From Thermoplasmatota archaeon (GTDB taxonomy: Archaea > Thermoplasmatota > Penumbrarchaeia > Penumbrarchaeales > Penumbrarchaeaceae), in contig JBLIRG010000026.1 in NCBI GenBank assembly GCA_049472195.1, forward strand, positions 1-40,010: a stretch of 40,010 nucleotides of DNA. The letters run 5' to 3'. Below, one piece after another: positions 1 to 40,010 of the stretch (positions within the stretch are counted from its first letter, which is position 1; the number at the start of each line of letters is the position of its first letter). The position numbers and the translations under genes are program-made. A model generated the notes under the pieces. That model made no database searches and was not told the DNA's origin. It was given only the letters and a program-made list of their open reading frames with translations.

Positions 1-198
1 CGAAGGTTGTCGATGACCTCCTGGAATATCTCCACATCGAACAGATTGTCGAACCCGCCCAGTAGGAGTATGAAAACGGGACCGAAAACGAGACCCCCGA
101 GTATGTTCCCCACTATCGTGGGCTGATGGAACCTCTCGGCAACCTTCCCGAAGAAAAGCGCCGCAACGAGGAGCAGCAGCAGATAGATGAAAGAGAAC
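1..198 (-). CDS. Cation:proton antiporter (CPA2/Kef-like), N-terminal fragment; the gene continues beyond the window start
   Basis: Reverse complement of 1-198 translates from ATG (complement of 196-198) as MFSFIYLLLLLVAALFFGKVAERFHQPTIVGNILGGLVFGPV..., about 70% identical to the N-terminus of the adjacent 281..1513 product. No stop before the window edge. Confidence 0.6.
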
Positions 199-280
199 AT
201 GGTCTCGGCGGTAAAAACTCATCCCGTATAAAGTTACCCATGATATAAGGGGGAAAAATGCAGGAAATCGGGAATATATC

Positions 281-1513
281 CTATCCTCCCTCCTCGATCC
301 ATCCTTTCCTCATGAACAATTTCCCGGCGGATTTCAGCATGATCGGCGTCACCAGCGCCATGAAAGCGGCCATCAGGACCACCGCTGAATAAATGTCGGG
401 ACCGATGATCCCCGCCTTGAGGGCGATTGCCGCAAGTATGAGCTCCACCGCGGCCTTCCCGTTCATCCCTATCCCGACGAGTACGGACTCGGACCAGGTC
501 AACCCCGAAAGCTTCGCACCCAGCCCGGCACCGATCACCTTCCCGAAGAAACCGAGAACTATCAGCATCGGCAGAAACAGCGAAAACGCCCTGGGGGAAA
601 ACGTCACCGAAAAACCCACCCACGCAAAGAACAGCGGCGCGAAGAAGCCGAAAGCCCATCTCCCGAGAGCCTGCTGGGTCCTGTGATTGAGTGATCCCCG
701 GATCGCCATTCCACCCAGAAAAGCCCCGATCATAAGGTGCAGGCCCATTATATGCGCAACCAGTGCGATGAGCCCCGCGAACAATATTGTGATCCCGACC
801 CTCTCGGTCAATCTCATTTCCCTGGTCTCGGAATAGAATGTCTTGAGGATCCTGGGAAGAAGCCATAGCGATATTACGACGAATATGACCGCGAGTACCA
901 CGGTTCCTCCCACCGTGAGAGGCGACGGCAGATCGCCGGTCTTGGAAATCGACAGGAGAACGGAGAGTATTATGATCCCGATGATGTCATCGACTATGGC
1001 GGCATTTATTATCGTCATGCCGAACCTTGTGTGGATGGCATCCATCTGGATGAGTGTGGCGATGGACAGCGCCACGGCGGTGATCGACAGGGCCGCTCCG
1101 ATATAGAGCCCCACCATCCAGTCCCCGGTTGCCAGGTACCCCCCGCCAAATCCCAGCGTGAACGGAACTATTACGCCCAGTGCCGCGGTCAGGATACCGG
1201 TCCTGAAAGATGCGACGAAATCCCTGATCCTCGTCTCCAGGCCGGATGCGAACATCAGCATTATTATGGCGAACTCGATGAGGAAGGAGAGCTCGTCCTC
1301 AACGGAGGCGGGATTCAGGTTGGATATCATGGATTCTATCTGCGACAGATCCAGGTGGATGTTGATCGATTTGAGAACGGATATGAGAACCGGACCGAAT
1401 ATCAACCCGCCGAATATGTTTCCGACTATCGTAGGCTGTTTGTATCTCTCGGCCACCTTGCCGAAGAATATCGCGGCAATTAGGAGAAGCAGAAGATAAA
1501 CTATCGAAAACAT
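281..1513 (-). CDS. Monovalent cation:proton antiporter, CPA2/Kef/NhaP-type membrane protein (410 aa)
   Basis: 410-aa ORF. About 12 hydrophobic helices and Gly-rich membrane motifs typical of Kef-type Na+(K+)/H+ exchangers. Tandem paralog of the partial gene at 1..198. Confidence 0.7.
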   Translation of the reverse strand: MFSIVYLLLLLIAAIFFGKVAERYKQPTIVGNIFGGLIFGPVLISVLKSINIHLDLSQIESMISNLNPASVEDELSFLIEFAIIMLMFASGLETRIRDFVASFRTGILTAALGVIVPFTLGFGGGYLATGDWMVGLYIGAALSITAVALSIATLIQMDAIHTRFGMTIINAAIVDDIIGIIILSVLLSISKTGDLPSPLTVGGTVVLAVIFVVISLWLLPRILKTFYSETREMRLTERVGITILFAGLIALVAHIMGLHLMIGAFLGGMAIRGSLNHRTQQALGRWAFGFFAPLFFAWVGFSVTFSPRAFSLFLPMLIVLGFFGKVIGAGLGAKLSGLTWSESVLVGIGMNGKAAVELILAAIALKAGIIGPDIYSAVVLMAAFMALVTPIMLKSAGKLFMRKGWIEEGG

Positions 1514-1577
1514 GTATGGGATGGTGAATCACGGTATCAGTATATATTAGATTGTCCGAAAATCCAGCCGATCGCCG

Positions 1578-2600
1578 TCAAACCTCCGCGCCCGCCTCCT
1601 CCCTTCCGGCCATACCGTAATCCACGGCTGGCCCCACTTTCATCGATCCGGGGTAGATCCGGTTCTCCCTTCCCTCCCTGACCTTTCTCACCATTCCGAG
1701 TTTCTCGAGCTCGCCCACATGGTACGATACCATCATCCTGCCCATGTCCAGATACCTTGCTATCTCCGACTGGGACGATCCGGGCTTCCTCCTGACCGCG
1801 TCCATGACACGTTTCTGCGTTCCCTCCAGCATGGGTCCCTGGCTGGCCATTCCGTCCAGATAGAACCTCCTGTACTGCCGGTCCTGCTTGCTGAATATGA
1901 CCTCCTGAGTCTCCAGGATGTTGAGATGATGCGTAAGCACTCCATGAGCCAGGTCCAGGTCCTTGAGAACAGCAGAATAGTGTGCTCCGGGGTTATCCCT
2001 CAGATAATCCACTATCTTCTGCCGGGTCTCGTGATCCAGGATCCGATCCCTCCGGATCTTGGAGTAGAATGCGATTATGATGATCAGGATTATGAAACCG
2101 ATCAGGATCACCAGGAACGGCCCGCAGAGGAAAAGCGACATCCCCGCATCCGCCGACTCCTCTTCAGGAGCGCCGTCGCCGTCAATTCCATCGGGCGGGA
2201 CACCCTCGGGCCGATCATAATAATCCCGGGGATCGGTGCTGTGGTTGTACTCCAGCAGATTGGAGTAGCCGTCCCGGTCTTGATCGATCCGGGCATCGGC
2301 GGGATCGGTGGGATCGAGATTGTATCGAAGCTCCCATTTATCGTCCATCCCGTCCTCGTCAGTATCGTTCATGTTGGGATCGGTCGAGTTCTCGTACTCC
2401 TCCCTGTTGGACAGGCCGTCCATATCGTAGTCCCGGTCCGCATCCCTGGGATCTTCCTCGTCTAGTCCGTTTTCAAGCTCCCAGTCGTCGGGCATCCCAT
2501 CCGAGTCCGAATCCGCGGTCTCCTGTGAGATGGCATATGTCGATGAAAGAACGAGCAGGAGGAGGATCAGTAAAGCCGTGCGAGATACATATCCCGGCAT
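1578..2600 (-). CDS. Membrane-anchored transcriptional regulator: signal peptide, extracellular Asp-rich Ca-binding (TSP3-like) repeats, one TM helix, two cytoplasmic wHTH domains
   Basis: Start probably Met26 of the 365-aa ORF (ATG, complement of 2598-2600) with a GAGGAGG Shine-Dalgarno about 8 nt upstream. Longer alternative to 2675. Sequence MPGYVSRTALLILLLLVLS looks like a signal peptide. Repeats DSDSDGMPDDWELENGLDEEDPRDADRDYDMDGLSNREEYENSTDP. TM helix FLVILIGFIILIIIIAFY. Then two ArsR-like wHTH segments (ETRQKIVDYLRDNPGAHYSAVLKDLDLAHGVLTHHLNILE and RVMDAVRRKPGSSQSEIARYLDMGRMMVSYHVGELEKLGMVRKV). Confidence 0.55.
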   Translation of the reverse strand: MPGYVSRTALLILLLLVLSSTYAISQETADSDSDGMPDDWELENGLDEEDPRDADRDYDMDGLSNREEYENSTDPNMNDTDEDGMDDKWELRYNLDPTDPADARIDQDRDGYSNLLEYNHSTDPRDYYDRPEGVPPDGIDGDGAPEEESADAGMSLFLCGPFLVILIGFIILIIIIAFYSKIRRDRILDHETRQKIVDYLRDNPGAHYSAVLKDLDLAHGVLTHHLNILETQEVIFSKQDRQYRRFYLDGMASQGPMLEGTQKRVMDAVRRKPGSSQSEIARYLDMGRMMVSYHVGELEKLGMVRKVREGRENRIYPGSMKVGPAVDYGMAGREEAGAEV

Positions 2601-2634
2601 CCTGTAATCCTCCTCCCTTTGTTTCATCTCCTTT

Positions 2635-3672
2635 TCACTCCTCTCTCTCCTTAACGGATTCAATCCTTTTTCCATCTTCGGTCATACCGAAAAGAAACGG
2701 ATCGACCTCCTCGCTGTCATCGTGTCCCTCCACTACCTGCCGGGGGAAGGGGGATCTCTCTTCAGGGCGGGGATCGCGAATCTCGGTCTCCGCCTTGTCA
2801 TCTGCATCATCCCGATCCCTTCTCGATCTGATCCATGCCGCCGCGAACACCAGCACTCCGACCGCTGCCGCGATCATCACAGCAAACAGAAAGACACCGA
2901 TCAGGGTCGACGAATCGCTGTCACCATCCAGGGCCTCCTCCACGATACTGCCGCTACCATACTCCGTATCCGCGGGATTTATGTTCGGGTCCCGGTTCAT
3001 GTGATATTCTTCCAGGTTGGTCAAACCGTCGTCGTCATAATCACGAGATGCATCCCTCGGATCGGATGGATCCAGTCCGTGGTATCTCTCCCATGCATCC
3101 GGTATCCCGTCGTAATCCGAATCCTCGGAACTGCCCCTCACCTCGGTGTTGGTATACGAGGATCCTCCGATGCCCTCGGTGGACACCTCCGCCCTGCCCT
3201 TCAGTATTATCCTTCCGGACTCGAATATCAGAAGCTCGACCGAGTGGACGGTCCCCGCCTCTAGTTTCAGATTCCCCTGCTTGATCTCGGTCTCGTTCAC
3301 GCCGATGTCCCCGAGGTCGAACTGGGTCATCTGGGTTGCATGGTTGTTGTTCTCCACAACAGGCCAGGCATGTATGGCAACGCCCTTTGCTTCCATTGTC
3401 CCGTCGTTGGTCACATATACCGTCATGGTCACCTGAAGGTCATCGGATTCCAGTCCCGTGAAGAATACGTTCTCGATATAGAGATGGGGTGACTTCACAT
3501 CGGGCCCCGTATCGATATCATCCCTCGGGCCTCCCGACCCGCCGTCATAGCCCAGGACCACCGCAAGTACTGTTACGCATATCAGCGCCAGGGCGGCAAG
3601 AAGGGCGTAGACGGCCCCTGCAGGCACTTCCACCTTGCGTCCGTTTCTCCTTCTCTCGTCATCCATGGTCAT
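2635..3672 (-). CDS. Bitopic or polytopic membrane protein with extracellular domain and TSP3-like Ca-binding repeats, acidic cytoplasmic tail
   Basis: 345 aa. N-terminal signal-anchor AVYALLAALALICVTVLAVVL. Repeats DSDYDGIPDAWERYHGLDPSDPRDASRDYDDDGLTNLEEYHMNRDPNINPADTEYG, homologous to the repeats of the downstream regulator. Second TM LIGVFLFAVMIAAAVGVLVFAAAWI. Asp/Glu-rich C-terminus. Upstream TATA-like element and GGAGGT Shine-Dalgarno. Confidence 0.6.
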   Translation of the reverse strand: MTMDDERRRNGRKVEVPAGAVYALLAALALICVTVLAVVLGYDGGSGGPRDDIDTGPDVKSPHLYIENVFFTGLESDDLQVTMTVYVTNDGTMEAKGVAIHAWPVVENNNHATQMTQFDLGDIGVNETEIKQGNLKLEAGTVHSVELLIFESGRIILKGRAEVSTEGIGGSSYTNTEVRGSSEDSDYDGIPDAWERYHGLDPSDPRDASRDYDDDGLTNLEEYHMNRDPNINPADTEYGSGSIVEEALDGDSDSSTLIGVFLFAVMIAAAVGVLVFAAAWIRSRRDRDDADDKAETEIRDPRPEERSPFPRQVVEGHDDSEEVDPFLFGMTEDGKRIESVKEREE

Positions 3673-3759
3673 TACCTCCTTCAGCGGTTTTTTCTACCGC
3701 CTCGTGGAAAAAACATGGATTCGAGTATAATAACAAAGATTGGAAAGAGATTCTTACAA

Positions 3760-6069
3760 TTACCTCAGAACCCGGCCCGCCCTTCCGCAGGAACCGCATT
3801 TGAAATTGCAGTAGCCCTCTCCCTCGGGGATCCAGATCTTGCCGCCGCACCTGCAGTCGATGTCATAACCCCTCCCGGCTGATCGATCAGGCGGATCCCT
3901 TTTAGGGGTCCGGCGTGAAGATCCGGCAAGAGCGGGCCTTATCATTTCCGATCCGGCATCGTCCTCCCTGATCTTCTGAATCGGGGCAGGAACGGGCTTG
4001 ATATCTGCCTTCACCTCGAAGTCTTCCAGCTGGGGTGCGGTTCCTTCATCACGGGTCCGTTCACCTCCCAAACCTCTTTCGGAAGATCTCAGGGGAACCC
4101 CCCCGGAGGGTCTCGATATTGGAGCCGATCTGCCGGATATGTCCCTGACGGATTTCGTCCGGACGAGATCGTCCATCTCCCTGTCCCTCATCCTCCTCTC
4201 CTTGTCCAGGTTCATCCGCCGGTCCTCCTCCTGCCGTTTTCTCTCCTCGGCTTCCCTTTTTCTCCTGATCTTCTTCCCCGCCCCCCTCAGGGCGACGAGG
4301 AACAGTGCGGCAATGATACCGATGACAACGGCGGCTGCAATTCCCATGACCAGATTCTTCGGCCTCCGATACCATTTCAGGGGTTCGTCCTCCTCCTCGA
4401 CAGGTTCCTCCTCCCCGTTCACGGTGGCGATGTCCTTGAGATATGATTCTGCCGATAGACCGGTGGAATCGGTGTAATTCGCACGGATATGGTAATGATC
4501 GTGATCCTCCAGACCGGAAGTGTCCCATTCCACCTTGTAAAGATTCCCGGAACTGAAAGCCCCAGTTCCAATCAGGGTCCATGTGCTGTTATCGCGGGAG
4601 TAATGGAAGTAGACGGGATTCACGAGGGGGATCTCGTCGTCGACAACCTCCGCCCTGATCCAAACGGTCCCCGTCAGATGATCCCCTTCAGGCCGAACAA
4701 GGGTCACTCTCGGGGGGATCATGGGGAAGAAGTAGAACAGATCGTTCTCCTCGATCGTGTCTCCGAAGCCGTACCGGTCCGATATCTCGATCCTTACCGA
4801 GATGTATCCCTCCGGCAGCTGTTCAACGGGGATGGGAAGTTCGAACAGGTTGGGCCTGGCAAGATCCAGCGGATCCTGAAGGGTCATTTCTGTCCAGGGG
4901 ATGAAATCCCCGTCGTATCCCACGAATATCCCGATCTCAACGGGATATGCCAGGGGGATCCTCTTCATCGTCAGCAGAACGTGCCACCCGTCATCCCTTC
5001 GGCCGATATTCTCCAGTTTCAACGCCTCGGGAAGATTCACCACCCTGACATCGGTCTGATCCTCACCCTTCTGCCTCGGATCGCCCTCATCCCATGCCTC
5101 GGCGTGGATGGTGTAATTGCCGTTTTTTACCTCCTCCGTGTTCCATTCCACCGAGTAACCATCGGCGGGATCCGGATCGTTCCCTATCTTGACCTTCGCA
5201 TCCGAACCCTCCCCGGAGTAGAAGAACTCGACCCCCCTGCTGTTCACGTTTCCGTCGCTGTCGAACAGACTGGCCGAGAGGACAACCGTTCCCTTGAGGG
5301 AATCGGGGTCAGTTATCGGATTGAGACTGACCACCGGAGCGTATTCGTTGTCAATTGTGAATACAGGTGACGCCCGGGAGGCGGTCATACCGTACGTGGT
5401 CGTGGCATTTGCGAGGAGGATGTAATCCCCGTCCGGAAAATCCCGGGTCTCGAGAGAATACCTGTAGCTCCCGCTCGAATCGACTTCAGTTACAGCTCCG
5501 AGATATCCCATGGAACCGCTGATCGGGGAGATGAAGAGGCGAATGCCCTCCACGAGGTCGCCGTCATAATCGCGGCAGCTGAAAATTATCTCGGCCTCGT
5601 CCCGGATCACATCGCCCGATTTCGGATAGTTCCATGTGATGACCGGAGGATCGGGATTCCATATGCTCACCGGACCGTGAAAATATTCGGTCGAATTTCC
5701 CGAATCGTCCTTTGCATTGATCCTGAAATAGTAGTCCCCGTCAACGTAGTTGGTGGAGTTGAGGCTGAATACAAACCGGTTCTCGGAATCGGCCTCCTCG
5801 ATTATGCCGACCGGCTTCCATGTGTAGTTGTCCGATGATATCTGCAGGGACACGTAGTTCACTACCTGTCCCTCGGAATCGGCGTGTATGACAAAATCGA
5901 AGACGCCGCTGATCTGCTCGCCCGTCGAGGGAGAGGATACGCTGACGATCATACCCGCTCCCCGGGCCGGCAGGCTGCTGTCGGCTTCTCCGCCTGCAAG
6001 GGTCAGAAGCATCAGAACTGCCGTCATGAGAACAACGGCTCCCTTCGCACCTGGCATGACCTGTTCCAT
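3760..6069 (-). CDS. Large cell-surface protein (769 aa): signal peptide, repeated Ig-like domains, single TM, cytoplasmic Arg/Glu-rich coiled segment ending in a 4-Cys zinc ribbon
   Basis: Signal peptide AVVLMTAVLMLLTLAGG. Repeated xGTVxIxAxVxDD beta-sandwich-like units. Motif FHYSRDNSTW shared with the 1502-aa neighbour. TM LVMGIAAAVVIGIIAALFLVAL. Tail RRKREAEERKRQEEDRRMNLDKERRMRDREMDD ... DCRCGGKIWIPEGEGYCNFKCGSCG. Confidence 0.65.
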   Translation of the reverse strand: MEQVMPGAKGAVVLMTAVLMLLTLAGGEADSSLPARGAGMIVSVSSPSTGEQISGVFDFVIHADSEGQVVNYVSLQISSDNYTWKPVGIIEEADSENRFVFSLNSTNYVDGDYYFRINAKDDSGNSTEYFHGPVSIWNPDPPVITWNYPKSGDVIRDEAEIIFSCRDYDGDLVEGIRLFISPISGSMGYLGAVTEVDSSGSYRYSLETRDFPDGDYILLANATTTYGMTASRASPVFTIDNEYAPVVSLNPITDPDSLKGTVVLSASLFDSDGNVNSRGVEFFYSGEGSDAKVKIGNDPDPADGYSVEWNTEEVKNGNYTIHAEAWDEGDPRQKGEDQTDVRVVNLPEALKLENIGRRDDGWHVLLTMKRIPLAYPVEIGIFVGYDGDFIPWTEMTLQDPLDLARPNLFELPIPVEQLPEGYISVRIEISDRYGFGDTIEENDLFYFFPMIPPRVTLVRPEGDHLTGTVWIRAEVVDDEIPLVNPVYFHYSRDNSTWTLIGTGAFSSGNLYKVEWDTSGLEDHDHYHIRANYTDSTGLSAESYLKDIATVNGEEEPVEEEDEPLKWYRRPKNLVMGIAAAVVIGIIAALFLVALRGAGKKIRRKREAEERKRQEEDRRMNLDKERRMRDREMDDLVRTKSVRDISGRSAPISRPSGGVPLRSSERGLGGERTRDEGTAPQLEDFEVKADIKPVPAPIQKIREDDAGSEMIRPALAGSSRRTPKRDPPDRSAGRGYDIDCRCGGKIWIPEGEGYCNFKCGSCGRAGRVLR

Positions 6070-6229
6070 CCCTTGTACAAGTGATCCGACGGGATTGATA
6101 TATCATATTTGCGTCGTCAAATCCATTTTCCGAAAGCCCGACAATACCCGATTTACGGCCTTTACCAGGGGATTAATGCTGTTATCCTGATTGACGGGGG
6201 GCGGAGGATGGGGTGGTGGATCGAATCGG

Positions 6230-9200
6230 TCACTCCTCCCAATCTTCGAACTCCTCCAGCTCCTCGAACTCCTCCAGCTCTTCTTCTTCCTCACCCCACT
6301 CCTCGACTTCCCACGTCTCCTCCTCCACCGGCCTCGCCTTCGGCTTTTTCACCTTCCGGTGCTTGTCAGCCTTCTTCTCGATCGAGGGTTTCTTCTTTTT
6401 CTTCCTGGGTTTTTCAGCCGGTTTGACCTTCTTTGCTTTTATGGGCTTCTTCTTCGCTTTCCTGGCCGGCATGACACCTTCCGGAAGATCGACGTCGACC
6501 TCTTCCTCCCCCCACTCCGGAATGGCCGCCTCGGGGGCGCCCCTCATCTCATCCTTCAAGGGAAGGGAGGTAGCGAATACGGGGCCCTGAATTTCCTGTC
6601 CGTAGGCAGGACCCGAATCTCCGATATCGGCTCCAACCATGAACTCGTCAAGGAATGCGGCGTCATCGGGGGATATCTCGGGGGGAACTGGTGGTTCATA
6701 GACCTCGGCCGGCGGTTCCCCGTACTCCCCGTATCTCATTGCCTCCGCCGAGAAAACCTCCTCTTCGGCGGCGGGCTCCTTCGGAGGTCTCTCCGCCTCC
6801 CGCGGTTTCTTCTCCCCAATTTCCGGGAGCGGTTCTGAGATGCCTTTCCTGGCCCTTCTCTCCCCCGAGAATATGAAGAACAGACCTACGATCAGGATCA
6901 ACAGAATGAATATCACTATTCCTATGACCGCGATCAAACCGGTGTTGATCCTCCCGTCATCCCCGTCAACATCCGGGACCTCCACCTCTCCGTTCATGAC
7001 CTCGTACGATGTCTTGGACGTCCAGCTCACATCAACGCCATCTGCGTCCGTGACCTTCACCCTCACAAGATAGCCCCTGGCATCAGGGAATCTCGGGCTG
7101 CCGTCAGACTCTTCCTCCTCCGTGTCCCAGTCCACATAATACGTGACGGCCTCCCAGGGTATGAAGCCGGAATCGTCTGCCAGGATCGAAGTGTTGGTCA
7201 GATTGGTCCACGATCCCTTGGAGAAGACGGAAAATACCACGTTGTCGACATGAATGAATTCCTCGTCGCTTATGTTGAACGCCAGTCTTACGACGCCGGA
7301 CAGAACGGATCCGGAGAGCGGCAGGTTCGGCTCGAGGATCGGGTTGTACCTGTTATCCACCACGATATTCGATATCATATCCGAGGCATATTCATCGTCG
7401 AGATCGTATACCTCCACCATCAGGTCGTAGATGCCGTCATCCACATCTCTGGTATCCCACGTGATCTGGGCGAGATCCCCGGCAAGCGTGGCTCCCGCGA
7501 GCCTGATCCACTCTCCTCCTGCCTCCCGGTAGAAGAAGGAGATGTAAGTCCGGTCGAAATTGGCGTCCCGATCCGTGATCCTGGCCTTTAGATGGAGCGT
7601 TCCGCTGACCTCCTCGTTGTCGGTTATCCCCTCGAACTGAACCGAGGGCGTGTAGATATTGTGAACGATCATGAAGGCGGGGTGTTCGACATTTGCATTC
7701 AGGAAGCTCTCATCCTCGACGGAAACCATGAGCGAATAGTTGCCGTTGTCGAAATCCCTTGTGTTCCATGAATAATAATATGTATCATTATGGAACGGAC
7801 CTGACAGATTGCCCAGTAACGCATACTTGGAATTGAATGCGAGGTTGTCCCTTATCCACAGGACCGCCGGAAGGATCAGGTCATCGTCCGGATCGGTGAT
7901 CTGGACCGATATGTTGACCGTTCCGGAGATATCTTCTGTTCCCATCGGAGTGATGAAGCTGATCTCGGGCATGTACTTGTTGTCTATGAAAACCGGACCG
8001 ATGTGCCTGCCCTCTCCTTCGATCCCGAAATCGGTCGAGGCATTGACCATGAACCATATCGGACCGTCGGCAAAATCCTTCGTATCTATCTCTACGGTAT
8101 AATCGGTTCCGCTTCCCCCGGCGGGGTTGTCGACCTGAGCCAGAGGTATCCACGTCGAATTATCCCTCGAATAGAAGAAGTTCACAGGTTTTCTCAGGAG
8201 CTCGCCCCCGAACGTCGATACGTCCGCCGTGACCTCGGTGACCCCTTCCAGAACGAAACCCTCCAGGGGATAGATGATCGTGACCAAGGGGGGTTTATGG
8301 TTGATGACCGATACGCTCCGGACCGTTGCGGAAACCGAATTACCCTGGAAGTCCTCCACGTCGGCCCTGATGGTGTACAGCTTGTTCTCGAAATTGCTGG
8401 TGTTCCATACCTTGACGGCAGTGTCCCCCTCCACCCGGTCAGGAAGGCCGTTTCCCGGAAACGGGCTCCAGGCGGCCCCGTCATTGACGGACCAGAGGAA
8501 AACCACGTCGGCCGGATCCGCATCACCGTCGTAATCGAACACGCGGGCCCGAATCTCGAATAATCCCTTGATCTCCTGAAACATGACTGGGCTCAGGATG
8601 AATATTTCCGGATCTGCCATGTTCCTGTCCGCATCCGATACGACCAGCCTCCCATCCCCGGTCCACGACATTATCCTGAGATCGGAATAACCCTCGGTAC
8701 CGTTGTCACCGATCGATACGATCTCCCACCCGAAGTCCTTCAGACCGTTTCTCTGTGGGGCCTTCTCATCAGATGTGCTTATGAGGACAGGCCCTTCTTC
8801 GAGGGGGAGGTGGAAAACATGGATGACGCCCGTGCCGTTCTCGGCCTCCTTTTTCGGGTCCGATACCGCAAGACAGTCCGTCAATATGGTCTTGGTCGGA
8901 GGGATTCGGGCCATTGATGTTTCCGATCCCTGTGTGATGCCGTTGATCGTGATGTTGCTGCTCTGAAGTTCGATCGTATCGAAATTCCTCCAGTAGCTGT
9001 CGTTGCCGCTGAAGACGTGGACCTTGCCGTCAGCGGGATCGGATATGAGAAGATCGTCCCATCCGTCCCCGTCAATATCCTGGGCGTGCAGTTCGGATCC
9101 GAGCCCCGTCGGTCCGCTTATGGTCCTGAATGAATTGTTGACAGATCTCACTGTCAGCCTCAGATTGTCGAATCCCATGGCGCCGAACTCTGTTGCCGCA

Positions 9201-10738
9201 GTCCATTGGGATATCTTGCCTCCGATATCGAGATAGTAGGAACCGGGCCCCGTAATCCACGGAAGAACATCCTTTCTGAGTATGCCGTCCCCTGTCAGGT
9301 TCTGACCCACGCCGCCCTGTTCCGATCCCCTCATGGAATATATCTCGGGGTACGGATCGGGGTCCGGGATGCCGTCCTTGTTGGTCCCGAGCCAGTGCTG
9401 TTCTCCCGTGGAATCCCAGAAGCGTCCTTTTATCCACAGCCTCTCATCGACCTCGAAACCCCTGTCCTCGTAGCTGTAATCGAAGAACAGTTCCACGGAA
9501 TTTGCAGCTTCCAGATCGGACGCGTCTATGTCAAAGGAAACACCGTAGGCCCCGGATATATCCACGCCGCCGCTGTTGGATGGCGATACGCCGCCCATCT
9601 CGATCTGAAGCATTCGCACCCTGTTGACGGCCCGGTTCGTGCCTATTGCGTTTCCGGAAGCCTGATTGTACCTCACCGAGTCATACAGGGTATCGTTATC
9701 GTAGATGTGAGCGTCGGACGTGTCCCACCCATCGTCTCCCGCACCCCACCCAAATGTATTCCCGGAGGTTTCTATCGAGGAGGTGAACCTCACCACCCCG
9801 TCGGGGTCCGCTCCCGGAATATCGATGGGTTTGTAGGTGATGTTGAGATAGAATATCCTGATCATCCCGTTCTCCGGTGAGGATATCACCAGGGCTTCCC
9901 GCCCCTCGTTCGCGATGTCCACCGCTTCGAGCTCCGTGCCGTCGGTTATCGCAGCGTCGGGAAGGTTCATCATAACACCGTATTCGGGGAGGCTCCCGCC
10001 GAAGTATACATCCATTGAAGGTTCGTGGGTCCCATCCTGTCCCGATAGAATGATGAGATCGTCCTCGTCATCCCCGGAGAACTCCCCCTCCTTCATCGCA
10101 ATTCCGTATCGGTAGGCGTCATCACCCGTCAGGATATAATCGGCGGCGGTGGGATAGAATTTCTGTCCCTTGTACGCTCCCCTGATCTTTGAAGATCCGA
10201 AGATCAGAACCTTGCCCGCATCGTCATCCGCACCCGGGCAGCCAACAACAATATCCCGCCAGTTATCCTGATCGTAATCCCAGGTCAGGAACGAATATCC
10301 GAGCTGGAATCCGGCATCACCGAGTATGGATACGTCCGCCGATTTCGGATCCAGGTCCTTAAGGTAATTATGATCCCTTCCGCTCTCTCCCCAGTAAATG
10401 TGCAGGGACCCGCTGTCATCCCCCCTCGAATCGTTGTACGGAAGGGCCATGATGATATCATCGCTACCCTCCTCGTCAATATCGACGACGCTCCTGATCC
10501 TCGGCATATCGTCCCGAGTGATCGAATTCGTCACGTCGTCTCCGTAGATCCGGATCGATCCGGCCTCATTTGAGAGGATGATCACGGCGGTAGAGAGGAG
10601 CAGAACGGCAACTGATATCGACAGTGCCCGCCCATCCCGAAAAACTGATGTTCTCATGTTCAACACCCCGAAGATCGCCATACGGATGCCAGCGGATGAC
10701 ATACGCATATCAGCTAGCTCAGCAAAGTTAATGATCAT
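6230..10738 (-). CDS. Giant surface protein (1502 aa) with FG-GAP/beta-propeller repeats, multiple Ig-like domains, single TM and a Lys-rich then Glu-rich cytoplasmic tail
   Basis: FG-GAP-like motifs DIDEEGSDDIIMAL, DIVVGCPGADDDAGKVLIF, DIDGDGWDDLLISDPADGKVHVF. Ig-like repeats containing FFYSRDNSTW. TM GLIAVIGIVIFILLILIVGLFFIF. Tail KKAKKKPIKAKKVKPAEKPRKKKKKPSIEKKADKHRKVKKPKARP then EEELEEFEELEEFEDWEE. Start could be 10738 (leaderless, TATA about 25-30 nt upstream) or the Met at 10657 directly preceding the signal-like helix. Confidence 0.7.
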   Translation of the reverse strand: MIINFAELADMRMSSAGIRMAIFGVLNMRTSVFRDGRALSISVAVLLLSTAVIILSNEAGSIRIYGDDVTNSITRDDMPRIRSVVDIDEEGSDDIIMALPYNDSRGDDSGSLHIYWGESGRDHNYLKDLDPKSADVSILGDAGFQLGYSFLTWDYDQDNWRDIVVGCPGADDDAGKVLIFGSSKIRGAYKGQKFYPTAADYILTGDDAYRYGIAMKEGEFSGDDEDDLIILSGQDGTHEPSMDVYFGGSLPEYGVMMNLPDAAITDGTELEAVDIANEGREALVISSPENGMIRIFYLNITYKPIDIPGADPDGVVRFTSSIETSGNTFGWGAGDDGWDTSDAHIYDNDTLYDSVRYNQASGNAIGTNRAVNRVRMLQIEMGGVSPSNSGGVDISGAYGVSFDIDASDLEAANSVELFFDYSYEDRGFEVDERLWIKGRFWDSTGEQHWLGTNKDGIPDPDPYPEIYSMRGSEQGGVGQNLTGDGILRKDVLPWITGPGSYYLDIGGKISQWTAATEFGAMGFDNLRLTVRSVNNSFRTISGPTGLGSELHAQDIDGDGWDDLLISDPADGKVHVFSGNDSYWRNFDTIELQSSNITINGITQGSETSMARIPPTKTILTDCLAVSDPKKEAENGTGVIHVFHLPLEEGPVLISTSDEKAPQRNGLKDFGWEIVSIGDNGTEGYSDLRIMSWTGDGRLVVSDADRNMADPEIFILSPVMFQEIKGLFEIRARVFDYDGDADPADVVFLWSVNDGAAWSPFPGNGLPDRVEGDTAVKVWNTSNFENKLYTIRADVEDFQGNSVSATVRSVSVINHKPPLVTIIYPLEGFVLEGVTEVTADVSTFGGELLRKPVNFFYSRDNSTWIPLAQVDNPAGGSGTDYTVEIDTKDFADGPIWFMVNASTDFGIEGEGRHIGPVFIDNKYMPEISFITPMGTEDISGTVNISVQITDPDDDLILPAVLWIRDNLAFNSKYALLGNLSGPFHNDTYYYSWNTRDFDNGNYSLMVSVEDESFLNANVEHPAFMIVHNIYTPSVQFEGITDNEEVSGTLHLKARITDRDANFDRTYISFFYREAGGEWIRLAGATLAGDLAQITWDTRDVDDGIYDLMVEVYDLDDEYASDMISNIVVDNRYNPILEPNLPLSGSVLSGVVRLAFNISDEEFIHVDNVVFSVFSKGSWTNLTNTSILADDSGFIPWEAVTYYVDWDTEEEESDGSPRFPDARGYLVRVKVTDADGVDVSWTSKTSYEVMNGEVEVPDVDGDDGRINTGLIAVIGIVIFILLILIVGLFFIFSGERRARKGISEPLPEIGEKKPREAERPPKEPAAEEEVFSAEAMRYGEYGEPPAEVYEPPVPPEISPDDAAFLDEFMVGADIGDSGPAYGQEIQGPVFATSLPLKDEMRGAPEAAIPEWGEEEVDVDLPEGVMPARKAKKKPIKAKKVKPAEKPRKKKKKPSIEKKADKHRKVKKPKARPVEEETWEVEEWGEEEEELEEFEELEEFEDWEE

Positions 10739-10800
10739 GAATATAGATATAAATTGTCATATCCTCAATAGGGATCGGATCGAGCGCGCCGGAATGCATC

Positions 10801-12180
10801 TCAGTTGTACTCGCTCAAAAACTCCTCCACCACATCCAGACCGCCCTGCCCCTGGACGAATCCGTTGTACGGTTCCCGGGGAGTTATCTCACCTGCAATG
10901 GGGGTGAGCATCATCCTGTTAACGGCCTCCGGGTCCTGGACCTGGCCAAGAACCCATCCCAGCTTGCAGTATGCCACCTCTGGAAGCATGTTCTCGAGGG
11001 GGACGATCCCGAGGGACATCAGGTCCCTTCCCGTGTCGTAAACGAACATCTGAACGTAACCGTATAGCGTCTGGACGGTCATGTAAAGATGGATCCCTTC
11101 TTCATGCGCTCTTCTAAGTGGTTCGTACAGCGGCTTGTTCACGTGACCGAGGCCCGTCCCCGCGATCACTATCCCCTTGTAGCCGTTGTCAATCATGGAA
11201 TCGACGATATCGGGATTCATATTGGGATAGTAGTAGAGGATGGCAACCTTCTCCTCGAATTGTGGATATATCCTCACCTCCCTATCATCCCTTCTCCGCC
11301 GGTAGTCGTCCCTGAAGTAGGTGAAATTTCCGTCCTCCACCTTTCCCACCGGAATGTCTCCCAGCGTCTTGAACGTGTTGCGGTAGGAGGAGTGCATCTT
11401 CCTCACCCGCGTCCCCCGGTGGAGATAGCAGAACCTGTCCGATGTGGTCCCGAACATGCATACGAGCACCTCGGCCGCGTCTGAATATGCCGCGGTGGTT
11501 GTGGCACCGATCAGAGTTCTGGCGGCATCCGAAGACGGTCTGTCCGAGGATCTCTGGCTTCCGACCATCACTATCGGAACCGGGGATCCCTGAACCATGA
11601 AGGACAGCGTTGCCCCGGTGTAGTGCATGGTATCTGTCCCGTGGCCGATGGCGATCCCGGCGACGCCCTTCTCTATCTCCCTCTTGATGTTCTCGGCGCA
11701 AACCTTCCACTGGTGGGGTCCCATGTTCTCCGAGAAAACACCGAACAGCTTACGGGTCGTGATGTTGGCTATGTCGGCGAGTTCTGGAACCGCACCGAAC
11801 AGCTCTCCGGGAGTGAAGGCGGGGATCACCGCACCCGTCCTGTAATCGAGGCGGGACGCGATCGTTCCGCCTGTTCCGAGTATGGTCACATCCGGAAGGT
11901 CCGGATTCACGGGGAACTCCTTCTCGGGGATCCTGTAATTGGCCTTCTTCGATCCCTCGGATACGAGATTCCGGATGTTGTCGACGTGGATCCCTATGTT
12001 GTATCCGGTGATCATCTTGATGACCAGATGGGAGTCGTCCCCTGCGGACCTGGGAAGGATTATACCCTCCACCAAACCGTCCGGAGTGGTTACCCTGACT
12101 CTGTCCCAAACGAAGGCGTTCTCTCTCTGGAGCACCTCAAGGGCGGGGCCCCTGTATCCTTGATACCTGTCCTCGGTCAT
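10801..12180 (-). CDS. gatD: Glutamyl-tRNA(Gln) amidotransferase subunit D (archaeal GatD, asparaginase-like)
   Basis: 459 aa. N-terminal GatD-specific domain followed by asparaginase signature ILGTGGTIASRLDYRTGAV and a second asparaginase-type motif region. No gatE adjacent. Confidence 0.75.
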   Translation of the reverse strand: MTEDRYQGYRGPALEVLQRENAFVWDRVRVTTPDGLVEGIILPRSAGDDSHLVIKMITGYNIGIHVDNIRNLVSEGSKKANYRIPEKEFPVNPDLPDVTILGTGGTIASRLDYRTGAVIPAFTPGELFGAVPELADIANITTRKLFGVFSENMGPHQWKVCAENIKREIEKGVAGIAIGHGTDTMHYTGATLSFMVQGSPVPIVMVGSQRSSDRPSSDAARTLIGATTTAAYSDAAEVLVCMFGTTSDRFCYLHRGTRVRKMHSSYRNTFKTLGDIPVGKVEDGNFTYFRDDYRRRRDDREVRIYPQFEEKVAILYYYPNMNPDIVDSMIDNGYKGIVIAGTGLGHVNKPLYEPLRRAHEEGIHLYMTVQTLYGYVQMFVYDTGRDLMSLGIVPLENMLPEVAYCKLGWVLGQVQDPEAVNRMMLTPIAGEITPREPYNGFVQGQGGLDVVEEFLSEYN

Positions 12181-12237
12181 GTGACCACAACGTGCGGGTA
12201 GGATAACACCCTAAATAACGGTTTTCTTTCATTAGAG

Positions 12238-13527
12238 CTAGAATATCCATCCCATGATCACTATGACGATAAGCAGGGAGCCCGATCCGGCTATATCCAT
12301 GGATGCCGTCAGAAGCGGGATCACCACGTTGTCCGGGTCCAGACCGATCTTGAAAGATAGATATGCAAGATAGTATGCGGAGGCTGAGGATATGATCGAG
12401 ATGAGGGTCGCCCCAGTAAGCATGGTCAGAAGCAGGACGGGAAAGAAGGGGATCTCAACACCCGCCGAGGATCCCAGGAAAAAACCCCCGACGGCCATGG
12501 CGCTGAACACCACCATCGATATCAGCCACAGTGTGGATGTCGTGGATACGGATAGAGTGTTCGGCTTGAGTGTGAGCCTGTGGGTCCCGAGATATCCCGC
12601 GGATGTGATCCTGGATCCCAGGATCGAACCTATCGATCCTCCCTGACCGTTGAAAGCCGGGATCAGGAGGAGGAATACGGTCCCCTGGAACATCGACGAG
12701 AAGTTATTCTCCAGTATCAAACCCGATATGGAAGAGAGGATTATCGCACCCAGTGCGATCGGAAGAGCGTTCTTGATGATCGATCGGTATTCACCCCTTA
12801 TCACGATCATGGTCACGGCGGAGACAATGATCAGAAGGACCAGTGACGTATATGCTGCGGTCGCTGCTACGGGTGAGCTTAATGAAACGGTGATCCATGC
12901 GGCCAGGAAGAAGATGGGAATCGTGAGCACATCCCCTGTCGATGCAATTATCGGTGCCGAGACGTTGTCCGGGTCCCACCCCTTCCGAAACGAGATGAAC
13001 GTTATGGACAGGGATATGGCGAACATGAGGATGCCGGACAGTATGCCTCCGAGAAGGGATATCAGCAGGAGCTCGTGGAATTTTGCGATCTCCACGCCTG
13101 CTATCAATGCCATTAGCGTTCCCGCGAACGGTATCAGCGACGAGAGCACCATGAGCTGTATGCCGGACGCCATCATCTGTTGTTTGAGTTCGGAGTTTCG
13201 CCTGAACCGAGGTTCGATTGTACCGAGATGCAGTCTCGAAGACAGCCTTGCGGCCAGGGCTCCGAATGTGTTCCCCCTCAATCCGACCGTGGGGGGAAGG
13301 AGTATGAGAAGCCCCGGAACCAGAATGAGATACCGCTCGAATGTGCCGAGAAAATAGCCGGGAAAAAGATCGATCATCGCGCAGATCAGGAGGATCATCG
13401 TCGACTGGCGGAGAAGGCCCCGATCCGGTTTTATGAACTCCGAGAGTACCTTTTTAACGAATCCGACGATGGCCCTGGCTGGGGATATGGTGCCTTCTCT
13501 CTTCTGGAGACTCCCCAGGGCGGCCAA
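12238..13527 (-). CDS. MgtE-like Mg2+ channel membrane domain protein (tandem-duplicated MgtE TM domain, no CBS or N-domain)
   Basis: 429 aa, about 10 TM helices. Two copies of the MgtE pore signature (GWDPDNVSAPIIASTGDVLTIP and GLDPDNVVIPLLTASMDIAGSG). Confidence 0.6.
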   Translation of the reverse strand: MAALGSLQKREGTISPARAIVGFVKKVLSEFIKPDRGLLRQSTMILLICAMIDLFPGYFLGTFERYLILVPGLLILLPPTVGLRGNTFGALAARLSSRLHLGTIEPRFRRNSELKQQMMASGIQLMVLSSLIPFAGTLMALIAGVEIAKFHELLLISLLGGILSGILMFAISLSITFISFRKGWDPDNVSAPIIASTGDVLTIPIFFLAAWITVSLSSPVAATAAYTSLVLLIIVSAVTMIVIRGEYRSIIKNALPIALGAIILSSISGLILENNFSSMFQGTVFLLLIPAFNGQGGSIGSILGSRITSAGYLGTHRLTLKPNTLSVSTTSTLWLISMVVFSAMAVGGFFLGSSAGVEIPFFPVLLLTMLTGATLISIISSASAYYLAYLSFKIGLDPDNVVIPLLTASMDIAGSGSLLIVIVIMGWIF

Positions 13528-13729
13528 TGTCCATTCCTCCTGATTTCATTCGTTGGTGAGGATCATCTTCGTTCATGACGGATCTACCTCGTCGTGCGGC
13601 AACACCGCCCGACGTGTTGTGACCAACTATGTATTATTTATTGTTTACCCATCACGCTCTGTCCGTTGAAGAGTTGATTAACGTCGTTTTTCTATTGATC
13701 CTGGTCTTTACAACTGATGGTTGTGTTAA

Positions 13730-13771
13730 TTATTTATAGAAGTTTAAATAATAACAAGTTATTTATAGAAG
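13730..13771 (+). promoter_or_regulatory. Thermosome promoter region with directly repeated TTATTTATAGAAG motif (TATA-box-like), two copies 29 nt apart
   Basis: Copies at 13730-13742 and 13759-13771. The second copy lies about 55 nt upstream of the thermosome ATG (13827), which is preceded by an AGAGGTGA Shine-Dalgarno. Confidence 0.45.
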
Positions 13772-13826
13772 GGATCATTTGGGGGCCTCCCCAACTGTAA
13801 ATTACGATTGAAAAGAGGTGAAAATT

Positions 13827-15485
13827 ATGATCGGTGGAACTCCAATCCTGGTGCTCAAGGAAGGCACCGAAAGGGAAAGCGGAAAGAGGGCGCAGATTAG
13901 AAACATCCAGGCGGCAAAGGCCATAGCCGATGCGGTCAGGACAACCCTCGGACCGAAGGGAATGGACAAGATGATGGTGGACTCCATGGGAGACGTCATC
14001 ATAACGAATGACGGCGTGACGATACTCAAGGAGCTCGACGTCGTTGGACCAGCCGCAAAGATGGTCGTCGAGGTCGCGAAGACCCAGGACGAGCAGTGCG
14101 GTGACGGGACCACAACCGCTGTGATCTTCGCCGGGGAGCTCCTGAAGCTCTCCGAGGCTCTCATCGAGAAGAACATACACCCAACCTTGATCACAGAGGG
14201 CTACAGGCTGGCCGCCGACAAGGCCGTTGAGGTGCTGAAGAGCGTCGCCATGGATGTATCCCATGACGATGTCGAGACCCTGAAGAAGATAGCCATGACC
14301 TCCATGACCGGAAAATCCTCGGGAGGGATGAAGGAGATCCTCTCCGACATGGTCGTGAAGGCGGTCATCGCGGTGGCGGAGAAATCCGGCGACAAGTGGT
14401 CCGTCGATATCGACAATGTTAAGGTCGAGAAGAAACAGGGCGGATCCATCCAGGAATCCAGCCTGATCGAGGGGATCATAGTTGACAAGGAGAGGGTTCA
14501 CGAGGGGATGCCCCATATCGTCGAGAATCCTAAGATCGCACTGATCAACGCCGCCTTCGAGGTTAAGAAGACCGAGGTGGATGCAAAGATCCAGATCACC
14601 GACCCGTCCCAGTTCCAGGCATTCCTGGAGAATGAGGAGAAGATACTGAGGGATATGGCGAACAAGGTCGAAGCCGCCGGAGCCAACGTTGTCTTCTGCC
14701 AGAAGGGAATCGACGACCTGGTCCAGCACTTCCTGGCCAAGAAGGGAATCTTCGCCGTGAGAAGGGTGAAGAAGTCCGACATGGAAAAGCTTTCCAAGGC
14801 CACTGGTGCCAAGATAGTATCAAATCTTGACGATCTCTCCGCGGAGGACCTGGGAACGTCTTCCAGGGTGGAAGAGAAGAAGATCGGAGGGGACGAGATG
14901 ACCTTCGTCACCGGCTGCGAGAATGCCAAAGCGGTATCTCTTCTGATCCGCGGGGCATCGGAGCATGTCATAGACGAGATCGAGAGGGGCATCCACGACG
15001 CCCTCTCAACCGTCGGAGATGCGATCGAGGACGGAAAGATGACCGCAGGCGGCGGGGCGGCAGCCATCGAGCTCGCCAGGGAGCTCAGGACCTTCGCCAT
15101 ACAGACCGGGGGCAGGGAGCAGTTCGCCATCGAGGCGTTCGCGACAGCTCTCGAGGTGGTCCCGAGGACCCTCGCCGAGAACGCCGGTCTCGATCCCATA
15201 AACACGATAATCGAGATCAACAAGGCACACAGCAACGGCAACAAATACCACGGGGTCAATGTGTTCACCGGACAGGTCGAGGACATGAGGGCCCTCAACG
15301 TCCTCGAGCCCCTCAGGGTAGGGACCCAGGCCATCCAGGCCGCGACGGAGACTGCCAACATGATCCTCAGGATCGACGATGTCATCGCGGCCAAAGGATC
15401 CCACGACGGCGGCGGCGGAATGCCCGGCGGAATGCCTCCGGGCGGCATGGGCGGTATGGGCGGTATGGGAGACATGGATTACTGA
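13827..15485 (+). CDS. ths: Thermosome subunit (group II chaperonin, Cpn60/TCP-1 family)
   Basis: [49 protein letters not shown]..., [18 protein letters not shown]-binding motif, C-terminal [11 protein letters not shown] tail. ATG at 13827 preferred over GTG 13818 because of Shine-Dalgarno spacing. Confidence 0.95.
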
Positions 15486-15512
15486 ATTCCTCCCATTTGA
15501 TCCTATGAATTC

Positions 15513-15536
15513 GGGGGCTTCGGCCCCCTTTTTTTT
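15513..15536. terminator. Bidirectional intrinsic-terminator-like hairpin GGGGGCTTCGGCCCCC followed by T8, between convergent thermosome and GH26-like genes
   Basis: Perfect 6-bp GC stem with TTCG loop followed by a T8 run (the same element reads as A-run then stem on the other strand). Sits in the 53-nt gap between two convergent stop codons. Confidence 0.6.
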
Positions 15537-15538
15537 CA

Positions 15539-17221
15539 TTATGTACTAACTGGACCAGTGGCAACGTTCGGATGTGATAACACATCCCTGAACGCTGACA
15601 ACGATTCGTCGGTGGAATCGATATCGTATATCCACGTCTCATCGATCCCGTTCCACCAGATCGCCATCCAGATATTTGGATAATCTTCGAATAGCGATTT
15701 GAGACCTGTTTCGATCCATTCTGATTTACTCCCGCCGACCTCGTTGCATGCGAACTCGGTGATCATGAACGGCTTGGAAGAGTAACGCCTCATGTAATCA
15801 TCATAGAGATCCAAGTAGCATTCCTCGAAATCTCTCCAAACTTCGGTGGGACGGGTGATGCCGTTGTTGTAGGCTGTAAGCCCGATCCAGTCAACCATAT
15901 CATCCCCGGGATAATACAGCGGAGGAGCCTGCCATTTATAATCCGGATAGGTACGATCATGAGGATTCCATACGAATTGAACATTATCTGCCCCGATATA
16001 ATCGAATATTGTATGAATTCGAACCCATGCCATGATATACAGATCCGGATCGAGACCGTAAAACCAAGAACACCACTGGGTCCAGTCGCCGTTCATCTCG
16101 TTTGCGAATCTCAAGAAGATCGGCTCTGACAGATCCCTAAGCCCGATCGCCCACTCAACGAGATATTGATCATATTTTCCGTTGAGAATATCAAGAAGAA
16201 CTACTTGACCATCGAATTCCTCACTGTGTGAGTTCACATATGGTTGTAAGGTCAGAAGTAAGACATGTCCCTGATCGTAATGATTGTAAATGAAATCCTT
16301 TGCCTCACCGAATTGGCAGGTGAAATTGAAATAATCCATGAAGAATGGAAAATCATACAGAAGGCGGGTTTCAAGAACCTTGATTTCGTCCCAGTACTTA
16401 CTATGGGGTGCATGATAAATCCCGATTAACTTCTGATCTTCAGGGATCGATATGGTCGTCTTATCACCTTCAATGTTGATCTCGTTAACCAGAGGTTCGG
16501 GAATCTGTGATCTTTCAACATGAGCTTTCTCATCCCAGAAATCCATGGTTGATAGGGACATTTCAAGAATATATTTTAACATGGATATATTATCAGAACT
16601 ACTTTTCAGGAAGACGGTAAATAAGGTCCTCTCATCCAGTTGATAATTATATTCAAAATAGTGATTCAGATCGATATCGATCGATGATATTTTGGTCCGT
16701 CGATATTCTATTATATTGAACGTTCTCCCGCCGATCACACGATCTTCATCCGATACATGGGTAATCTCCCCGTAGCCATTTCGAATGTTCAAATTGGAAT
16801 AATCGATAAAGGTCTGGACCTCTTCAAAAGATGTATTTAACACATGCTTCATCACCGTGATCTTCATATCCGGATCCCTGAAACATAAAACAAAATCGGA
16901 ATCGGAATCGTCGATCGTCCAATATGACGGTATAGCCATCCGGTAACCGTCGATATAATTCCAGAACATATTATGTGTTGAGTTGAATGGTGTCGTCGTT
17001 ATCATAAAATGAGATTGATCTCCAATCAATCCGGAAGAATATTCGGCCATTTTCGCATTGATCATATCAAGATCAATATCTCCTGCATTTTTTCCGAGAT
17101 CATTGATATCATCTCCGGATGAAATGATCTCTACTATTACCGCATAAAATGATGAACTACTAATGGATATTAAACATATGATAGAAATCACTGGGATTCG
17201 TATCACTCTTTCATCCATCAA
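15539..17221 (-). CDS. Secreted or membrane-anchored protein with C-terminal glycoside hydrolase family 26-like (beta-mannanase-like) domain
   Basis: 560 aa. N-terminal hydrophobic signal or anchor. C-terminal half carries the GH26-like acid/base motif LRFANEMNGDWTQWCSWFYG and nucleophile motif FMITEFACNE. Gene is markedly AT-richer than its neighbours. Confidence 0.55.
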   Translation of the reverse strand: MMDERVIRIPVISIICLISISSSSFYAVIVEIISSGDDINDLGKNAGDIDLDMINAKMAEYSSGLIGDQSHFMITTTPFNSTHNMFWNYIDGYRMAIPSYWTIDDSDSDFVLCFRDPDMKITVMKHVLNTSFEEVQTFIDYSNLNIRNGYGEITHVSDEDRVIGGRTFNIIEYRRTKISSIDIDLNHYFEYNYQLDERTLFTVFLKSSSDNISMLKYILEMSLSTMDFWDEKAHVERSQIPEPLVNEINIEGDKTTISIPEDQKLIGIYHAPHSKYWDEIKVLETRLLYDFPFFMDYFNFTCQFGEAKDFIYNHYDQGHVLLLTLQPYVNSHSEEFDGQVVLLDILNGKYDQYLVEWAIGLRDLSEPIFLRFANEMNGDWTQWCSWFYGLDPDLYIMAWVRIHTIFDYIGADNVQFVWNPHDRTYPDYKWQAPPLYYPGDDMVDWIGLTAYNNGITRPTEVWRDFEECYLDLYDDYMRRYSSKPFMITEFACNEVGGSKSEWIETGLKSLFEDYPNIWMAIWWNGIDETWIYDIDSTDESLSAFRDVLSHPNVATGPVST

Positions 17222-17306
17222 TTAAAGATCATAGTACCAAATATAAACATATTCATATGATTTTCACCCAATCGTTTTTTTACAACTTCCACTTACACCT
17301 CTCGAG

Positions 17307-18431
17307 GTGTTATCCTTGTACGATCCCAGAATGATGAAATTGGCAGAGGTTCTGATCAAGCACTCCACCCGCCTTGAAAAGGGTGAGGTCATCTACATCG
17401 AGACGTTCGATATACCCCAGGAGATGGTGGAGATACTGGTCGACATGGTATACGAGGTGGGGGGTATCCCCATCGTATCACAGAAGACCAACAAGGTCCT
17501 TCGAAAGATCTTCATGGGCTGTGACGAGGAGGCCATGAAGGTGATCGGCGGGATCGAGATGGAGAAGATCAAGAAGGCCGATGCGTACATCGGCCTCAGA
17601 GGGTCCCACAACATAACAGAGACATCCGACGTACCCTCCGAGAAGATGGAGCATTACAAGAAGCACTGGTTCGGTCCGGTGCATATCCAGTACAGGGTTC
17701 CCAATACAAAATGGGTGGTCCTCAGATGGCCCCACCCTTCCATGGCCCAGCAGGCCGAGATGTCAACAGAGGCCTTCGAGGAGTTCTACTTCAGGACCTG
17801 CACGCTCGATTACACGAAGATGTCAAAGGCCATGGATCCCCTGGTAAAGCTCATGGAGAGGACGGACAAGGTGAGGCTCGTCGCTCCTGGGACGGATCTG
17901 ACCTTCTCGATCAAGGACATCCCGGTGATAAAGTGCGACGGGGAGTTGAACATACCCGACGGAGAGGTGTTCACCGCTCCCGTGAAGGATTCGATCAACG
18001 GCGTGATCACCTACAACACGAAGACACTTTACGAGGGGAAGGTCTTCACCGATATCAAGCTGGTATTCAAGGACGGAAAGATAGTCGAGGCCGCCTCGTC
18101 CAACACCGAGGCCATGAACAAGATCTTCGACACCGACGAGGGGGCAAGGTATGTCGGTGAGTTCGCCATCGGCGTTAACCCGTACGTGACAAAACCAATG
18201 CTCGACACGCTCTTCGATGAGAAGATCGCCGGATCGATACATTTCACCCCCGGAAACTCCTACGACATGGCCCCAAACGGAAACAGCTCGAAGATCCACT
18301 GGGACATAGTCCTGATCCAGACCCCGGAGTGGGGCGGCGGCGAGATATACTTCGACGACGTCCTTATCAGAAAGGACGGTCTGTTCGTTCTGGACGAACT
18401 CAAACCGCTCAATCCCGACAACCTCATCTGA
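17307..18431 (+). CDS. Aminopeptidase, peptidase family M29 (AmpS/PepS-like)
   Basis: 374 aa. N-terminus MLSLYDPRMMKLAEVLIKHSTRLEKGEVIYIETF resembles thermophilic aminopeptidase T/PepS proteins; size is consistent. Confidence 0.75.
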   Translation: MLSLYDPRMMKLAEVLIKHSTRLEKGEVIYIETFDIPQEMVEILVDMVYEVGGIPIVSQKTNKVLRKIFMGCDEEAMKVIGGIEMEKIKKADAYIGLRGSHNITETSDVPSEKMEHYKKHWFGPVHIQYRVPNTKWVVLRWPHPSMAQQAEMSTEAFEEFYFRTCTLDYTKMSKAMDPLVKLMERTDKVRLVAPGTDLTFSIKDIPVIKCDGELNIPDGEVFTAPVKDSINGVITYNTKTLYEGKVFTDIKLVFKDGKIVEAASSNTEAMNKIFDTDEGARYVGEFAIGVNPYVTKPMLDTLFDEKIAGSIHFTPGNSYDMAPNGNSSKIHWDIVLIQTPEWGGGEIYFDDVLIRKDGLFVLDELKPLNPDNLI

Positions 18432-18629
18432 AAAAGGTTCCCCGGTCTAGCGTTAATGAAAAAATCAAGGTCCGATGACAAGCATCGAACCTTGAACCAA
18501 TAACCCCACCCGCCCAAAGGATCAGGTGTTTCATCTCGCCTACCGGTATTCAAGGAACCGATCGATCGGATTATTTATAACTCCCATATAATAAAAAAAT
18601 AATTAATCGACCCTCTTCATTGGGTCTCC

Positions 18630-19307
18630 ATGAGGGTATGCTGCCTGTTCAGCGGTGGTAAGGATTCCTCCTATTCATTACACCGCATGCTCCTCTCGGG
18701 ATTCGAGGTCCCCGTCCTCCTCACGGTCAGATCCTCCGATCCGGATTCATGGCTCTACCAGACCCCGGGGATCGAGATATCCCATCTCTTCCCGGACCTG
18801 ACGGGGATCGAGACCGAGATATTGGATTCCCCCGCGGATAGGGATCGGGAAAGGGAGGTCCTCACCGCCAGGCTGATCGACATGAAGGAGAGGTTCCGGC
18901 TCGATGCGGTATGCACGGGGGCTCTTCTCTCGGACTATCAGAGGATGATATTCTCCCATGCCGCATTCGATGCCGGTCTGATCTCCTACACCCCCATATG
19001 GCGGAAGGACGGGATCGGGTATCTGAATGATCTCGTGGGATCGGGATTCGAATTCATTCTGCTCTCTTACTCATCGGAGGGTTTCGATCCGGGGGATCTC
19101 GGGAGGATCGTCGACGATGAAATGAAGGAGAGGTTCCTCGATATCGCCGAAAGATGGAGATCCCATCCCGCCTTCGAGGGAGGGGAGGCGGAGACCCTCG
19201 TTCTATCAGCGCCGCTATATCGGAAAAGGCTCGAGATCCGGGGGGAGGTCCGGATCGAGAGCGAGTTCCGGGCGAGGTACATGATCAGGGAGGCCAGATG
19301 CGTATGA
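18630..19307 (+). CDS. PP-loop ATP pyrophosphatase of the MJ0570/diphthine-ammonia ligase (Dph6-like) family
   Basis: 225 aa. N-terminal PP-loop MRVCCLFSGGKDSSYSL (SGGxDS). Size and fold match archaeal Dph6 N-domain proteins. Confidence 0.7.
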   Translation: MRVCCLFSGGKDSSYSLHRMLLSGFEVPVLLTVRSSDPDSWLYQTPGIEISHLFPDLTGIETEILDSPADRDREREVLTARLIDMKERFRLDAVCTGALLSDYQRMIFSHAAFDAGLISYTPIWRKDGIGYLNDLVGSGFEFILLSYSSEGFDPGDLGRIVDDEMKERFLDIAERWRSHPAFEGGEAETLVLSAPLYRKRLEIRGEVRIESEFRARYMIREARCV

Positions 19308-20614
19308 TTGAGCCGGTTTTCATTAAGGATGCGAGGTTCGTTCTGACGATGGACGGCAGCGGATCGATACTGGAGAACGCAAACGTCAGGATAGAGGAGG
19401 GAAGGATCGACGGCATAGGGGATATCGAACCCTCGAGGGGAGACGAGATCGTCGAGGGGAGGAGGAAGATCCTGATGCCGGGCCTCGTGAACTCCCATAC
19501 CCACGCCGCCATGATCATTCTTCGGGGCCTGAATGACGACGCTCCCCTGGACTGCTGGCTTCAATCCATGTGGGCAGTCGAGGGCAGACTTGCCCCGGAA
19601 GTGGAGGAGATTGGGGCGGAGATGGCCTTTCTGGAGATGATAAGATCCGGTACAACCGCCTGTCTGGACATGTACGGAGCATTCGAGGCCGCCAGGGCCG
19701 CCGGGCGGGTCGGACTGAGGCTGGCTGCCGGCCCCCCTTTGATCTCGGTATTCGGATCCACGGATGACCGCCTGGAACAGGCGGGCAGATTCCTTGAGGA
19801 GTTCAGGGAGCACCCCCGAATCAAGCCCGTGGTAAACCTCCATTCCATATACACCAACGATGAGGATGCAATAAAAAGGGCGGCGGATCTGTCCGTGAGG
19901 GAAGATCTTCTGCTGAACGTTCACTGTTCCGAAACGAGAAAGGAGGTCTTTGACAACAGGAAAGAACGTGGAAGACTCGCCGTGGAGGAGCTGGACGAAT
20001 GGGGGGCCCTCATGAAGAACACGGTCCTCGTCCATTTGGGATGGGCCTCATCCTGGGAGTTTCAGATGATAGGCAGGGCCGATGCGGCCACCGTTCACTG
20101 CCCTAACTCCAACCAGAAGCTCGGAACCGGCGGTTTCTTCCCCTTCCGCGATCTGTCGGGGATGGGCATAAGGGTCGGTATCGGAACCGACTCTGCCGCA
20201 TCCAACAATTCCCTGGACATGTTCAGGGAGATGAAGGCAATGGCCCTCCTGCAGAAGGGACAGTACTGGGATCCCACGGCCGCCACCGCCTCCGATGCTC
20301 TGAAATGCGGTACTTTCGGGGGCAGCGACATATTAGGGATCGATACCGGAAGGATCGAGAGGGGTAGAAGCGCGGATCTTATCATGATCGGGATCGATCC
20401 GACCATCATGCCGTTGAGAATGGATAACCTCGCCTCAGCCCTCGTTTACTCGGCGGCGGGCCATCTTGTCGACATGACGATGGTGGAAGGGGAAATTCTC
20501 TATTCCGAAGGGAGGCTGAGAAACGGCATGAAACTGGATGACAGGTTCGGGGAGCTCGCCGATTCGATCCCGGATTCACTTTTCGATCAGCCCGTCGTCG
20601 ATCAGACCCAGTAA
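19298..20614 (+). CDS. Metal-dependent amidohydrolase, MtaD/DadD-like (5'-methylthioadenosine/S-adenosylhomocysteine or 5'-deoxyadenosine deaminase family)
   Basis: Start ATG 19298 (MRMIEPVFIKDARFVLTMDG...) overlaps the upstream stop by 10 nt. Metal-binding HTHAAM motif after ILMPGLVNSHTHAAM. The longer ORF from 19154 is an upstream in-frame extension inside the previous gene. Confidence 0.75.
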   Translation: MRMIEPVFIKDARFVLTMDGSGSILENANVRIEEGRIDGIGDIEPSRGDEIVEGRRKILMPGLVNSHTHAAMIILRGLNDDAPLDCWLQSMWAVEGRLAPEVEEIGAEMAFLEMIRSGTTACLDMYGAFEAARAAGRVGLRLAAGPPLISVFGSTDDRLEQAGRFLEEFREHPRIKPVVNLHSIYTNDEDAIKRAADLSVREDLLLNVHCSETRKEVFDNRKERGRLAVEELDEWGALMKNTVLVHLGWASSWEFQMIGRADAATVHCPNSNQKLGTGGFFPFRDLSGMGIRVGIGTDSAASNNSLDMFREMKAMALLQKGQYWDPTAATASDALKCGTFGGSDILGIDTGRIERGRSADLIMIGIDPTIMPLRMDNLASALVYSAAGHLVDMTMVEGEILYSEGRLRNGMKLDDRFGELADSIPDSLFDQPVVDQTQ

Positions 20615-20878
20615 CCTTATGCCGTCGGCAACTTCTCCCCTGGCCCCCACTAGTTTCAGATTCCCCCCCCGGTTTCGAAGCCTTGAATGAATATGATGAA
20701 GCGATGTGAGGCCTTCCGATGATATCTCCATCAACTCCGAGACGTCCAGGATCACATCGTCGTCCCCTATCTGCGAGTTCACTATCATCGATTCCAGCTT
20801 CAGGGCAGATCCGCGGTCCACCTCGCCCGAGATGATCCACTTGTAACTGCCCTCCCCTGCAACCTTTCTGATATCCAT
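20576..20878 (-). CDS. STAS-domain protein (SpoIIAA/anti-sigma-factor-antagonist-like)
   Basis: 100 aa. Pattern VILDVSELMEISSEGLTSLHHIHSRLRNRGGNLKLVGARGEVADGIRLLGL matches the STAS fold consensus. 3' end overlaps the convergent amidohydrolase gene by 39 nt. Confidence 0.5.
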   Translation of the reverse strand: MDIRKVAGEGSYKWIISGEVDRGSALKLESMIVNSQIGDDDVILDVSELMEISSEGLTSLHHIHSRLRNRGGNLKLVGARGEVADGIRLLGLIDDGLIEK

Positions 20879-20967
20879 GGGAACATATTGTTATTTGAAC
20901 GGTTTATACTTTGCCGTGAACATGCTCGGAACGACCGGGGAAGATCAAAATTTTAACTGGAATATCC

Positions 20968-22074
20968 TCATATCCTTACCAGATCGTAATCGGATGACCC
21001 CATACCGAGCTCCTCGGCGTAGGTGATCTGAAGATAACCGTTGGTCTTCTCCCTCATTCCCTTGAATTTATCCTTTCCAGGTTCATGGTTCTTCTTCAGC
21101 TTCGTATCGAGAAATCCCTGGCTTGAATTGACGAGATCGTAGGAAGCCCTGTCAATGGCCACCGGATCCCTGGATGCCAGGATCCCTATGTCGGGAACTA
21201 TCGGATGATCGCTCCATGAGAAGCAGTCGCAGTCGGGGGATATCTTCAACAGGAAATTGATGTAACCGCATCTGTCCCTCTTCCCGTCCACAGCTCCGTA
21301 TGCGTATTCCACCATTCTTTCCATAAACGGGTCGATCTCGGATTCCCAGTCCAATCCTATGGCATCTGCTGGACATACGGTCATGCACTCGCCGCATCCG
21401 ATGCATTTCTCCCTTACTATGAAGGATTTCCCGCCCTCGATGTGCGGTGCGTCCACCGGGCAAATATCCAGGCACTCTCCGCAGCCAATGCATCTGGCGG
21501 CCGCGACCTTGGGTCTTGCCGAGTGCTGGTCCATCTTGCCGTAGGCGGTTGCGCATCCCATTGCAAGGTTCTTGATCGCACCCCCGAAACCGGCCATCTC
21601 GTGGCCTTTGAAATGGCTCATCACGATCATCGAATCGGCCCGGTGAATATCTCCGGCGATCCTCAGGCTTCCGAAGTGCTTTCCGGCCATCTTGACATTG
21701 ACCAGGTTCTTTCCCGTAAGCCCGTCTGCGATTATGATCGGGGCCCCCACTACAGCGTAGTCGAATCCGTGAAGCACTGCCGTCTCGATGTGATCCACCG
21801 AATTGTGCCGGCTTCCCTTGTACAAGGTATTCGTATCGGTAAGGAAAGGTCTTCCTCCGGATTCCTTTATGCGATCAACGACCGGTCTGACGAATATGGG
21901 ATTGATGAACGCATCCCCGCCCATCTCCCCGAAGTGGATCTTGACGGCAGTGAGATCATCTTTCTTGATCAGGTCACTAAAACCAGCCCTGTCGAACAAT
22001 TTACCGATCTTGCTCGCCTTGTTGCTCCCAGTATTCCTTGCCTTCAGATCAGCGAAGTAAACCTCTGATGCCAT
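20968..22074 (-). CDS. DUF362-domain protein with two [4Fe-4S] ferredoxin-type cluster motifs
   Basis: 368 aa. Two CxxCxxCxxxCP motifs (CIGCGECLDICPV, CIGCGECMTVCPA) embedded in a DUF362-like scaffold. Confidence 0.55.
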   Translation of the reverse strand: MASEVYFADLKARNTGSNKASKIGKLFDRAGFSDLIKKDDLTAVKIHFGEMGGDAFINPIFVRPVVDRIKESGGRPFLTDTNTLYKGSRHNSVDHIETAVLHGFDYAVVGAPIIIADGLTGKNLVNVKMAGKHFGSLRIAGDIHRADSMIVMSHFKGHEMAGFGGAIKNLAMGCATAYGKMDQHSARPKVAAARCIGCGECLDICPVDAPHIEGGKSFIVREKCIGCGECMTVCPADAIGLDWESEIDPFMERMVEYAYGAVDGKRDRCGYINFLLKISPDCDCFSWSDHPIVPDIGILASRDPVAIDRASYDLVNSSQGFLDTKLKKNHEPGKDKFKGMREKTNGYLQITYAEELGMGSSDYDLVRI

Positions 22075-22690
22075 ACAGATGCCCCCGTATATCTTGTATC
22101 ATCTCGGAAACCGTGAGTTATCCTTATGGCGAAAACATTATTTTATTCTTTCAAAATAAATGGTTGAATGGCGACTGAACTGCGATAGACGCATTTTTTC
22201 AAAAGGTTTGGCGGGGAATTAACCCCGCCGTTTTCCTCTCTTCCCTTTACTCACCCGTGGGGTGGGTCCCATAACCTCCGTTGTTCAGAGGATCGTCATA
22301 TACAATGAGGTCCGTCCTTCGGGACCGATAATGATCCGCATCATTGATCCGGATCTTCACATGGCGAATGTTCTGATATCAATTCCCTTGAAAACACTTC
22401 TTCGGCACCTCCTGGATCATTCATCAACATCCGCACATTTTCTCTCCTTTATCACCCGTTGTTTTCATTCTTCATCGTATCCTCGTTTTCCCCGTTCCAC
22501 AATTAATATTATGTTTAAATGATTATATGACTATTTTTAATGACATTAATGAACTTTTATTCTAAAATTCAATTATAAATACGGATCTTGGATCCCTTGC
22601 ATGTTTTCAAACTACAGGATCGGGGATCATAATATGATCGGGATTCCCGCGGAAATATCAGAAAAGTATATATATGGATTATGGAAAACT

Positions 22691-22889
22691 ATCGGATTTT
22701 TCAATTTAGTTATATACTCTTGATATTGATATAAAACATAGAGGCGAGGGGGCTCCCCGGAGTGCAATGGTACGGGCCTTCCGGAAAGCCCTTGAAATCC
22801 CTCTAGATAGTATAGTACACATATGGTATTAGAAGATGTCGAAAAAAAACGAGGGATTCCGCCTGAAAAACGCAAAGGAGGTGAAAATA
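22691..22889 (+). promoter_or_regulatory. Conserved roughly 200-nt upstream element, copy A: GGATTTTTCAAT box, TATA box, GTGCAATGGTACGGGCC and CTTGAAATCCC blocks, AGGAGGTGA Shine-Dalgarno
   Basis: Block-wise homologous, with conserved spacing (box to GTGCAAT 71-72 nt; GTGCAAT to ATG 124-128 nt), to copy B at 25935-26133. Confidence 0.6.
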
Positions 22890-23027
22890 ATGGAAAGGAG
22901 AACCGACAATGCATCTGACCGCGATGGAGGCATATTCTACGATTGGTTCCCAACGGAGGAGATAATTGCGCCCTCGTATCTGGTCCTCAGACTCATCAAC
23001 CTGTACTCGTTCAGGTATCCGAGATGA
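22890..23027 (+). CDS. Small ORF A (45 aa), hypothetical peptide MERRTDNASDRDGGIFYDWFPTEEIIAPSYLVLRLINLYSFRYPR
   Basis: Strong Shine-Dalgarno AGGAGGTGA 7 nt upstream. The start region (ATGGAAAGGAG vs ATGGAAGAGGA) and the C-terminal ...LYSFRYPR motif are homologous to small ORF B (…MYNCRYPRC). Confidence 0.45.
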   Translation: MERRTDNASDRDGGIFYDWFPTEEIIAPSYLVLRLINLYSFRYPR

Positions 23028-23145
23028 ACTGCAGGGAGATCTTGACAATCAAGGACAGGCGAGAACATCGGAATAAACCGAAAAAGGGGAGAATGACAGA
23101 AAAACTTATATAGGCCTGCAATAAAACTATAGGATTTCTGATAAA

Positions 23146-23179
23146 CCATATATATACTCCCCAATGATACTTCATCTGA
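23146..23179 (+). promoter_or_regulatory. Third copy of the island promoter motif (ATAGGATTTCTGATAAACCATATATATACTCC)
   Basis: Shares ATMGGATTT box plus a TATATA box about 14 nt downstream with copy A (22691-22724) and copy B (25935-25967). Confidence 0.45.
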
Positions 23180-23227
23180 GGGTGGGGGAACGGAGCGGGG
23201 ATTGAATGCGTAAAAAGCCCGAAATAA

Positions 23228-23285
23228 AACGGAAAGAAACGGGTTCCGCCCATTTCTTTCCGTTACCATTTTCAACTTATTTTCC
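23228..23285 (+). terminator. Hairpin (16-bp imperfect inverted repeat AACGGAAAGAAACGGG / CCCATTTCTTTCCGTT) followed by T-rich tract
   Basis: Stem 23228-23243 and 23249-23264, loop TTCCG, then ACCATTTTCAACTTATTTTCC. Lies about 50 nt downstream of the third promoter copy. Confidence 0.45.
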
Positions 23286-23389
23286 ATATTTGAGAATATT
23301 CTAATGAATTATCATTATTCGCGAAATATTCCGATCCCGAATGGAAAAATTATATCTATACTACTACCCATTCTAAGATCGAGGGCTGT

Positions 23390-24754
23390 ATGAAGATAGA
23401 TAGAGAATCCCAGGTAATGTACGGAGTTCACCTCCTACTCGGTGTCGATGACTACTCAAGGGGACATGACAAGCAGGAGCTTTCGAACGCACTCGGAATA
23501 TCAAGCAACACGCTCGATCTCTATCTTGCCCATCTTTCAAAGCGGGATCTGATCAACAGGAAGAAATCAAGATACCAGAAGGAGATCAGACAGATCATAA
23601 AATTGACCGAGGAGGGGGCAAAGGAGGTTCAGAAGATCGAATCGGACATCAACAAACTCCTCCTTACCAACGAGCGGCACAATATTCCCAACTGCATAAA
23701 CGTAACAGATATTCTGAGCAGGATCCCCGATCCCCTCGCGAAGATATTCTTCCTTGCGGTCTACAACAAATACAAGAGCTTCGATCTGCCGATGTTCCTG
23801 GAGACGCTGAGGATCTCCAAGCAGGATGTGAACATAATCAACCTCTTTCCGGGATCAGAGGGAAGCTATTCCGATACAGGAAGAATCCCCCTTATCGAAT
23901 CGATATTCAAAACATGTTTCTACGGGGATATCGACTGTGAAATATTGGACACCGATGTCTGGGGCGAGAAGGATATCGATGCATTTCTCGTCGTCGCCGA
24001 GGCCAGGCTCAAACAGGGAAAGCTCAAAGACGCGGAGATGATTTATGATTATATTCTGTCACCTAAACTCGAGATCACTCAGAACCAATGGTTTATAGCA
24101 CGCCTGGGAATGGTAAACATACTGCGAAGACAGGGCAAATTCGATGAAGCTTTGGAGCAGCTCGATGAGATTCACGACATGGTCGATGACAGCGTATACC
24201 AGGCCTTCATAAAGGAGAACAAAGCCTTGATCTACACCATAACCTACCAAAATCAGAAATCCATGGATATGTTCAAAAGGTCAATAGCATCATTCACCAC
24301 TCATGGCCTACCACTTATGCTTTCTATCGCATACAATAACCGCGGGACCTGTTACTTCAGGATGGAAGATTACCAGAATGCGGAGAAGGACTGGATCAAA
24401 GCGAGAAAATTCGCCAAGAAAGCACAGTCCGCTTACTGCGAGGCTGCCATCCTGTGCAATCTATCGGATACGACTGCCATGAAGGGAAAGATAGATCTTG
24501 CTGTCAAATATCTCAATAAGGCCTTCAAGATATTCAAGGAGATTCCTGATTACGAGGGAATGGCAAGTGTTTACTACAACTTCTCACTCCTTTATCTTGA
24601 GAGCGGGCAGCTTGAAAACGCATTGGAAAATTTCCGAAATTCGATTACGGTTGCAGAACCTCTTCCTTCTGATTTTGAAAAGAAAGACTGGAGAAAAACC
24701 TTCATCCAGAGGGGGAAGGACCACGGTTTCGACTCTATAGAAAATATAATATAA
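23390..24754 (+). CDS. wHTH-TPR protein (N-terminal winged helix DNA-binding domain plus C-terminal tetratricopeptide repeats)
   Basis: 454 aa. N-terminus ELSNALGISSNTLDLYLAHLSKRDLINRKKS is HTH-like. C-terminal half has multiple 34-residue TPR-like units (for example AYNNRGTCYFRMEDYQNAEKDWIKARKFAKK, LCNLSDTTAMKGKIDLAVKYLNKAFKIFKE, YYNFSLLYLESGQLENALENFRNSI). TATA-like box about 35 nt upstream. Confidence 0.6.
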   Translation: MKIDRESQVMYGVHLLLGVDDYSRGHDKQELSNALGISSNTLDLYLAHLSKRDLINRKKSRYQKEIRQIIKLTEEGAKEVQKIESDINKLLLTNERHNIPNCINVTDILSRIPDPLAKIFFLAVYNKYKSFDLPMFLETLRISKQDVNIINLFPGSEGSYSDTGRIPLIESIFKTCFYGDIDCEILDTDVWGEKDIDAFLVVAEARLKQGKLKDAEMIYDYILSPKLEITQNQWFIARLGMVNILRRQGKFDEALEQLDEIHDMVDDSVYQAFIKENKALIYTITYQNQKSMDMFKRSIASFTTHGLPLMLSIAYNNRGTCYFRMEDYQNAEKDWIKARKFAKKAQSAYCEAAILCNLSDTTAMKGKIDLAVKYLNKAFKIFKEIPDYEGMASVYYNFSLLYLESGQLENALENFRNSITVAEPLPSDFEKKDWRKTFIQRGKDHGFDSIENII

Positions 24755-24823
24755 TGATCATTATTATTCACAAATGGATTGAAATATTCAATCAATTTGA
24801 ATAAATATGTGGGGTGATGTGAT

Positions 24824-25420
24824 TTGGTAAAAAAAGCGTTAATCATCATTTCCGATGATTACCACGGAATGACCAATGGTTTCGAATTGGAAAAAGCGGA
24901 AAGGCTCAGAGATGATTTGAGAAGCAAGGGATGGATCGTTAATAGTGACGATAATTCAAATGATCAGATCGTGGTCAATAGAAATGATTTTTTAGCTCTC
25001 AGGGATTGGTTGAGGGACCACCCAAACCAGCCGGATGATGAATTTCTCGTGTATATCGCCGACCAGACCCATCTGATTGCCGGAGACGATATCAAGATAT
25101 CATTTTCGACTGGAGAGGCGAATATTGTCGATGAGATCGACTATGAATTCAAAGATCATCTTTGTGTTGAGTTCACACTCGTATTTGGGGGTCCAAAATC
25201 GGGAGGTGCCATCCATGATCAGACACATCTCGGACCAAAATGTCTTGTGATATGCTCGATGCATGAATCAGAGGATTATAATGATGATCTGTTTGATCTT
25301 CAGTACAGCCTCATGGGAGATAATTTCCTGGAGGCTGGAAGACAGGAAAGGGCCAGGCTGCTTCTTGAGAATCCTGTACAACACGTACAATTGAAGAATA
25401 GGAACAATCCGGTACCGTGA
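24824..25420 (+). CDS. Hypothetical protein (198 aa), possibly a caspase-like (peptidase C14-type) fold. Start uncertain (TTG at 24824; first ATG is Met16)
   Basis: N-terminal strand KKALIIISDDY, then helix ELEKAERLRDDLRSKGWIVN, then DEFLVYIADQTH (His position) and KCLVICSMHE (Cys position). These follow the strand/His/Cys order of caspase-like domains. Internal repeat DQTHL appears twice. Confidence 0.35.
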   Translation: MVKKALIIISDDYHGMTNGFELEKAERLRDDLRSKGWIVNSDDNSNDQIVVNRNDFLALRDWLRDHPNQPDDEFLVYIADQTHLIAGDDIKISFSTGEANIVDEIDYEFKDHLCVEFTLVFGGPKSGGAIHDQTHLGPKCLVICSMHESEDYNDDLFDLQYSLMGDNFLEAGRQERARLLLENPVQHVQLKNRNNPVP

Positions 25421-25434
25421 ACGAACATCGGCAG

Positions 25435-25740
25435 TTAATGATTTTTAATCCAGCTGCCGATGATTATTCCTTTTTCTTTTCTCAATTTATCCTTTTTTTC
25501 CTTAATATATTCGTATTCTTCTTCGTTTTTGATTTTATGGATCATCGCGTCGAGGTCCATCCTCTCTATTTTGCATACCTCGCTGTACATCGCACGAATT
25601 GCCCTGACTCTCCTCCTCCCCGCACATTTCGGCAAAGGCCTTTCCGGTCTTTCACCATCGATGTAACCGTTGTATATCTCCCTGATTATATCCTTGTTCG
25701 TTTTACCCATTTCAATTCCCTCCTGATCAAACAATATCAT
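25435..25740 (-). CDS. Hypothetical small basic protein (101 aa)
   Basis: ORF MILFDQEGIEMGKTNKDIIREIYNGYIDGERPERPLPKCAGRRRVRAIRAMYSEVCKIERMD...KEKKDKLRKEKG. TATA-like ATTTATAT about 25 nt upstream on the minus strand, so possibly leaderless. The plus-strand overlapping ORF is poly-Phe junk. Confidence 0.4.
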   Translation of the reverse strand: MILFDQEGIEMGKTNKDIIREIYNGYIDGERPERPLPKCAGRRRVRAIRAMYSEVCKIERMDLDAMIHKIKNEEEYEYIKEKKDKLRKEKGIIIGSWIKNH

Positions 25741-25934
25741 ATGAAAAAGGAAATATAAATAGATAAAGGATTGTGTTCTTCAGGAAATATAATCTTCATT
25801 TAGTTCAAATAATGTTAAAATATTCTCATATTTATACATTCATGGCAGGTCGAATATTCAATTAGGATAGGATAAATAATGCATGATATGGGAAAAAGCG
25901 GAGAGTAAACCTTATATATGCCTTTCCGGAAAAT

Positions 25935-26133
25935 ATAGGATTTTTCAATCCCCTTATATATCCTGATAGCCGATATTCAATTGCAGCGAGGAGGAATGCC
26001 GACCGGTGCAATATGGTACGGGCCCGGGCGGCGATCCTTTGAAATCCCGAAAGATCCGAACCGGATCGTCATGATCCCGGGGGGGATCGGTGGGGATTTC
26101 TTCCGCTAGAAAATACCGAAAGGGGGTGTAGTG
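25935..26133 (+). promoter_or_regulatory. Conserved roughly 200-nt upstream element, copy B (ATAGGATTTTTCAAT box, TTATATAT, GTGCAATATGGTACGGGCC, CTTTGAAATCCC, GGGGGTG Shine-Dalgarno)
   Basis: Homologous to copy A with conserved block order and spacing. Confidence 0.6.
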
Positions 26134-26226
26134 ATGGAAGAGGAAAATAAACTGAGGTATTGGGAGATTGTCCCTATCTGGTTCCGCCTTGCCAGCATGT
26201 ATAACTGCAGATATCCGAGGTGCTGA
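26134..26226 (+). CDS. Small ORF B (30 aa), hypothetical peptide MEEENKLRYWEIVPIWFRLASMYNCRYPRC
   Basis: Homologous to small ORF A at both DNA and peptide level (…Y(S/N)(F/C)RYPR). Followed by its own terminator hairpin. Confidence 0.45.
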   Translation: MEEENKLRYWEIVPIWFRLASMYNCRYPRC

Positions 26227-26260
26227 GAGGTGAGTAAATTTGGGGGTCCGGCCGCGTGTG

Positions 26261-26287
26261 GGGGTCCGGACCCCTGTCCTTTTTTTT
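26261..26287 (+). terminator. Intrinsic-terminator-like hairpin GGGGTCCGGACCCC followed by TGTCC then T7
   Basis: Perfect palindromic GC-rich stem followed by a T-run, 35 nt after the stop of small ORF B. Confidence 0.55.
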
Positions 26288-26359
26288 GAAAAGTTTTAAA
26301 TCGATACGGATCGATAGGTAACCGAACCATACTGGCTCGATTTCGAAGGTGAATCCGTA

Positions 26360-27190
26360 ATGAGATCGCTCGCATTAATCTCCATACTGATATCCGCAGT
26401 TGTTCTGACCTTCCCGGCCGCGGCTGCGGGGATCGGGGGGGAGGAGGATATCCTTCAGGAGGAGGGTGTGGTATACACCGAGACCAAGAACCTGTCCCGC
26501 CCCAACAGGATCGCGGTGATCGAGGTGGAGGGTTACGGAACGATCAGGATCGAGCTTTACGATAACATGACCCCTATAACAACCCAGAACTTCGTGGACC
26601 TCGCGAACCGGGGATTCTACGACGGGATCAAGTTCCACCGGTGCATAGACGATTTCGTGGCCCAGACCGGAGATCCGAACACGAAGAACATGAATCCCTA
26701 CGACGACGGCTCTGGTGGATCCGGGACCACGATACCTCTTGAGATCAATTACAACGCCACCCATATTGACGGGGCGGTCGGAATGGCCAGATCTACCGAA
26801 CCGGATTCCGCCTCGTCCCAGTTCTACATCTGCGACGGGCCCCAGCACGGACTGGATGACGAGGTGAGGATGGACAGCAGCGGATCCCACGGATACGCGG
26901 TTTTCGGCGTGGTCGTGGCCGGATTGGACATTGCAAAGAGGATCGCAGGGACGGAGACCTACGGCAATACAAGGCCGCTTCTGAAGGATCACCCGGTCGA
27001 CGACATAGTGATGACCCGCGTGACCATCGAGGATGGGGATTGGTCGAACTTCACCGGACCGGACAAATCAGAGGACGGGGATTCCTCCGGATCAAAATCG
27101 GACGCCCCGGCTCCGGGATTGATCCTTGCTGCGGGAACCGTTCTCCTTATCCTGGTTGTCTCGGGCGGGAGAAGAAAGCGCCGTCCCTAA
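26360..27190 (+). CDS. Secreted cyclophilin-type peptidyl-prolyl cis-trans isomerase with C-terminal Pro-Gly-hydrophobic-basic sorting or anchor segment
   Basis: Signal peptide MRSLALISILISAVVLTFPAAAAG. Cyclophilin motifs GTIRIELYDNMTPITTQNFVDLA, GFYDGIKFHRCIDDFVAQTGDP, GAVGMAR. C-terminus PAPGLILAAGTVLLILVVSGGRRKRRP. Confidence 0.85.
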   Translation: MRSLALISILISAVVLTFPAAAAGIGGEEDILQEEGVVYTETKNLSRPNRIAVIEVEGYGTIRIELYDNMTPITTQNFVDLANRGFYDGIKFHRCIDDFVAQTGDPNTKNMNPYDDGSGGSGTTIPLEINYNATHIDGAVGMARSTEPDSASSQFYICDGPQHGLDDEVRMDSSGSHGYAVFGVVVAGLDIAKRIAGTETYGNTRPLLKDHPVDDIVMTRVTIEDGDWSNFTGPDKSEDGDSSGSKSDAPAPGLILAAGTVLLILVVSGGRRKRRP

Positions 27191-28404
27191 TCGCATACAG
27201 AATTTCTGAGGTATAGGACCTTTGTGGCGATGACCTGGGATAGATTCCTGATCCTCTCGGCGGCCTGGTTTATCCCGAAGAGCAATTCTATCGCCTCGAT
27301 GCAGGATGCCCTGGAGAATATCTCCACCTCCAATTCCCCTGTATTGGATGCCTTCCTCTCAATCTTCCTGGTAAGCTCGATCTGGAAATTTCTCTGGGGA
27401 TTGGACCTGGTCTCCTTCTCCAGCCGGTGCCTCCTAATGATATCGAGGGAGCCGGACAGGTCGTCACCGCCTTTCTCGATCAGATCGAGGGACTCCCTCA
27501 GCACCGAAAGCGAAGGGGAGAGGGATGTCCTCCATAGGGAGACGAATTCGTCCCACAGGAGGATCTCAATGTCATCATCGGAGCAGGATAGTGAATCGGA
27601 CAGCCTGTATGATGTATCCACCACATACTGGATCTCGTCGAAGGCCCTCTCGCAGGCCTGTATTATCAGGAAATGACCCGCCATCTCGACCTGGGGCAGA
27701 TCCCAGAGCACGTTCAGGGACTGGGTATACAGGGAGTCCATCCTCACCTCGTTCATGTTAACGGAGTATCTGATGTCATCCAGTTTTCTCCTCGATTGTT
27801 CCAGCCCGAGATCGAAAACGGATTCGGTAAAATCCTGGAGGACGGAAATTGTACCACCCAGCAGTTCTGCCGACAGCTTCACGATCTGCTCGTTGCTGTG
27901 CTTGGGAAAAATGAAGGTGCAGCGGTAATTATCGGGTCCGCTCGAGTAGACATATCCCAGTTCCCCCGCCAGCCCCTCCAGATCCTCCCTGAGGCAGATG
28001 TCCAGGTCCGGATCCTCGGGTTTGGGTATGTCGATGTTGACGTACCTGTCGGTAAGAGAGAGGGATACGAGCATCTCCTGAAGCTCCTCCACGTTGGAGG
28101 ACATTCCCTTCTCCGCCGAGACCCGATTCTTGCTGTACCAGGGGAGTGAACTGATATCGAGAATCCGGTGAACGTATTCGGAGGTCCTCATCTCCTCGTG
28201 CCTGATCTCCGGGGAGTATACCACGAAGCTCCTTTTATTTATAGGTTTGAAAATTACGGAATCATCATACCACCCGAAGGTCCTCCGGTAGATTATCGGA
28301 ATGTTCATAGTTGAGAACTGGCTGCCTTTGAGAGAGATCAACCTCTCCTTCATCGCCTCGCCCACATTGGGCTTTACCGGCTGTTTACCCCTTCGCTTCT
28401 TCAT
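27187..28404 (-). CDS. Hypothetical cytoplasmic protein (405 aa), no recognisable motif
   Basis: Long ORF with protein-like composition. Divergently arranged with the flotillin-like gene. 4-nt 3' overlap with the cyclophilin gene. Confidence 0.5.
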   Translation of the reverse strand: MKKRRGKQPVKPNVGEAMKERLISLKGSQFSTMNIPIIYRRTFGWYDDSVIFKPINKRSFVVYSPEIRHEEMRTSEYVHRILDISSLPWYSKNRVSAEKGMSSNVEELQEMLVSLSLTDRYVNIDIPKPEDPDLDICLREDLEGLAGELGYVYSSGPDNYRCTFIFPKHSNEQIVKLSAELLGGTISVLQDFTESVFDLGLEQSRRKLDDIRYSVNMNEVRMDSLYTQSLNVLWDLPQVEMAGHFLIIQACERAFDEIQYVVDTSYRLSDSLSCSDDDIEILLWDEFVSLWRTSLSPSLSVLRESLDLIEKGGDDLSGSLDIIRRHRLEKETRSNPQRNFQIELTRKIERKASNTGELEVEIFSRASCIEAIELLFGINQAAERIRNLSQVIATKVLYLRNSVCD

Positions 28405-28649
28405 CGGGACCCACTCCCGGGTTTATCTGTATATTATTATATAAATTCCTTTAAATAACGGCCTGCTTTCGAAGGGGTGTTTCGGATTCGTTAATGAATT
28501 GGCAGTGTGATCAATACGGAAATTACCGTATACTTTCATTTTTTATGCATATTTATAATTTAATATTCTTATATTTTTCTAAAATGAATATATAATCCTT
28601 CATTCCATTGTCAAATGCGGGATATCGATCCCGCGGGAGGTAAGGAGAG

Positions 28650-30635
28650 ATGGAACTTGCATTGTTGATACTGCTGTTCCTCGGATCGATACTATCATTG
28701 GTCACGGTCGGAGGAGCAGGATCGTTGTGGCTGTTCGGCTTCAGGTTGATTCCTAACAACAAATGTGCCGTGGTGGAGATGAGATGGTCCGGCAAGGGAT
28801 CACTCAAGGACAGGATAATCGCCCTCGGAGGCGAGGCCGGTTTCCAGCCGGAGGTCCTCAGGGGCGGAATACATTTCAGGAGCCCCCTGAAGTACAAAAT
28901 TCACAGGATCCCCCTGGTGACCGTGCCTCAGGGACAGATGGGATACGTATTCGCAAGGGACGGACTGTCCCTCGAGCCCAAACAGACCCTCGGGAGGATC
29001 GTTAACGAGGGAAGCAACTTCCAGTCTGTCACGGGCTTTCTCAAGCATGGCGGACAGCGGGGACCCCAGAGGGGCATCCTGAGGGAGGGAACCTATGCGA
29101 TCAACCTGGCCCAGTTCGTGATCATCCTCGAGGACGATCTGTACTACATGCCGATCGACCGCGAGGATGCGAGGACGTTCACCAAGATGTCGAACCTTAT
29201 CAGGATCAGGAACGGATTCAGACCTGTGGTGATCACGGGAAAGGACGACACCATGGGAATCGTTACGGTTCATGATGGTCCATCGCTAAGCCCCGGAGAG
29301 ATAATCGCCCCCCAGGTCGGAGATGACGAGCCGAAGAGCAGGTACAATCACAACAACTACCAGGAGCCCGAGAAGTTCCTGGAATCCGGCGGAAGGAGGG
29401 GAAAACAGTACCAGGTCCTTGTGGACGGCACCTATTTCATCAACAGGCTCTTCGCGACCGTTGAGATCATACCAAAAACGGTGGTGAACGTGGGGTATGT
29501 TGGAGTCGTTGTATCATATTACGGGAAGAGAGGGCACGATGCCTCAGGCGAGGATTACAAGCACGGGGAGCTCGTTTCCGTCGGGAGCAAGGGCGTATGG
29601 AAGGATCCGCTCATGCCCGGCAAATATCCCTTCAACGTCTACGCCGGAAGGGTGATCGCCGTTCCCACCACGAACATAGTCCTCAAATGGAAGAGGAACG
29701 AGATCGGAAATCACAAGCTGGACGAGAACCTCAGCGCCGTGGACCTGATCTCGAAGGATGCCTTCGAACCCGAACTCCCGCTTTCCGTGGTCATCCATAT
29801 CGACTACAGGAAGGCGCCTCTGGTCATACAGAGGTTCGGCGACATTAAGAAACTGGTGGATCAGACCCTGGATCCCATGGTAGCTGCCTATTTCAAGAAC
29901 ATCGGACAGACAAAGACCCTTATCCAGCTCATTCAAGAAAGATCGGAGATACAGCAGATGGCTTCCACCGACATGAAGGAGAAGTTCGCCCACTACGACC
30001 TGGAGCTCGAGGAAGTTCTCATCGGGACCCCCACATCATCCCAGTCCGACGGCAGGATAGAGAGCATTCTCGTCCAGCTCAGGGATCGTCAGATAGCGAC
30101 CGAACAGATCCGAACATACGAGAAGCAGGAAATGGCCGCCGTGAAGGAGAGGGAGCTCAACGAGGCGAGGGCAAAGGCCCTTCAGCAGGAATCCCTTACC
30201 AGATCGGAGATCAACATCGATATTCAGAGAAATGAGGGGACCGCGGAGTACGAGAGATCCCTCCAGGAGGCTTCGAAGATCAAGGCTATCGCTCATGCGA
30301 ATGCGGAGAAGGAGGCCAGAATGGGCATTGCTCGGGCAATCGCCACCGAGGAGCAGGTTAGAGCATACGGCGGGCCGAGATACCAGGTCATCCAGCAGAC
30401 GATGGAGAAGTTCGCAAAGGCCGTGGAGAGGTCCAAGGTCGACATCGTTCCGAGAATGATGATCAACAACAGGGAGGGAGAGGGCGGGGGAACCGCTTTC
30501 GAAGCGCTTCTGTCGGTCCTCCTGTCCAAGGAGATCGGAATCGATCTCAGGGACGAATCGGACAGGAGCGAGGAGGCTGAGAGGATCAGAAAAATGATAC
30601 TGAAATCCCTCTCCGAGGGAGAGGCTGAAACCTGA
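28650..30635 (+). CDS. Flotillin/SPFH (band 7) family membrane protein with C-terminal coiled-coil EA-rich region
   Basis: N-terminal TM LALLILLFLGSILSLVTVGG. SPFH-like core ending ...HYDLELEEVLIGTP. Then a long heptad or Ala/Glu-rich region (KERELNEARAKALQQESLTRSEINIDIQRNEGTAEYERSLQEASKIKAIAHANAEKEARMGIARAIATEEQ). Internal duplicate LREGTYAINLAQFVIIL / LVDGTYFINRLFATVEI. GGGAGGTAAGGAG Shine-Dalgarno. Confidence 0.6.
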   Translation: MELALLILLFLGSILSLVTVGGAGSLWLFGFRLIPNNKCAVVEMRWSGKGSLKDRIIALGGEAGFQPEVLRGGIHFRSPLKYKIHRIPLVTVPQGQMGYVFARDGLSLEPKQTLGRIVNEGSNFQSVTGFLKHGGQRGPQRGILREGTYAINLAQFVIILEDDLYYMPIDREDARTFTKMSNLIRIRNGFRPVVITGKDDTMGIVTVHDGPSLSPGEIIAPQVGDDEPKSRYNHNNYQEPEKFLESGGRRGKQYQVLVDGTYFINRLFATVEIIPKTVVNVGYVGVVVSYYGKRGHDASGEDYKHGELVSVGSKGVWKDPLMPGKYPFNVYAGRVIAVPTTNIVLKWKRNEIGNHKLDENLSAVDLISKDAFEPELPLSVVIHIDYRKAPLVIQRFGDIKKLVDQTLDPMVAAYFKNIGQTKTLIQLIQERSEIQQMASTDMKEKFAHYDLELEEVLIGTPTSSQSDGRIESILVQLRDRQIATEQIRTYEKQEMAAVKERELNEARAKALQQESLTRSEINIDIQRNEGTAEYERSLQEASKIKAIAHANAEKEARMGIARAIATEEQVRAYGGPRYQVIQQTMEKFAKAVERSKVDIVPRMMINNREGEGGGTAFEALLSVLLSKEIGIDLRDESDRSEEAERIRKMILKSLSEGEAET

Positions 30636-30925
30636 TCCTCTCCCTCATTTTCATTTTTTTCCAGCGATCGGCCGATATGAGATCGGAAGTGGGGGGTTTG
30701 CCATTCTCTTTATATACGGTGTAACGGATAAAATGCGATATATTGTAAATATTATGAAAATTACTGAAAAAAAATATCATATAATCCATTAATAACCCTT
30801 ATATACATATTTTCCATTAGGCCGTTCCGGGTGGCTTGAAATGAGCCTCGGAAATCGGGAGAAGCATAAAGGGAGATCGAAAACCCGCCCGTATTCCTAC
30901 CCCCCTCATTGTGGAGCCTGCCCCG

Positions 30926-31054
30926 ATGATGAAAATCAATGCGGTGCACCGTATGCTCGATCTCTTCATCTGCCCCGAACGCGGATGTCACTGGCACGGA
31001 CCGGATGAAGAAGACGCGAGGAATATCCAACCTGAGGACAGCGAGGACTGGTAA
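30926..31054 (+). CDS. Small ORF (42 aa) homologous to the C-terminal part of the 8-Cys zinc-ribbon domain (fragment or mini-protein), immediately upstream of NfnA-like gene
   Basis: MMKINAVHRMLDLFICPERGCHWHGPDEEDARNIQPEDSEDW aligns with KIHIEAMHHKLDFFFCSKRGCRWHGLDYENITDIVLEDSNEW (C-terminus of 33958..34380) and with ...LIPFFICLRYGCGWHGL of the NfnB N-terminal domain. TAA stop at 31052-31054, 1 nt before the GTG of the next gene. Confidence 0.45.
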   Translation: MMKINAVHRMLDLFICPERGCHWHGPDEEDARNIQPEDSEDW

Positions 31055-31055
31055 C

Positions 31056-31892
31056 GTGTACGAGATCATAAGGAAAGAGGAGATGGCGAACGGGTCCGTC
31101 ATCCGCTTCGATATAAGGGCTCCCAATATAGCTGACAAGATCAAACCGGGGCAGTTCGTGATAATCAGAACCCATGAGGGAGGGGAAAGGATACCTCTGA
31201 CCGTGGCCGATAAGGACAGCGAGAGGGGGACCATTGCCATAATATTTCAGGTGGTCGGAAAGACCACCGCTCTGATGAGATCACTTGACAGGGGGGATGG
31301 CCTCAGGGATGTGGCGGGACCTCTCGGACTGCCGTCCGACCTCAAGAACGTGGGGACCGCGGTTGTGGTCGGCGGTGGAACGGGGGTGGCAATCCTGCAC
31401 CATATCACGAAGGGCCTCCGAGAGTCCGGGAACAGGATAGTGGGGATCATAGGAGCCAAGAGCAGCGATTTCCTGATCCTGAAGGATGAGATGGAGGATC
31501 TCTGCGACGAGCTCATCATTACTACCGATGACGGAAGCGTGGGGATTCACGGATTCGTCACTCAGCCGCTGGAAGAACTGCTTAAAAGCGGCGAAGAGAT
31601 CAATGAGGTGTTTGCAATTGGGCCCATCGTGATGATGAAGAACGTCGCATCGCTTACGAAGCCCTACGGGATCAAAACGGTGGTCAGCCTGAACCCGGTC
31701 ATGATCGACGGTACCGGGATGTGCGGGTGCTGCAGGGTAATAATAGACGGAAAGATGAAATTCTGCTGCGTTGACGGGCCGGAATTCGACGGCCATACGG
31801 TGGATTTCGAGAAGCTGATGCTCAGAAATTCCATGTTTCAGAACGAGGAGAGGGAATCCATTCTTTCATCCATTTCACTGAGGGGGCACTGA
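31056..31892 (+). CDS. NfnA/SudB-like subunit (FAD/NAD(P)-binding ferredoxin-NADP reductase-like with [2Fe-2S]); PyrK-like fold
   Basis: GTG start 31056 (VYEIIRKEEMANGSVIRFDIRAP..., PyrK/NfnA-like N-terminus). C-terminal GTGMCGCCRV...KFCCVDGPEFDGH cluster motif. The longer ORF from 30939 overlaps the upstream small ORF in another frame. Confidence 0.75.
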   Translation: MYEIIRKEEMANGSVIRFDIRAPNIADKIKPGQFVIIRTHEGGERIPLTVADKDSERGTIAIIFQVVGKTTALMRSLDRGDGLRDVAGPLGLPSDLKNVGTAVVVGGGTGVAILHHITKGLRESGNRIVGIIGAKSSDFLILKDEMEDLCDELIITTDDGSVGIHGFVTQPLEELLKSGEEINEVFAIGPIVMMKNVASLTKPYGIKTVVSLNPVMIDGTGMCGCCRVIIDGKMKFCCVDGPEFDGHTVDFEKLMLRNSMFQNEERESILSSISLRGH

Positions 31893-33676
31893 TGTCCGAA
31901 ACAGATGTTCACTACATGATGTTCAGGTCGCACCTGAGCACCTATTGCCCGCACTGCCGCCAGACCTTCAACGTCAAGATCAAGGGGGAGGAACACCTGC
32001 ACTTCAAGGGTGTTTTCAAGGGAAAGGAGGTCGATATCAAGCTCAGCCCGTACCTGGATGTGTTCGAGAAGGAGACATCCGTTCCCATGGACGAACAGGA
32101 CGTCTTATCCGACATGTTCTGTCCCAAATGCAAGAACAGCCTCCTCATCGGGAACAAGAAATGCGAGGAATGCGGATCGCCGGCGGGGGAGCTGATATTG
32201 TCCGCATTCTCGAAACTGATCCCTTTCTTCATCTGTTTGAGGTATGGATGCGGATGGCACGGGCTGACAAAGGCGGACGAGCACAGCATAAAGCTCAAGA
32301 TCCCAAGACAGGATATGCCGGAGCAGGACCACAAGCTGAGGGTCCACAACTTCAAGGAGGTTCCGCTGGGATACACCTCCAAGAAGGCCATGCTCGAGGC
32401 CGGAAGGTGCCTCCAGTGCATCAATCCCCAGTGTGTGCAGGGATGCCCGGTGAATGTCGATATTCCGGCATTCATACAGAAGATCCGGGAGGATAACTTT
32501 CTCGGGGCTGCCAAGAAGATCAAGGAGAAGAACATACTCCCTGCTGTCTGCGGAAGGGTATGCCCGCAGGAGGAGCAGTGCGAGTTGAAATGCGTCCTCG
32601 GCATACGGGATAAACCGGTTGCGATAGGAAACCTGGAGAGATTTGTAGCCGACTACGAGAGGGAGATGGGGACCAAGGATTTCCCCAAGATCAAGGATAC
32701 AAGGGAAAAAAAGGTGGCAGTGGTTGGTTCGGGACCGGGGGGCCTAACATGCGCCGCCGATCTCGTGTGGCTGGGATATGATGTCACTGTCTTCGAGGCT
32801 TTTCACGAGGCCGGCGGAGTTCTGAAATACGGCATCCCCGAGTTCAGGCTTCCGAAGGTCATCGTACAGAACGAGATCGAGTTCCTCAAGGAGATGGGGT
32901 GCAGGATCGAGCTCAACAGCGTCATTGGAAACATATACACCGTGGATGAGCTGCTCGAGAAGTTCGACGCGGTATACATCGGTGTGGGAGCTGGGCTCCC
33001 GAGGTTCATGGGACTCGAGGGGGAGGACTTCAACAATATCGTTTCGGCCAACGAGTACCTTACCAGGATCAATCTCATGAAGGCATACAAGTTCCCGGAG
33101 GTCGACACCCCTCTTCCCAGGGGAGAGAAGGTCATCGTTCTCGGAGCGGGAAACGTTGCGATGGATTCGGCCAGATCTGCTCTTCGGTCCGGAGCGAAGT
33201 CGGTAACGATAATCTACCGGAGATCACGGGACGAGATGCCGGCCAGGAACGAGGAGATCAGGCATGCGGAGGAGGAAGGTGTCAAGTTCCTGTTCCTGAC
33301 AAATCCGGTGAGGTTCCTAGGCGACAAGAAAGCCTGCGTGAAGGGTATTGAATGTCAGAGAATGAGACTGACGGAGCCTGACGAAAGCGGGCGGCGGAAA
33401 CCCATCCCCGTCGAGGGGGACAATTTCATCGTGGATGCCGATCTTGTGGTCGTATCGATCGGCGCCAATGCCAATCCCCTGGTTTTCAGGACGTCTCCCG
33501 ATATTAAGAGGAACAACTGGGGCTACATCGAGGTTGATCCCGAGACCATGGAGACATCGAAACCCTTCGTATTCGCGGGTGGAGATATTGTGACCGGATC
33601 GGCCACGGTCATACAGGCCATGGGGGCCGGAAGGAAGGCCGCAAGATCCATCCATGAGAAGCTTTCACCGGAATGA
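31892..33676 (+). CDS. NfnB/GltD-like subunit (two [4Fe-4S], FAD, NAD(P)H-binding) with an extra roughly 135-aa N-terminal 8-Cys zinc-ribbon domain
   Basis: Residues about 139-594 match NfnB/SudA/GltD (MPEQDHKLRVHNFKEVPLGYT, CLQC..PQCVQGCPVNVDIP, CGRVCPQEEQCELKC, VAVVGSGPGGLTCA, VIVLGAGNVAMD). The N-terminal 135 aa (YCPHC...CPKCK...CEEC...FFICLRYGCGWHG) is an additional domain homologous to ORF 33958..34380. 1-nt overlap with the upstream stop. Confidence 0.8.
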   Translation: MSETDVHYMMFRSHLSTYCPHCRQTFNVKIKGEEHLHFKGVFKGKEVDIKLSPYLDVFEKETSVPMDEQDVLSDMFCPKCKNSLLIGNKKCEECGSPAGELILSAFSKLIPFFICLRYGCGWHGLTKADEHSIKLKIPRQDMPEQDHKLRVHNFKEVPLGYTSKKAMLEAGRCLQCINPQCVQGCPVNVDIPAFIQKIREDNFLGAAKKIKEKNILPAVCGRVCPQEEQCELKCVLGIRDKPVAIGNLERFVADYEREMGTKDFPKIKDTREKKVAVVGSGPGGLTCAADLVWLGYDVTVFEAFHEAGGVLKYGIPEFRLPKVIVQNEIEFLKEMGCRIELNSVIGNIYTVDELLEKFDAVYIGVGAGLPRFMGLEGEDFNNIVSANEYLTRINLMKAYKFPEVDTPLPRGEKVIVLGAGNVAMDSARSALRSGAKSVTIIYRRSRDEMPARNEEIRHAEEEGVKFLFLTNPVRFLGDKKACVKGIECQRMRLTEPDESGRRKPIPVEGDNFIVDADLVVVSIGANANPLVFRTSPDIKRNNWGYIEVDPETMETSKPFVFAGGDIVTGSATVIQAMGAGRKAARSIHEKLSPE

Positions 33677-33957
33677 TATCCATGGATGTCGCCCATGATT
33701 CATGCGGTTGAATCGCTATGCTTTCGGGATGCTTCTGTTTTCAATAATCAGCGTGTTATTCAATAAATTTTAGATTATTTCATAATATTGAATGGATTGA
33801 AAACGGGGCAGAAAAACACACGGGGATTTCTCCTGCTGAAAATCTGTTAGGAGCGGATATGTCCGACTTGTCAACACTTTTAATTTATGCATTATAAAGT
33901 ATATAAATGTCAGAATTATTAAATATCCAGATTCCATATTACCCAGGGGGGCGTTCT

Positions 33958-34380
33958 ATGGGAAAAGAACATTCAGACACCTATATAATAAGATCGGGCT
34001 CGTATCTGAACACATACTGTCCCCACTGCGAGGAGGGATTGAACGAGGATCTCCATGTGACGTTCAGTATCATCAATACATACGGCGAGGAGGGGACGCT
34101 CAAGCTCAGCCCCTACCTGAACGTGTTCACCAAGGAGAGCACGGTCAGGCTCCCGGAGGATGTGAACCTCCGTGACGTTCTATGCCCAAAATGTAAAAAG
34201 AGCCTCATTTTGGATGAGAGACGGTGCACGAAATGTGATTCCCGCGTCGCAAAGATACACATTGAGGCGATGCATCACAAGCTGGATTTCTTTTTCTGCT
34301 CCAAGAGGGGATGTCGATGGCACGGGCTTGATTACGAGAACATAACCGACATCGTCCTGGAGGATTCGAATGAGTGGTGA
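33958..34380 (+). CDS. Standalone 8-Cys zinc-ribbon domain protein (about 140 aa; alternative start 33907 gives 157 aa)
   Basis: MGKEHSDTYIIRSGSYLNTYCPHCEEGL...KLSPYLNVFTKESTV...LCPKCKKSLILDERRCTKCDS...FFFCSKRGCRWHG. Motif-for-motif homologous to the NfnB N-terminal extension. GGGGGG Shine-Dalgarno 8 nt before the 33958 ATG. A TATA-like AGTATATAA sits too close to the 33907 ATG. Confidence 0.6.
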   Translation: MGKEHSDTYIIRSGSYLNTYCPHCEEGLNEDLHVTFSIINTYGEEGTLKLSPYLNVFTKESTVRLPEDVNLRDVLCPKCKKSLILDERRCTKCDSRVAKIHIEAMHHKLDFFFCSKRGCRWHGLDYENITDIVLEDSNEW

Positions 34381-34507
34381 TCGGGATTATCCCCATATGC
34401 CCGGACCGGAAACGGAACGCGGGAAAAACCACCCATGAAACGGGCATTCGAATGGGGGTCGATCCGGGAATTATTCCACATGACATCGGGAAACGGAGTG
34501 AGCGAAC

Positions 34508-35011
34508 ATGGACGAAGGACACGAGAGCAGTGATGAGCAGACATTGAAGATCATCGAAAAACACGGATCGGACATCAAGAACCTGATCCCCATCCTTCAG
34601 GAGGTCCAGGAGATATACGGTTATCTTCCGGCCCCTGCGATCACGACCATCGCGGATGAACTTCAGATATCGGAGGATGTTATCTTCGGAGTGGCCACCT
34701 TCTACACTCATTTCAAATTCACACAGCCCGGGGAGCATGTTATCAAGGCGTGCCTGGGAACAGCCTGTTTTGTCAAAGGGGCCGATAATCTGCTCGAGAT
34801 ACTGAAGGACCGGTTCGGGATAGAACCGGGAGAGACCTCGGCGGATAACAGCGTCTCACTTGAGAGGGTGGCATGTCTGGGCTGCTGTGCGCTTGCCCCG
34901 ACCATCGTGGTCGACGATGAGGTTCACGGCAACATGAGCTCGGTGAAGCTTACCAAGATAATCGACGAGCTGATGGAGGAAAAGGGCGGGGAAGAGGAAG
35001 GGGGGAACTGA
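34508..35011 (+). CDS. NuoE/HydC-like thioredoxin-fold [2Fe-2S] ferredoxin subunit
   Basis: 167 aa. Cluster motifs ACLGTAC and CLGCCALAP at NuoE-typical spacing. GGAGTGA Shine-Dalgarno. Confidence 0.8.
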   Translation: MDEGHESSDEQTLKIIEKHGSDIKNLIPILQEVQEIYGYLPAPAITTIADELQISEDVIFGVATFYTHFKFTQPGEHVIKACLGTACFVKGADNLLEILKDRFGIEPGETSADNSVSLERVACLGCCALAPTIVVDDEVHGNMSSVKLTKIIDELMEEKGGEEEGGN

Positions 35012-35013
35012 TA

Positions 35014-36858
35014 ATGAAGCATACCCTACTGGTCTGCCAGGGAACCGGATGCATGTCATCAAGATCGCACAAGATCACCAAGGAGCTGCAATCGGTGATA
35101 GATTCCAGGGGGATGGGGGATGAAGTGGAGGTCAAACTTACGGGATGCCACGGTTTCTGCCAGCGGGGCCCCATCGTCGTCGTCGAACCCGAGGGCACCT
35201 TCTACTGCCACGTATCACCCGAGGATGCCGCGGAGATCATCGACAGTGACATAGTCGGGGGAAAACCGATCGAACGCCTGTTCTACGAGGATCCCGTATC
35301 CGGAAAGAAAATCCGGCATTACCGGGATATCGCGTTTTACAAGGAGCAGGAGAGGCTGATCCTCAGGAACTGCGGGCACATCAATCCGGAGAGCATTGAT
35401 GACTACATTTCCAAGGACGGGTACAAGGCCCTCGAAAGGGCCTTGAAGAAAATGTCCCGGCTCGATATAATCGAGGAGGTCAAGAATTCCGGTCTGAGGG
35501 GGAGGGGCGGTGCCGGTTTCTCCACCGGTATGAAGTGGAAGTTCGCATACGATGCCCCCGGTGATGAGAAATACATGATATGCAACGCTGATGAAGGGGA
35601 TCCCGGGGCCTTCATGGACAGATCCACGCTGGAGGCCGATCCCCACTCGGTCCTTGAGGGGATGATAATCGCCGGATATGCGATAGGGGCCCATCTCGGA
35701 TATATCTATGTCAGGAAGGAATATCCCCTGGCGATATTGAGGCTTCACATTGCCATCAGGCAGGCGAAGGAGCGGGGATTCCTCGGATCCGACATACTCG
35801 GATCGGGATTCGATTTCGACATCGAGATCATGGAGGGAGCGGGTGCATTCGTTTGCGGGGAGGAGACCGCCCTTATCGCCTCGATCATGGGAATGCGGGG
35901 CATGCCCCATCCGAGGCCGCCCTTTCCGGCGCAGAAGGGATTATGGGGGAAACCCACTAACATCAACAACGTCAAAACCCTAGCAACGGTCCCGGCCATA
36001 ATCCTCAACGGGGCCGAATGGTACAGCTCGATCGGAACCGAGAACACCAGGGGGACCGCCGTGTTCGCCCTCACGGGAAATATCAGGAACTCGGGACTGG
36101 TCGAGGTCCCGATGGGGACCTCTCTTCGGAAGATCATCGAGGATATCGGCGGGGGAATCCCGGACGGAAAGAAATTCAAGGCTGTTCAGACTGGAGGTCC
36201 GTCCGGAGGGTGCCTCCCGGAGGATTCGCTTGACAGGATCGTCGATTTCGAATCCCTGAAGGAAGCGGGGACAATAATGGGATCGGGCGGCATGATCGTC
36301 ATGGACGAGGGAACCTGCGTGGTGGATGTGGCACACTACTTCATCTCGTTCACCCAGGAGGAGTCCTGCGGCAAGTGCTCTCCGTGCAGGATCGGGACCA
36401 AGCAGATGCTGGACGTGCTCACCAGGATCAAGAACGGGAGGGGGACCGGGGAAGACCTCGACCAACTGGCATCCCTCGCATGGACGGTTCAGAACGGATC
36501 CCTCTGCGCCCTGGGCCAAACGGCCCCGAATCCCGTACTGACAACACTGCGATATTTCCGTGAGGAGTACGAGGAGCATATCAAAGAGGGGAAATGCAGA
36601 TCCCTCGTATGCAAGCCCCTGATCCAGTATGTCATCGACGAGGAGAAGTGCATCGGATGCGGGGCATGTCAGAGGAGATGCCCGGTGAAGGCCATTTCGG
36701 AAACGGATGCCCCCGTGACCGCAATTCCCGGCGGAAAGAACATGATCAGGTCCATCGATCCGTCGATATGCGTCCGGTGCGGCCTATGCATCGAGACCTG
36801 CCCCCCAAAGGTCAAGGCGATCTCCAAGATCTCTCCCGTCAGGGGAGGTGGTGCCTGA
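35014..36858 (+). CDS. NuoF/HydB-like flavoprotein subunit (N-terminal Trx-like [2Fe-2S], FMN/NAD(P)H-binding core with [4Fe-4S], C-terminal 2x[4Fe-4S] ferredoxin domain)
   Basis: LLVCQGTGCMSS...GCHGFCQRGP (2Fe-2S). GLRGRGGAGFSTGMKWKF (FMN/NADH). ESCGKCSPCRIG (N3 cluster). CIGCGACQRRCP and CVRCGLCIETCP. Start 3 nt after the NuoE-like stop. Confidence 0.85.
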   Translation: MKHTLLVCQGTGCMSSRSHKITKELQSVIDSRGMGDEVEVKLTGCHGFCQRGPIVVVEPEGTFYCHVSPEDAAEIIDSDIVGGKPIERLFYEDPVSGKKIRHYRDIAFYKEQERLILRNCGHINPESIDDYISKDGYKALERALKKMSRLDIIEEVKNSGLRGRGGAGFSTGMKWKFAYDAPGDEKYMICNADEGDPGAFMDRSTLEADPHSVLEGMIIAGYAIGAHLGYIYVRKEYPLAILRLHIAIRQAKERGFLGSDILGSGFDFDIEIMEGAGAFVCGEETALIASIMGMRGMPHPRPPFPAQKGLWGKPTNINNVKTLATVPAIILNGAEWYSSIGTENTRGTAVFALTGNIRNSGLVEVPMGTSLRKIIEDIGGGIPDGKKFKAVQTGGPSGGCLPEDSLDRIVDFESLKEAGTIMGSGGMIVMDEGTCVVDVAHYFISFTQEESCGKCSPCRIGTKQMLDVLTRIKNGRGTGEDLDQLASLAWTVQNGSLCALGQTAPNPVLTTLRYFREEYEEHIKEGKCRSLVCKPLIQYVIDEEKCIGCGACQRRCPVKAISETDAPVTAIPGGKNMIRSIDPSICVRCGLCIETCPPKVKAISKISPVRGGGA

Positions 36859-39203
36859 TGAAGATCACCATCGACGGGGTGGAAGCACCCTTCGAGAAAG
36901 GGCAGACCATACTGGACGCCGCGGTTGATGCCGGCATCTACATACCGACCCTTTGCGCCCACAAGGATCTTCCGGCGTTCGGTGCATGCAGACTCTGCGT
37001 CGTGAAGGTGGAGGGCATGAGGGGATTTCCCCCCGCCTGCTCGACCCCCGCAACAGACGGGATGGTCGTCCGAAACGACGATGATGAGGTCAGGGACCTC
37101 AGAAGGAATATACTTCGGCTCATCCTGATAGAACACCCCCATTCCTGCATAGTATGCAGCTCGAGGGCGGAATGCGAGGATACCCGGGGAGGGCCGGTCA
37201 AGGCAGGCAGGATCACCGGCTGCTCCATGTGCCCCAACAAGGAGATCTGCGAGATAAGGGAGGTTTCGCATTTCCTGGGAATCGCGGACATGGACATTCC
37301 GATGGAATACAAGAGCCTGGATGTAGAGAGGTTCGATCCCTTTTTCGACAGGGACTACAATCTCTGCATCCTGTGCGGAAGATGCGTTCGAATGTGCCAG
37401 CAGATCCAGGGGGTCGGCGCGATCGCTTTCACCAAGAGGAGCCACAACACCAAGGTGGGAACGATCTTCGGAAGGACGCATCTCGAAGGGGCCTGCAGGT
37501 TCTGCGGTGCCTGCATCGATGTCTGCCCCACGGGTGCACTGTCGCCCAAGGGAAGCAAATGGCACGGAAAGGCTGACTCATCGATCGAGTCCATATGCAC
37601 CTTCTGTTCCATGAACTGCGCCATGATATTCGAGGAGAAGTGGGGAAGGATCATGGCGGCGATCCCCGACCGCAGCAAACCCCAGAGCAGGGCTTACGCC
37701 TGCGTATACGGCAGGTTCTGCATACCGGCCTTCCTCAACGGACCGGAAAGACTTCATTACCCGCTCATAAGAAAGAGGGGCAGGCTGACTCCCGTTTCAT
37801 GGGATGAGGCTTTCCAGTTCATCGGGAACTCCCTGAAAAGGTTCGCGCCGGAGGATATCGGGTTCCTTGCCTCGCCTTATATCACGAATGAGAGCGCCTA
37901 TCTGATGAACAGGCTGGCCAGGGACGTGATCGGAACCCACAACATTGATATTCTTTCAAGGTTCGGAAGGGTGGTCCTCCAGTATCTCGCAGGAAAAGGC
38001 AGGATGCTGTCACGGTGGACCACTCTGGAGGATGTGGAACAGGCCGATTGGATCATGCTCGTGAGCAACGACATGGTGTTCACACATCCGGGAATGCCTG
38101 TTGCCATTCACAAGGCCAGGGAGAACGGTGCCAGCATCATTGTGGTTGACGACATGAAAAATGTCCTTGACGTCGAATCGGACATGCATGTCAGGATCGA
38201 GCCGGGATCGCTCAGAACCTTCCTTGCCGCCCTGACGAAACAACTTCTCAACAGCGTGAAGGAGACGGATTTCGAGGAGCTCGACTCGTTCATAGACTTC
38301 AGGAGATCACTGGACCGGTTGAAGATGATAGATGCCATAAGGCTCACGGGGGTGATGGAGAGGGAATATGAGACGATCCGGGATACCATGATGTCCTCGA
38401 AGAAGGGGGTGATCATGGTAGGGTCCAGGATAATGGAGGACCCGACCCCGACCCAGATCCTGGGCGAGGTCAATGATATCCTTACCATTCTGGGCAAGGA
38501 CAAGGGTTTCATACCCCTCCTGGAGGAGGGAAACGTCAGGGGAGTGGCAGATTCCGGGTGCCTTTACGGATACAGGCCTGGATACGCGAAGGACAGGACG
38601 GGCGGAAAGGATTATCTCAGGATGATCACGGGGATCAGGAGAGGCGACCTTCAGGCCCTGTTCATCAACGAGAGTTCGGTCCCTCCGGAGCAGCTGAGAG
38701 GGGCCAAGTTCATAGTGCTCTCGGAGATATATCCGTCCGATCTGGATGCCATGGCCGACGTGATCCTGCCGTCAGCGGCCTTCTCCGAGGAAAACGGTCA
38801 CTTCTCATCATTTGACGGCCGGCCCTGGGAGATCCGAAAAGCGGTCGATCCCCCCGGCATGGCCCTTCAGGAGTGGGAGATATTAAGCGGACTCGCGAAG
38901 AGCCTTGGGTCCGAGGAATTCAGTTATGAGTCGCCCGAGGACATAATGAAGGAGATGAGCGAGAGGATCGATTTTTTCTCGGGCAAGGAGCGGCCCCCGG
39001 TACCCGAAAGGAGGGAACTTCTTCCGGTTCTCGAGCCCGATTCCCTTCATCTCACGGAGCACACGCCGTATGTGGTCAGATACAGGGGCACTCCCATTCA
39101 TGACCGCGTGGAGGATCTCAGGGTCTACCTGGAGGAGAACGACAGGATCCCCAAGGAGGAGGAGCCGATCGAGGACGCCGAATTCACCAGGGGGGTGGAC
39201 TGA
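36858..39203 (+). CDS. NuoG/FdhA-like subunit: N-terminal [2Fe-2S], His-ligated [4Fe-4S], two [4Fe-4S], then molybdopterin-oxidoreductase-like domain lacking the catalytic Cys/Sec (non-catalytic)
   Basis: Start ATG 36858 overlaps the NuoF-like stop (CTGATG). The upstream part of the 36594 ORF is a frame overlapping NuoF. Cluster motifs CAHKDLPAFGACRLC...C, HPHSCIVCSSRAEC, CILCGRCVRMC, CRFCGACIDVCP, ICTFCSMNCAM...YAC. Where formate dehydrogenases have R-V-(U/C)-H-G the sequence reads SRFGRVVLQY (Val at the ligand position, about 37974-37976). Confidence 0.75.
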   Translation: MKITIDGVEAPFEKGQTILDAAVDAGIYIPTLCAHKDLPAFGACRLCVVKVEGMRGFPPACSTPATDGMVVRNDDDEVRDLRRNILRLILIEHPHSCIVCSSRAECEDTRGGPVKAGRITGCSMCPNKEICEIREVSHFLGIADMDIPMEYKSLDVERFDPFFDRDYNLCILCGRCVRMCQQIQGVGAIAFTKRSHNTKVGTIFGRTHLEGACRFCGACIDVCPTGALSPKGSKWHGKADSSIESICTFCSMNCAMIFEEKWGRIMAAIPDRSKPQSRAYACVYGRFCIPAFLNGPERLHYPLIRKRGRLTPVSWDEAFQFIGNSLKRFAPEDIGFLASPYITNESAYLMNRLARDVIGTHNIDILSRFGRVVLQYLAGKGRMLSRWTTLEDVEQADWIMLVSNDMVFTHPGMPVAIHKARENGASIIVVDDMKNVLDVESDMHVRIEPGSLRTFLAALTKQLLNSVKETDFEELDSFIDFRRSLDRLKMIDAIRLTGVMEREYETIRDTMMSSKKGVIMVGSRIMEDPTPTQILGEVNDILTILGKDKGFIPLLEEGNVRGVADSGCLYGYRPGYAKDRTGGKDYLRMITGIRRGDLQALFINESSVPPEQLRGAKFIVLSEIYPSDLDAMADVILPSAAFSEENGHFSSFDGRPWEIRKAVDPPGMALQEWEILSGLAKSLGSEEFSYESPEDIMKEMSERIDFFSGKERPPVPERRELLPVLEPDSLHLTEHTPYVVRYRGTPIHDRVEDLRVYLEENDRIPKEEEPIEDAEFTRGVD

Positions 39204-40010
39204 TGGTGCGCGAATACAAGATCATCGAGAAATACGAGGAGGTTCCAAACGTACACAAGTTCGTCATCAGGGATCCCAGCATAGCAAAGAAGGCGAGGGC
39301 CGGGCAGTTCGTACTGGTCATGGCGAACGAGAAAGGGGAGAGGATCCCCCTGACGCTGTCGGACTGGGACGAGAAGGATGGGACGATCACTCTTTATGTA
39401 CTGGAACTGGGAGTATCCACGATGGAGCTGATATCCCTACGTAAAGGGGATTCGCTCCACAGTCTTGCAGGTCCCCTGGGCCATCCTGCGAGGGTCGAGA
39501 AGTTCGGAAACGTTCTCCTGGGCGGAGGCTGCTTCGGCATCGGCGGGATCTACCCCATCGCCAAGGCGATGAAGAAGGCCGGAAACCATGTAACGGTCAT
39601 AATGGAGGCGAGGAGCAATTACCTCCTCTACAACCAGGAAAAACTCAGATCGACGGCCGACGATTTCCACATAACAACCTCCGACGGCTCGGCGGGTGTT
39701 AAAGGTCACGTGGAGAAGAAGATGCAGGAACTGATCGAGGAGGGAGGAAAATTCGATCACGCGTACTTCATGGGATGCACCTTCATGCTGATGCAGTGCT
39801 CCAAATCAACTCAGCCCCATAATATTCCCACCGGCGTTGCCCTTAACGCTATCATGCTGGATGGTACCGGGATGTGCGGGTGCTGTCGTGTCTCTCTCGG
39901 CGAGGAGACAAAGTTCGTATGTGTTGACGGTCCGGAGCTTGACGGCCATCTTGTTGACTGGGAGGAGCTCTTCATCAGGAAGCATATATACCGCGAGGAG
40001 GAAGCAGTTT
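39203..40010 (+). CDS. Second NfnA/SudB-like subunit (partial; runs off the window end)
   Basis: ATG 39203 overlaps the upstream TGA. MVREYKIIEKYEEVPNVHKFVIRDPSIAKKARAGQFVLVMANEKGERIPLTLSDWD... and ...DGTGMCGCCRVSLGEETKFVCVDGPELDGH, paralogous to 31056..31892. No stop within the window. Confidence 0.75.
   Translation, partial: MVREYKIIEKYEEVPNVHKFVIRDPSIAKKARAGQFVLVMANEKGERIPLTLSDWDEKDGTITLYVLELGVSTMELISLRKGDSLHSLAGPLGHPARVEKFGNVLLGGGCFGIGGIYPIAKAMKKAGNHVTVIMEARSNYLLYNQEKLRSTADDFHITTSDGSAGVKGHVEKKMQELIEEGGKFDHAYFMGCTFMLMQCSKSTQPHNIPTGVALNAIMLDGTGMCGCCRVSLGEETKFVCVDGPELDGHLVDWEELFIRKHIYREEEAV

Follow-up and report, generated by a model that had tools for sequence, protein, structure and literature searches.

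Signal transduction in uncultured Thermoplasmatota is almost uncharacterised, and experimental documentation of archaeal membrane-bound regulators is confined to a few proteins, such as ArnR. ArnR combines an N-terminal HTH, a HAMP-like region and C-terminal transmembrane (TM) helices, and is not known to have a real ectodomain. In Sulfolobus acidocaldarius, ArnR and ArnR1 act on promoters while membrane-bound, which provides an archaeal precedent for such control (PMC6396743). Transmembrane transcription regulators (TTRs), exemplified by ToxR/ToxS, TcpP/TcpH and CadC, have been catalogued as a class in archaea, and are recognized by a predicted TM region, a predicted DNA-binding domain in the same polypeptide and control of transcription while membrane-bound (PMC10269533). 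The first two features are found in the regulator described here, which is encoded in a 40,010-nucleotide stretch of Thermoplasmatota DNA, referred to as the window (Table 1). Like the TTRs named above, it is predicted to span the membrane once, with the sensor on the extracytoplasmic side and a winged-helix DNA-binding domain in the cytoplasm, and as in ToxR/ToxS-type systems, its gene is accompanied by that of a small membrane partner whose extracytoplasmic domain is β-rich. Unlike ToxR/ToxS, TcpP/TcpH and CadC, it is inverted: a type I protein with an N-terminal sensor and a C-terminal DNA-binding domain. In contrast to the ToxR/ToxS type, it has two predicted ArsR-type tandem winged helices instead of one of the OmpR type, its sensor is a bare array of Ca2+ loops, and the partner gene lies upstream. 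Membership of the ToxR/CadC type (N-terminal OmpR-type winged helix-turn-helix (wHTH), type II) was rejected, as the DNA-binding domain is C-terminal and of the ArsR/MarR type and the N-terminus is outside. From ArnR and ArnR1, the regulator differs in phylum and in HTH family. Though it is not a member of the ToxR/CadC type, it may work like ToxR, and the best reading, by analogy, is that the regulator and its partner would form a ToxR/ToxS-like sensor pair regulating its own operon. New here are the apparent operon of a DUF7490 gene and the regulator, sharing a matching TSP3 unit, and a 22-bp candidate operator.

Table 1. Features of the regulator locus, in window positions; regulator residues are counted on the 365-aa open reading frame.
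Feature	Position	Strand	Basis or remark
Regulator gene	1578..2627	(-)	349 aa from M17; NCBI model P0001 100% identical; type I membrane protein, C-terminal tandem wHTH
Signal peptide M17-S50	2526..2627	(-)	Charged n-region, h-region of ~15 residues, A-x-S↓Q cut site; cleavage predicted
Ectodomain, two TSP3-like double units forming four DxDxDG Ca-binding loops (aa 55-149)	2229..2513	(-)	Motif and conservation
Acidic low-confidence juxtamembrane linker (aa 150-178)	2142..2228	(-)	pLDDT <50 at aa 168-179
TM helix (aa 179-204), then conserved YSKIRKDRLLDHETRQ	2064..2141	(-)	Hydropathy, model, orthologue alignment
Juxtamembrane helix and first wHTH (aa 205-274; PF24266), recognition helix GVLTHHLNILE	1854..2063	(-)	Pfam, conservation, 5duk_A
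Second wHTH (aa 283-342; HTH_24/MarR_2/HTH_5), recognition helix MVSYHVGELE	1650..1829	(-)	Pfam, conservation, model
Disordered C-terminal tail ending in conserved [AVI]-E-x-COOH	1581..1649	(-)	pLDDT <50 at aa 346-365
Partner gene, 345 aa: N-terminal anchor, DUF7490-like β-sandwich, one TSP3 double unit (aa 184-222), TM (aa 257-275), charged cytoplasmic tail	2635..3672	(-)	
Conserved leader: CATGTTTTTTCCAC (3717..3704), GC hairpin GGCGG-loop-CCGC (3701..3684), Shine-Dalgarno GGAGG	3673..3717	(-)	
Probable TATA box TTATTATAC of the partner-regulator operon	3725..3733	(-)	Assigned by comparison with the TATA box in the Na+/H+ exchanger promoter, which appears leaderless
Candidate operator, imperfect 8-6-8 inverted repeat ATTGTAAG-AATCTC-TTTCCAAT	3739..3760	(-)	Immediately precedes the TATA box; shares bases with the 769-aa gene's stop codon

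The minus-strand reading frame of the regulator has its stop end at 1578, and its longest version, from 2675, encodes 365 residues. NCBI places the start at M17 (2627), and an earlier, sequence-only reading of the locus had placed it at M26 (2600), a third in-frame ATG. The alignment of orthologues begins at M17 (‘MK+EE...’), so that 1578..2627 is the most likely gene. The fusion of an ectodomain, a TM and two wHTH domains recurs in about 40 full-length Thermoplasmatota proteins (38–75% identity), and GTDB species-representative genomes contain 17 regulator loci, all in Thermoplasmatota. That a frameshift or mis-assembly joined the gene of a secreted repeat protein to that of a soluble regulator has a negligible probability. 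Such errors do happen in these metagenome-assembled genomes, as the one apparent exception (P0040, locus L014) is an orthologue split by a frame break inside that assembly, but independent assemblies (NCBI, JGI, ENA and Logan) yield about 40 orthologues with an unbroken fusion, and the TM and juxtamembrane junction is the best-conserved region of the protein. An assembly or annotation artefact thus appears already effectively refuted. The topology call was based on hydropathy and charge bias. Among 41 orthologues, the 15 residues on the N-terminal side of the TM contain on average 0.76 K+R and 6.7 D+E, and the C-terminal side contains 5.9 K+R. By the positive-inside rule, this charge distribution puts the predicted winged helices in the cytoplasm and the ectodomain outside, in agreement with the orientation that had been proposed from the letters alone. 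Judged by these comparisons, the regulator is a real, conserved member of a large family of predicted membrane-tethered regulators.

The h-region of the signal peptide (aa 33–47) is followed by a small-x-small cut site, A-I-S↓Q-E, and the pattern [AS]-x-[AGS]↓Q-[ED] is kept across orthologues. The model shows that, after removal of the signal peptide, the folded part outside the cell would comprise about 100 residues, almost only four EF-hand-like DxDxDG calcium loops (ectodomain pLDDT 92). These 12-residue loops begin at aa 55, 82, 104 and 131, in an ectodomain (aa 51–178) with 31 Asp and a net charge of −37, and almost all of its invariant residues fall on loop positions 1, 3, 5, 6, 9 and 12 (30–32 sequences). 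The Pfam TSP3_bac model (PF18884) scores 21.2 bits on the window protein, below its curated cutoff of 25, and several orthologues have precomputed PF18884 matches; the TSP3 label of the regulator rests, therefore, on the motif and on the orthologues. Since Foldseek of the ectodomain recovered no thrombospondin structure, ‘TSP3-like’ refers to the sequence motif. The best PDB match, weak and local, is the EF-hand segment of Staphylococcus aureus Bap region B (7c7r, 7c7u; 46 columns, rmsd 1.0 Å, 39–41% identity), which shares tandem DxDxDG loops with the regulator and with bacterial TSP3 repeats (PF18884). A phmmer search of the ectodomain against PDB sequences found no match. Membership of the Amuc_1099 family (NF042425, equivalog) was rejected: its model scores 55.1 on the regulator (cutoff 50), yet the match spans only model positions 106–148 of 321, indicating that this is a repeat hit on a repeat region and that the regulator is not an orthologue.

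The TM (Kyte-Doolittle 3.22 at aa 183–201) continues, in the AF2 model, as an unbroken helix (aa 180–227) into helix 1 of the first wHTH, and the wHTH part has the order H-H-H-E-E twice. The first wHTH (aa 216–274) matches Pfam HTH_HVO_0163_N (PF24266; E 2e-19, 69.8 bits against a cutoff of 31); HVO_0163 itself has been called ArsR-type (PMC10294847). Its only solved sequence relative is 5duk_A (‘putative DNA binding protein’, 77 aa, E 4.5e-10), which, unlike the tandem, is a single isolated domain and has no assigned function. Residues T248, H249, H250, N252 and E255 are invariant among orthologues. The second wHTH (Pfam span aa 283–340) matches HTH_24, MarR_2 and HTH_5, all over their own cutoffs; across the regulator, HTH_5 scores 33.6 bits against 22 and HTH_20 42.5 against 27, and NCBIfam NF033788 (HTH_metalloreg) stays at 40.5 bits, under its cutoff of 55. 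Both recognition helices carry the ArsR-like [ST]-[HY]-H signature, with THH and SYH invariant or nearly so. Each half of the tandem is thus predicted to share with PF24266 and the ArsR/SmtB repressors (6j05, CzrA 6cda) an ArsR-like helix-turn-helix-wing and recognition-helix signature, whereas the regulator is a membrane-anchored covalent tandem and not a homodimer. Single winged-helix domains find ArsR and MarR repressors as fold matches. The signatures and these matches favour a predicted DNA-binding competence of the regulator.

The position of the tandem next to the membrane may hinder access to DNA, as the modelled first wHTH sits no more than about 10 residues from the membrane on a rigid helix, and this counts against the best reading. 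The continuous helix raises the alternative that DNA access needs release: the protein would be an inactive tethered precursor whose ectodomain becomes open to a site-1 protease once Ca2+ or the partner is lost, and an intramembrane cut would then free the tandem wHTH to act in soluble form, much as for Notch or anti-sigma factors. Unfolding in the absence of Ca2+ is expected of TSP3 and EF-hand repeats, the predicted disorder of the linker at aa 150–178 makes it a plausible protease site, and the recurrence of this tail on many large surface proteins recalls receptor-type precursors. The TM, however, lacks a conserved helix-breaking motif, the conserved cluster showed no gene for a site-2 protease or a rhomboid, and the characterised single-pass regulators ArnR (archaeal) and ToxR (bacterial) work from the membrane (PMC6396743, PMC10269533). 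Proteolytic release is, on this evidence, distinctly improbable.

Fold matches to the whole two-domain module are led by RPC34, TFIIIC, ESCRT-II, ScpB and SelB, tandem winged helices that belong to protein or RNA scaffolds, and this outcome of the model comparison likewise counts against the sensor-pair reading. The regulator might then be no transcription factor, but a protein whose tandem winged helix serves in the cytoplasm for docking or as a scaffold (protein-protein or non-specific nucleoid binding), anchoring or clustering surface proteins, with the TSP3 units as structural, Ca2+-dependent joints of a surface layer shared with neighbouring giant Ig-domain proteins. Consistent with this notion are the ESCRT-II, ScpB and RPC34 matches at the top, the conserved C-terminal [AV]-E-x peptide, which resembles a docking motif, the different small cytoplasmic tails on other surface proteins of the cluster (Zn-ribbon, in the 769-aa protein and distant DUF7490 partners), and the occurrence of the module at the end of hundreds of adhesin-like proteins with CARDB, PKD, Big_9, PEGA, CarboxypepD_reg or β-helix ectodomains. 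It appears unlikely nonetheless, given the strong conservation of the ArsR-like DNA-reading signature in both recognition helices and the subfamily-specific conserved palindromic elements at promoters, which are typical of self-regulating DNA-binding proteins.

The architecture had been called unusual, a view that appears overstated in light of the size of the family. The C-terminal block of TM and tandem wHTH was found in 3735 cluster representatives (profile search, E<=1e-10), at the extreme C-terminus of proteins of 150–1643 aa and behind varied surface domains; TTRs, moreover, are already catalogued in archaea (PMC10269533), and haloarchaea offer a TSP3-TM-wHTH parallel. The TM ends 141–170 residues ahead of the C-terminus in ~138 of 145 family representatives, PF24266 matches all 61 sampled members of the broad family, and every named member sampled is from Thermoplasmatota. 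A homologue search with the cytoplasmic part alone returned just six short proteins and was superseded by the exhaustive profile search; a literature search found no description of this family. The attachment of the tail to many adhesin-like proteins of 800–1600 aa is odd for classical sensors and counts against the sensor-pair reading. The haloarchaeal proteins P0083 and P0088 are arranged in a similar way, with external TSP3 repeats, a single TM and a wHTH at the C-terminal end. They are built of a signal peptide, a β-sandwich, five or more TSP3 repeats, the TM and a C-terminal DUF7343 wHTH, and differ from the regulator in their single wHTH of another Pfam family, their long acidic cytoplasmic linker and the extra β-sandwich, indicating that theirs is probably an independent fusion.

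The partner gene stops 7 nt ahead of the regulator ATG. A DUF7490 gene lies directly upstream of the regulator with gaps of 3–50 nt in most loci, and the pair is kept in the distant loci L004, L021 and L022, where all other synteny is gone; the two genes apparently form an operon. The proposed homology of the ectodomain repeats to those of the 345-aa neighbour was borne out (partner aa 184–235 against regulator aa 55–106, 63% identity, E 4e-17). Of the neighbouring surface proteins that had been taken to carry TSP3 repeats, only this one does, as a Pfam scan found none in the 769-aa and 1502-aa proteins. In 13 of 13 loci examined, the DUF7490 partner bears a single TSP3 unit, which lies just ahead of its own TM, and the TSP3 units of partner and regulator are predicted to stand at equal height above the membrane. 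Because the repeat homology extends to a conserved gene pair, it is reasonable to infer that the two proteins interact or respond to one ligand. The small cytoplasmic tails of the surface proteins in the cluster differ, with Zn-ribbons in the 769-aa protein and in distant DUF7490 partners. Distant loci no longer have the genes for the Na+/H+ exchanger, GatD, MgtE and the thermosome alongside the pair, which argues for inherited gene order and not for a functional link. The exchanger was rejected for now as a regulatory target, since its own, apparently leaderless promoter is without the element described below and its adjacency is lost in distant loci.

The candidate operator, a 22-bp imperfect inverted repeat with the consensus ATTGTMAA-N6-GTTCCAAT, abuts the probable TATA box of the operon and has a strong copy in 17 of 18 distinct loci. 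Scanning both strands of ~290 kb (the window and loci L001–L022) with a 42-nt matrix gave one site per locus at 41–57 bits and two in L004, and no non-site above 26.6 bits; all strong sites share the strand of the genes and immediately precede the operon, with no others in this DNA. The window match lies at 3764..3723 (46.7 bits), and the second L004 copy precedes a 684-aa paralogue carrying the same tail. In L005/L017, where DUF7490 is absent, a weak copy (15 bits) is kept directly upstream of the regulator, indicating that the candidate operator follows the regulator. The weakness of this copy counts against the sensor-pair reading, as does the lack of a second copy in the 40-kb window, for example at the Na+/H+ exchanger promoter. 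It could also be that the conserved element serves another DNA-binding factor, or that it is a promoter element of a specialised kind. Specificity was seen with the complete 42-nt matrix only and not with the loose motif alone; the pattern GT-N9-GTTCCAAT-N-TTT-NN-TTWWATA had 58 matches in metagenome contigs, of which 55 were unrelated (one recurrent human-gut sequence and AT-rich chance matches) and only those in L037, L057 and L077 were genuine. When one mismatch is allowed, the 8-mer GTTCCAAT shows no enrichment in the window (26 found, 40 expected). In a second subfamily, two proteins that are only 36% identical both have AAATGTTGTACAACAT directly upstream of their TATA boxes. For the leader, RNAalifold on a MAFFT alignment gave no consensus structure, probably because the arms were misaligned. 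Rfam returned nothing relevant at both thresholds; a sigma-70 and terminator scan was set aside as not applicable to an archaeon. If CATGTTTTTCYCAC is transcribed, a stem sequestering the ribosome binding site is real; otherwise the complementary stretches would be an inverted repeat in the DNA on either side of the start site.

The proposed mechanism, to which we give an even chance, is that the regulator is a type I single-pass transmembrane transcription regulator whose tandem wHTH, while in the membrane, controls its own operon via the candidate inverted repeat, with Ca2+ or the partner as input. The two non-identical winged helices would act as a built-in pseudo-dimer that binds ATTGTMAA-N6-GTTCCAAT beside the TATA box, and such promoter-proximal binding from the membrane would give the regulator control of its own and its partner's expression. 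A direct relay of a surface signal to DNA, with Ca2+ as the possible signal, had been proposed from the letters alone and stands as a hypothesis. The input might be the Ca2+-dependent folding of the ectodomain, or its pairing with the one TSP3 unit that matches it in the apparently co-transcribed DUF7490 protein, which, by analogy with ToxR/ToxS and TcpP/TcpH, may modulate the oligomeric state or stability of the regulator. The position of the site, upstream of the TATA box, tips the balance slightly towards activation rather than repression.

The locus is compact, with a predicted DNA-binding module of ~160 residues, a 22-bp candidate site, a co-encoded partner with a matching repeat, and a regulator ectodomain of ~100 residues in which predicted calcium coordination is the sole conserved feature. 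A wider and doubtful proposition is that the tail of TM and tandem wHTH marks a class of archaeal surface receptors, in which the adhesin-like ectodomains of Thermoplasmatota (Ig, PKD, CARDB, β-helix, bare Ca-loop arrays) would be wired, without a kinase or second messenger, to sequence-specific promoter binding, with an operator particular to each subfamily. The TSP3 member would be its minimal version, a Ca2+-dependent heteromeric switch with the DUF7490 partner, and the whole a contact- or cation-sensing outside-in pathway specific to archaea. If the link from tail to promoter fails, the tail would be a new cytoplasmic anchoring module for surface proteins. If it holds, thousands of proteins that currently go by the label ‘winged helix-turn-helix transcriptional regulator’ would gain a role, and this would suggest that many large archaeal surface proteins are receptors besides being adhesins.

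The regulator is encoded on the minus strand by an open reading frame that ends at 1578, as the sequence-only reading had it, and reaches back to a first ATG at 2675 (365 aa, the numbering used here). In the NCBI model the start is M17 (2627, 349 aa), the residue at which the orthologue alignments also begin, and the stop codon of the partner gene, which encodes a 345-aa DUF7490-like membrane protein, lies at 2637..2635, 7 nt ahead of this ATG, with AAGGAG in the gap. M17 is therefore preferred over the start at M26 (2600) that had been proposed. The whole architecture of an ectodomain, a transmembrane (TM) segment and two winged helices (wHTH) in one gene recurs in some 40 full-length proteins (320-400 aa, 38-75% identity) drawn from NCBI, JGI, ENA and Logan assemblies, which confirms the architecture first proposed and effectively rules out a frameshift product or a fusion created by assembly. 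In a scan of GTDB species-representative genomes, all 17 loci found were in Thermoplasmatota. P0040, a database protein of 221 aa seemingly without an ectodomain, represents only the 3' half of an orthologue that is frame-broken in the assembly.

The first winged helix (aa 216-274) matches Pfam PF24266 HTH_HVO_0163_N (E 2e-19; 69.8 bits, cutoff 31), and the second (aa 283-340) matches HTH_24, MarR_2 and HTH_5, each above its own cutoff. TSP3_bac is sub-threshold in the window regulator (21.2 versus a cutoff of 25 bits); the ectodomain (31 Asp residues, net charge -37) nevertheless contains DxDxDG loops of the canonical 12 residues, four in all, at aa 55, 82, 104 and 131. In the ectodomains of the 30-32 orthologues aligned, invariance is confined almost wholly to loop positions 1, 3, 5, 6, 9 and 12, with a small number of Trp, Met and Pro residues besides, which points to selection for calcium coordination by the predicted loops and not for a ligand pocket. 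By hydropathy, there is a short h-region near the N-terminus (aa 33-51) and a single strong TM (aa 183-201, score 3.22); the small-x-small|Q-[ED] cut site that follows the h-region is kept across orthologues and argues for cleavage of the signal peptide. The 15 residues on the N-side of the TM contain a mean of 0.76 K+R and 6.7 D+E, versus 5.9 K+R in the 15 residues on the C-side (n=41 orthologues). Together with hydropathy, this clear positive-inside bias places both predicted winged helices in the cytoplasm, and the topology read from the sequence is thereby borne out.

A full-length AF2 model (mean pLDDT 83) reaches ~97 over aa 55-155 and stays above 90 through the greater part of both winged helices (means over 10-residue blocks, 86-96), falling below 50 in the linker at aa 168-179, between the winged helices (aa 277-280) and in the C-terminal tail. 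One helix spans aa 180-227, so that in the model the TM is continuous with helix 1 of the first winged helix. In Foldseek comparisons with the PDB, the two-domain module resembles the tandem winged helices of RPC34, TFIIIC, ESCRT-II, ScpB and SelB, and the single domains resemble ArsR and MarR repressors; among solved structures, sequence similarity picks out one entry alone, 5duk_A (77 aa, labelled "putative DNA binding protein"), which aligns with the first winged helix at E 4.5e-10. The extreme C-terminus (aa 343-365) is disordered and is 20-45 aa long among the related proteins P0001-P0036, most of which end in [AVI]-E-x-COOH (e.g. GAEV, VEA, AEN, VET), with GRGPFEGPAPEM common to several; this conserved end looks like a putative docking peptide.

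The usual gene order in most related genomes is MgtE, GatD, a 1240-1500-aa FG-GAP/Big_7 protein, sometimes a ~700-aa Big_7 protein, DUF7490, the regulator and one or two Na+/H+ exchangers. Only the DUF7490-regulator pair is kept at the distant loci (L004, L021 and L022), and as the sole survivor there it is taken to be a putative functional unit; the remaining neighbourhood looks like inherited gene order. In most loci the two genes are 3-50 nt apart with no promoter-like sequence in the gap, which implies probable co-transcription. In 13 of 13 loci examined, the partner carries one TSP3 double unit and no more, lying between the beta-sandwich and the second TM; the copy in the window shares 63% identity (E 4e-17) with the first unit of the regulator. 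Partner and regulator thus show the same Ca-loop module at about equal distance from the membrane, and the link that had been drawn between them from their homologous repeats holds, the pair being kept even in the distant loci.

In L004, surface proteins of 1301 and 684 aa are encoded directly upstream of the pair; both end in the TM and tandem-wHTH tail, giving three tail genes in a row. The DUF7490 partners of L004, L021 and L022 have a zinc-ribbon tail similar to the C-terminal cytoplasmic CxxC...CxxC zinc-ribbon of the 769-aa Big_7 protein, and the 1502-aa FG-GAP/Big_7 protein has a long post-TM cytoplasmic tail (C-terminal ~200 aa) in which a Lys-rich run (KKKKPIKAKKVK...KKKKKP) precedes an extremely acidic end (EEWGEEEEELEEFEELEEFEDWEE). 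The window is the entire contig of an NCBI metagenome-assembled "Thermoplasmatota archaeon", and its remaining genes are ordinary chromosomal ones (thermosome, GatD, MgtE, diphthamide synthase, NuoF/G-like and formate-dehydrogenase-like oxidoreductases), with no tRNAs or Rfam matches in the 40,010 nt. Two low-GC stretches (0.40-0.44 versus ~0.55 elsewhere), which take in part of a GH26-like gene, a TPR protein and ORFs without a Pfam match, may be acquired islands.

Upstream of the partner gene, the alignment contains a highly conserved ATTGTMAA-N6-GTTCCAAT, then N-TTTG and a TATA-like box, RTTWAATA. The candidate operator reads ATTGnAA...TTnCAAT, an imperfect 8-6-8 inverted repeat with a fixed ATTG-N14-CAAT spacing. 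A 42-nt weight matrix, run on both strands of the window and loci L001-L022 (~290 kb), matches once per locus at 41-57 bits, except for L004 with two matches. Each match lies on the strand of the genes, a short way ahead of the DUF7490-regulator operon; the second one in L004 comes before the 684-aa paralogue. A rescan of 731 kb yielded no further site above 26.6 bits, and the highest scores below the operator (at most 26.6 bits) came from loci pre-selected by part of the motif. Strong copies (at least 40 bits) are present in 17 of the 18 distinct loci with enough upstream sequence. The eighteenth, L005/L017, is without the partner gene and has a weaker copy (15 bits, GTTCCAAT intact) 56 nt upstream of the regulator; the element therefore tracks the regulator, not the partner.

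Parallel evidence comes from another subfamily, whose ectodomain is of CARDB type: P0171 and P0197 share only 36% identity, yet AAATGTTGTACAACAT, with the perfect palindrome GTTGTACAAC within it, lies directly upstream of both TATA boxes; the loci L082 and L084 have GTTCAAAT, GTTCCAGT and GTACCAAT at the equivalent position. Subfamily-specific promoter elements conserved so far beyond neutral expectation are typically those of self-regulating DNA-binding proteins, suggestive of the binder's identity but not proof of it. A scan with the motif also brought up TATGTCCATTCTGTGTTCCAATTTTTCGTTAAATAGTT, which recurs in dozens of human-gut samples (~30 metagenome contigs among L023-L079) and is unrelated to the regulator.

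Coordinates of features in the window and in compared loci
Feature	Contig	Position	Strand	Sequence
Exchanger TATA box region	window	1514..1577	-	TAATATATA
Regulator gene	window	1578..2627	-	
Regulator C-terminal tail	window	1581..1649	-	
Partner gene	window	2635..3672	-	
Leader	window	3673..3717	-	
Candidate operator (42-nt matrix)	window	3723..3764	-	ATTGTMAA-N6-GTTCCAAT-N-TTTG-TATA
769-aa protein zinc-ribbon	window	3760..3860	-	CRCGG...CGSCG
1502-aa protein tail	window	6230..6830	-	
GH26-like gene	window	15539..17221		
Low-GC stretch	window	16001..17000		
Low-GC stretch	window	22001..26000		
TPR protein	window	23390..24754		
1301-aa protein	L004	160..4065		
684-aa protein	L004	4326..6380		
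Frame-broken regulator orthologue (P0040 is its 3' half)	L014	5535..6444		
Operator match	L001	9590		
Operator match	L003	6827		
Operator match	L004	4115		
Operator match	L004	6717		
Operator match	L006	4288		
Operator match	L008	499		
Operator match	L011	4370		
Operator match	L012	4372		
Operator match	L013	4294		
Operator match	L014	4441		
Operator match	L015	2652		
Operator match	L016	4383		
Operator match	L018	4328		
Operator match	L019	3405		
Operator match	L021	4001		
Operator match	L022	296		

Between the TATA box and the partner start codon, CATGTTTTTCYCAC, a GC hairpin and a Shine-Dalgarno (SD) sequence are all conserved. The hairpin arms co-vary between loci, and equivalent leaders are found in L001-L022 and L037. 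ViennaRNA folds the leader into a long stem, in which the CATGTTTTTCYCAC block pairs with the SD and AUG and encloses the GC hairpin, with z-scores from +0.1 down to -5.5 over 15 loci, 11 of them at or below -2.9; RNAalifold on MAFFT-aligned leaders gave no result, and the leader has no Rfam match. If this TATA box, like that of the exchanger promoter, has its centre at -27, the start would fall at CAC|GA, leaving the 5' arm outside the RNA. The complementarity may thus belong to an RNA switch acting on translation, or else to an inverted repeat in the DNA that flanks the start. The Na+/H+ exchanger has its own TATA box (TTACATATCTTG in relatives), which is centred ~27 nt before the ATG and therefore implies a leaderless mRNA.

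Transmembrane transcription regulators are a catalogued class, with a mean of ~4 per archaeal genome (PMC10269533), and ArnR and ArnR1 are an experimental archaeal precedent for membrane regulators (PMC6396743). The haloarchaeal P0083 and P0088 combine a signal peptide, a beta-sandwich, at least 5 TSP3 repeats, a TM, an acidic linker and one C-terminal DUF7343 wHTH, and probably arrived at this design independently; P0097 (Halobacteriales) is apparently a frame-shifted copy of this analogue that has lost the wHTH. ToxR/ToxS or TcpP/TcpH follow a logic similar to that proposed for regulator and partner, although the topology of the regulator is inverted. A self-regulating regulator that acts while resident in the membrane is favoured here, in which each of the divergent winged helices would read one half-site of the imperfect repeat; we infer both this DNA binding and the sign of the regulation, whereas the architecture, the topology bias, the conservation, the gene pairing and the promoter element are shown. 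Plasmid RepA, which has two winged helices on one chain and a two-part site, may be an analogue. The putative signal, Ca2+ or the partner, would enter through the Ca-loop ectodomain and through the pairing of this ectodomain with the matching TSP3 unit of the partner. That the regulator is instead freed by regulated proteolysis is considered unlikely.

A profile of the TM and tandem winged helix, searched against 1.84 billion cluster representatives, matched 8581 of them at E<=1e-3; 3735 still pass at E<=1e-10, and 136 at E<=1e-30. In the best 150 matches, from proteins of 150-1643 aa, this tail is always at the extreme C-terminus; among the best matches, ~138 of 145 have a hydrophobic segment whose end lies 141-170 residues ahead of the C-terminus, and about half have an N-terminal signal-like segment. 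The N-terminal surface-type domains of 61 sampled tail proteins include CarboxypepD_reg, CARDB, Big_9, PKD, PEGA and He_PIG, and all those with a source name are from Thermoplasmatota, including Methanomassiliicoccales. The sequence-only reading, which is supported in part (architecture, topology and partner link), thus overstated its case in calling the design unusual, given 3735 representatives with the tail. A non-transcriptional role of the tail as scaffold or anchor would agree with the scaffold-type fold matches and with its presence on very large adhesin-like proteins, and is considered rather unlikely; the membrane-resident, self-regulating regulator is preferred. Literature searches found no paper on this TM and tandem-wHTH family, which is recognised here, from sequence profiles, as a large predicted family of Thermoplasmatota. 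The chief added value of the analysis lies in the candidate operator and in the recognition of this very large, uncharacterised family.

Follow-up and report, generated by a model that had tools for sequence, protein, structure and literature searches.

The RRNPP families (Rap/Phr, NprR/NprX, PlcR/PapR, PrgX, Rgg/SHP and AimR/AimP) are peptide-sensing regulators of Firmicutes and phages, and our literature search found no report of RRNPP in archaea. Within a 40,010-nucleotide stretch of Thermoplasmatota DNA (the window), an AT-rich island encodes, as in RRNPP systems, a predicted cytoplasmic receptor that joins a DNA-binding domain to a TPR-type superhelix and whose gene adjoins a very small ORF (Table 1). 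Judged from sequence comparison, the region is one copy of an undescribed, lineage-specific accessory cassette of Thermoplasmatota that varies in chromosomal position. A wHTH-TPR regulator, a partner of about 200 aa and one or two peptide modules may together form a self-contained regulatory circuit, a tentative reading to which we give somewhat less than an even chance; by analogy, this circuit would resemble RRNPP systems without being a member.

Table 1. Features of the island and of its repeated motif in the window
Feature	Position	Strand	Description	Basis
Module 1 promoter	22657..22720	+	BRE/TATA1 22662-22677; GGATTTTTCAAT box 22694-22705; TATA2 22710-22719	Direct repeat and motif scan
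Module 1 leader RNA	22742..22864	+	Three-way junction; P1 AGGCG/CGCCU (22742-22746 with 22860-22864), long P2 hairpin, P3 hairpin	MFE topology
Module 1 SD and 45-aa ORF	22877..23027	+	SD GGAGGUG 22877-22883; ORF 22890-23027, MERRTD...LINLYSFRYPR, then stop	
Module 3 promoter	23095..23158	+	TATA1 23101-23116; GGATTTCTGATA box 23132-23143; TATA2 23147-23160	
Module 3 conserved non-coding region	23160..23285	+	5' of wHTH-TPR gene; 16-bp hairpin 23228-23264, T-runs 23266-23285 at end	
Proximal TATA of wHTH-TPR gene	23344-23361			
wHTH-TPR protein, 454 aa	23390..24754	+	N-terminal MarR/Lrs14-like winged helix; disordered linker 139-193; about 7 TPR-like helix pairs	
198-aa alpha/beta protein (P200 family)	24824..25420	+	Fast-evolving	
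DQTHL pentapeptide	25061-25075, 25217-25231		Two identical copies in 198-aa protein	
101-aa basic ORF	25435..25740	-	pI 9.1; strain-specific	
Module 2 promoter	25901..25964	+	TATA1 25907-25922; GGATTTTTCAATCC box 25938-25951; TATA2 25953-25963	
Module 2 leader RNA	25985..26107	+	Three-way junction; P1 AGCG/CGCU	z = -2.7
Module 2 SD, small ORF and terminator	26122..26287	+	SD GGGGGUG 26122-26128; ORF end 26226; hairpin and T8 26258-26287	
64-nt direct repeat (family D2)	22657-22720, 23095-23158, 25901-25964	+		
GGATTT-N(10-18)-TATATA sites	22694-22716, 23132-23156, 25938-25960; 1541-1565 (minus strand)		First three in island, fourth outside	

The initial annotation had recognised a wHTH-TPR regulator, and domain searches bear this out: the protein matches Pfam TPR_12 at 8e-25, its N-terminus matches MarR/Lrs14-type wHTH models (Pfam, NCBIfam, PDB profile), the AF2 model has a pLDDT of 80, and the recognition helix is almost invariant in the family (T41, L42, Y45, L49). 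About 35 homologues were found, all from Thermoplasmatota or metagenomes. The protein of about 200 aa lies 3' of the regulator in all 12 other homologue-bearing contigs examined, as in the window, and a peptide ending in ...RWPRC adjoins the regulator gene in 11 of the 12, the leader alone remaining at a contig end in L083; at loci with two regulator genes, one peptide only was found. Apart from the TPR- and wHTH-type matches of the regulator, the cassette has no match in Rfam, Pfam or PADLOC. Comparison of the loci establishes the parts of the cassette, their strict three-part co-occurrence and their variable position at the sequence level. At least four genomic contexts occur, among them the gap between thermosome and M29 genes (L002, L084, L086, L094) and a position next to the gene for a 1400-aa secreted protein (L083, L088, L091, L093, L095). 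The island is syntenic in close relatives only (L081/L082, about 80% nucleotide identity), and in L081 the divergence of the regulator (83% amino-acid identity) matches that of the flanking genes (84%). In the more distant L005 the DUF362 and 405-aa genes are adjacent and the island is absent; L070 is a further empty site. The synteny comparison thereby upholds the accessory cassette proposed at the outset.

The island also carries, as initially suggested, its own repeated promoter element. The window contains four copies of the motif GGATTT-N(10-18)-TATATA, where chance predicts 0.03 and none of 100 shuffles yields as many, and the three island copies lie inside the 64-nt direct repeat (61–70% identity), in which a BRE/TATA-like box is followed by a GGATTTTTCA box and a second TATA. 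Of the three ranges first given for the motif, two are correct and one (23146-23179) lies about 14 nt to the right of the actual site; moreover, the GGATTT box upstream of TATATA is present, but as part of this dual-TATA architecture rather than as a lone box. The module 2 box is a GGATT/AATCC inverted repeat. The module 3 promoter is kept in L081/L082, and the architecture of the module 1 promoter recurs 5' of every peptide module in the relatives; the dual-TATA promoter is common to the whole family, the box reading GGTTTTT in other clades. Composite promoters number 14 in 192 kb of cassette loci versus 0 in 1.2 Mb of other loci, as counted with a regular expression built from the same instances. 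That the wHTH-TPR protein binds the box is a reasonable hypothesis, for which the near-invariance of the recognition helix and the matching conservation of the box offer indirect support.

Two promoter copies precede a three-way-junction leader of about 125 nt, then a perfect Shine-Dalgarno sequence (SD) and an ORF of 31 or 45 aa. The module 1 leader folds with z = -2.6 (same topology in 5 of 150 shuffles), and its P1 shows a compensatory change from G-C to A-U relative to L081; the arms of the module 2 leader are unlike those of module 1, yet still complementary. A three-way-junction MFE was obtained for 14 of 14 leaders versus 50 of 2100 shuffles, with z from -2.4 to -5.8. Across an alignment of 11 leaders, base pairing covers 86.6% of cells (shuffles, 73.4%; slid controls, 38–53%) and 25 of 41 pairs carry compensatory changes (14.4 in shuffles, 0 of 500 reaching the observed number); compensatory changes in P1 were found in three close pairs. 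By these comparative measures the leader fold is conserved. Covariance models from other clades score the window leaders at just 9–14 bits (E 0.8–8), so that the case for their homology is made by position, topology and junction motifs. Thermodynamic modelling of the P1/SD switch predicts an SD accessibility of 0.54 with P1 enforced and of 0.25 with it blocked; enforcing P1 raises the value in 10 of 14 leaders, has no effect in module 2 (0.51 versus 0.51) and lowers it in three. Cognate and non-cognate P1 duplexes (-16.2 versus -12.6 kcal/mol) discriminate weakly.

Both small-ORF modules of the initial annotation are present and conserved in relatives, being 83–96% identical to L081 whereas genes are about 80% identical. 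The 45-aa ORF of module 1 (peptide HMM, E = 2e-13) is kept in L081/L082 and annotated by NCBI as hypothetical ACMUIG_04635. That of module 2 encodes 30 aa from ATG 26134 or 31 aa from GTG 26131 (MEEENKLRYWEIVPIWFRLASMYNCRYPRC, then stop; HMM, E = 2e-16; 96% nucleotide identity to L081). Such ORFs span 21–45 aa; the N-terminus varies in length, and the C-terminal 16 aa, often with CxxxxC, are conserved at the amino-acid level (W[YF]RLxNxYPxRWPRC), the invariant Arg being written with five codons and the invariant Pro with three. On this codon evidence the small ORF is coding. The peptides are rich in W, Y, R and P and have neither an export signal nor a 20-residue hydrophobic stretch. The third promoter copy precedes a region that is about 95% identical to L081 over some 110 nt, against about 80% for neighbouring genes; it folds with z = -2.2, comparison with relatives reveals no conserved ORF, and we regard it as a candidate sRNA or attenuated 5' UTR.

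The 198-aa protein is only 47% identical in amino acids to its L081 counterpart, and its duplicated pentapeptide is kept despite synonymous differences, the two copies co-varying. Its structural model is unusable (pLDDT 52.7), and searches including Pfam, NCBIfam and PADLOC returned no family match. Neither Cys nor His is conserved, and its earlier description as possibly caspase-like therefore fails. The small basic protein also noted earlier is indeed basic, but no locus has a homologue and the region cannot be aligned even with the closest relative, L081; its membership of the cassette is doubtful.

In the proposed circuit, the regulator would be a MarR/Lrs14-type winged helix fused to a peptide-binding-type TPR superhelix, with a rapidly diverging alpha/beta protein of about 200 aa encoded directly 3' of it. 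Each peptide module would run from BRE/TATA, an imperfect GGWTTTT..WWCC dyad and a second TATA through the leader and SD to the ORF. By binding the dyad that separates one TATA box from the other, the winged helix would govern the promoters of the peptide modules; in this clade it would also govern a short RNA 5' of the regulator gene. The ligand of the TPR domain would be a short linear peptide, for which there are two candidates: the small peptide's invariant C-terminus and the pentapeptide that is duplicated and co-varies in the 200-aa protein. The C-terminus of the small peptide is invariant although the receptors are just 40% identical, a pattern that does not suit specificity-type signalling. 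A further layer of control, at translation, would lie in the leader: the 3' arm of P1 is rich in pyrimidines and could pair either with the purine-rich 5' arm, which leaves the SD free, or with the SD itself.

Other readings of the same parts appear less probable. The Arg/Trp-rich peptide could be an RNA-binding autoregulator acting on its own leader, like ribosomal-protein leaders, with the wHTH-TPR and 200-aa genes as mere neighbours or separate regulators. Leader and ORF are always paired and better conserved than neighbouring genes, the peptide composition fits, and P1 is coupled to SD exposure; yet this leaves unexplained the strict linkage with both genes across the contexts, and L090 has peptide and promoter with a short, unstructured leader, so that we consider it unlikely. 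Still less probable is a RiPP-like maturation in which the small ORF is a precursor that loses its variable N-terminus, the ever-adjoining 200-aa protein an enzyme and the TPR protein a scaffold or regulator. The split between variable N-terminus and conserved C-terminus would suit it, and the top NCBIfam TPR match is a RiPP-biosynthesis TPR protein, albeit far under cutoff (44.9 versus 1125 bits). However, in RiPPs it is usually the core that varies whereas here the C-terminus is invariant, domain searches recognised neither an enzyme domain nor a transporter or protease, and the invariants of the 200-aa protein (GxxSG, DxF, ExxRL) fit no catalytic signature. An anti-virus defence or toxin-antitoxin-like module with a small toxic peptide seems very improbable: position is variable, one gene evolves fast, L090 lies among TIR, Schlafen/AlbA_2, RelA/SpoT, NUDIX and HD genes, and there is a weak PADLOC TPR match (3.5e-5), but all other components lack a defence-family match, the majority of loci lie outside defence neighbourhoods, and the peptide, having no 20-residue hydrophobic stretch, is no membrane-spanning toxin.

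The remaining alternative concerns origin. The initial annotation had described a compositionally distinct AT-rich island, and so it is: its GC is 0.426 versus 0.542 for the remaining window, with 500-nt windows at 0.37–0.47 across 22001-26000 and at 0.51–0.58 on both flanks. Relative to 21 background genes (GC 0.556 +/- 0.021), gene GC gives z = -5.0 for the wHTH-TPR, -6.1 for the 198-aa and -7.8 for the 101-aa gene. The expected codon bias was found in part, GC3 being atypical in the 198-aa, 101-aa and GH26-like genes (z -2.6 to -3.2) but inside the background spread in the wHTH-TPR gene (z -1.4), whose low GC is concentrated at codon position 2 (z -2.8) and hence mainly due to amino-acid composition. 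This composition, the atypical codon use of the fast-evolving genes and the 42% of promoter-packed non-coding DNA (GC 0.40) account for most of the AT-richness, which is no sign that the unit as a whole was recently acquired from a foreign source. Recent acquisition from an AT-rich donor, with composition as the foreign-DNA signature, would agree with the GC contrast (0.43 versus 0.54), the empty site in L005, the differing locations and a cassette GC below host GC in 13 of 13 loci. Nevertheless, regulator GC follows host GC (r 0.72, 13 loci), the island is syntenic in L081/L082 with a regulator divergence equal to that of the flanking genes, the homology search found no viral homologues, and the family is restricted to Thermoplasmatota; as initially noted, no integrase or transposase is among the domain matches, and tRNA and flanking repeats are likewise absent from the window. 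Of the horizontally acquired cassette first proposed, the accessory nature stands, whereas a recent arrival is improbable.

The cassette shares low GC, presence/absence and recurrent gaps (thermosome/M29 and DUF362/405-aa) with genomic islands and hotspots, but has no integrase, tRNA or att repeats, and its core regulator is compositionally ameliorated. As in MarR/Lrs14 factors, the N-terminal 90 residues match HpaR, OhrR, SlyA and Lrs14 models and MarR structures, all under family cutoffs, and are modelled as a helix-turn-helix plus beta wing; unlike those factors, they are fused to a 260-residue TPR domain via a disordered linker, and the dimerisation helices of one-domain MarR proteins are not evident. 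The combination of HTH and TPR sensor recalls MalT/SARP/AfsR and STAND proteins such as PH0952 (Pfam TPR_MalT and NCBIfam AfsR sub-threshold; 6mfv matched by Foldseek), although the regulator has no NB-ARC or AAA ATPase module and just 454 aa. In cyanobacteria, the glutamine riboswitch 5' of gifB/IF17 controls a small regulatory protein (PMC6212724); here, too, a conserved structured leader directly precedes a small-protein ORF and the 3' strand of the closing helix can compete for the ribosome-binding site, but the leader matches no Rfam family, its junction of about 125 nt is three-way and its switch is modelled thermodynamically. A further resemblance to RRNPP systems lies in the TPR part: a profile search matches it to NprR (E 1e-6), and Foldseek relates its fold to Rap-peptide complexes (E about 4e-5, TM 0.4–0.5), although these matches do not surpass those to LGN, APC or kinesin-light-chain TPRs. 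Several copies of the cassette also adjoin secreted-protein or protease genes. The cassette differs in being archaeal, in having a MarR/Lrs14-type winged helix in place of an XRE-type HTH, in a peptide without signal sequence whose C-terminus is invariant rather than pherotype-specific, and in two additional elements, the gene for the 200-aa partner and the structured leader RNA.

The AT-rich island of the 40,010-bp contig, part of a Thermoplasmatota MAG, carries a cassette that we regard, with at best moderate confidence, as a self-contained regulatory circuit, in which the winged helix of a wHTH-TPR regulator would bind a dyad between paired TATA boxes, its TPR domain would read a short peptide motif, and a structured leader RNA would gate translation of a micro-protein. 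The cassette comprises the regulator gene, a downstream gene for a protein of about 200 aa (198 aa in the window) and one or two peptide modules, each with promoter, leader RNA and small ORF.

Coordinates of the cassette features and neighbouring elements; L numbers denote related contigs.
Feature	Sequence	Position	Strand	Remarks
AT-rich island	window	22075-26359		
wHTH-TPR regulator ORF	window	23390-24754		Pfam TPR_12 8e-25, weak HTH_34
198-aa protein gene	window	24824-25420		
Repeated motif, two copies	window	25061-25075 and 25217-25231		DQTHL
GGATTT...TATATA site	window	22694-22716		island
GGATTT...TATATA site	window	23132-23156		island
GGATTT...TATATA site	window	25938-25960		island
GGATTT...TATATA site	window	1541-1565	-	outside island
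CPA2 cation:proton antiporter ORF	window	281-1513	-	
Module 1 ORF	window	22890-23027		45 aa; C-terminal ...LINLYSFRYPR
Module 2 ORF	window	26134-26226		30 aa from ATG (31 aa from GTG at 26131); C-terminal ...WFRLASMYNCRYPRC
C/D-box-sRNA-like match	window	22203-22350	-	Rfam SNORD109A, 23 bits, E 0.21; terminal stem GGAUC/GAUCC
GC hairpin and T-run	window	22209-22240		
Cyclophilin gene	window	26360-27190	+	
GH26-like ORF	window	15539-17221	-	560 aa; Pfam 2.4e-8; GC 0.415; GC3 z -3.0
Conserved synteny	window / L084	1578-10738 / 1-6458	- (window)	
Cassette with defence-like neighbours	L090	1-15371		
Leader with two foldings	L002	15272-15422	-	
Leader-RNA match	L094	2583-2723		E 2e-4; inside called 214-aa "gene"
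Gene antisense to peptide module	L084	15184-15450	-	88 aa
Small basic ORF	L083	3906-4187	-	
Small basic ORF	L091	8035-8280	+	

The initial annotation had called the regulator a wHTH-TPR protein, and the TPR_12 match, the MarR-type matches of the N-terminus and the winged helix of the AF2 model all agree with that call. The N-terminus matches the NCBIfam models HpaR, Lrs14, OhrR and SlyA, all under their cutoffs, and a PDB profile search places MarR proteins on residues 24-89 and LGN, NprR and RapJ on the TPR part. In the AF2 model (pLDDT 80), a winged helix with a beta wing is joined by a disordered linker (139-193) to about seven helix pairs, which reach pLDDT above 90. Foldseek returned peptide-binding TPR superhelices (LGN, Rap-Phr complexes, APC subunits and the APPBP2 C-degron receptor); the matches of the TPR part to NprR (1e-6) and Rap (Foldseek 4e-5) are no better than those to generic TPR proteins. 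About 35 full-length homologues were found (38-83% identity), all in Thermoplasmatota MAGs or metagenomes, and the recognition helix is nearly invariant.

The 198-aa partner has no match in Pfam, NCBIfam or PADLOC and no family or structure match in the PDB profile search, and its AF2 model reaches a pLDDT of only 52.7. A word-based search returned the protein itself alone, an exhaustive HMMER search five proteins. Across 20 aligned proteins encoded downstream of regulator genes, the motifs hhYhDD, GxxSG, DxF and ExxRL are conserved, and G123, S126, D155 and E175 are invariant in the family alignment. The suggestion that the protein is caspase-like (clan CD) had to be abandoned: the presumed catalytic Cys144 is shared by a minority of the 20 homologues and replaced by Ser, Ala, Thr or Ile in the others, the alignment shows no conserved His column, and no Peptidase_C14 or CHAT model matches, the caspase Nc hit at E = 1 in the PDB profile search being noise. 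The NCBI start lies 21 residues late, though the N-terminus is conserved in L081, and is probably an annotation error.

Between the window and L081, a close relative, the partner is 47% identical, compared with 83% for the regulator and 84% for the flanking 405-aa protein. Each protein of its subfamily contains a stretch of 4-8 residues twice over, exactly repeated and at homologous positions, in a sequence that varies between orthologues (DQTHLGP in L081, MDDTIQLI in L083, YGQL in L091, DHSQY in L092, DQIQL in L093, DIGHL in L095 and DLISL in P0048). In all proteins but one, the observed repeat length was reached by 0-5 of 300 shuffles. Because 2-7 synonymous nucleotide differences separate the two copies, we attribute their identity to selection at the protein level and not to gene conversion. 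The doubled pentapeptide resembles a co-evolving motif for recognition that is displayed in two copies, for which a dimeric TPR regulator would be the obvious candidate reader; identical pentapeptides that co-vary while differing at synonymous sites point to a co-evolving recognition interface and are an unusual signature for a protein family. The small basic protein predicted for the island is present as a reverse-strand ORF of 101 aa (pI 9.1), which we rejected as a conserved fourth component, since no homologue was found and the region cannot be aligned with L081. Small basic ORFs also follow the 200-aa gene in L083 and L091; they have an RKxEIxxYxxLK motif in common with each other and nothing in common with the 101-aa ORF.

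The pattern GGATTT-N(10-18)-TATATA has four matches in the window, where 0.03 are expected. Two of the three box ranges proposed for the island were correct, whereas the second was about 14 nt off. All three island copies are parts of 64-nt direct repeats, in which a purine-rich BRE-like stretch with TATA1 is followed by a spacer of about 17 nt, AAAAnTATnGGATTTTTCAAT, a spacer of 4-5 nt and TATA2. Every homologous module in the relatives is preceded by the same layout, with GGTTTTT(T)CA replacing GGATTTTTCA, and the composite pattern, itself built from these instances, occurs 14 times in 192 kb of cassette loci versus 0 times in 1.2 Mb of other loci. The box between the TATAs is an imperfect dyad (GGATT-TTTC-AATCC in module 2) that abuts TATA2 and lies approximately where the transcript from TATA1 is predicted to begin. 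A MITE-like origin of the modules was dismissed, as terminal inverted repeats are absent and the copies are paralogues that have diverged. The site outside the island lies about 30 nt upstream of the antiporter ORF, with neither an upstream TATA1 nor an A-run, and is possibly an extra regulon member or else a chance match.

In modules 1 and 2, a G+C-rich leader of about 125 nt precedes an A-rich linker, a Shine-Dalgarno sequence (SD; GGAGGUG or GGGGGUG) that fits the archaeal anti-SD, and the small ORF; module 2 ends in a hairpin and T8. The peptides follow the consensus W[YF]RLxNxYPxRWPRC-stop, to which longer forms add an [FY]DW motif further upstream. Searched with an HMM of the small peptides, 11 of the 12 other contigs show a member adjoining the regulator, and in these and the window the peptide ORF lies at most about 1.5 kb from the regulator/partner pair; in L083 promoter and leader alone remain, at the contig end. 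The RWPRC C-terminus is invariant across candidate receptors that are 40% identical. As the invariant Arg is written in five codons and the invariant Pro in three, selection acts on the peptide at the protein level. At the N-terminus the peptides are acidic or polar and lack the hydrophobic h-region of an export signal. A collection of 5.8 billion proteins contains just 11 called peptides of this kind, all unannotated, and the proteins obtained from the public collection did not include the module 2 ORF; micro-ORFs and leaders are missed or mis-called by current annotation. Probable annotation errors are the gene called antisense to the peptide module in L084 and the "gene" enclosing a leader match in L094.

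With the SD removed, all 14 leaders share one three-way junction by MFE folding: an enclosing helix P1 of 4-19 bp, a P2 hairpin spanning 38-53 nt and a P3 hairpin of 54-70 nt. The same topology arose in 50 of 2,100 dinucleotide shuffles (2.4%), and the leader z-scores range from -2.4 to -5.8. The P1 arms differ between clades while complementarity is kept, with G-C to A-U double changes between the window and L081, L002 and L084, and L002_B and L084_2. Because a MAFFT alignment of all leaders left the 3' helices out of register, we relied on per-sequence MFE parsing and covariance models. A model from five leaders recovered six non-seed leaders (E 1e-7 to 7e-3), and models R1 and R2 recovered those of L088, L091, L093, L095 and L083. 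In the 11-sequence alignment derived from the covariance model, a fit that inflates pairing, 86.6% of cells are paired versus 73.4 +/- 1.2% in shuffled and 38-53% in slid controls, and 25 of 41 pairs show compensatory change versus 14.4 +/- 2.2 and 4-12, respectively; none of 500 shuffles reached the observed values. The secondary structure of the leader is conserved and supported by covariation in this model-fitted alignment, with the leaders of the window/L081 clade below significant recovery (9-14 bits). These leaders rank among the top model matches, with exactly correct coordinates, and the junction motifs CGAGGRGG and CCUUGAAAUCCC recur in them along with the common topology.

P1 has a pyrimidine-rich 3' arm that can pair with the SD. 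Modelled SD accessibility was 0.54 with P1 enforced versus 0.25 with P1 blocked, the enforced value exceeding the blocked one in 10 of 14 leaders; module 1 shows the effect (0.76 versus 0.34), module 2 none. A duplex test of cognate versus non-cognate P1 arms was noisy, since all arms are purine-rich or pyrimidine-rich. A candidate uORF in the P2 loop (AUGGUACGGGCC) was discarded because it is not conserved beyond the window clade. In the alignment-based fold of L002 and its relatives, CGAGG pairs with CCUCG around P2, and single-sequence folding puts the same CCUCG into P3; these modelled pairings may be alternative leader conformers. Rfam gave nothing at gathering score in the whole window, and within the island at E <= 10 noise plus one weak C/D-box-like match, which has near-canonical C and D boxes, lies in a region about 72% conserved in L081 and stands beside a GC hairpin with a T-run. 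Very few cis-regulatory RNA classes are, to our knowledge, known in archaea, and the cassette supplies a candidate new structured-leader family with clear covariation.

Upstream of the regulator, module 3 combines a promoter with a putative short RNA that has no conserved ORF. Its first ~110 predicted transcribed nt are about 95% identical to L081, compared with about 80% for neighbouring genes, and a 16-bp hairpin and T-runs form its end, 100 nt upstream of the proximal TATA that belongs to the regulator itself. Its predicted product would be either an sRNA or an attenuated 5' UTR.

All 12 further contigs carry the regulator, in one or two copies, followed by the ~200-aa protein. In L081 and L082 (about 80% nucleotide identity in housekeeping genes), the same island recurs, again flanked by the DUF362 and cyclophilin genes. 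In L005, DUF362 and the 405-aa gene are immediate neighbours, and there is neither island nor cyclophilin; as the two are missing together, the indel may comprise both. Elsewhere the cassette occupies the thermosome/Peptidase_M29 gap (L002, L084, L086, L094), which is empty in L070 (366 nt), or lies beside a 1400-aa DUF7948/fn3 protein (L083, L088, L091, L093, L095), beside S8 peptidases (L092) or in a defence-like neighbourhood (L090). These empty sites and varied positions mark the cassette as an accessory element that has changed its place in the course of evolution. A metagenome scan found one 1.5-kb fragment only, and in a DUF362 scan of representative genomes, a set outside which the window's species falls, the best match was 69% identical.

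The neighbourhoods yielded further observations. The L090 cassette lies among TIR, Schlafen/AlbA_2-HATPase, RelA/SpoT-TPR, NUDIX and HD genes, and its peptide module has the promoter with a short, unstructured leader. The window's own thermosome/M29 gap holds a GH26-like ORF; this region is a second AT-rich island, and the gap a variable-gene hotspot. The N-terminus of the cyclophilin resembles a signal peptide and its C-terminus has a hydrophobic segment plus RRKRRP, so that the protein is probably surface-anchored; at the cyclophilin stop, the gene and the convergent 405-aa gene share 4 nt. Synteny with L084 is conserved for a regulator with an HVO_0163-type HTH and for very large surface proteins of the Big_7/FG-GAP kind (769 and 1502 aa) next to GatD.

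Base composition and the self-contained promoter motif had suggested that the island was horizontally acquired. The GC drop itself was confirmed (0.426 versus 0.542 for the rest of the window; 0.37-0.47 in 500-nt windows from 22001 to 26000 against a background of about 0.55), with overall GC of the island genes 5 to 8 SD under 21 background genes (z -5 to -8). Codon usage divides the genes: GC3 is atypical in the 198-aa protein (z -3.2) and the 101-aa ORF (-2.6), but the regulator lies inside the background (-1.4), its GC deficit being carried by codon position 2. Since, moreover, regulator GC correlates with host GC (r 0.72), the regulator diverges from L081 no faster than neighbouring genes, non-coding DNA of GC 0.40 makes up 42% of the island, and the window yielded no integrase or transposase domains (as the initial annotation had stated), no tRNA and no flanking direct repeats, the evidence for a recent foreign origin is weak. 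A search of viral contigs found no relatives of the regulator. Of the acquired-cassette claim, the distinct composition, the island's own repeated promoter and the accessory, position-variable occurrence stand, and recent transfer of the island is unlikely; AT-rich "island" signals in MAGs can stem from promoter-dense regulatory cassettes instead.

Other functional readings fare no better. Autoregulation between the peptide and its leader, which lie together in each module, beside the regulator, seems to us just as unlikely as recent transfer. That the cassette is a peptide-maturation system acting on the conserved peptides is less probable still, and a defence or toxin-antitoxin module, a reading suggested by one neighbourhood among several, is very improbable. 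Our own fuller reading is tentative and itself rather doubtful: an archaeal, convergent RRNPP-like circuit, in which the wHTH/TPR protein would read the RWPRC tail and/or the partner's doubled, hypervariable pentapeptide and control private dual-TATA promoters, coupled to an undescribed class of riboswitch-like three-way-junction RNA that would gate the micro-protein. The cassette offers a compact, testable archaeal circuit of regulator, predicted operator and micro-protein.

Peptide-sensing TPR regulators paired with a neighbouring micro-ORF characterise Firmicutes and their phages, and our literature search found no archaeal RRNPP-like system and no description of this cassette. The window regulator has in common with RRNPP proteins a C-terminal TPR-type peptide-binding superhelix, and the adjacent small ORF, which in RRNPP systems encodes the cognate peptide, has its counterpart in the peptide ORF as a candidate ligand. 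Whereas RRNPP regulators begin with an XRE-type HTH or the Rap 3-helix bundle, the window regulator has a MarR/Lrs14/HTH_34 winged helix, and whereas RRNPP propeptides are exported and variable in their mature C-terminus, the cassette peptide carries no export signal and its RWPRC is invariant. The predicted circuit would work like RRNPP systems but departs from them in two defining features, the HTH type and the exported, variable propeptide. For the RNA part, the glutamine riboswitch upstream of gifB is an example of a riboswitch-gated small-protein gene (PMC6212724); whereas the cassette leader matches no Rfam family, in both systems the leader stands before a small-protein gene.

Follow-up and report, generated by a model that had tools for sequence, protein, structure and literature searches.

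Two similar stretches in direct orientation, each a run of conserved upstream sequence ending in a tiny open reading frame (ORF), lie on either side of an AT-rich stretch in the DNA analysed here (the window: 40,010 nucleotides of an uncultured Thermoplasmatota archaeon, contig JBLIRG010000026.1), and raise the question of whether they are regulatory RNAs, promoters, edges of an inserted island or genes. With a probability of about one half for the explanation as a whole, we consider them two ancient-paralog small-protein genes that form the outer members of a conserved gene cassette and are co-regulated with feedback; each module would be an autonomous gene with a promoter, a folded leader, a strong ribosome-binding site and a 30- or 45-codon ORF.

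The two modules, copy A (22667-23027) and copy B (25912-26287), are homologous: with copy A as query and the entire window searched, BLASTN aligns them at 69% identity over 139 nt (E 2.6e-5). All of the ordered blocks listed in the initial annotation were recovered in place in both copies by sequence match:

22691-22705 (A) and 25935-25949 (B), + strand: block ATMGGATTTTTCAAT
22710-22716 (A) and 25954-25961 (B), + strand: block TTATATA
copies A and B, + strand: block GCGAGGRGG
22762-22778 (A) and 26006-26024 (B), + strand: block GTGCAAT(AT)GGTACGGGCC
copies A and B, + strand: block CYTTGAAATCCC
copies A and B, + strand: Shine-Dalgarno sequence (SD), then ATGGAA

The exact sequences GGTACGGGCC and GGATTTTTCAAT have their sole occurrences at copies A and B. 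Correctly placed as these blocks were, the homology begins ~25 nt further upstream than had been described, at a first TATA-like box, and the description of two modules had overlooked a third copy of the promoter part, which has no ORF:

22667..22716, + strand: promoter of module A (TATA-like box 1, 22667-22675; inter-TATA box AAAACTATCGGATTTTTCAAT, 22685-22705; TATA box 2, 22710-22716), aligned with modules B and C and the orthologs in L083, a ~75% identical relative
25912..25961, + strand: promoter of module B (TATA-like box 1, 25912-25920; inter-TATA box GAAAATATAGGATTTTTCAAT, 25929-25949; TATA box 2, 25954-25961), aligned with modules A and C and the L083 orthologs
23105..23290, + strand: unit C, a third double-TATA promoter with box (23105-23157), then a predicted RNA of ~100 nt

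The double-TATA pattern with its inter-TATA box (AAAAYTATMGGATTTYT) has these three matches, against 0.48 expected, and none elsewhere in the window. A multi-site promoter, which had been offered as an alternative to a structured leader, is present in this sense, three times over, while the leader still behaves as a structured RNA (see below). Unit C ends in a hairpin (23230-23262) followed by T-runs, contains no ORF of the family, and is nearly invariant relative to L083 from box through terminator; because it has the promoter and box without an ORF, the promoter is a shared element too. A different box, common to both modules, is found in L004 and L087, and the box appears from these comparisons to be clade-specific.

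Between and within the modules lie the four parts of the cassette, namely a small ORF with leader, a winged-helix and tetratricopeptide repeat (TPR) protein of ~454 aa, an unannotated protein of ~195 aa, and a second small ORF with leader and terminator:

22890..23027, + strand: small ORF A, 45 aa, MERRTDNASDRDGGIFYDWFPTEEIIAPSYLVLRLINLYSFRYPR; hypothetical protein ACMUIG_04635 at NCBI
23390..24754, + strand: winged-helix and TPR protein, 454 aa, putative regulator and peptide receptor
24824..25420, + strand: 198-aa protein with no assigned family, always downstream of the TPR gene
26134..26226, + strand: small ORF B, 30 aa, MEEENKLRYWEIVPIWFRLASMYNCRYPRC; family HMM E 8.7e-17
26242..26287, + strand: terminator of module B, a GC-rich hairpin then T8

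These coordinates confirm both tiny ORFs and copy B's own terminator as initially annotated. The cassette or parts of it recur in four lineages of Thermoplasmatota, so that a search of related genomes for more copies, on whose absence the earlier interpretation would have foundered, did find them. L083 has the same synteny and both copies, the order in L004, L087 and L091 is identical to that in the window, and in L088 and L089 the ORF is divergent from two tandem TPR genes.

The GC content between the copies is 40-44% against ~55% in the flanks, and that of the cassette 0.43 against 0.54 across the remaining window; the AT-rich island described initially is thus real as composition, but the modules said to flank it are members of the conserved four-part cassette. 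Direct repeats around such a stretch, and small ORFs with long folded 5′ UTRs, would be expected of a recently inserted or duplicated mobile island or of type I toxin-antitoxin-like loci. That reading is already contradicted, and we give it next to no credence: identity between the copies is just 69% and each has conserved orthologs of its own, L004 and L087 have the cassette without the AT-richness, the TPR family was not found in viral contigs or plasmids, and neither an integrase, a tRNA nor an att-like exact repeat was found. The peptides, moreover, are neither hydrophobic nor membrane-spanning, and a search turned up neither a conserved antisense promoter nor a complementary RNA. A and B are old, diverged paralogs rather than edges of a mobile island, and the recent local duplication that had been named as a possible undoing of the earlier interpretation is instead an old one.

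The conserved small-protein family whose existence had been raised as a question comprises 16 peptide genes in four lineages. Their products, of 21-45 aa, have in common a 17-residue C-terminal core, W[YF]RL[IA]N.YP.R[WY]PRC, represented in the window by the termini ...LYSFRYPR (ORF A) and ...MYNCRYPRC (ORF B). ORF A (family HMM E 3e-12; pN/pS 0.42) has an 87% identical ortholog, P0002, and ORF B differs from its L083 ortholog at 3 of 93 nt. A six-frame HMM scan supplied further members in L004, L087 and L091 (two each) and in L088, L089, L090 and L092 (E 2.5e-9 to 2.4e-19), and the smallest member, of 21 aa, is the conserved core alone. Between L088 and L089, 17 of 27 differences fall at third positions, and pN/pS is 0.07-0.58 in most ortholog pairs and ~1 for some D-type pairs. 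The ORF thus appears, in most pairs, to encode a conserved small protein under purifying selection and not a throw-away leader peptide.

Conservation is confined to approximately the last 17 residues, which is roughly the length of the ribosomal exit tunnel, while the N-termini vary; R[WY]PR(C) stands directly at the stop codon, and in downstream-type copies a terminator hairpin follows 12-35 nt past the stop. After the downstream-type ORF, L087 and L004 have an equivalent hairpin and U-run, and L083, L090 and L091 have the hairpin with weaker U-runs or none. Such features would suit cis-acting arrest peptides, whose last 17 residues, with a Pro near the stop codon, would halt the ribosome and determine what becomes of the transcript. 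We nevertheless regard arrest as very unlikely, as the genes past the terminator vary by genome (cyclophilin, peptidase M29, SIS) and have TATA-like sequences of their own upstream in the two loci read directly, and what stays constant beside the small ORFs is the TPR protein rather than any downstream gene.

The ~150 nt from the second TATA box to the start codon were folded in both modules, with the start of leader A inferred from TATA box 2:

22739..22889, + strand: predicted 5′ leader of module A (hairpin 1, 22746-22793, with conserved loop block 22762-22778; domain 2, closed by AAUCCCUC at 22796-22803 pairing with GAGGGAUU at 22851-22858)
22877-22884, + strand: SD of leader A, GGAGGTGA
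25984..26133, + strand: predicted 5′ leader of module B (hairpin 1, 25988-26040, with conserved loop block 26006-26024; domain 2, closed by GAAAUCCC at 26041-26048 pairing with GGGAUUUC at 26093-26100)
26122-26128, + strand: SD of leader B, GGGGGTG

The first leader hairpin is selected for stability. Hairpin 1 of A is 100% identical to its L083 ortholog, where the island overall is ~75% identical. A, B and the L083 ortholog of B have the same apical loop on stems that differ, with the hairpin kept; the 12 stem differences between B and this ortholog preserve hairpin stability, as do only 0.9-1.8% of random placements (0-2.6% in the D versus U substitution simulation). Leader identity is 0.85 for A against 0.70-0.72 in its flanks, and 0.81-0.92 against 0.66-0.82 across comparisons, and the leader is at least as conserved as the ORF; the 150-nt fold of leader B has a z of -2.81. 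In the sister clades, 85.5% of the equivalent hairpin is paired against 36-56% in slid controls, and a test for compensatory changes yielded six doubly changed pairs against 0-2 in those controls. Column-wise pair counts are confined to these clades because the window clade has only three distinct leader sequences, whose stem changes involve register shifts. The covariance model is strand-specific (58-92 bits sense, ≤21 antisense). Together these folds and comparisons support the structured leader initially proposed upstream of the tiny ORF. The sister-clade model does not significantly recognise leader A of the window (9.1 bits, E 8) and does not find leader B; the case for leader homology across clades is accordingly one of position, architecture and short motifs.

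What such a leader does is a separate matter. Riboswitches, RNA thermometers and protein-bound leaders, which control translation, likewise have a long, conserved, folded 5′ UTR just upstream of a strong SD, and in the clade of L004, L087 and L091 an 8-bp helix (UUCCAUCG with CGAUGGAA) is predicted to enclose the start codon, with an unpaired probability of 0.00-0.02 for the AUG in most leaders (U_L004, at 0.44, is the exception) and 0.03-0.16 for the SD. In the folds read directly, a segment past hairpin 1 can also pair alternatively with the 5′ end or a downstream segment. The riboswitch- or attenuator-like element initially proposed, which would sense a ligand or physical cue and gate translation or termination with the ORF as a mere leader peptide, nonetheless fared poorly and is unlikely. 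Rfam returned no family match at any threshold for leaders of any clade, in line with the initial failure to recognise one. For copies A and B, the predicted accessibility of the SD and AUG is no lower than that in shuffled controls, so sequestration is not predicted there; the leader-ORF interval has no terminator, no ligand or terminator platform was found, and the apical loop varies in sequence between clades, unlike a ligand pocket. The ORF itself encodes a conserved protein with its own terminator, and the varying downstream genes are separately promoted. The L092 lineage, moreover, has a peptide gene with a leader of only ~45 nt, and since the long leader is absent there, the role of the peptide does not depend on it.

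The leaders could instead be the main products, as trans-acting small RNAs of dual-function or purely non-coding loci in which unit C is a third such RNA and the ORFs are secondary. Unit C, with its promoter, leader-like 5′ part and terminator, is what this idea would predict, as is the conservation of the leaders; the peptide core, however, is conserved at the protein level across four lineages with synonymous changes, the peptide is kept with a short leader in L092, and the duplexes of unit C with the mRNAs of A and B are no better than those of shuffled controls. We consider this quite unlikely.

The preferred reading of co-regulated small-protein genes gives a central place to the 454-aa protein, a member of a family with ~35 relatives (Pfam TPR_12, 7.9e-25; HTH_34, weak). 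Its AF2 model (pLDDT 80) comprises a winged helix (1-130), a disordered linker (139-193) and a TPR superhelix (196-454), with PDB matches to LGN, Rap-Phr, NprR and MarR. The TPR sequence profile reaches NprR (1e-6) and RapJ (9e-5), and Foldseek finds LGN and Rap-Phr complexes; these matches are generic, with LGN above the RRNPP proteins and TM-scores of 0.3-0.5. The best profile and Foldseek matches are LGN/Pins-type and other TPR superhelices, in whose inner groove an extended peptide is held; their ligands, at ~20-40 residues, are about as long as the 21-45-aa proteins here. LGN/Pins-type proteins are eukaryotic scaffolds with no DNA-binding domain, and the likeness is one of repeat type, not orthology. 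Homologs of the 198-aa protein hold the same position in L083, L086, L087, L088, L089, L091, L004 and L092; it has no match in Pfam, NCBIfam, PADLOC or PDB.

The closest parallels in organisation are the RRNPP pairs (Rap-Phr, NprR-NprX, PlcR-PapR, Rgg-SHP, PrgX, AimR-AimP), in which a DNA-binding domain is likewise fused to a TPR peptide-binding domain weakly similar in sequence and fold, the receptor adjoins a small ORF of 20-45 codons with a conserved or functional C-terminal part, and the promoters of the locus, receptor and peptide alike, have a putative operator in common. A full archaeal counterpart, in which a propeptide would leave the cell, be cut down to a C-terminal signal and return to bind the receptor, which would then switch the box promoters, is nonetheless rather improbable. 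RRNPP systems are on record only in Bacillota and in mobile elements of these bacteria (PMC12700828, PMC10075063), and this host is an archaeon. The N-terminal winged helix is MarR-like and not an XRE-type HTH. The peptides begin with acidic or hydrophilic stretches and lack a signal sequence, for which the 21-aa member is too short, although "leaderless communication peptides" offer a Firmicutes precedent (going by an entry in the reference list of PMC12700828). Their core is conserved across lineages, unlike diversifying pherotypes, and no exporter, Opp or peptidase gene was seen in the cassette. Two paralogous peptide genes around the receptor, an ever-present ~195-aa partner and predicted folded leaders of ~150 nt on the peptide mRNAs further set the cassette apart. 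The arbitrium locus of SPbeta-like phages (aimR-aimP-aimX) also brings together a receptor of the HTH-TPR kind, a gene for a small peptide and a regulated short transcript, a part that unit C could play by analogy; arbitrium is phage-borne and its peptide secreted and processed, whereas nothing here is viral.

In the circuit that we propose, the winged-helix and TPR protein would bind the shared inter-TATA box and so co-regulate the three units, while the 17-residue core of the small proteins would be the ligand held in the TPR superhelix. The small proteins probably feed back on the TPR regulator: peptide binding would close the loop, as in a peptide/receptor pair, and would probably be intracellular. 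The folded leader may add post-transcriptional control, through mRNA stability or as a protein-binding platform recognised via the conserved apical loop, and is probably not a metabolite switch. As judged from sequence, the recurrence of the cassette points to an undescribed small-protein/regulator circuit in archaea.

Modules A and B are a pair of paralogous small genes, each of them autonomous; their promoters and coding sequences are conserved, their leaders are folded and their ribosome-binding sites (SDs) are strong. Together with the genes between them they make up the following set of features.

22667-23027: module A, small-ORF gene with leader
22685: box AAAAYTATMGGATTTYT of module A
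22890-23027: small ORF of copy A, 45 codons
23105-23290, + strand: unit C, a third double-TATA promoter with a AAAACTATAGGATTTCT box
23123: box AAAAYTATMGGATTTYT of unit C
23390-24754, + strand: gene of a 454-aa winged-helix and TPR protein (TPR gene)
24824-25420, + strand: gene of a 198-aa protein (~195 aa in the family)
25912-26287: module B, small-ORF gene with leader
25929: box AAAAYTATMGGATTTYT of module B
26134-26226: small ORF of copy B, 30 codons
26242-26287: GC-rich hairpin and T8 following the small ORF of copy B

We read the region 22300-26700 directly, listed its ORFs and compared the two copies by pairwise alignment. The ordered blocks reported in the initial annotation are all present in both copies, in identical order, and a BLASTN search of the whole window with copy A recovers copy B (69% identity over 139 nt, E 2.6e-5); a window scan finds the longest exact blocks at two sites only, copies A and B. 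The similarity starts ~25 nt further upstream than was originally described, at a first TATA-like box, and to that description can be added an ORF-less third copy of the promoter part at 23105-23157. The AT-rich character of the stretch between the copies is likewise borne out (40-44% GC vs ~55% around). The window is the entire 40,010-nt NCBI contig of a Thermoplasmatota MAG, where ORF A is annotated as a hypothetical protein. The feature is real, conserved and unannotated; what had been described is confirmed, and what had been made of it is supported in part.

The tiny ORFs belong to a conserved small-protein family, with a conserved C-terminal core, a kept reading frame and a position beside the winged-helix and TPR gene. 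Six-frame scans of all fetched loci, by regular expression and then by peptide HMM, give 16 members of one family in four lineages, which share the C-terminal core W[YF]RL[IA]N.YP.R[WY]PRC (family peptide sequences MEEENKLRYWEIVPIWFRLASMYNCRYPRC and ...LRLINLYSFRYPR) and have N-termini that differ in length and sequence, are acidic or hydrophilic (MEEENK..., MESIQGGKDE...) and are accompanied in no member by a hydrophobic stretch. Against the family HMM the window ORFs reach E 3e-12 and 8.7e-17, both being among the profile's seed sequences, while the non-seed members reach 1.5e-14 (the downstream-type module of locus L091, D_L091) and 8.7e-12 (the upstream peptide of L087). Coding constraint is visible in pN/pS values of 0.07-0.58 in most ortholog pairs and in the 17 of 27 differences between L088 and L089 that fall at third positions; in some downstream-type pairs pN/pS is close to 1, a value based on very few changes. 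The family is without a match among Pfam and NCBIfam models and accounts for only three clusters among 1.84 billion representative proteins. Its minimal member is the 21-aa peptide MAMDVYTLRLVNMYPLRWPRC of the L092 lineage (L092 4894-5151; GCA_030600725.1, JAUVLN010000055.1), which has a short leader only (~45 nt) without hairpin 1, the first long leader hairpin. The conserved core seems to be enough by itself, and a long leader is not found in every lineage.

The genomic setting of the family was established from relatives of the window. A peptide search found one relative, with an 87% identical peptide and the same gene order, on three Logan contigs, L083-L085; the 454-aa protein has ~35 relatives at 37-48% identity, and several relatives' contigs were fetched.

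Gene order at loci related to the window
L083-L085 (relative with the 87% identical peptide): DUF362, ORF A, winged-helix and TPR gene, ~195-aa gene, copy B (without a gene call), cyclophilin
L004, L087 and L091: as in the window, with small ORF, TPR gene, ~195-aa gene, and small ORF with terminator
L088 and L089: 44-aa ORF divergent from two tandem TPR genes, then ~195-aa gene
L092: 21-aa peptide 3' of a ~200-aa gene

Small ORFs adjoin the TPR gene at every locus examined, and the 44-aa ORF of L088 and L089 has an IYDW motif in common with window ORF A. The modules, first taken to flank an AT-rich island, are instead parts of a conserved gene cassette that recurs in relatives. Between the window and the L083-type relative the island is ~75.6% identical, copy B 85.7% and hairpin 1 of copy A 100%. 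Compared with its flanks, the cassette is rich in AT in the window lineage and not in L004 or L087, no relatives of the TPR family were found in viral contigs or plasmids, and no tRNA was found in the window. On these three grounds a mobile-element origin is rejected, and A and B are ancient paralogs in a vertically inherited cassette, neither att-like repeats nor the product of a recent local duplication, which the initial annotation had considered. We regard this description of genes and cassette as very probably correct.

Some further observations concern the surroundings of the cassette. Directly upstream of the complete cassette of L087 lie a second TPR paralog (454 aa) and a 343-aa partner (10001-12399), and two tandem TPR paralogs also occur in L086, L088 and L089; the receptor gene duplicates repeatedly. 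In the window, the 585-nt intergenic region between the DUF362 gene and module A (22075-22660) is ~75% conserved with L083 and contains a hairpin with a T-run (22209-22240, + strand) and an 86-aa ORF that is probably spurious. A second AT-rich stretch (16001-17000, GC 0.405), in or beside a 560-aa minus-strand ORF (15539-17221), appears unrelated to the cassette.

The 454-aa protein combines an N-terminal MarR-like winged helix, matching HTH_34, HVO_A0261_N and MarR PDB chains, with a disordered linker and a ~260-residue TPR superhelix (residues 196-454 in an AF2 model built with 30 homologs, pLDDT 80; Pfam TPR_12, 7.9e-25). By sequence profile and Foldseek, its best matches are TPR proteins that hold peptides, among them LGN/Pins complexes, Rap-Phr complexes (4gyo, 8rtc, 4i9c) and APC subunits, with NprR added by the sequence profile. 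In the profile search NprR (1e-6) and RapJ (9e-5) match on the TPR stretch only and are both outscored by the eukaryotic LGN (2e-9), and Foldseek TM-scores are modest (0.3-0.5). The modelled TPR fold is compatible with peptide binding and diagnostic of no family. The ~195-aa protein is always present in the cassette and has no relatives in Pfam, NCBIfam, PADLOC or a PDB profile search; a single-sequence AF2 model of the 198-aa window protein is useless (pLDDT 36), and a caspase-like His/Cys pattern seen in it was discarded, as the family alignment does not support it. Between the 198-aa gene and module B runs a lysine-rich ORF of 101 aa (25435-25740, - strand), which has only 23% identity to its L083 counterpart, where the TPR protein has 83%; its status as a gene is in doubt.

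Both small ORFs are preceded by leaders of some length. With the second TATA box as promoter and the usual archaeal TATA-to-start spacing, transcription is predicted to start ~25 nt past that box, near 22739 and 25984, which would give 5' UTRs of ~150 nt. The window clade offers only three distinct leader sequences, with register shifts, and because MAFFT and RNAalifold applied to the window copies alone put the stems out of alignment, per-sequence folds and a substitution simulation were used instead. The four window-clade leaders have one common two-part predicted fold. Hairpin 1 is long and imperfect, with the conserved block GUGCAAU(AU)GGUACGGGC as its apical loop; domain 2, the second folded part, is closed by an 8-bp helix (AAUCCCUC/GAGGGAUU in A, GAAAUCCC/GGGAUUUC in B) around an interior that is AU-rich in A and GC-rich in B.

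Compensatory change supports conservation of the hairpin-1 structure, in a small sample of seven (sister clades) and three (window clade) distinct sequences. Alignment and direct reading show that the hairpin-1 stems differ among A, B and the B ortholog yet are complementary throughout, with swaps such as UGCCG/CGGCG to CUGCA/UGCAG and, in the inner stem, G-C to A-U. Window B and its ortholog are separated by 12 stem differences across which the hairpin stays at -23 kcal/mol; when 12 substitutions are placed at random the simulated energy is -14.5 +/- 3.6, and a stability as high is reached in only 0.9-1.8% of trials. For upstream versus downstream paralogs of the sister clade, separated by 17 differences, 0-2.6% of random trials are as stable. 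An ungapped-quality alignment of seven sister-clade hairpin-1 domains has 85.5% standard pairs in the proposed structure vs 36-56% in slid controls, six pairs changed on both sides vs 0-2, and a covariation score of 0.18 vs at most 0.12. A covariance model built from the sister-clade alignment (R1) scores all sister-clade copies at 58-92 bits in sense and at most 21 in antisense; this strand asymmetry and the presence of G-U pairs argue for RNA and against a DNA palindrome. Between orthologs the leaders have an identity of 0.81-0.92, at least as high as in the ORFs and higher than in the flanks (0.66-0.82). On the window leaders R1 gives no significant match (copy A 9.1 bits, E 8; copy B missed). 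The exact pattern GCAAT N0-3 GGTACGGG N10-22 TTGAAATCC has no match in GTDB genomes and one chance match each in metagenome and viral contigs, within coding sequence, so the window-type leader sequence is confined to the window lineage. We consider it likely that the leader is structured.

Two finer features of the leader were rejected on direct reading: a K-turn (L7Ae site) at the UUGRA bulge, where the required G.A/A.G tandem is not fitted, and a long-range pairing of the upstream box GGAUUUUUCAA with UUGAAAUCC, which is not kept in other clades. In both copies, the upstream box GGATTTTTCAA (22694-22704 in A) is an imperfect inverted complement of TTGAAATCC (22792-22800), which lies just past hairpin 1 and ~90 nt from the box; since this pairing is not kept in other clades, it may be a coincidence or a DNA-level feature.

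That the leader acts as a riboswitch or attenuator, as was initially proposed, is a separate matter from its being structured. At gathering thresholds the window has no Rfam match, a permissive search of 22500-26400 (E up to 10) returns chance-level matches only, and the modules of L087 and L089, which represent two other clades, have no match either. We also compared SD and AUG accessibility, from partition functions, with that of shuffled upstream sequences. In the window copies the predicted unpaired probabilities (SD 0.41-0.60, AUG 0.41-0.98) are not below the shuffled controls, and SD sequestration as a general mechanism is rejected for them; nor do their leaders provide an expression platform in the form of a terminator. 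A predicted translational lock does exist in the L004/L087/L091 clade only and is absent from the window copies: there the AUG is buried in an 8-bp helix (UUCCAUCG/CGAUGGAA), in agreement with RNAalifold, and its unpaired probability is 0.00-0.02 in most leaders and 0.44 in the upstream-type leader of L004 (U_L004). In the downstream-type modules of L087 (15200-15260) and L004 (15260-15330, - strand), the start and second codon (CGAUGGAA) can pair perfectly with UUCCAUCG, ~40 nt upstream of the start, and a UUUCC or CUUCC tract offers a pairing partner for the SD. The lack of an Rfam match and the open SD and AUG leave a riboswitch or attenuator mechanism unsupported for the window leaders, where it is a minority possibility; of the original proposal, the structured leader is supported, through hairpin 1 and its compensatory change, and the mechanism is not.

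At the DNA level, A, B and C have in common the first TATA-like box, the box AAAAYTATMGGATTTYT, a second TATA box ~41 nt downstream of the first, and a GAGG-rich start. The three window sites of AAAAYTATMGGATTTYT compare with 0.48 expected, a count of three being reached in 1/100 shuffles. The L004/L087 clade has another inter-TATA box, CCTGA..TGGAC.TA.A.CTT, at both modules and nowhere else in those loci, the pattern having been derived from the same sites on which it was scored. A box that is alike among paralogs and different between clades is as expected of an operator co-evolving with a DNA-binding protein encoded in the cassette, and may be one.

Unit C contains no ORF of the peptide family. 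Its predicted RNA of ~100 nt (GAGGGTGGGGG...GGGGATTGAATGCG...) ends in a 13-bp terminator hairpin (23230-23262) with T-runs, and the unit is nearly invariant relative to L083 in an island that is ~75% identical; within the terminator, the hairpin loop has changed and the stem is kept. Unit C probably represents either a small non-coding RNA or a module that has degenerated. A role as antisense regulator of the A or B mRNAs was rejected, with duplex energies no better than those of shuffled controls, as was a type I toxin-antitoxin system, for which there is no hydrophobic membrane peptide and no complementarity of unit C to the A and B mRNAs above shuffled sequences.

The function of the cassette we infer from these components. 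The winged-helix and TPR protein would bind the shared box and thereby bring units A, C and B under joint control; its TPR groove may take up the conserved C-terminal core of the peptides as a ligand, which would provide feedback; and a factor recognising the conserved apical loop may allow the leader to add control at the RNA level. To the whole package, comprising the gene description, co-regulation through the box, peptide-TPR feedback and leader control, we assign a probability of about 0.5.

Among known systems the closest functional counterpart is the RRNPP receptor-propeptide pair, and the locus may, by analogy, work like a peptide/TPR-receptor pair; a member of the RRNPP family it is not. 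As in RRNPP systems, a DNA-binding domain is fused to TPRs, the receptor carries a C-terminal TPR-type domain (for which peptide binding is here predicted), and a small ORF whose C-terminal part is functional lies adjacent. Unlike the DNA-binding RRNPP members, which have an XRE-type HTH, the HTH here is of winged-helix/MarR type; unlike RRNPP propeptides, the peptides carry no export signal and one has only 21 aa; and the peptide core is conserved, whereas RRNPP peptides vary by pherotype. The host here is archaeal and not one of the Bacillota, to which, with their mobile elements, described RRNPP systems are restricted (PMC12700828, PMC10075063). In the literature searched, neither a peptide/TPR signalling system of archaea nor the peptide motif is described. 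A much bolder proposal, that the cassette is an archaeal peptide-signalling system in which the TPR receptor senses the C-terminal core in an RRNPP-like manner, possibly between cells, with the leaders as a second, RNA-level gate on signal production, strikes us as improbable.

A small-protein family and a structured leader are new here, and with a shared promoter element they all lie within a lineage-specific regulator cassette. Neither the small proteins nor the long structured 5' UTRs of archaea are well charted. The family is tiny and missed by most gene callers, and conserved gene order ties it to a DNA-binding TPR protein; the leaders represent an uncatalogued structured RNA element whose paralog pairs serve as natural compensatory-mutation experiments. 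Should signalling not be confirmed, the locus would still be a clean case for better annotation of small ORFs and leaders in archaeal MAGs. If archaeal peptide signalling were true, the cassette would be the first example of an RRNPP-like receptor/peptide system beyond the Bacillota and their mobile elements. The locus provides a concrete, testable hypothesis of a peptide-receptor regulatory loop in Thermoplasmatota, and if the peptide-TPR link holds, it would widen the range of a signalling architecture so far regarded as limited to Gram-positive bacteria and their phages.

Follow-up and report, generated by a model that had tools for sequence, protein, structure and literature searches.

A predicted Bfu-type electron-bifurcating complex coupled to an NfnS-NfnL pair in a Thermoplasmatota archaeon

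On a contig of a Thermoplasmatota MAG we found tightly coupled bfu and nfn genes filling positions 34508-40010 of the window, i.e. the entire stretch of 40,010 nucleotides that was analysed (Table 1). We consider it probable that these genes encode one soluble five-subunit flavo-iron-sulfur complex composed of BfuC-BfuB-BfuA together with NfnS-NfnL. The original prediction of a NuoF-based bifurcating complex of the Bfu type, linked to NADP(H) and being neither a formate dehydrogenase (FDH) nor a hydrogenase, withstood all tests applied here and is supported by the motifs and PDB grouping of BfuB, by a degenerate molybdenum site in BfuA, and by an NfnB-like gene downstream in relatives.

Table 1. 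Features of the bfu-nfn locus (window positions).
Feature	Position	Strand	Evidence
NfnS#1 (30939-31892) and NfnL#1 (31892-33676), second, canonical-type Nfn pair	30939..33676	+	Pfam, translations, motifs
Small Cys-rich protein of 157 aa; its 8 conserved Cys form CxxC-type pairs	33907..34380	+	Conserved position, homology to NfnB#1 N-terminus
BfuC (NuoE/HydC-like), [2Fe-2S] thioredoxin-like subunit, 167 aa	34508..35011	+	Pfam PF01257 (2Fe-2S_thioredx), 1.6e-46
BfuB (NuoF/HydB-like), 614 aa	35014..36858	+	Pfam domains, motifs, PDB matches
BfuA (NuoG/FdhA-like, predicted Fe-S conduit), 781 aa	36858..39203	+	Pfam, PDB match, NCBIfam scores, Cys invariance
Cys-rich 25-residue insertion within the BfuA His-cluster motif	37149..37250	+	Alignments
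Degenerate molybdenum-ligand segment of BfuA, residues 362-375, NIDILSRFGRVVLQ	37941..37982	+	Alignment to FDH
NfnS#2 (NfnS/NfnA-like subunit), Bfu-linked signature subfamily	39203..40010 (gene cut by contig end)	+	P. furiosus NfnI, NCBIfam, signature residues

All three gene junctions had been described as overlapping. This applied to BfuB/BfuA (36856-60) and BfuA/NfnS (39201-05), each a TGATG with a one-base overlap, but not to BfuC/BfuB (35011/35014), where a 2-nt gap was found (TGA-TA-ATG). The start of BfuA was placed at the ATG at 36858, rejecting a longer ORF from 36594; protein P0001 (781 aa) is 100% identical. The translation of BfuC showed Cys ligands in the pattern C-x4-C...C-x3-C. 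For NfnS#2, 269 of ~296 aa are encoded before the contig ends. Its NfnL partner is expected just past this end, outside the window, and was read from relatives.

BfuB showed an N-terminal thioredoxin-like 2Fe-2S domain, an FMN/NADH site, clusters B1 and B2, and a C-terminal 2x[4Fe-4S] domain (Pfam, including Complex1_51K at 2.5e-46 and NADH_4Fe-4S, and motifs), so both extra domains claimed for the NuoF-like subunit were detected. It contains the motifs CNADEGDPGAFMDRS and GAGAFVCGEETAL, the ligands of B2 (C(GTCVVDV)...H(EEHI)...C...C(KCRSLVC)) and those of B1-B5 altogether. Signatures exclusive to Bfu B subunits have been published (PMC9304861, Suppl. Figs 9-10), and every one of them was found. 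Each of the nine best PDB matches (659-818 bits) was the B subunit of a Bfu enzyme known to bifurcate electrons, against at most 416 bits for non-bifurcating NuoF/FdsB. On the basis of signature motifs, cluster ligands and PDB neighbours, BfuB is thus classified as a Bfu-type subunit.

In BfuA all N-terminal Fe-S motifs of a NuoG/FdhA-like subunit were confirmed, with ligands kept and the Cys of the [2Fe-2S], His-ligated [4Fe-4S], 2x[4Fe-4S] and Mo-domain [4Fe-4S] clusters invariant in alignments. Pfam detected Fer2_4, NADH-G_4Fe-4S_3, Fer4_Nqo3, Molybdop_Fe4S4 and Molybdopterin (2.1e-41); it found neither PF01568, the C-terminal pterin-dinucleotide-binding domain, nor an H-cluster domain, in agreement with the predicted lack of H-cluster motifs. 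The molybdenum-ligand segment reads C-A-R-[LV]-(C/U)-H-x-x-T in FDH versus L-S-R-F-G-R-V-V in the window. HMMER alignment to FdsA of R. capsulatus placed Cys386, the Mo ligand, opposite Gly370 and His387 opposite Arg371, while MAFFT placed the Cys-His pair of FDH opposite a gap and Gly370. The Val (RVVL) originally named as the replacement of the Mo-ligating Cys/Sec therefore lies 2-3 residues off. The loss itself stands, because there is no Cys, Sec or His anywhere in HNIDILSRFGRVVLQYLAG of BfuA, and this alignment with FDH, which had been proposed as a check, gave no Cys/Sec at the catalytic position. Some relatives (L016, L021, L036, L042, L088) have moreover lost the Mo-like domain in part or altogether. 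From these features and the missing PF01568 we conclude that BfuA cannot be catalytic, having kept a molybdopterin fold with a degenerate active site. An insertion adds three Cys to its His-cluster motif (H93-x3-C97-x2-C100-x5-C106-x15-C122-x2-C125-x5-C131), with C100, C106 and C122 invariant in alignment A1. It was present in 24/25 NfnA-linked BfuA and absent from ordinary FDH/NuoG, and may form an additional metal or cluster site.

NfnS#2 encodes the Pfam domain DHODB_Fe-S_bind and scored 340 bits with NCBIfam NF004862 (cut-off 220). Like canonical NfnSL/NfnAB (T. maritima 4YLF, P. furiosus NfnI 5JCA), NfnS#2 and the NfnL of relatives align end to end with their counterparts (3.1e-78 to the P. 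furiosus NfnI small subunit and 5.6e-172 to T. maritima NfnB, respectively); cofactor motifs are all kept, with FAD, [2Fe-2S] and 2x[4Fe-4S] ligands present, the Glu ligand included. Canonical Nfn, however, is a free heterodimer without a HydBC homologue, whereas the NfnS of the window is genetically joined to BfuA and its nucleotide-binding domain is remodelled (GGC[FY]G, E/D-x-[RK], GC[TN]). The signature residues of NfnS#2 are GGGC110FGIG, IME135ARS and MGC192TF. Among Bfu-linked NfnS, 23/25 have GGC[FY]GxG and GC[TN]xxM as well as an acidic residue preceding [RK][ST], a signature absent from six of six free or canonical NfnS; the two exceptions (L011, L012) adjoin a BfuA that retains the FDH Cys-His motif. 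By these residues linked NfnS is a specialised paralog forming its own subfamily. The original prediction took NfnA for the NADPH-linked subunit, but NfnA/NfnS is the small subunit for NAD(H), FAD and [2Fe-2S], and NADP(H) binds to NfnB/NfnL.

The second NfnA paralog that had been noticed in the locus proved real and has its own NfnB. Closest relatives also keep two Nfn pairs per locus, which differ in kind, one being canonical and the other the Bfu-linked signature pair. NfnS#1 shows canonical motifs (GGGTGVA / IGAKS / IGPIVMM), and NfnL#1 has LERF and PEFRLP as well as an N-terminal Cys-rich domain of ~130 aa. The small Cys-rich protein encoded just upstream of BfuC is homologous to this N-terminal extension and had no Pfam or NCBIfam match. 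Its family is rare, L001 and L002 keep it in the same position, and an accessory or partner role is possible.

The gene order BfuC-BfuB-BfuA-NfnS-NfnL was conserved in all six sampled contexts of close homologues, in agreement with the NfnB/GltD-like gene that had been predicted downstream. In relatives NfnL directly follows NfnS, with overlapping stop and start in several of them, and the operon then ends; 1-nt stop/start overlaps also occur in L001, L002, L003 and L087. The genes of bacterial examples are separated by 140-600 nt, which speaks against a single complex. A genome-wide NuoG/Fdh scan found NfnS after BfuA in 18 of 80 loci, followed by NfnL except in L013. The lineages include Thermoplasmatota, Undinarchaeota and Asgard archaea as well as Desulfobacterota, Aminicenantes, Chloroflexi, Bacteroidales, Eubacteriales, Syntrophorhabdus and Hydrogenedentes. 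Asgard archaea and Hydrogenedentes have natural BfuA::NfnS fusions, which form >60 distinct protein clusters at 90% identity. In the three contexts that were sampled the fusions stood within BfuC-BfuB-fusion-NfnL operons, and an AlphaFold model of one fusion was confident (pTM 0.84).

In the proposed complex, BfuBC would be the bifurcating core with FMN, flavobicluster and NAD(H) binding, its C-terminal 2x[4Fe-4S] site would serve ferredoxin, and BfuA would act as a catalytically dead Fe-S conduit derived from a formate dehydrogenase. NfnSL would dock on BfuA through NfnS, and NADP(H) at the FAD of NfnL would be the third substrate site. The preferred wiring would lead from the [4Fe-4S] clusters of NfnL through the BfuA chain to B1/FMN, similar to that of Stn; NfnS would be an anchor, and there may be another branch linked to NAD(H).

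In metagenomes, clusters of this kind usually carry the annotation of an electron-confurcating formate dehydrogenase (FdhA-HydBC), a category used by Imachi et al. and Nobu et al. Homologues of BfuA are named 'formate dehydrogenase (NADP+) alpha subunit' in their source, and the top PDB sequence match of BfuA is FdsA of the NAD-dependent FDH FdsABG of R. capsulatus (6TG9; 3.9e-72 over residues 3-705), which has the same order of Fe-S domains. For the window this annotation is refuted by sequence and its probability is close to nil: Cys386/His387, the bis-MGD and the C-terminal domain of FdsA are all missing from BfuA, and FdsB lacks the Bfu clusters found in BfuB. BfuA also scored below the NCBIfam equivalog cut-off for Fdh-alpha (226 vs 666), and below that for NuoG (300 vs 470). 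A non-bifurcating NAD(P)H oxidoreductase is very improbable as well, whether as the N-module (NuoEFG) of complex I or as an NADPH:acceptor reductase similar to SfrAB. NCBIfam NuoF and NuoG were the top-named matches, and SfrAB of Geobacter sulfurreducens likewise combines a Mo-less Fdh/NuoG-like subunit with a GltD/NfnL-like NADPH subunit. However, BfuB has the extra clusters B2-B5 and Bfu-specific motifs that non-bifurcating homologues all lack, there are no nuoA-N genes within the window, and SfrAB is not known to include a NuoE/NuoF-type core or an NfnS, so the SfrAB-like architecture first considered differs in composition.

The locus might also encode two independent co-transcribed enzymes, an ordinary NfnSL and an orphan BfuABC whose third-substrate partner lies elsewhere. 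NfnSL is so close to the canonical enzyme (5.6e-172, 3e-78) that it could work alone; its cofactor sites are all canonical, and a crude NJ tree gave no clean clade of linked NfnL apart from free NfnL. Degenerate BfuA without NfnSL exist, e.g. in Dehalococcoidia loci with an FNR-like gene next, and L011 and L012 combine canonical-type NfnSL with a BfuA of FDH Cys-His type, which may be adjacency only. We nevertheless regard this reading as unlikely, as fusions of BfuA with NfnS are found repeatedly in both archaea and bacteria, the genes are coupled by stop/start overlaps, a separate canonical Nfn pair is already present in the window and its relatives, and the sampled relatives' operons encode neither an alternative partner for BfuABC nor another catalytic subunit such as a hydrogenase or formate dehydrogenase. 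The NfnS signature subfamily furthermore adjoins degenerate BfuA, its sole other carrier being L014, where it lies ~2 kb downstream of a BfuA retaining the FDH Cys-His motif. A possible, though rather doubtful, refinement of the single complex places two bifurcation sites in series. The high-potential branch from the NfnL FAD would run through NfnS to NAD+, the low-potential [4Fe-4S] branch would feed BfuA instead of free ferredoxin, and BfuBC would bifurcate again to NAD+ and ferredoxin. This would give ~4 NADPH + 3 NAD+ + 1 Fd(2e-) versus 2:1:1; ferredoxin would be reduced at much lower potential or, in reverse, the ferredoxin cost per NADPH would be halved. Nfn [4Fe-4S] cluster potentials need not fit the BfuA chain, however, and the energetics are a calculation on paper. 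In favour of the series, all 22 linked NfnL retain the Glu ligand typical of Nfn (LERF) as well as the Arg of PEFRLP; non-bifurcating Stn-type domains have Lys instead of Glu (PMC10482914, PMC12018979). NfnS is kept universally with motifs for FAD (GERIPLT), [2Fe-2S] (DGTGMCGxCR...CVDGP) and a glycine-rich nucleotide loop, but in linked NfnS the nucleotide-binding domain is remodelled by two additional Cys and by Glu/Asp in place of a Gly, and its NAD(H) site may therefore be altered or lost. A precedent is class II benzoyl-CoA reductase, which joins a HydBC-type module to another bifurcating module (bioRxiv 10.64898/2026.04.10.717634), a wiring in series also proposed in PMC9304861.

Among known systems, the single complex recalls Nfn-Bfu/StnABC (NfnABC) of Sporomusa ovata, Caldicellulosiruptor saccharolyticus and Thermococcus sibiricus (PDB 8OH5, 9BOV, 9N5U). 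Both have a BfuBC/HydBC-type core in which the motifs agree, a NuoG/Fdh-like part whose pterin domain is inactive, and a FAD module of NfnL/GltD type that handles NADP(H), and the three substrates are expected to be the same. Membership in this type, as originally suggested, was not upheld. Stn has three subunits, with an NfnL-like domain fused into BfuA, a Lys ligand at the proximal cluster and no NfnS/NfnA homologue (PMC10482914), whereas the window family has NfnS, a separate NfnL with the Glu ligand, a BfuA with extra Cys insertion and, in other lineages, NfnS fused to BfuA. The 'Type 3' Bfu enzyme NiFe-Bfu HydABCSL of Acetomicrobium mobile (7T2R), whose BfuB was the best PDB match (818 bits), also has a non-catalytic NuoG-like BfuA conduit fed by extra subunits, there a [NiFe] hydrogenase pair and here NfnS and NfnL. 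Class II benzoyl-CoA reductase (BamB-I) similarly joins its HydBC-type module through a NuoG-like subunit to an unrelated second bifurcating flavoprotein module. That module is HdrA-type with benzoyl-CoA and ETF as outputs; here it would be NfnSL, and pyridine nucleotides and ferredoxin would be the only substrates.

The five-gene Bfu-NfnSL cluster, of which we found no description in the literature, is widespread in uncultured microbes. Its product would interconvert NADP(H), NAD(H) and ferredoxin as a transhydrogenase of the Nfn/Stn type, and in peptide-fermenting archaea the reaction probably runs from NADPH to NADH and reduced ferredoxin.

The window spans an entire contig, 40,010 bp long, from a Thermoplasmatota MAG. 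Its end encodes a NuoE-like (BfuC), a NuoF-like (BfuB), a NuoG/Fdh-like (BfuA) and an NfnA-like protein (NfnS#2), the last of which is cut by the contig end. Every domain named in the original prediction was also assigned by Pfam, with E-values from 1e-7 to 1e-46; the four genes are real and the pattern is not due to chance. Overlaps had been claimed for all three gene junctions and were found at two of them, as one-base TGATG overlaps; at the first, 2 nt separate the two genes. BfuA starts at the ATG at 36858 as in all homologues, and a longer mechanical open reading frame from 36594 is not real. A database protein (P0001) was 100% identical to BfuA of the window. The interpretation given at the outset proved essentially right, with several points corrected in the following.

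Features of the window, with coordinates and the basis or content of each entry
Feature	Coordinates	Strand	Basis or content
Protein, 768 aa	3760-6069	-	sole Pfam match bacterial Ig-like Big_7
Protein, 1501 aa	6230-10738	-	sole Pfam match bacterial Ig-like Big_7
Low-G+C stretches	16001-18000 and 22001-26000		G+C 0.41-0.44 vs ~0.55 elsewhere in the window
DUF362 protein	20968-22074	-	inserted 2x[4Fe-4S] ferredoxin domain
Canonical Nfn pair NfnS#1/NfnL#1	30939-33676		upstream of BfuC; NfnL#1 with N-terminal Cys-rich domain
Cys-rich domain of NfnL#1, ~130 aa	31892-~32290		8 conserved Cys (TYCPHC...CPKC...CxxC...CxxxxCxWHG)
Cys-rich domain, free protein of 157 aa	33907-34380		same domain
BfuC, NuoE-like, 167 aa	34508-35011	+	translation, Pfam
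BfuB, NuoF-like, 614 aa	35014-36858	+	translation, Pfam
BfuA, NuoG/Fdh-like, 781 aa	36858-39203	+	translation, Pfam, homologue starts
BfuA insertion, residues 98-131	37149-37250	+	25 residues in His-cluster motif, three extra Cys
NfnS#2, NfnA-like, 269 aa present, incomplete	39203 to contig end	+	translation, Pfam
NfnS#2 C110	39530-39532	+	signature residue
NfnS#2 E135	39605-39607	+	signature residue
NfnS#2 C192	39776-39778	+	signature residue

Enzymes of the electron-bifurcating Bfu family couple the reduction of NAD+ and ferredoxin, with a third substrate as donor (Schut et al. 2022). The family is defined by a BfuBC core, in which the B subunit carries five clusters (B1-B5) along with characteristic FMN/NADH motifs not seen in non-bifurcating NuoF, FdsB and HoxF (PMC9304861). 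Comparison of the translation with Suppl. Fig. 10 of that paper showed that the FMN/NADH motifs DEGDPGAFMDR and GAGAFVCGE (with Phe in place of Tyr) are present in BfuB, where the Bfu-specific stretches read CNADEGDPGAFMDRS and GAGAFVCGEETAL. Cluster motifs were found for B1 (CGKCSPC...CALG), for the [2Fe-2S] cluster B2 (Cys...His...Cys...Cys in GTC-VVDV and EEH-IKEGKC-RSLVC; GTCVVDV and EEHIKEGKCRSLVC), for the C-terminal [4Fe-4S] clusters B3/B4 (two CxxCxxCxxxCP motifs, CIGCGACQRRCP and CVRCGLCIETCP) and for the [2Fe-2S] cluster B5 of the N-terminal thioredoxin-like domain (C8/C13/C45/C49). In a search of all PDB sequences the nine best matches of BfuB (659-818 bits) were B subunits of the A. 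mobile NiFe-Bfu, of A. woodii, T. kivui and T. maritima HydABC, of Tsi and Csac NfnABC and of S. ovata Stn, together with the NuoF-like chain 9mqx_B; the highest score of a non-bifurcating homologue was 416 bits. As in the Bfu family, BfuC with one [2Fe-2S] cluster and the NuoG-like BfuA are encoded in the same gene cluster as BfuB. Judged by these motifs and scores, the NuoF-like subunit of the window is a Bfu-type BfuB. An N-module of complex I (NuoEFG) was rejected, as BfuB carries extra clusters and no nuo membrane genes were present among the window ORFs.

The best solved relative of BfuA was FdsA of R. capsulatus (3.9e-72, residues 3-705). In the alignment to FdsA, the Mo ligand Cys386 and the adjacent His387 stand opposite Gly370 and Arg371 of BfuA, and when 87 NuoG/Fdh-like sequences were aligned with MAFFT, the C-A-R-[LV]-(C/U)-H-x-x-T of formate dehydrogenases (FDH) falls opposite L-S-R-F-(gap)-G-R-V-V. 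The original prediction had put the Val of RVVL at the Mo position, which was slightly misplaced, but Cys, Sec and His are all absent there. Pfam did not find the C-terminal molybdopterin-dinucleotide-binding domain PF01568 in BfuA, about 80 residues follow the aligned core compared with about 180 in FDH-type sequences, and the protein scored below the NCBIfam equivalog cut-offs of both NuoG and Fdh-alpha. A Mo/W-bisPGD formate dehydrogenase could thus be rejected, as predicted, with Gly370/Arg371 or a gap where Cys/Sec-His is due and PF01568 absent. The same applied to an [FeFe]-hydrogenase of the HydABC type, since only N-terminal Fe-S domains of BfuA matched and no H-cluster domain (Fe_hyd_lg_C) was found in it. 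The Mo-like domain is partly deleted in four related loci (L016, L021, L036, L042) and wholly gone in another (L088), and is therefore dispensable. The Fe-S ligands of BfuA, for a [2Fe-2S], a His-ligated [4Fe-4S], two ferredoxin-type [4Fe-4S] and the Mo-domain [4Fe-4S] cluster, are all invariant. By its residues BfuA is a dead formate-dehydrogenase scaffold that is predicted to have no catalytic site of its own.

The insertion in the His-cluster motif of BfuA, in which C100, C106 and C122 are invariant, was carried by 24 of 25 NfnS-linked BfuA. It may represent an extra metal or cluster site, and possibly one for the docking of FNR-family flavoproteins. Its occurrence in BfuA of Dehalococcoidia/SAR202 and Methanothrix ruled it out as an exclusive mark of NfnSL-linked loci. 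Insertion-bearing BfuA genes of Dehalococcoidia are followed by a 248-aa FNR-like (PF00175) gene in three loci (L019, L025, L082).

The context beyond the contig end was read from six homologues with 82% down to 36% identity, among them relatives at 79-82%. They belong to Thermoplasmatota (L001, L002), Undinarchaeales (L003), Desulfobacteraceae (L004), Thorarchaeota (L005) and an unassigned metagenome contig (L006). All six showed the gene order BfuC-BfuB-BfuA-NfnS-NfnL followed by the end of the operon, so the NfnB/GltD-like gene expected downstream was found in each. No hydrogenase or FDH catalytic subunit was present in the operon in these six contexts, and the possibility that such a downstream subunit would redefine the complex therefore falls away. 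In a genome-wide scan of NuoG/Fdh-like genes, NfnS lay directly 3' of BfuA in 18 of 80 loci, with NfnL then present in all of them except L013. Relatives of the cluster occur in Asgard, Thermoplasmatota and DPANN archaea and several anaerobic bacterial phyla; the scan added Aminicenantes, Chloroflexi, Bacteroidales, Eubacteriales, Syntrophorhabdus, Desulfocapsaceae, Hydrogenedentes and Hodarchaeales. Glutamate dehydrogenase genes adjoin the cluster in L003 (2469-5453) and L006 (15095-16438) and a pyruvate:ferredoxin oxidoreductase gene in L088 (16-3570), a hint that the cluster is connected with the catabolism of amino acids and 2-oxoacids.

NfnS#2 has the FNR-like FAD motif GERIPLT, a glycine-rich nucleotide-binding loop in modified form (GGGCFGIG) and the Asp/Cys3 [2Fe-2S] motif DGTGMCGCCR...CVDGP. 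In 23 of 25 linked NfnS, including that of the window, GGC[FY]GxG replaces GGGVGxA, GC[TN]xxM replaces VGPxxMM, and an acidic residue, preceding the conserved Arg/Lys by two positions, occupies a site that is Gly in canonical NfnS. The two new conserved Cys and the acidic residue fall in the nucleotide-binding domain, and the consensus of Asgard fusions of BfuA with NfnS carries the same signature. All free NfnS compared (6/6; the first pair of the window, three relatives, T. maritima and P. furiosus) were canonical. By these motifs the linked NfnS is a distinct paralog. The only exceptions were L011 (7001-12013) and L012 (7001-11924), both from Chloroflexi/Dehalococcoidia, in which a full-length BfuA that keeps the FDH Cys-His motif is followed by NfnSL of canonical type. 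These loci may encode a true Fdh-Bfu with an adjacent Nfn or may represent the ancestral state of the window's type.

As the window's own linked NfnL gene lies past the contig end, its features were read from relatives, which for the cluster ligand had 82-84% identity. NfnL of the relatives aligned over the full length with NfnB of T. maritima (5.6e-172), and NADPH/FAD Rossmann folds, two [4Fe-4S] clusters, the Glu ligand and the Arg close to N5 of the FAD were present in L001-L005 and others. L-E-R-[FY], with the Glu ligand, and PEFR[LM]P were found in all 22 linked NfnL. A neighbour-joining tree of NfnL did not separate linked from free sequences, and a dedicated linked-NfnL clade was therefore dropped; the NfnS motifs do separate the two.

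The mechanical ORF of NfnS#1 (30939-31892, 317 aa), of the free pair upstream, opens about 40 residues before homology begins (MRCTVCSISS...), and translation probably begins at an internal Met, near residue 23. The free Cys-rich protein just upstream of BfuC is shared by the window, L001 and L002 and had no Pfam or NCBIfam match. Its domain is rare, with 100 representative clusters at E <= 1e-3 out of 1.84 billion, many of them tandem duplicates of the domain. The fusion to NfnL#1 suggests a docking position close to the [4Fe-4S]/ferredoxin site of NfnL, and the domain may serve NfnL as a partner of the zinc-ribbon or rubredoxin-like kind. Elsewhere in the window, the low-G+C stretches, which may be acquired DNA, encode a GH26-like protein, an M29 peptidase, a TPR protein and an ORF without family match; the two Big_7 proteins are probably surface proteins, and the DUF362 protein is an uncharacterised Fe-S protein.

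In the structures of Stn and NfnABC an NfnL-like domain is fused into the A subunit, its FAD is non-bifurcating and a Lys ligates the proximal cluster (PMC10482914, PMC12018979); Stn has no NfnA homologue (PMC10482914). The cluster described here differs in that Pfam found no Pyr_redox or Fer4_20 domain in BfuA of the window, and in that separate genes for NfnS (window) and NfnL (relatives) follow BfuA. The ligand of the FAD-proximal [4Fe-4S] cluster, Lys in the Stn type (L-K-R-F) and in Tsi NfnA, is Glu in the linked NfnL of relatives. A Stn/NfnABC-like type, as originally proposed, was thus not borne out, and two designs exist, one with a fused Lys-type domain (Stn) and one with a separate Glu-type NfnL and NfnS. 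Stn-like GltD/NfnL-type domains, mostly with Lys but with Ser in L036, were seen between BfuB and BfuA in L012, L030, L031, L036, L053 and L075, and also in L072; L012 and L036 have a downstream NfnSL in the same locus. NfnSL (NfnAB) is a free heterodimer, whereas here the pair is tied to BfuCBA at the gene level, and in many lineages NfnS is fused to BfuA. SfrAB pairs an Fdh-like alpha subunit that lacks Mo with a GltD-like beta subunit that carries ferredoxin domains; its composition differs from that of the present cluster, which has NuoE, NuoF and NfnS. Types listed in Suppl. Table 1 of Schut et al. are Codh, FdhFeFe, F420, Fdh, FeFe, Mbh, Nfn (ABC), NiFe, Nuo, Por, Rub and Wor, and a BfuABC+NfnSL type is not among them. 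No such enzyme was described in the literature searched, which does not prove that none has been published. The locus belongs to the Bfu family, with a design that we did not find described, and is not categorically new.

Our functional claims are based on sequence, synteny and fusions. The genes are translationally coupled in the window and in archaeal relatives. A search with the protein P0117 (1029 aa) yielded >60 distinct clusters of natural BfuA::NfnS fusions, with both Molybdopterin/NuoG and NfnS domains, mostly from Loki-, Hel-, Thor- and other Asgard archaea and one from Hydrogenedentes, and the three contexts sampled were BfuC-BfuB-(BfuA::NfnS)-NfnL operons. The AlphaFold2 model of a natural fusion (pLDDT 85, pTM 0.84) showed an FdsA/NuoG/HydA-like fold in Foldseek. 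In the Bfu scheme BfuA conducts electrons from a third-substrate module to BfuBC, and NfnSL is the sole candidate for such a module within the operon. We therefore regard it as probable that the five subunits form a single complex; NADP(H), bound at the FAD of NfnL, would then serve as third substrate of the NAD(H)- and ferredoxin-binding Bfu core. By homology with Stn, electrons would enter the BfuA chain from the two [4Fe-4S] clusters of NfnL, and NfnS would anchor the NfnSL pair on BfuA, as suggested by the natural fusions. The net reaction would be a transhydrogenation that links NADP(H), NAD(H) and ferredoxin, and the gene context weakly points to a role in NADPH disposal or pool balancing in peptide/2-oxoacid fermenters. 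The main rival explanation, that two independent enzymes are merely co-transcribed, appears improbable because both the BfuA::NfnS fusions and the linked-NfnS signature argue against it.

Within a single complex, both the FAD of NfnL and the FMN flavobicluster of BfuBC might bifurcate, in series via the dead FDH scaffold. A HydBC-type module in series with another bifurcating module was newly shown for class II benzoyl-CoA reductase (bioRxiv 10.64898/2026.04.10.717634). We put bifurcation at both sites forward tentatively, as a possibility rather than an expectation, because the linked NfnSL keeps what Stn lost, namely NfnS with its FAD and [2Fe-2S] cluster, and the Glu ligand. Calculated on paper, such wiring would give about 4 NADPH : 3 NADH : 1 Fd(2e-), the ratio becoming 4:1:3 were the NfnS branch the one joined to BfuA. 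If true, it could take ferredoxin to potentials far lower than Nfn or Stn reach, and the five-gene architecture would be the evolutionary intermediate that gave rise to the fused Stn/NfnABC by loss of NfnS and change of the Glu ligand to Lys.

In the literature NfnSL and the Bfu/Stn-type enzymes are presented as two unrelated solutions to the same reaction, and Thermococcaceae are stated to carry either of them but not both (PMC9304861). The five-gene locus and its relatives unite the two in one operon and often in one polypeptide. Imachi et al. and Nobu et al. scored 'FdhA-HydBC' and 'NfnAB' as separate functions, and metabolic reconstructions for Asgard archaea and further uncultured anaerobes count the former as formate metabolism and the latter apart. 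This bears on genome annotation, as the 'FdhA' of the BfuABC+NfnSL family could not oxidise formate. If the five proteins form one complex, a Bfu type missing from the published catalogue would be added, which would be a plausible ancestor of Stn/NfnABC and a natural test case for the coupling of two bifurcating centres.
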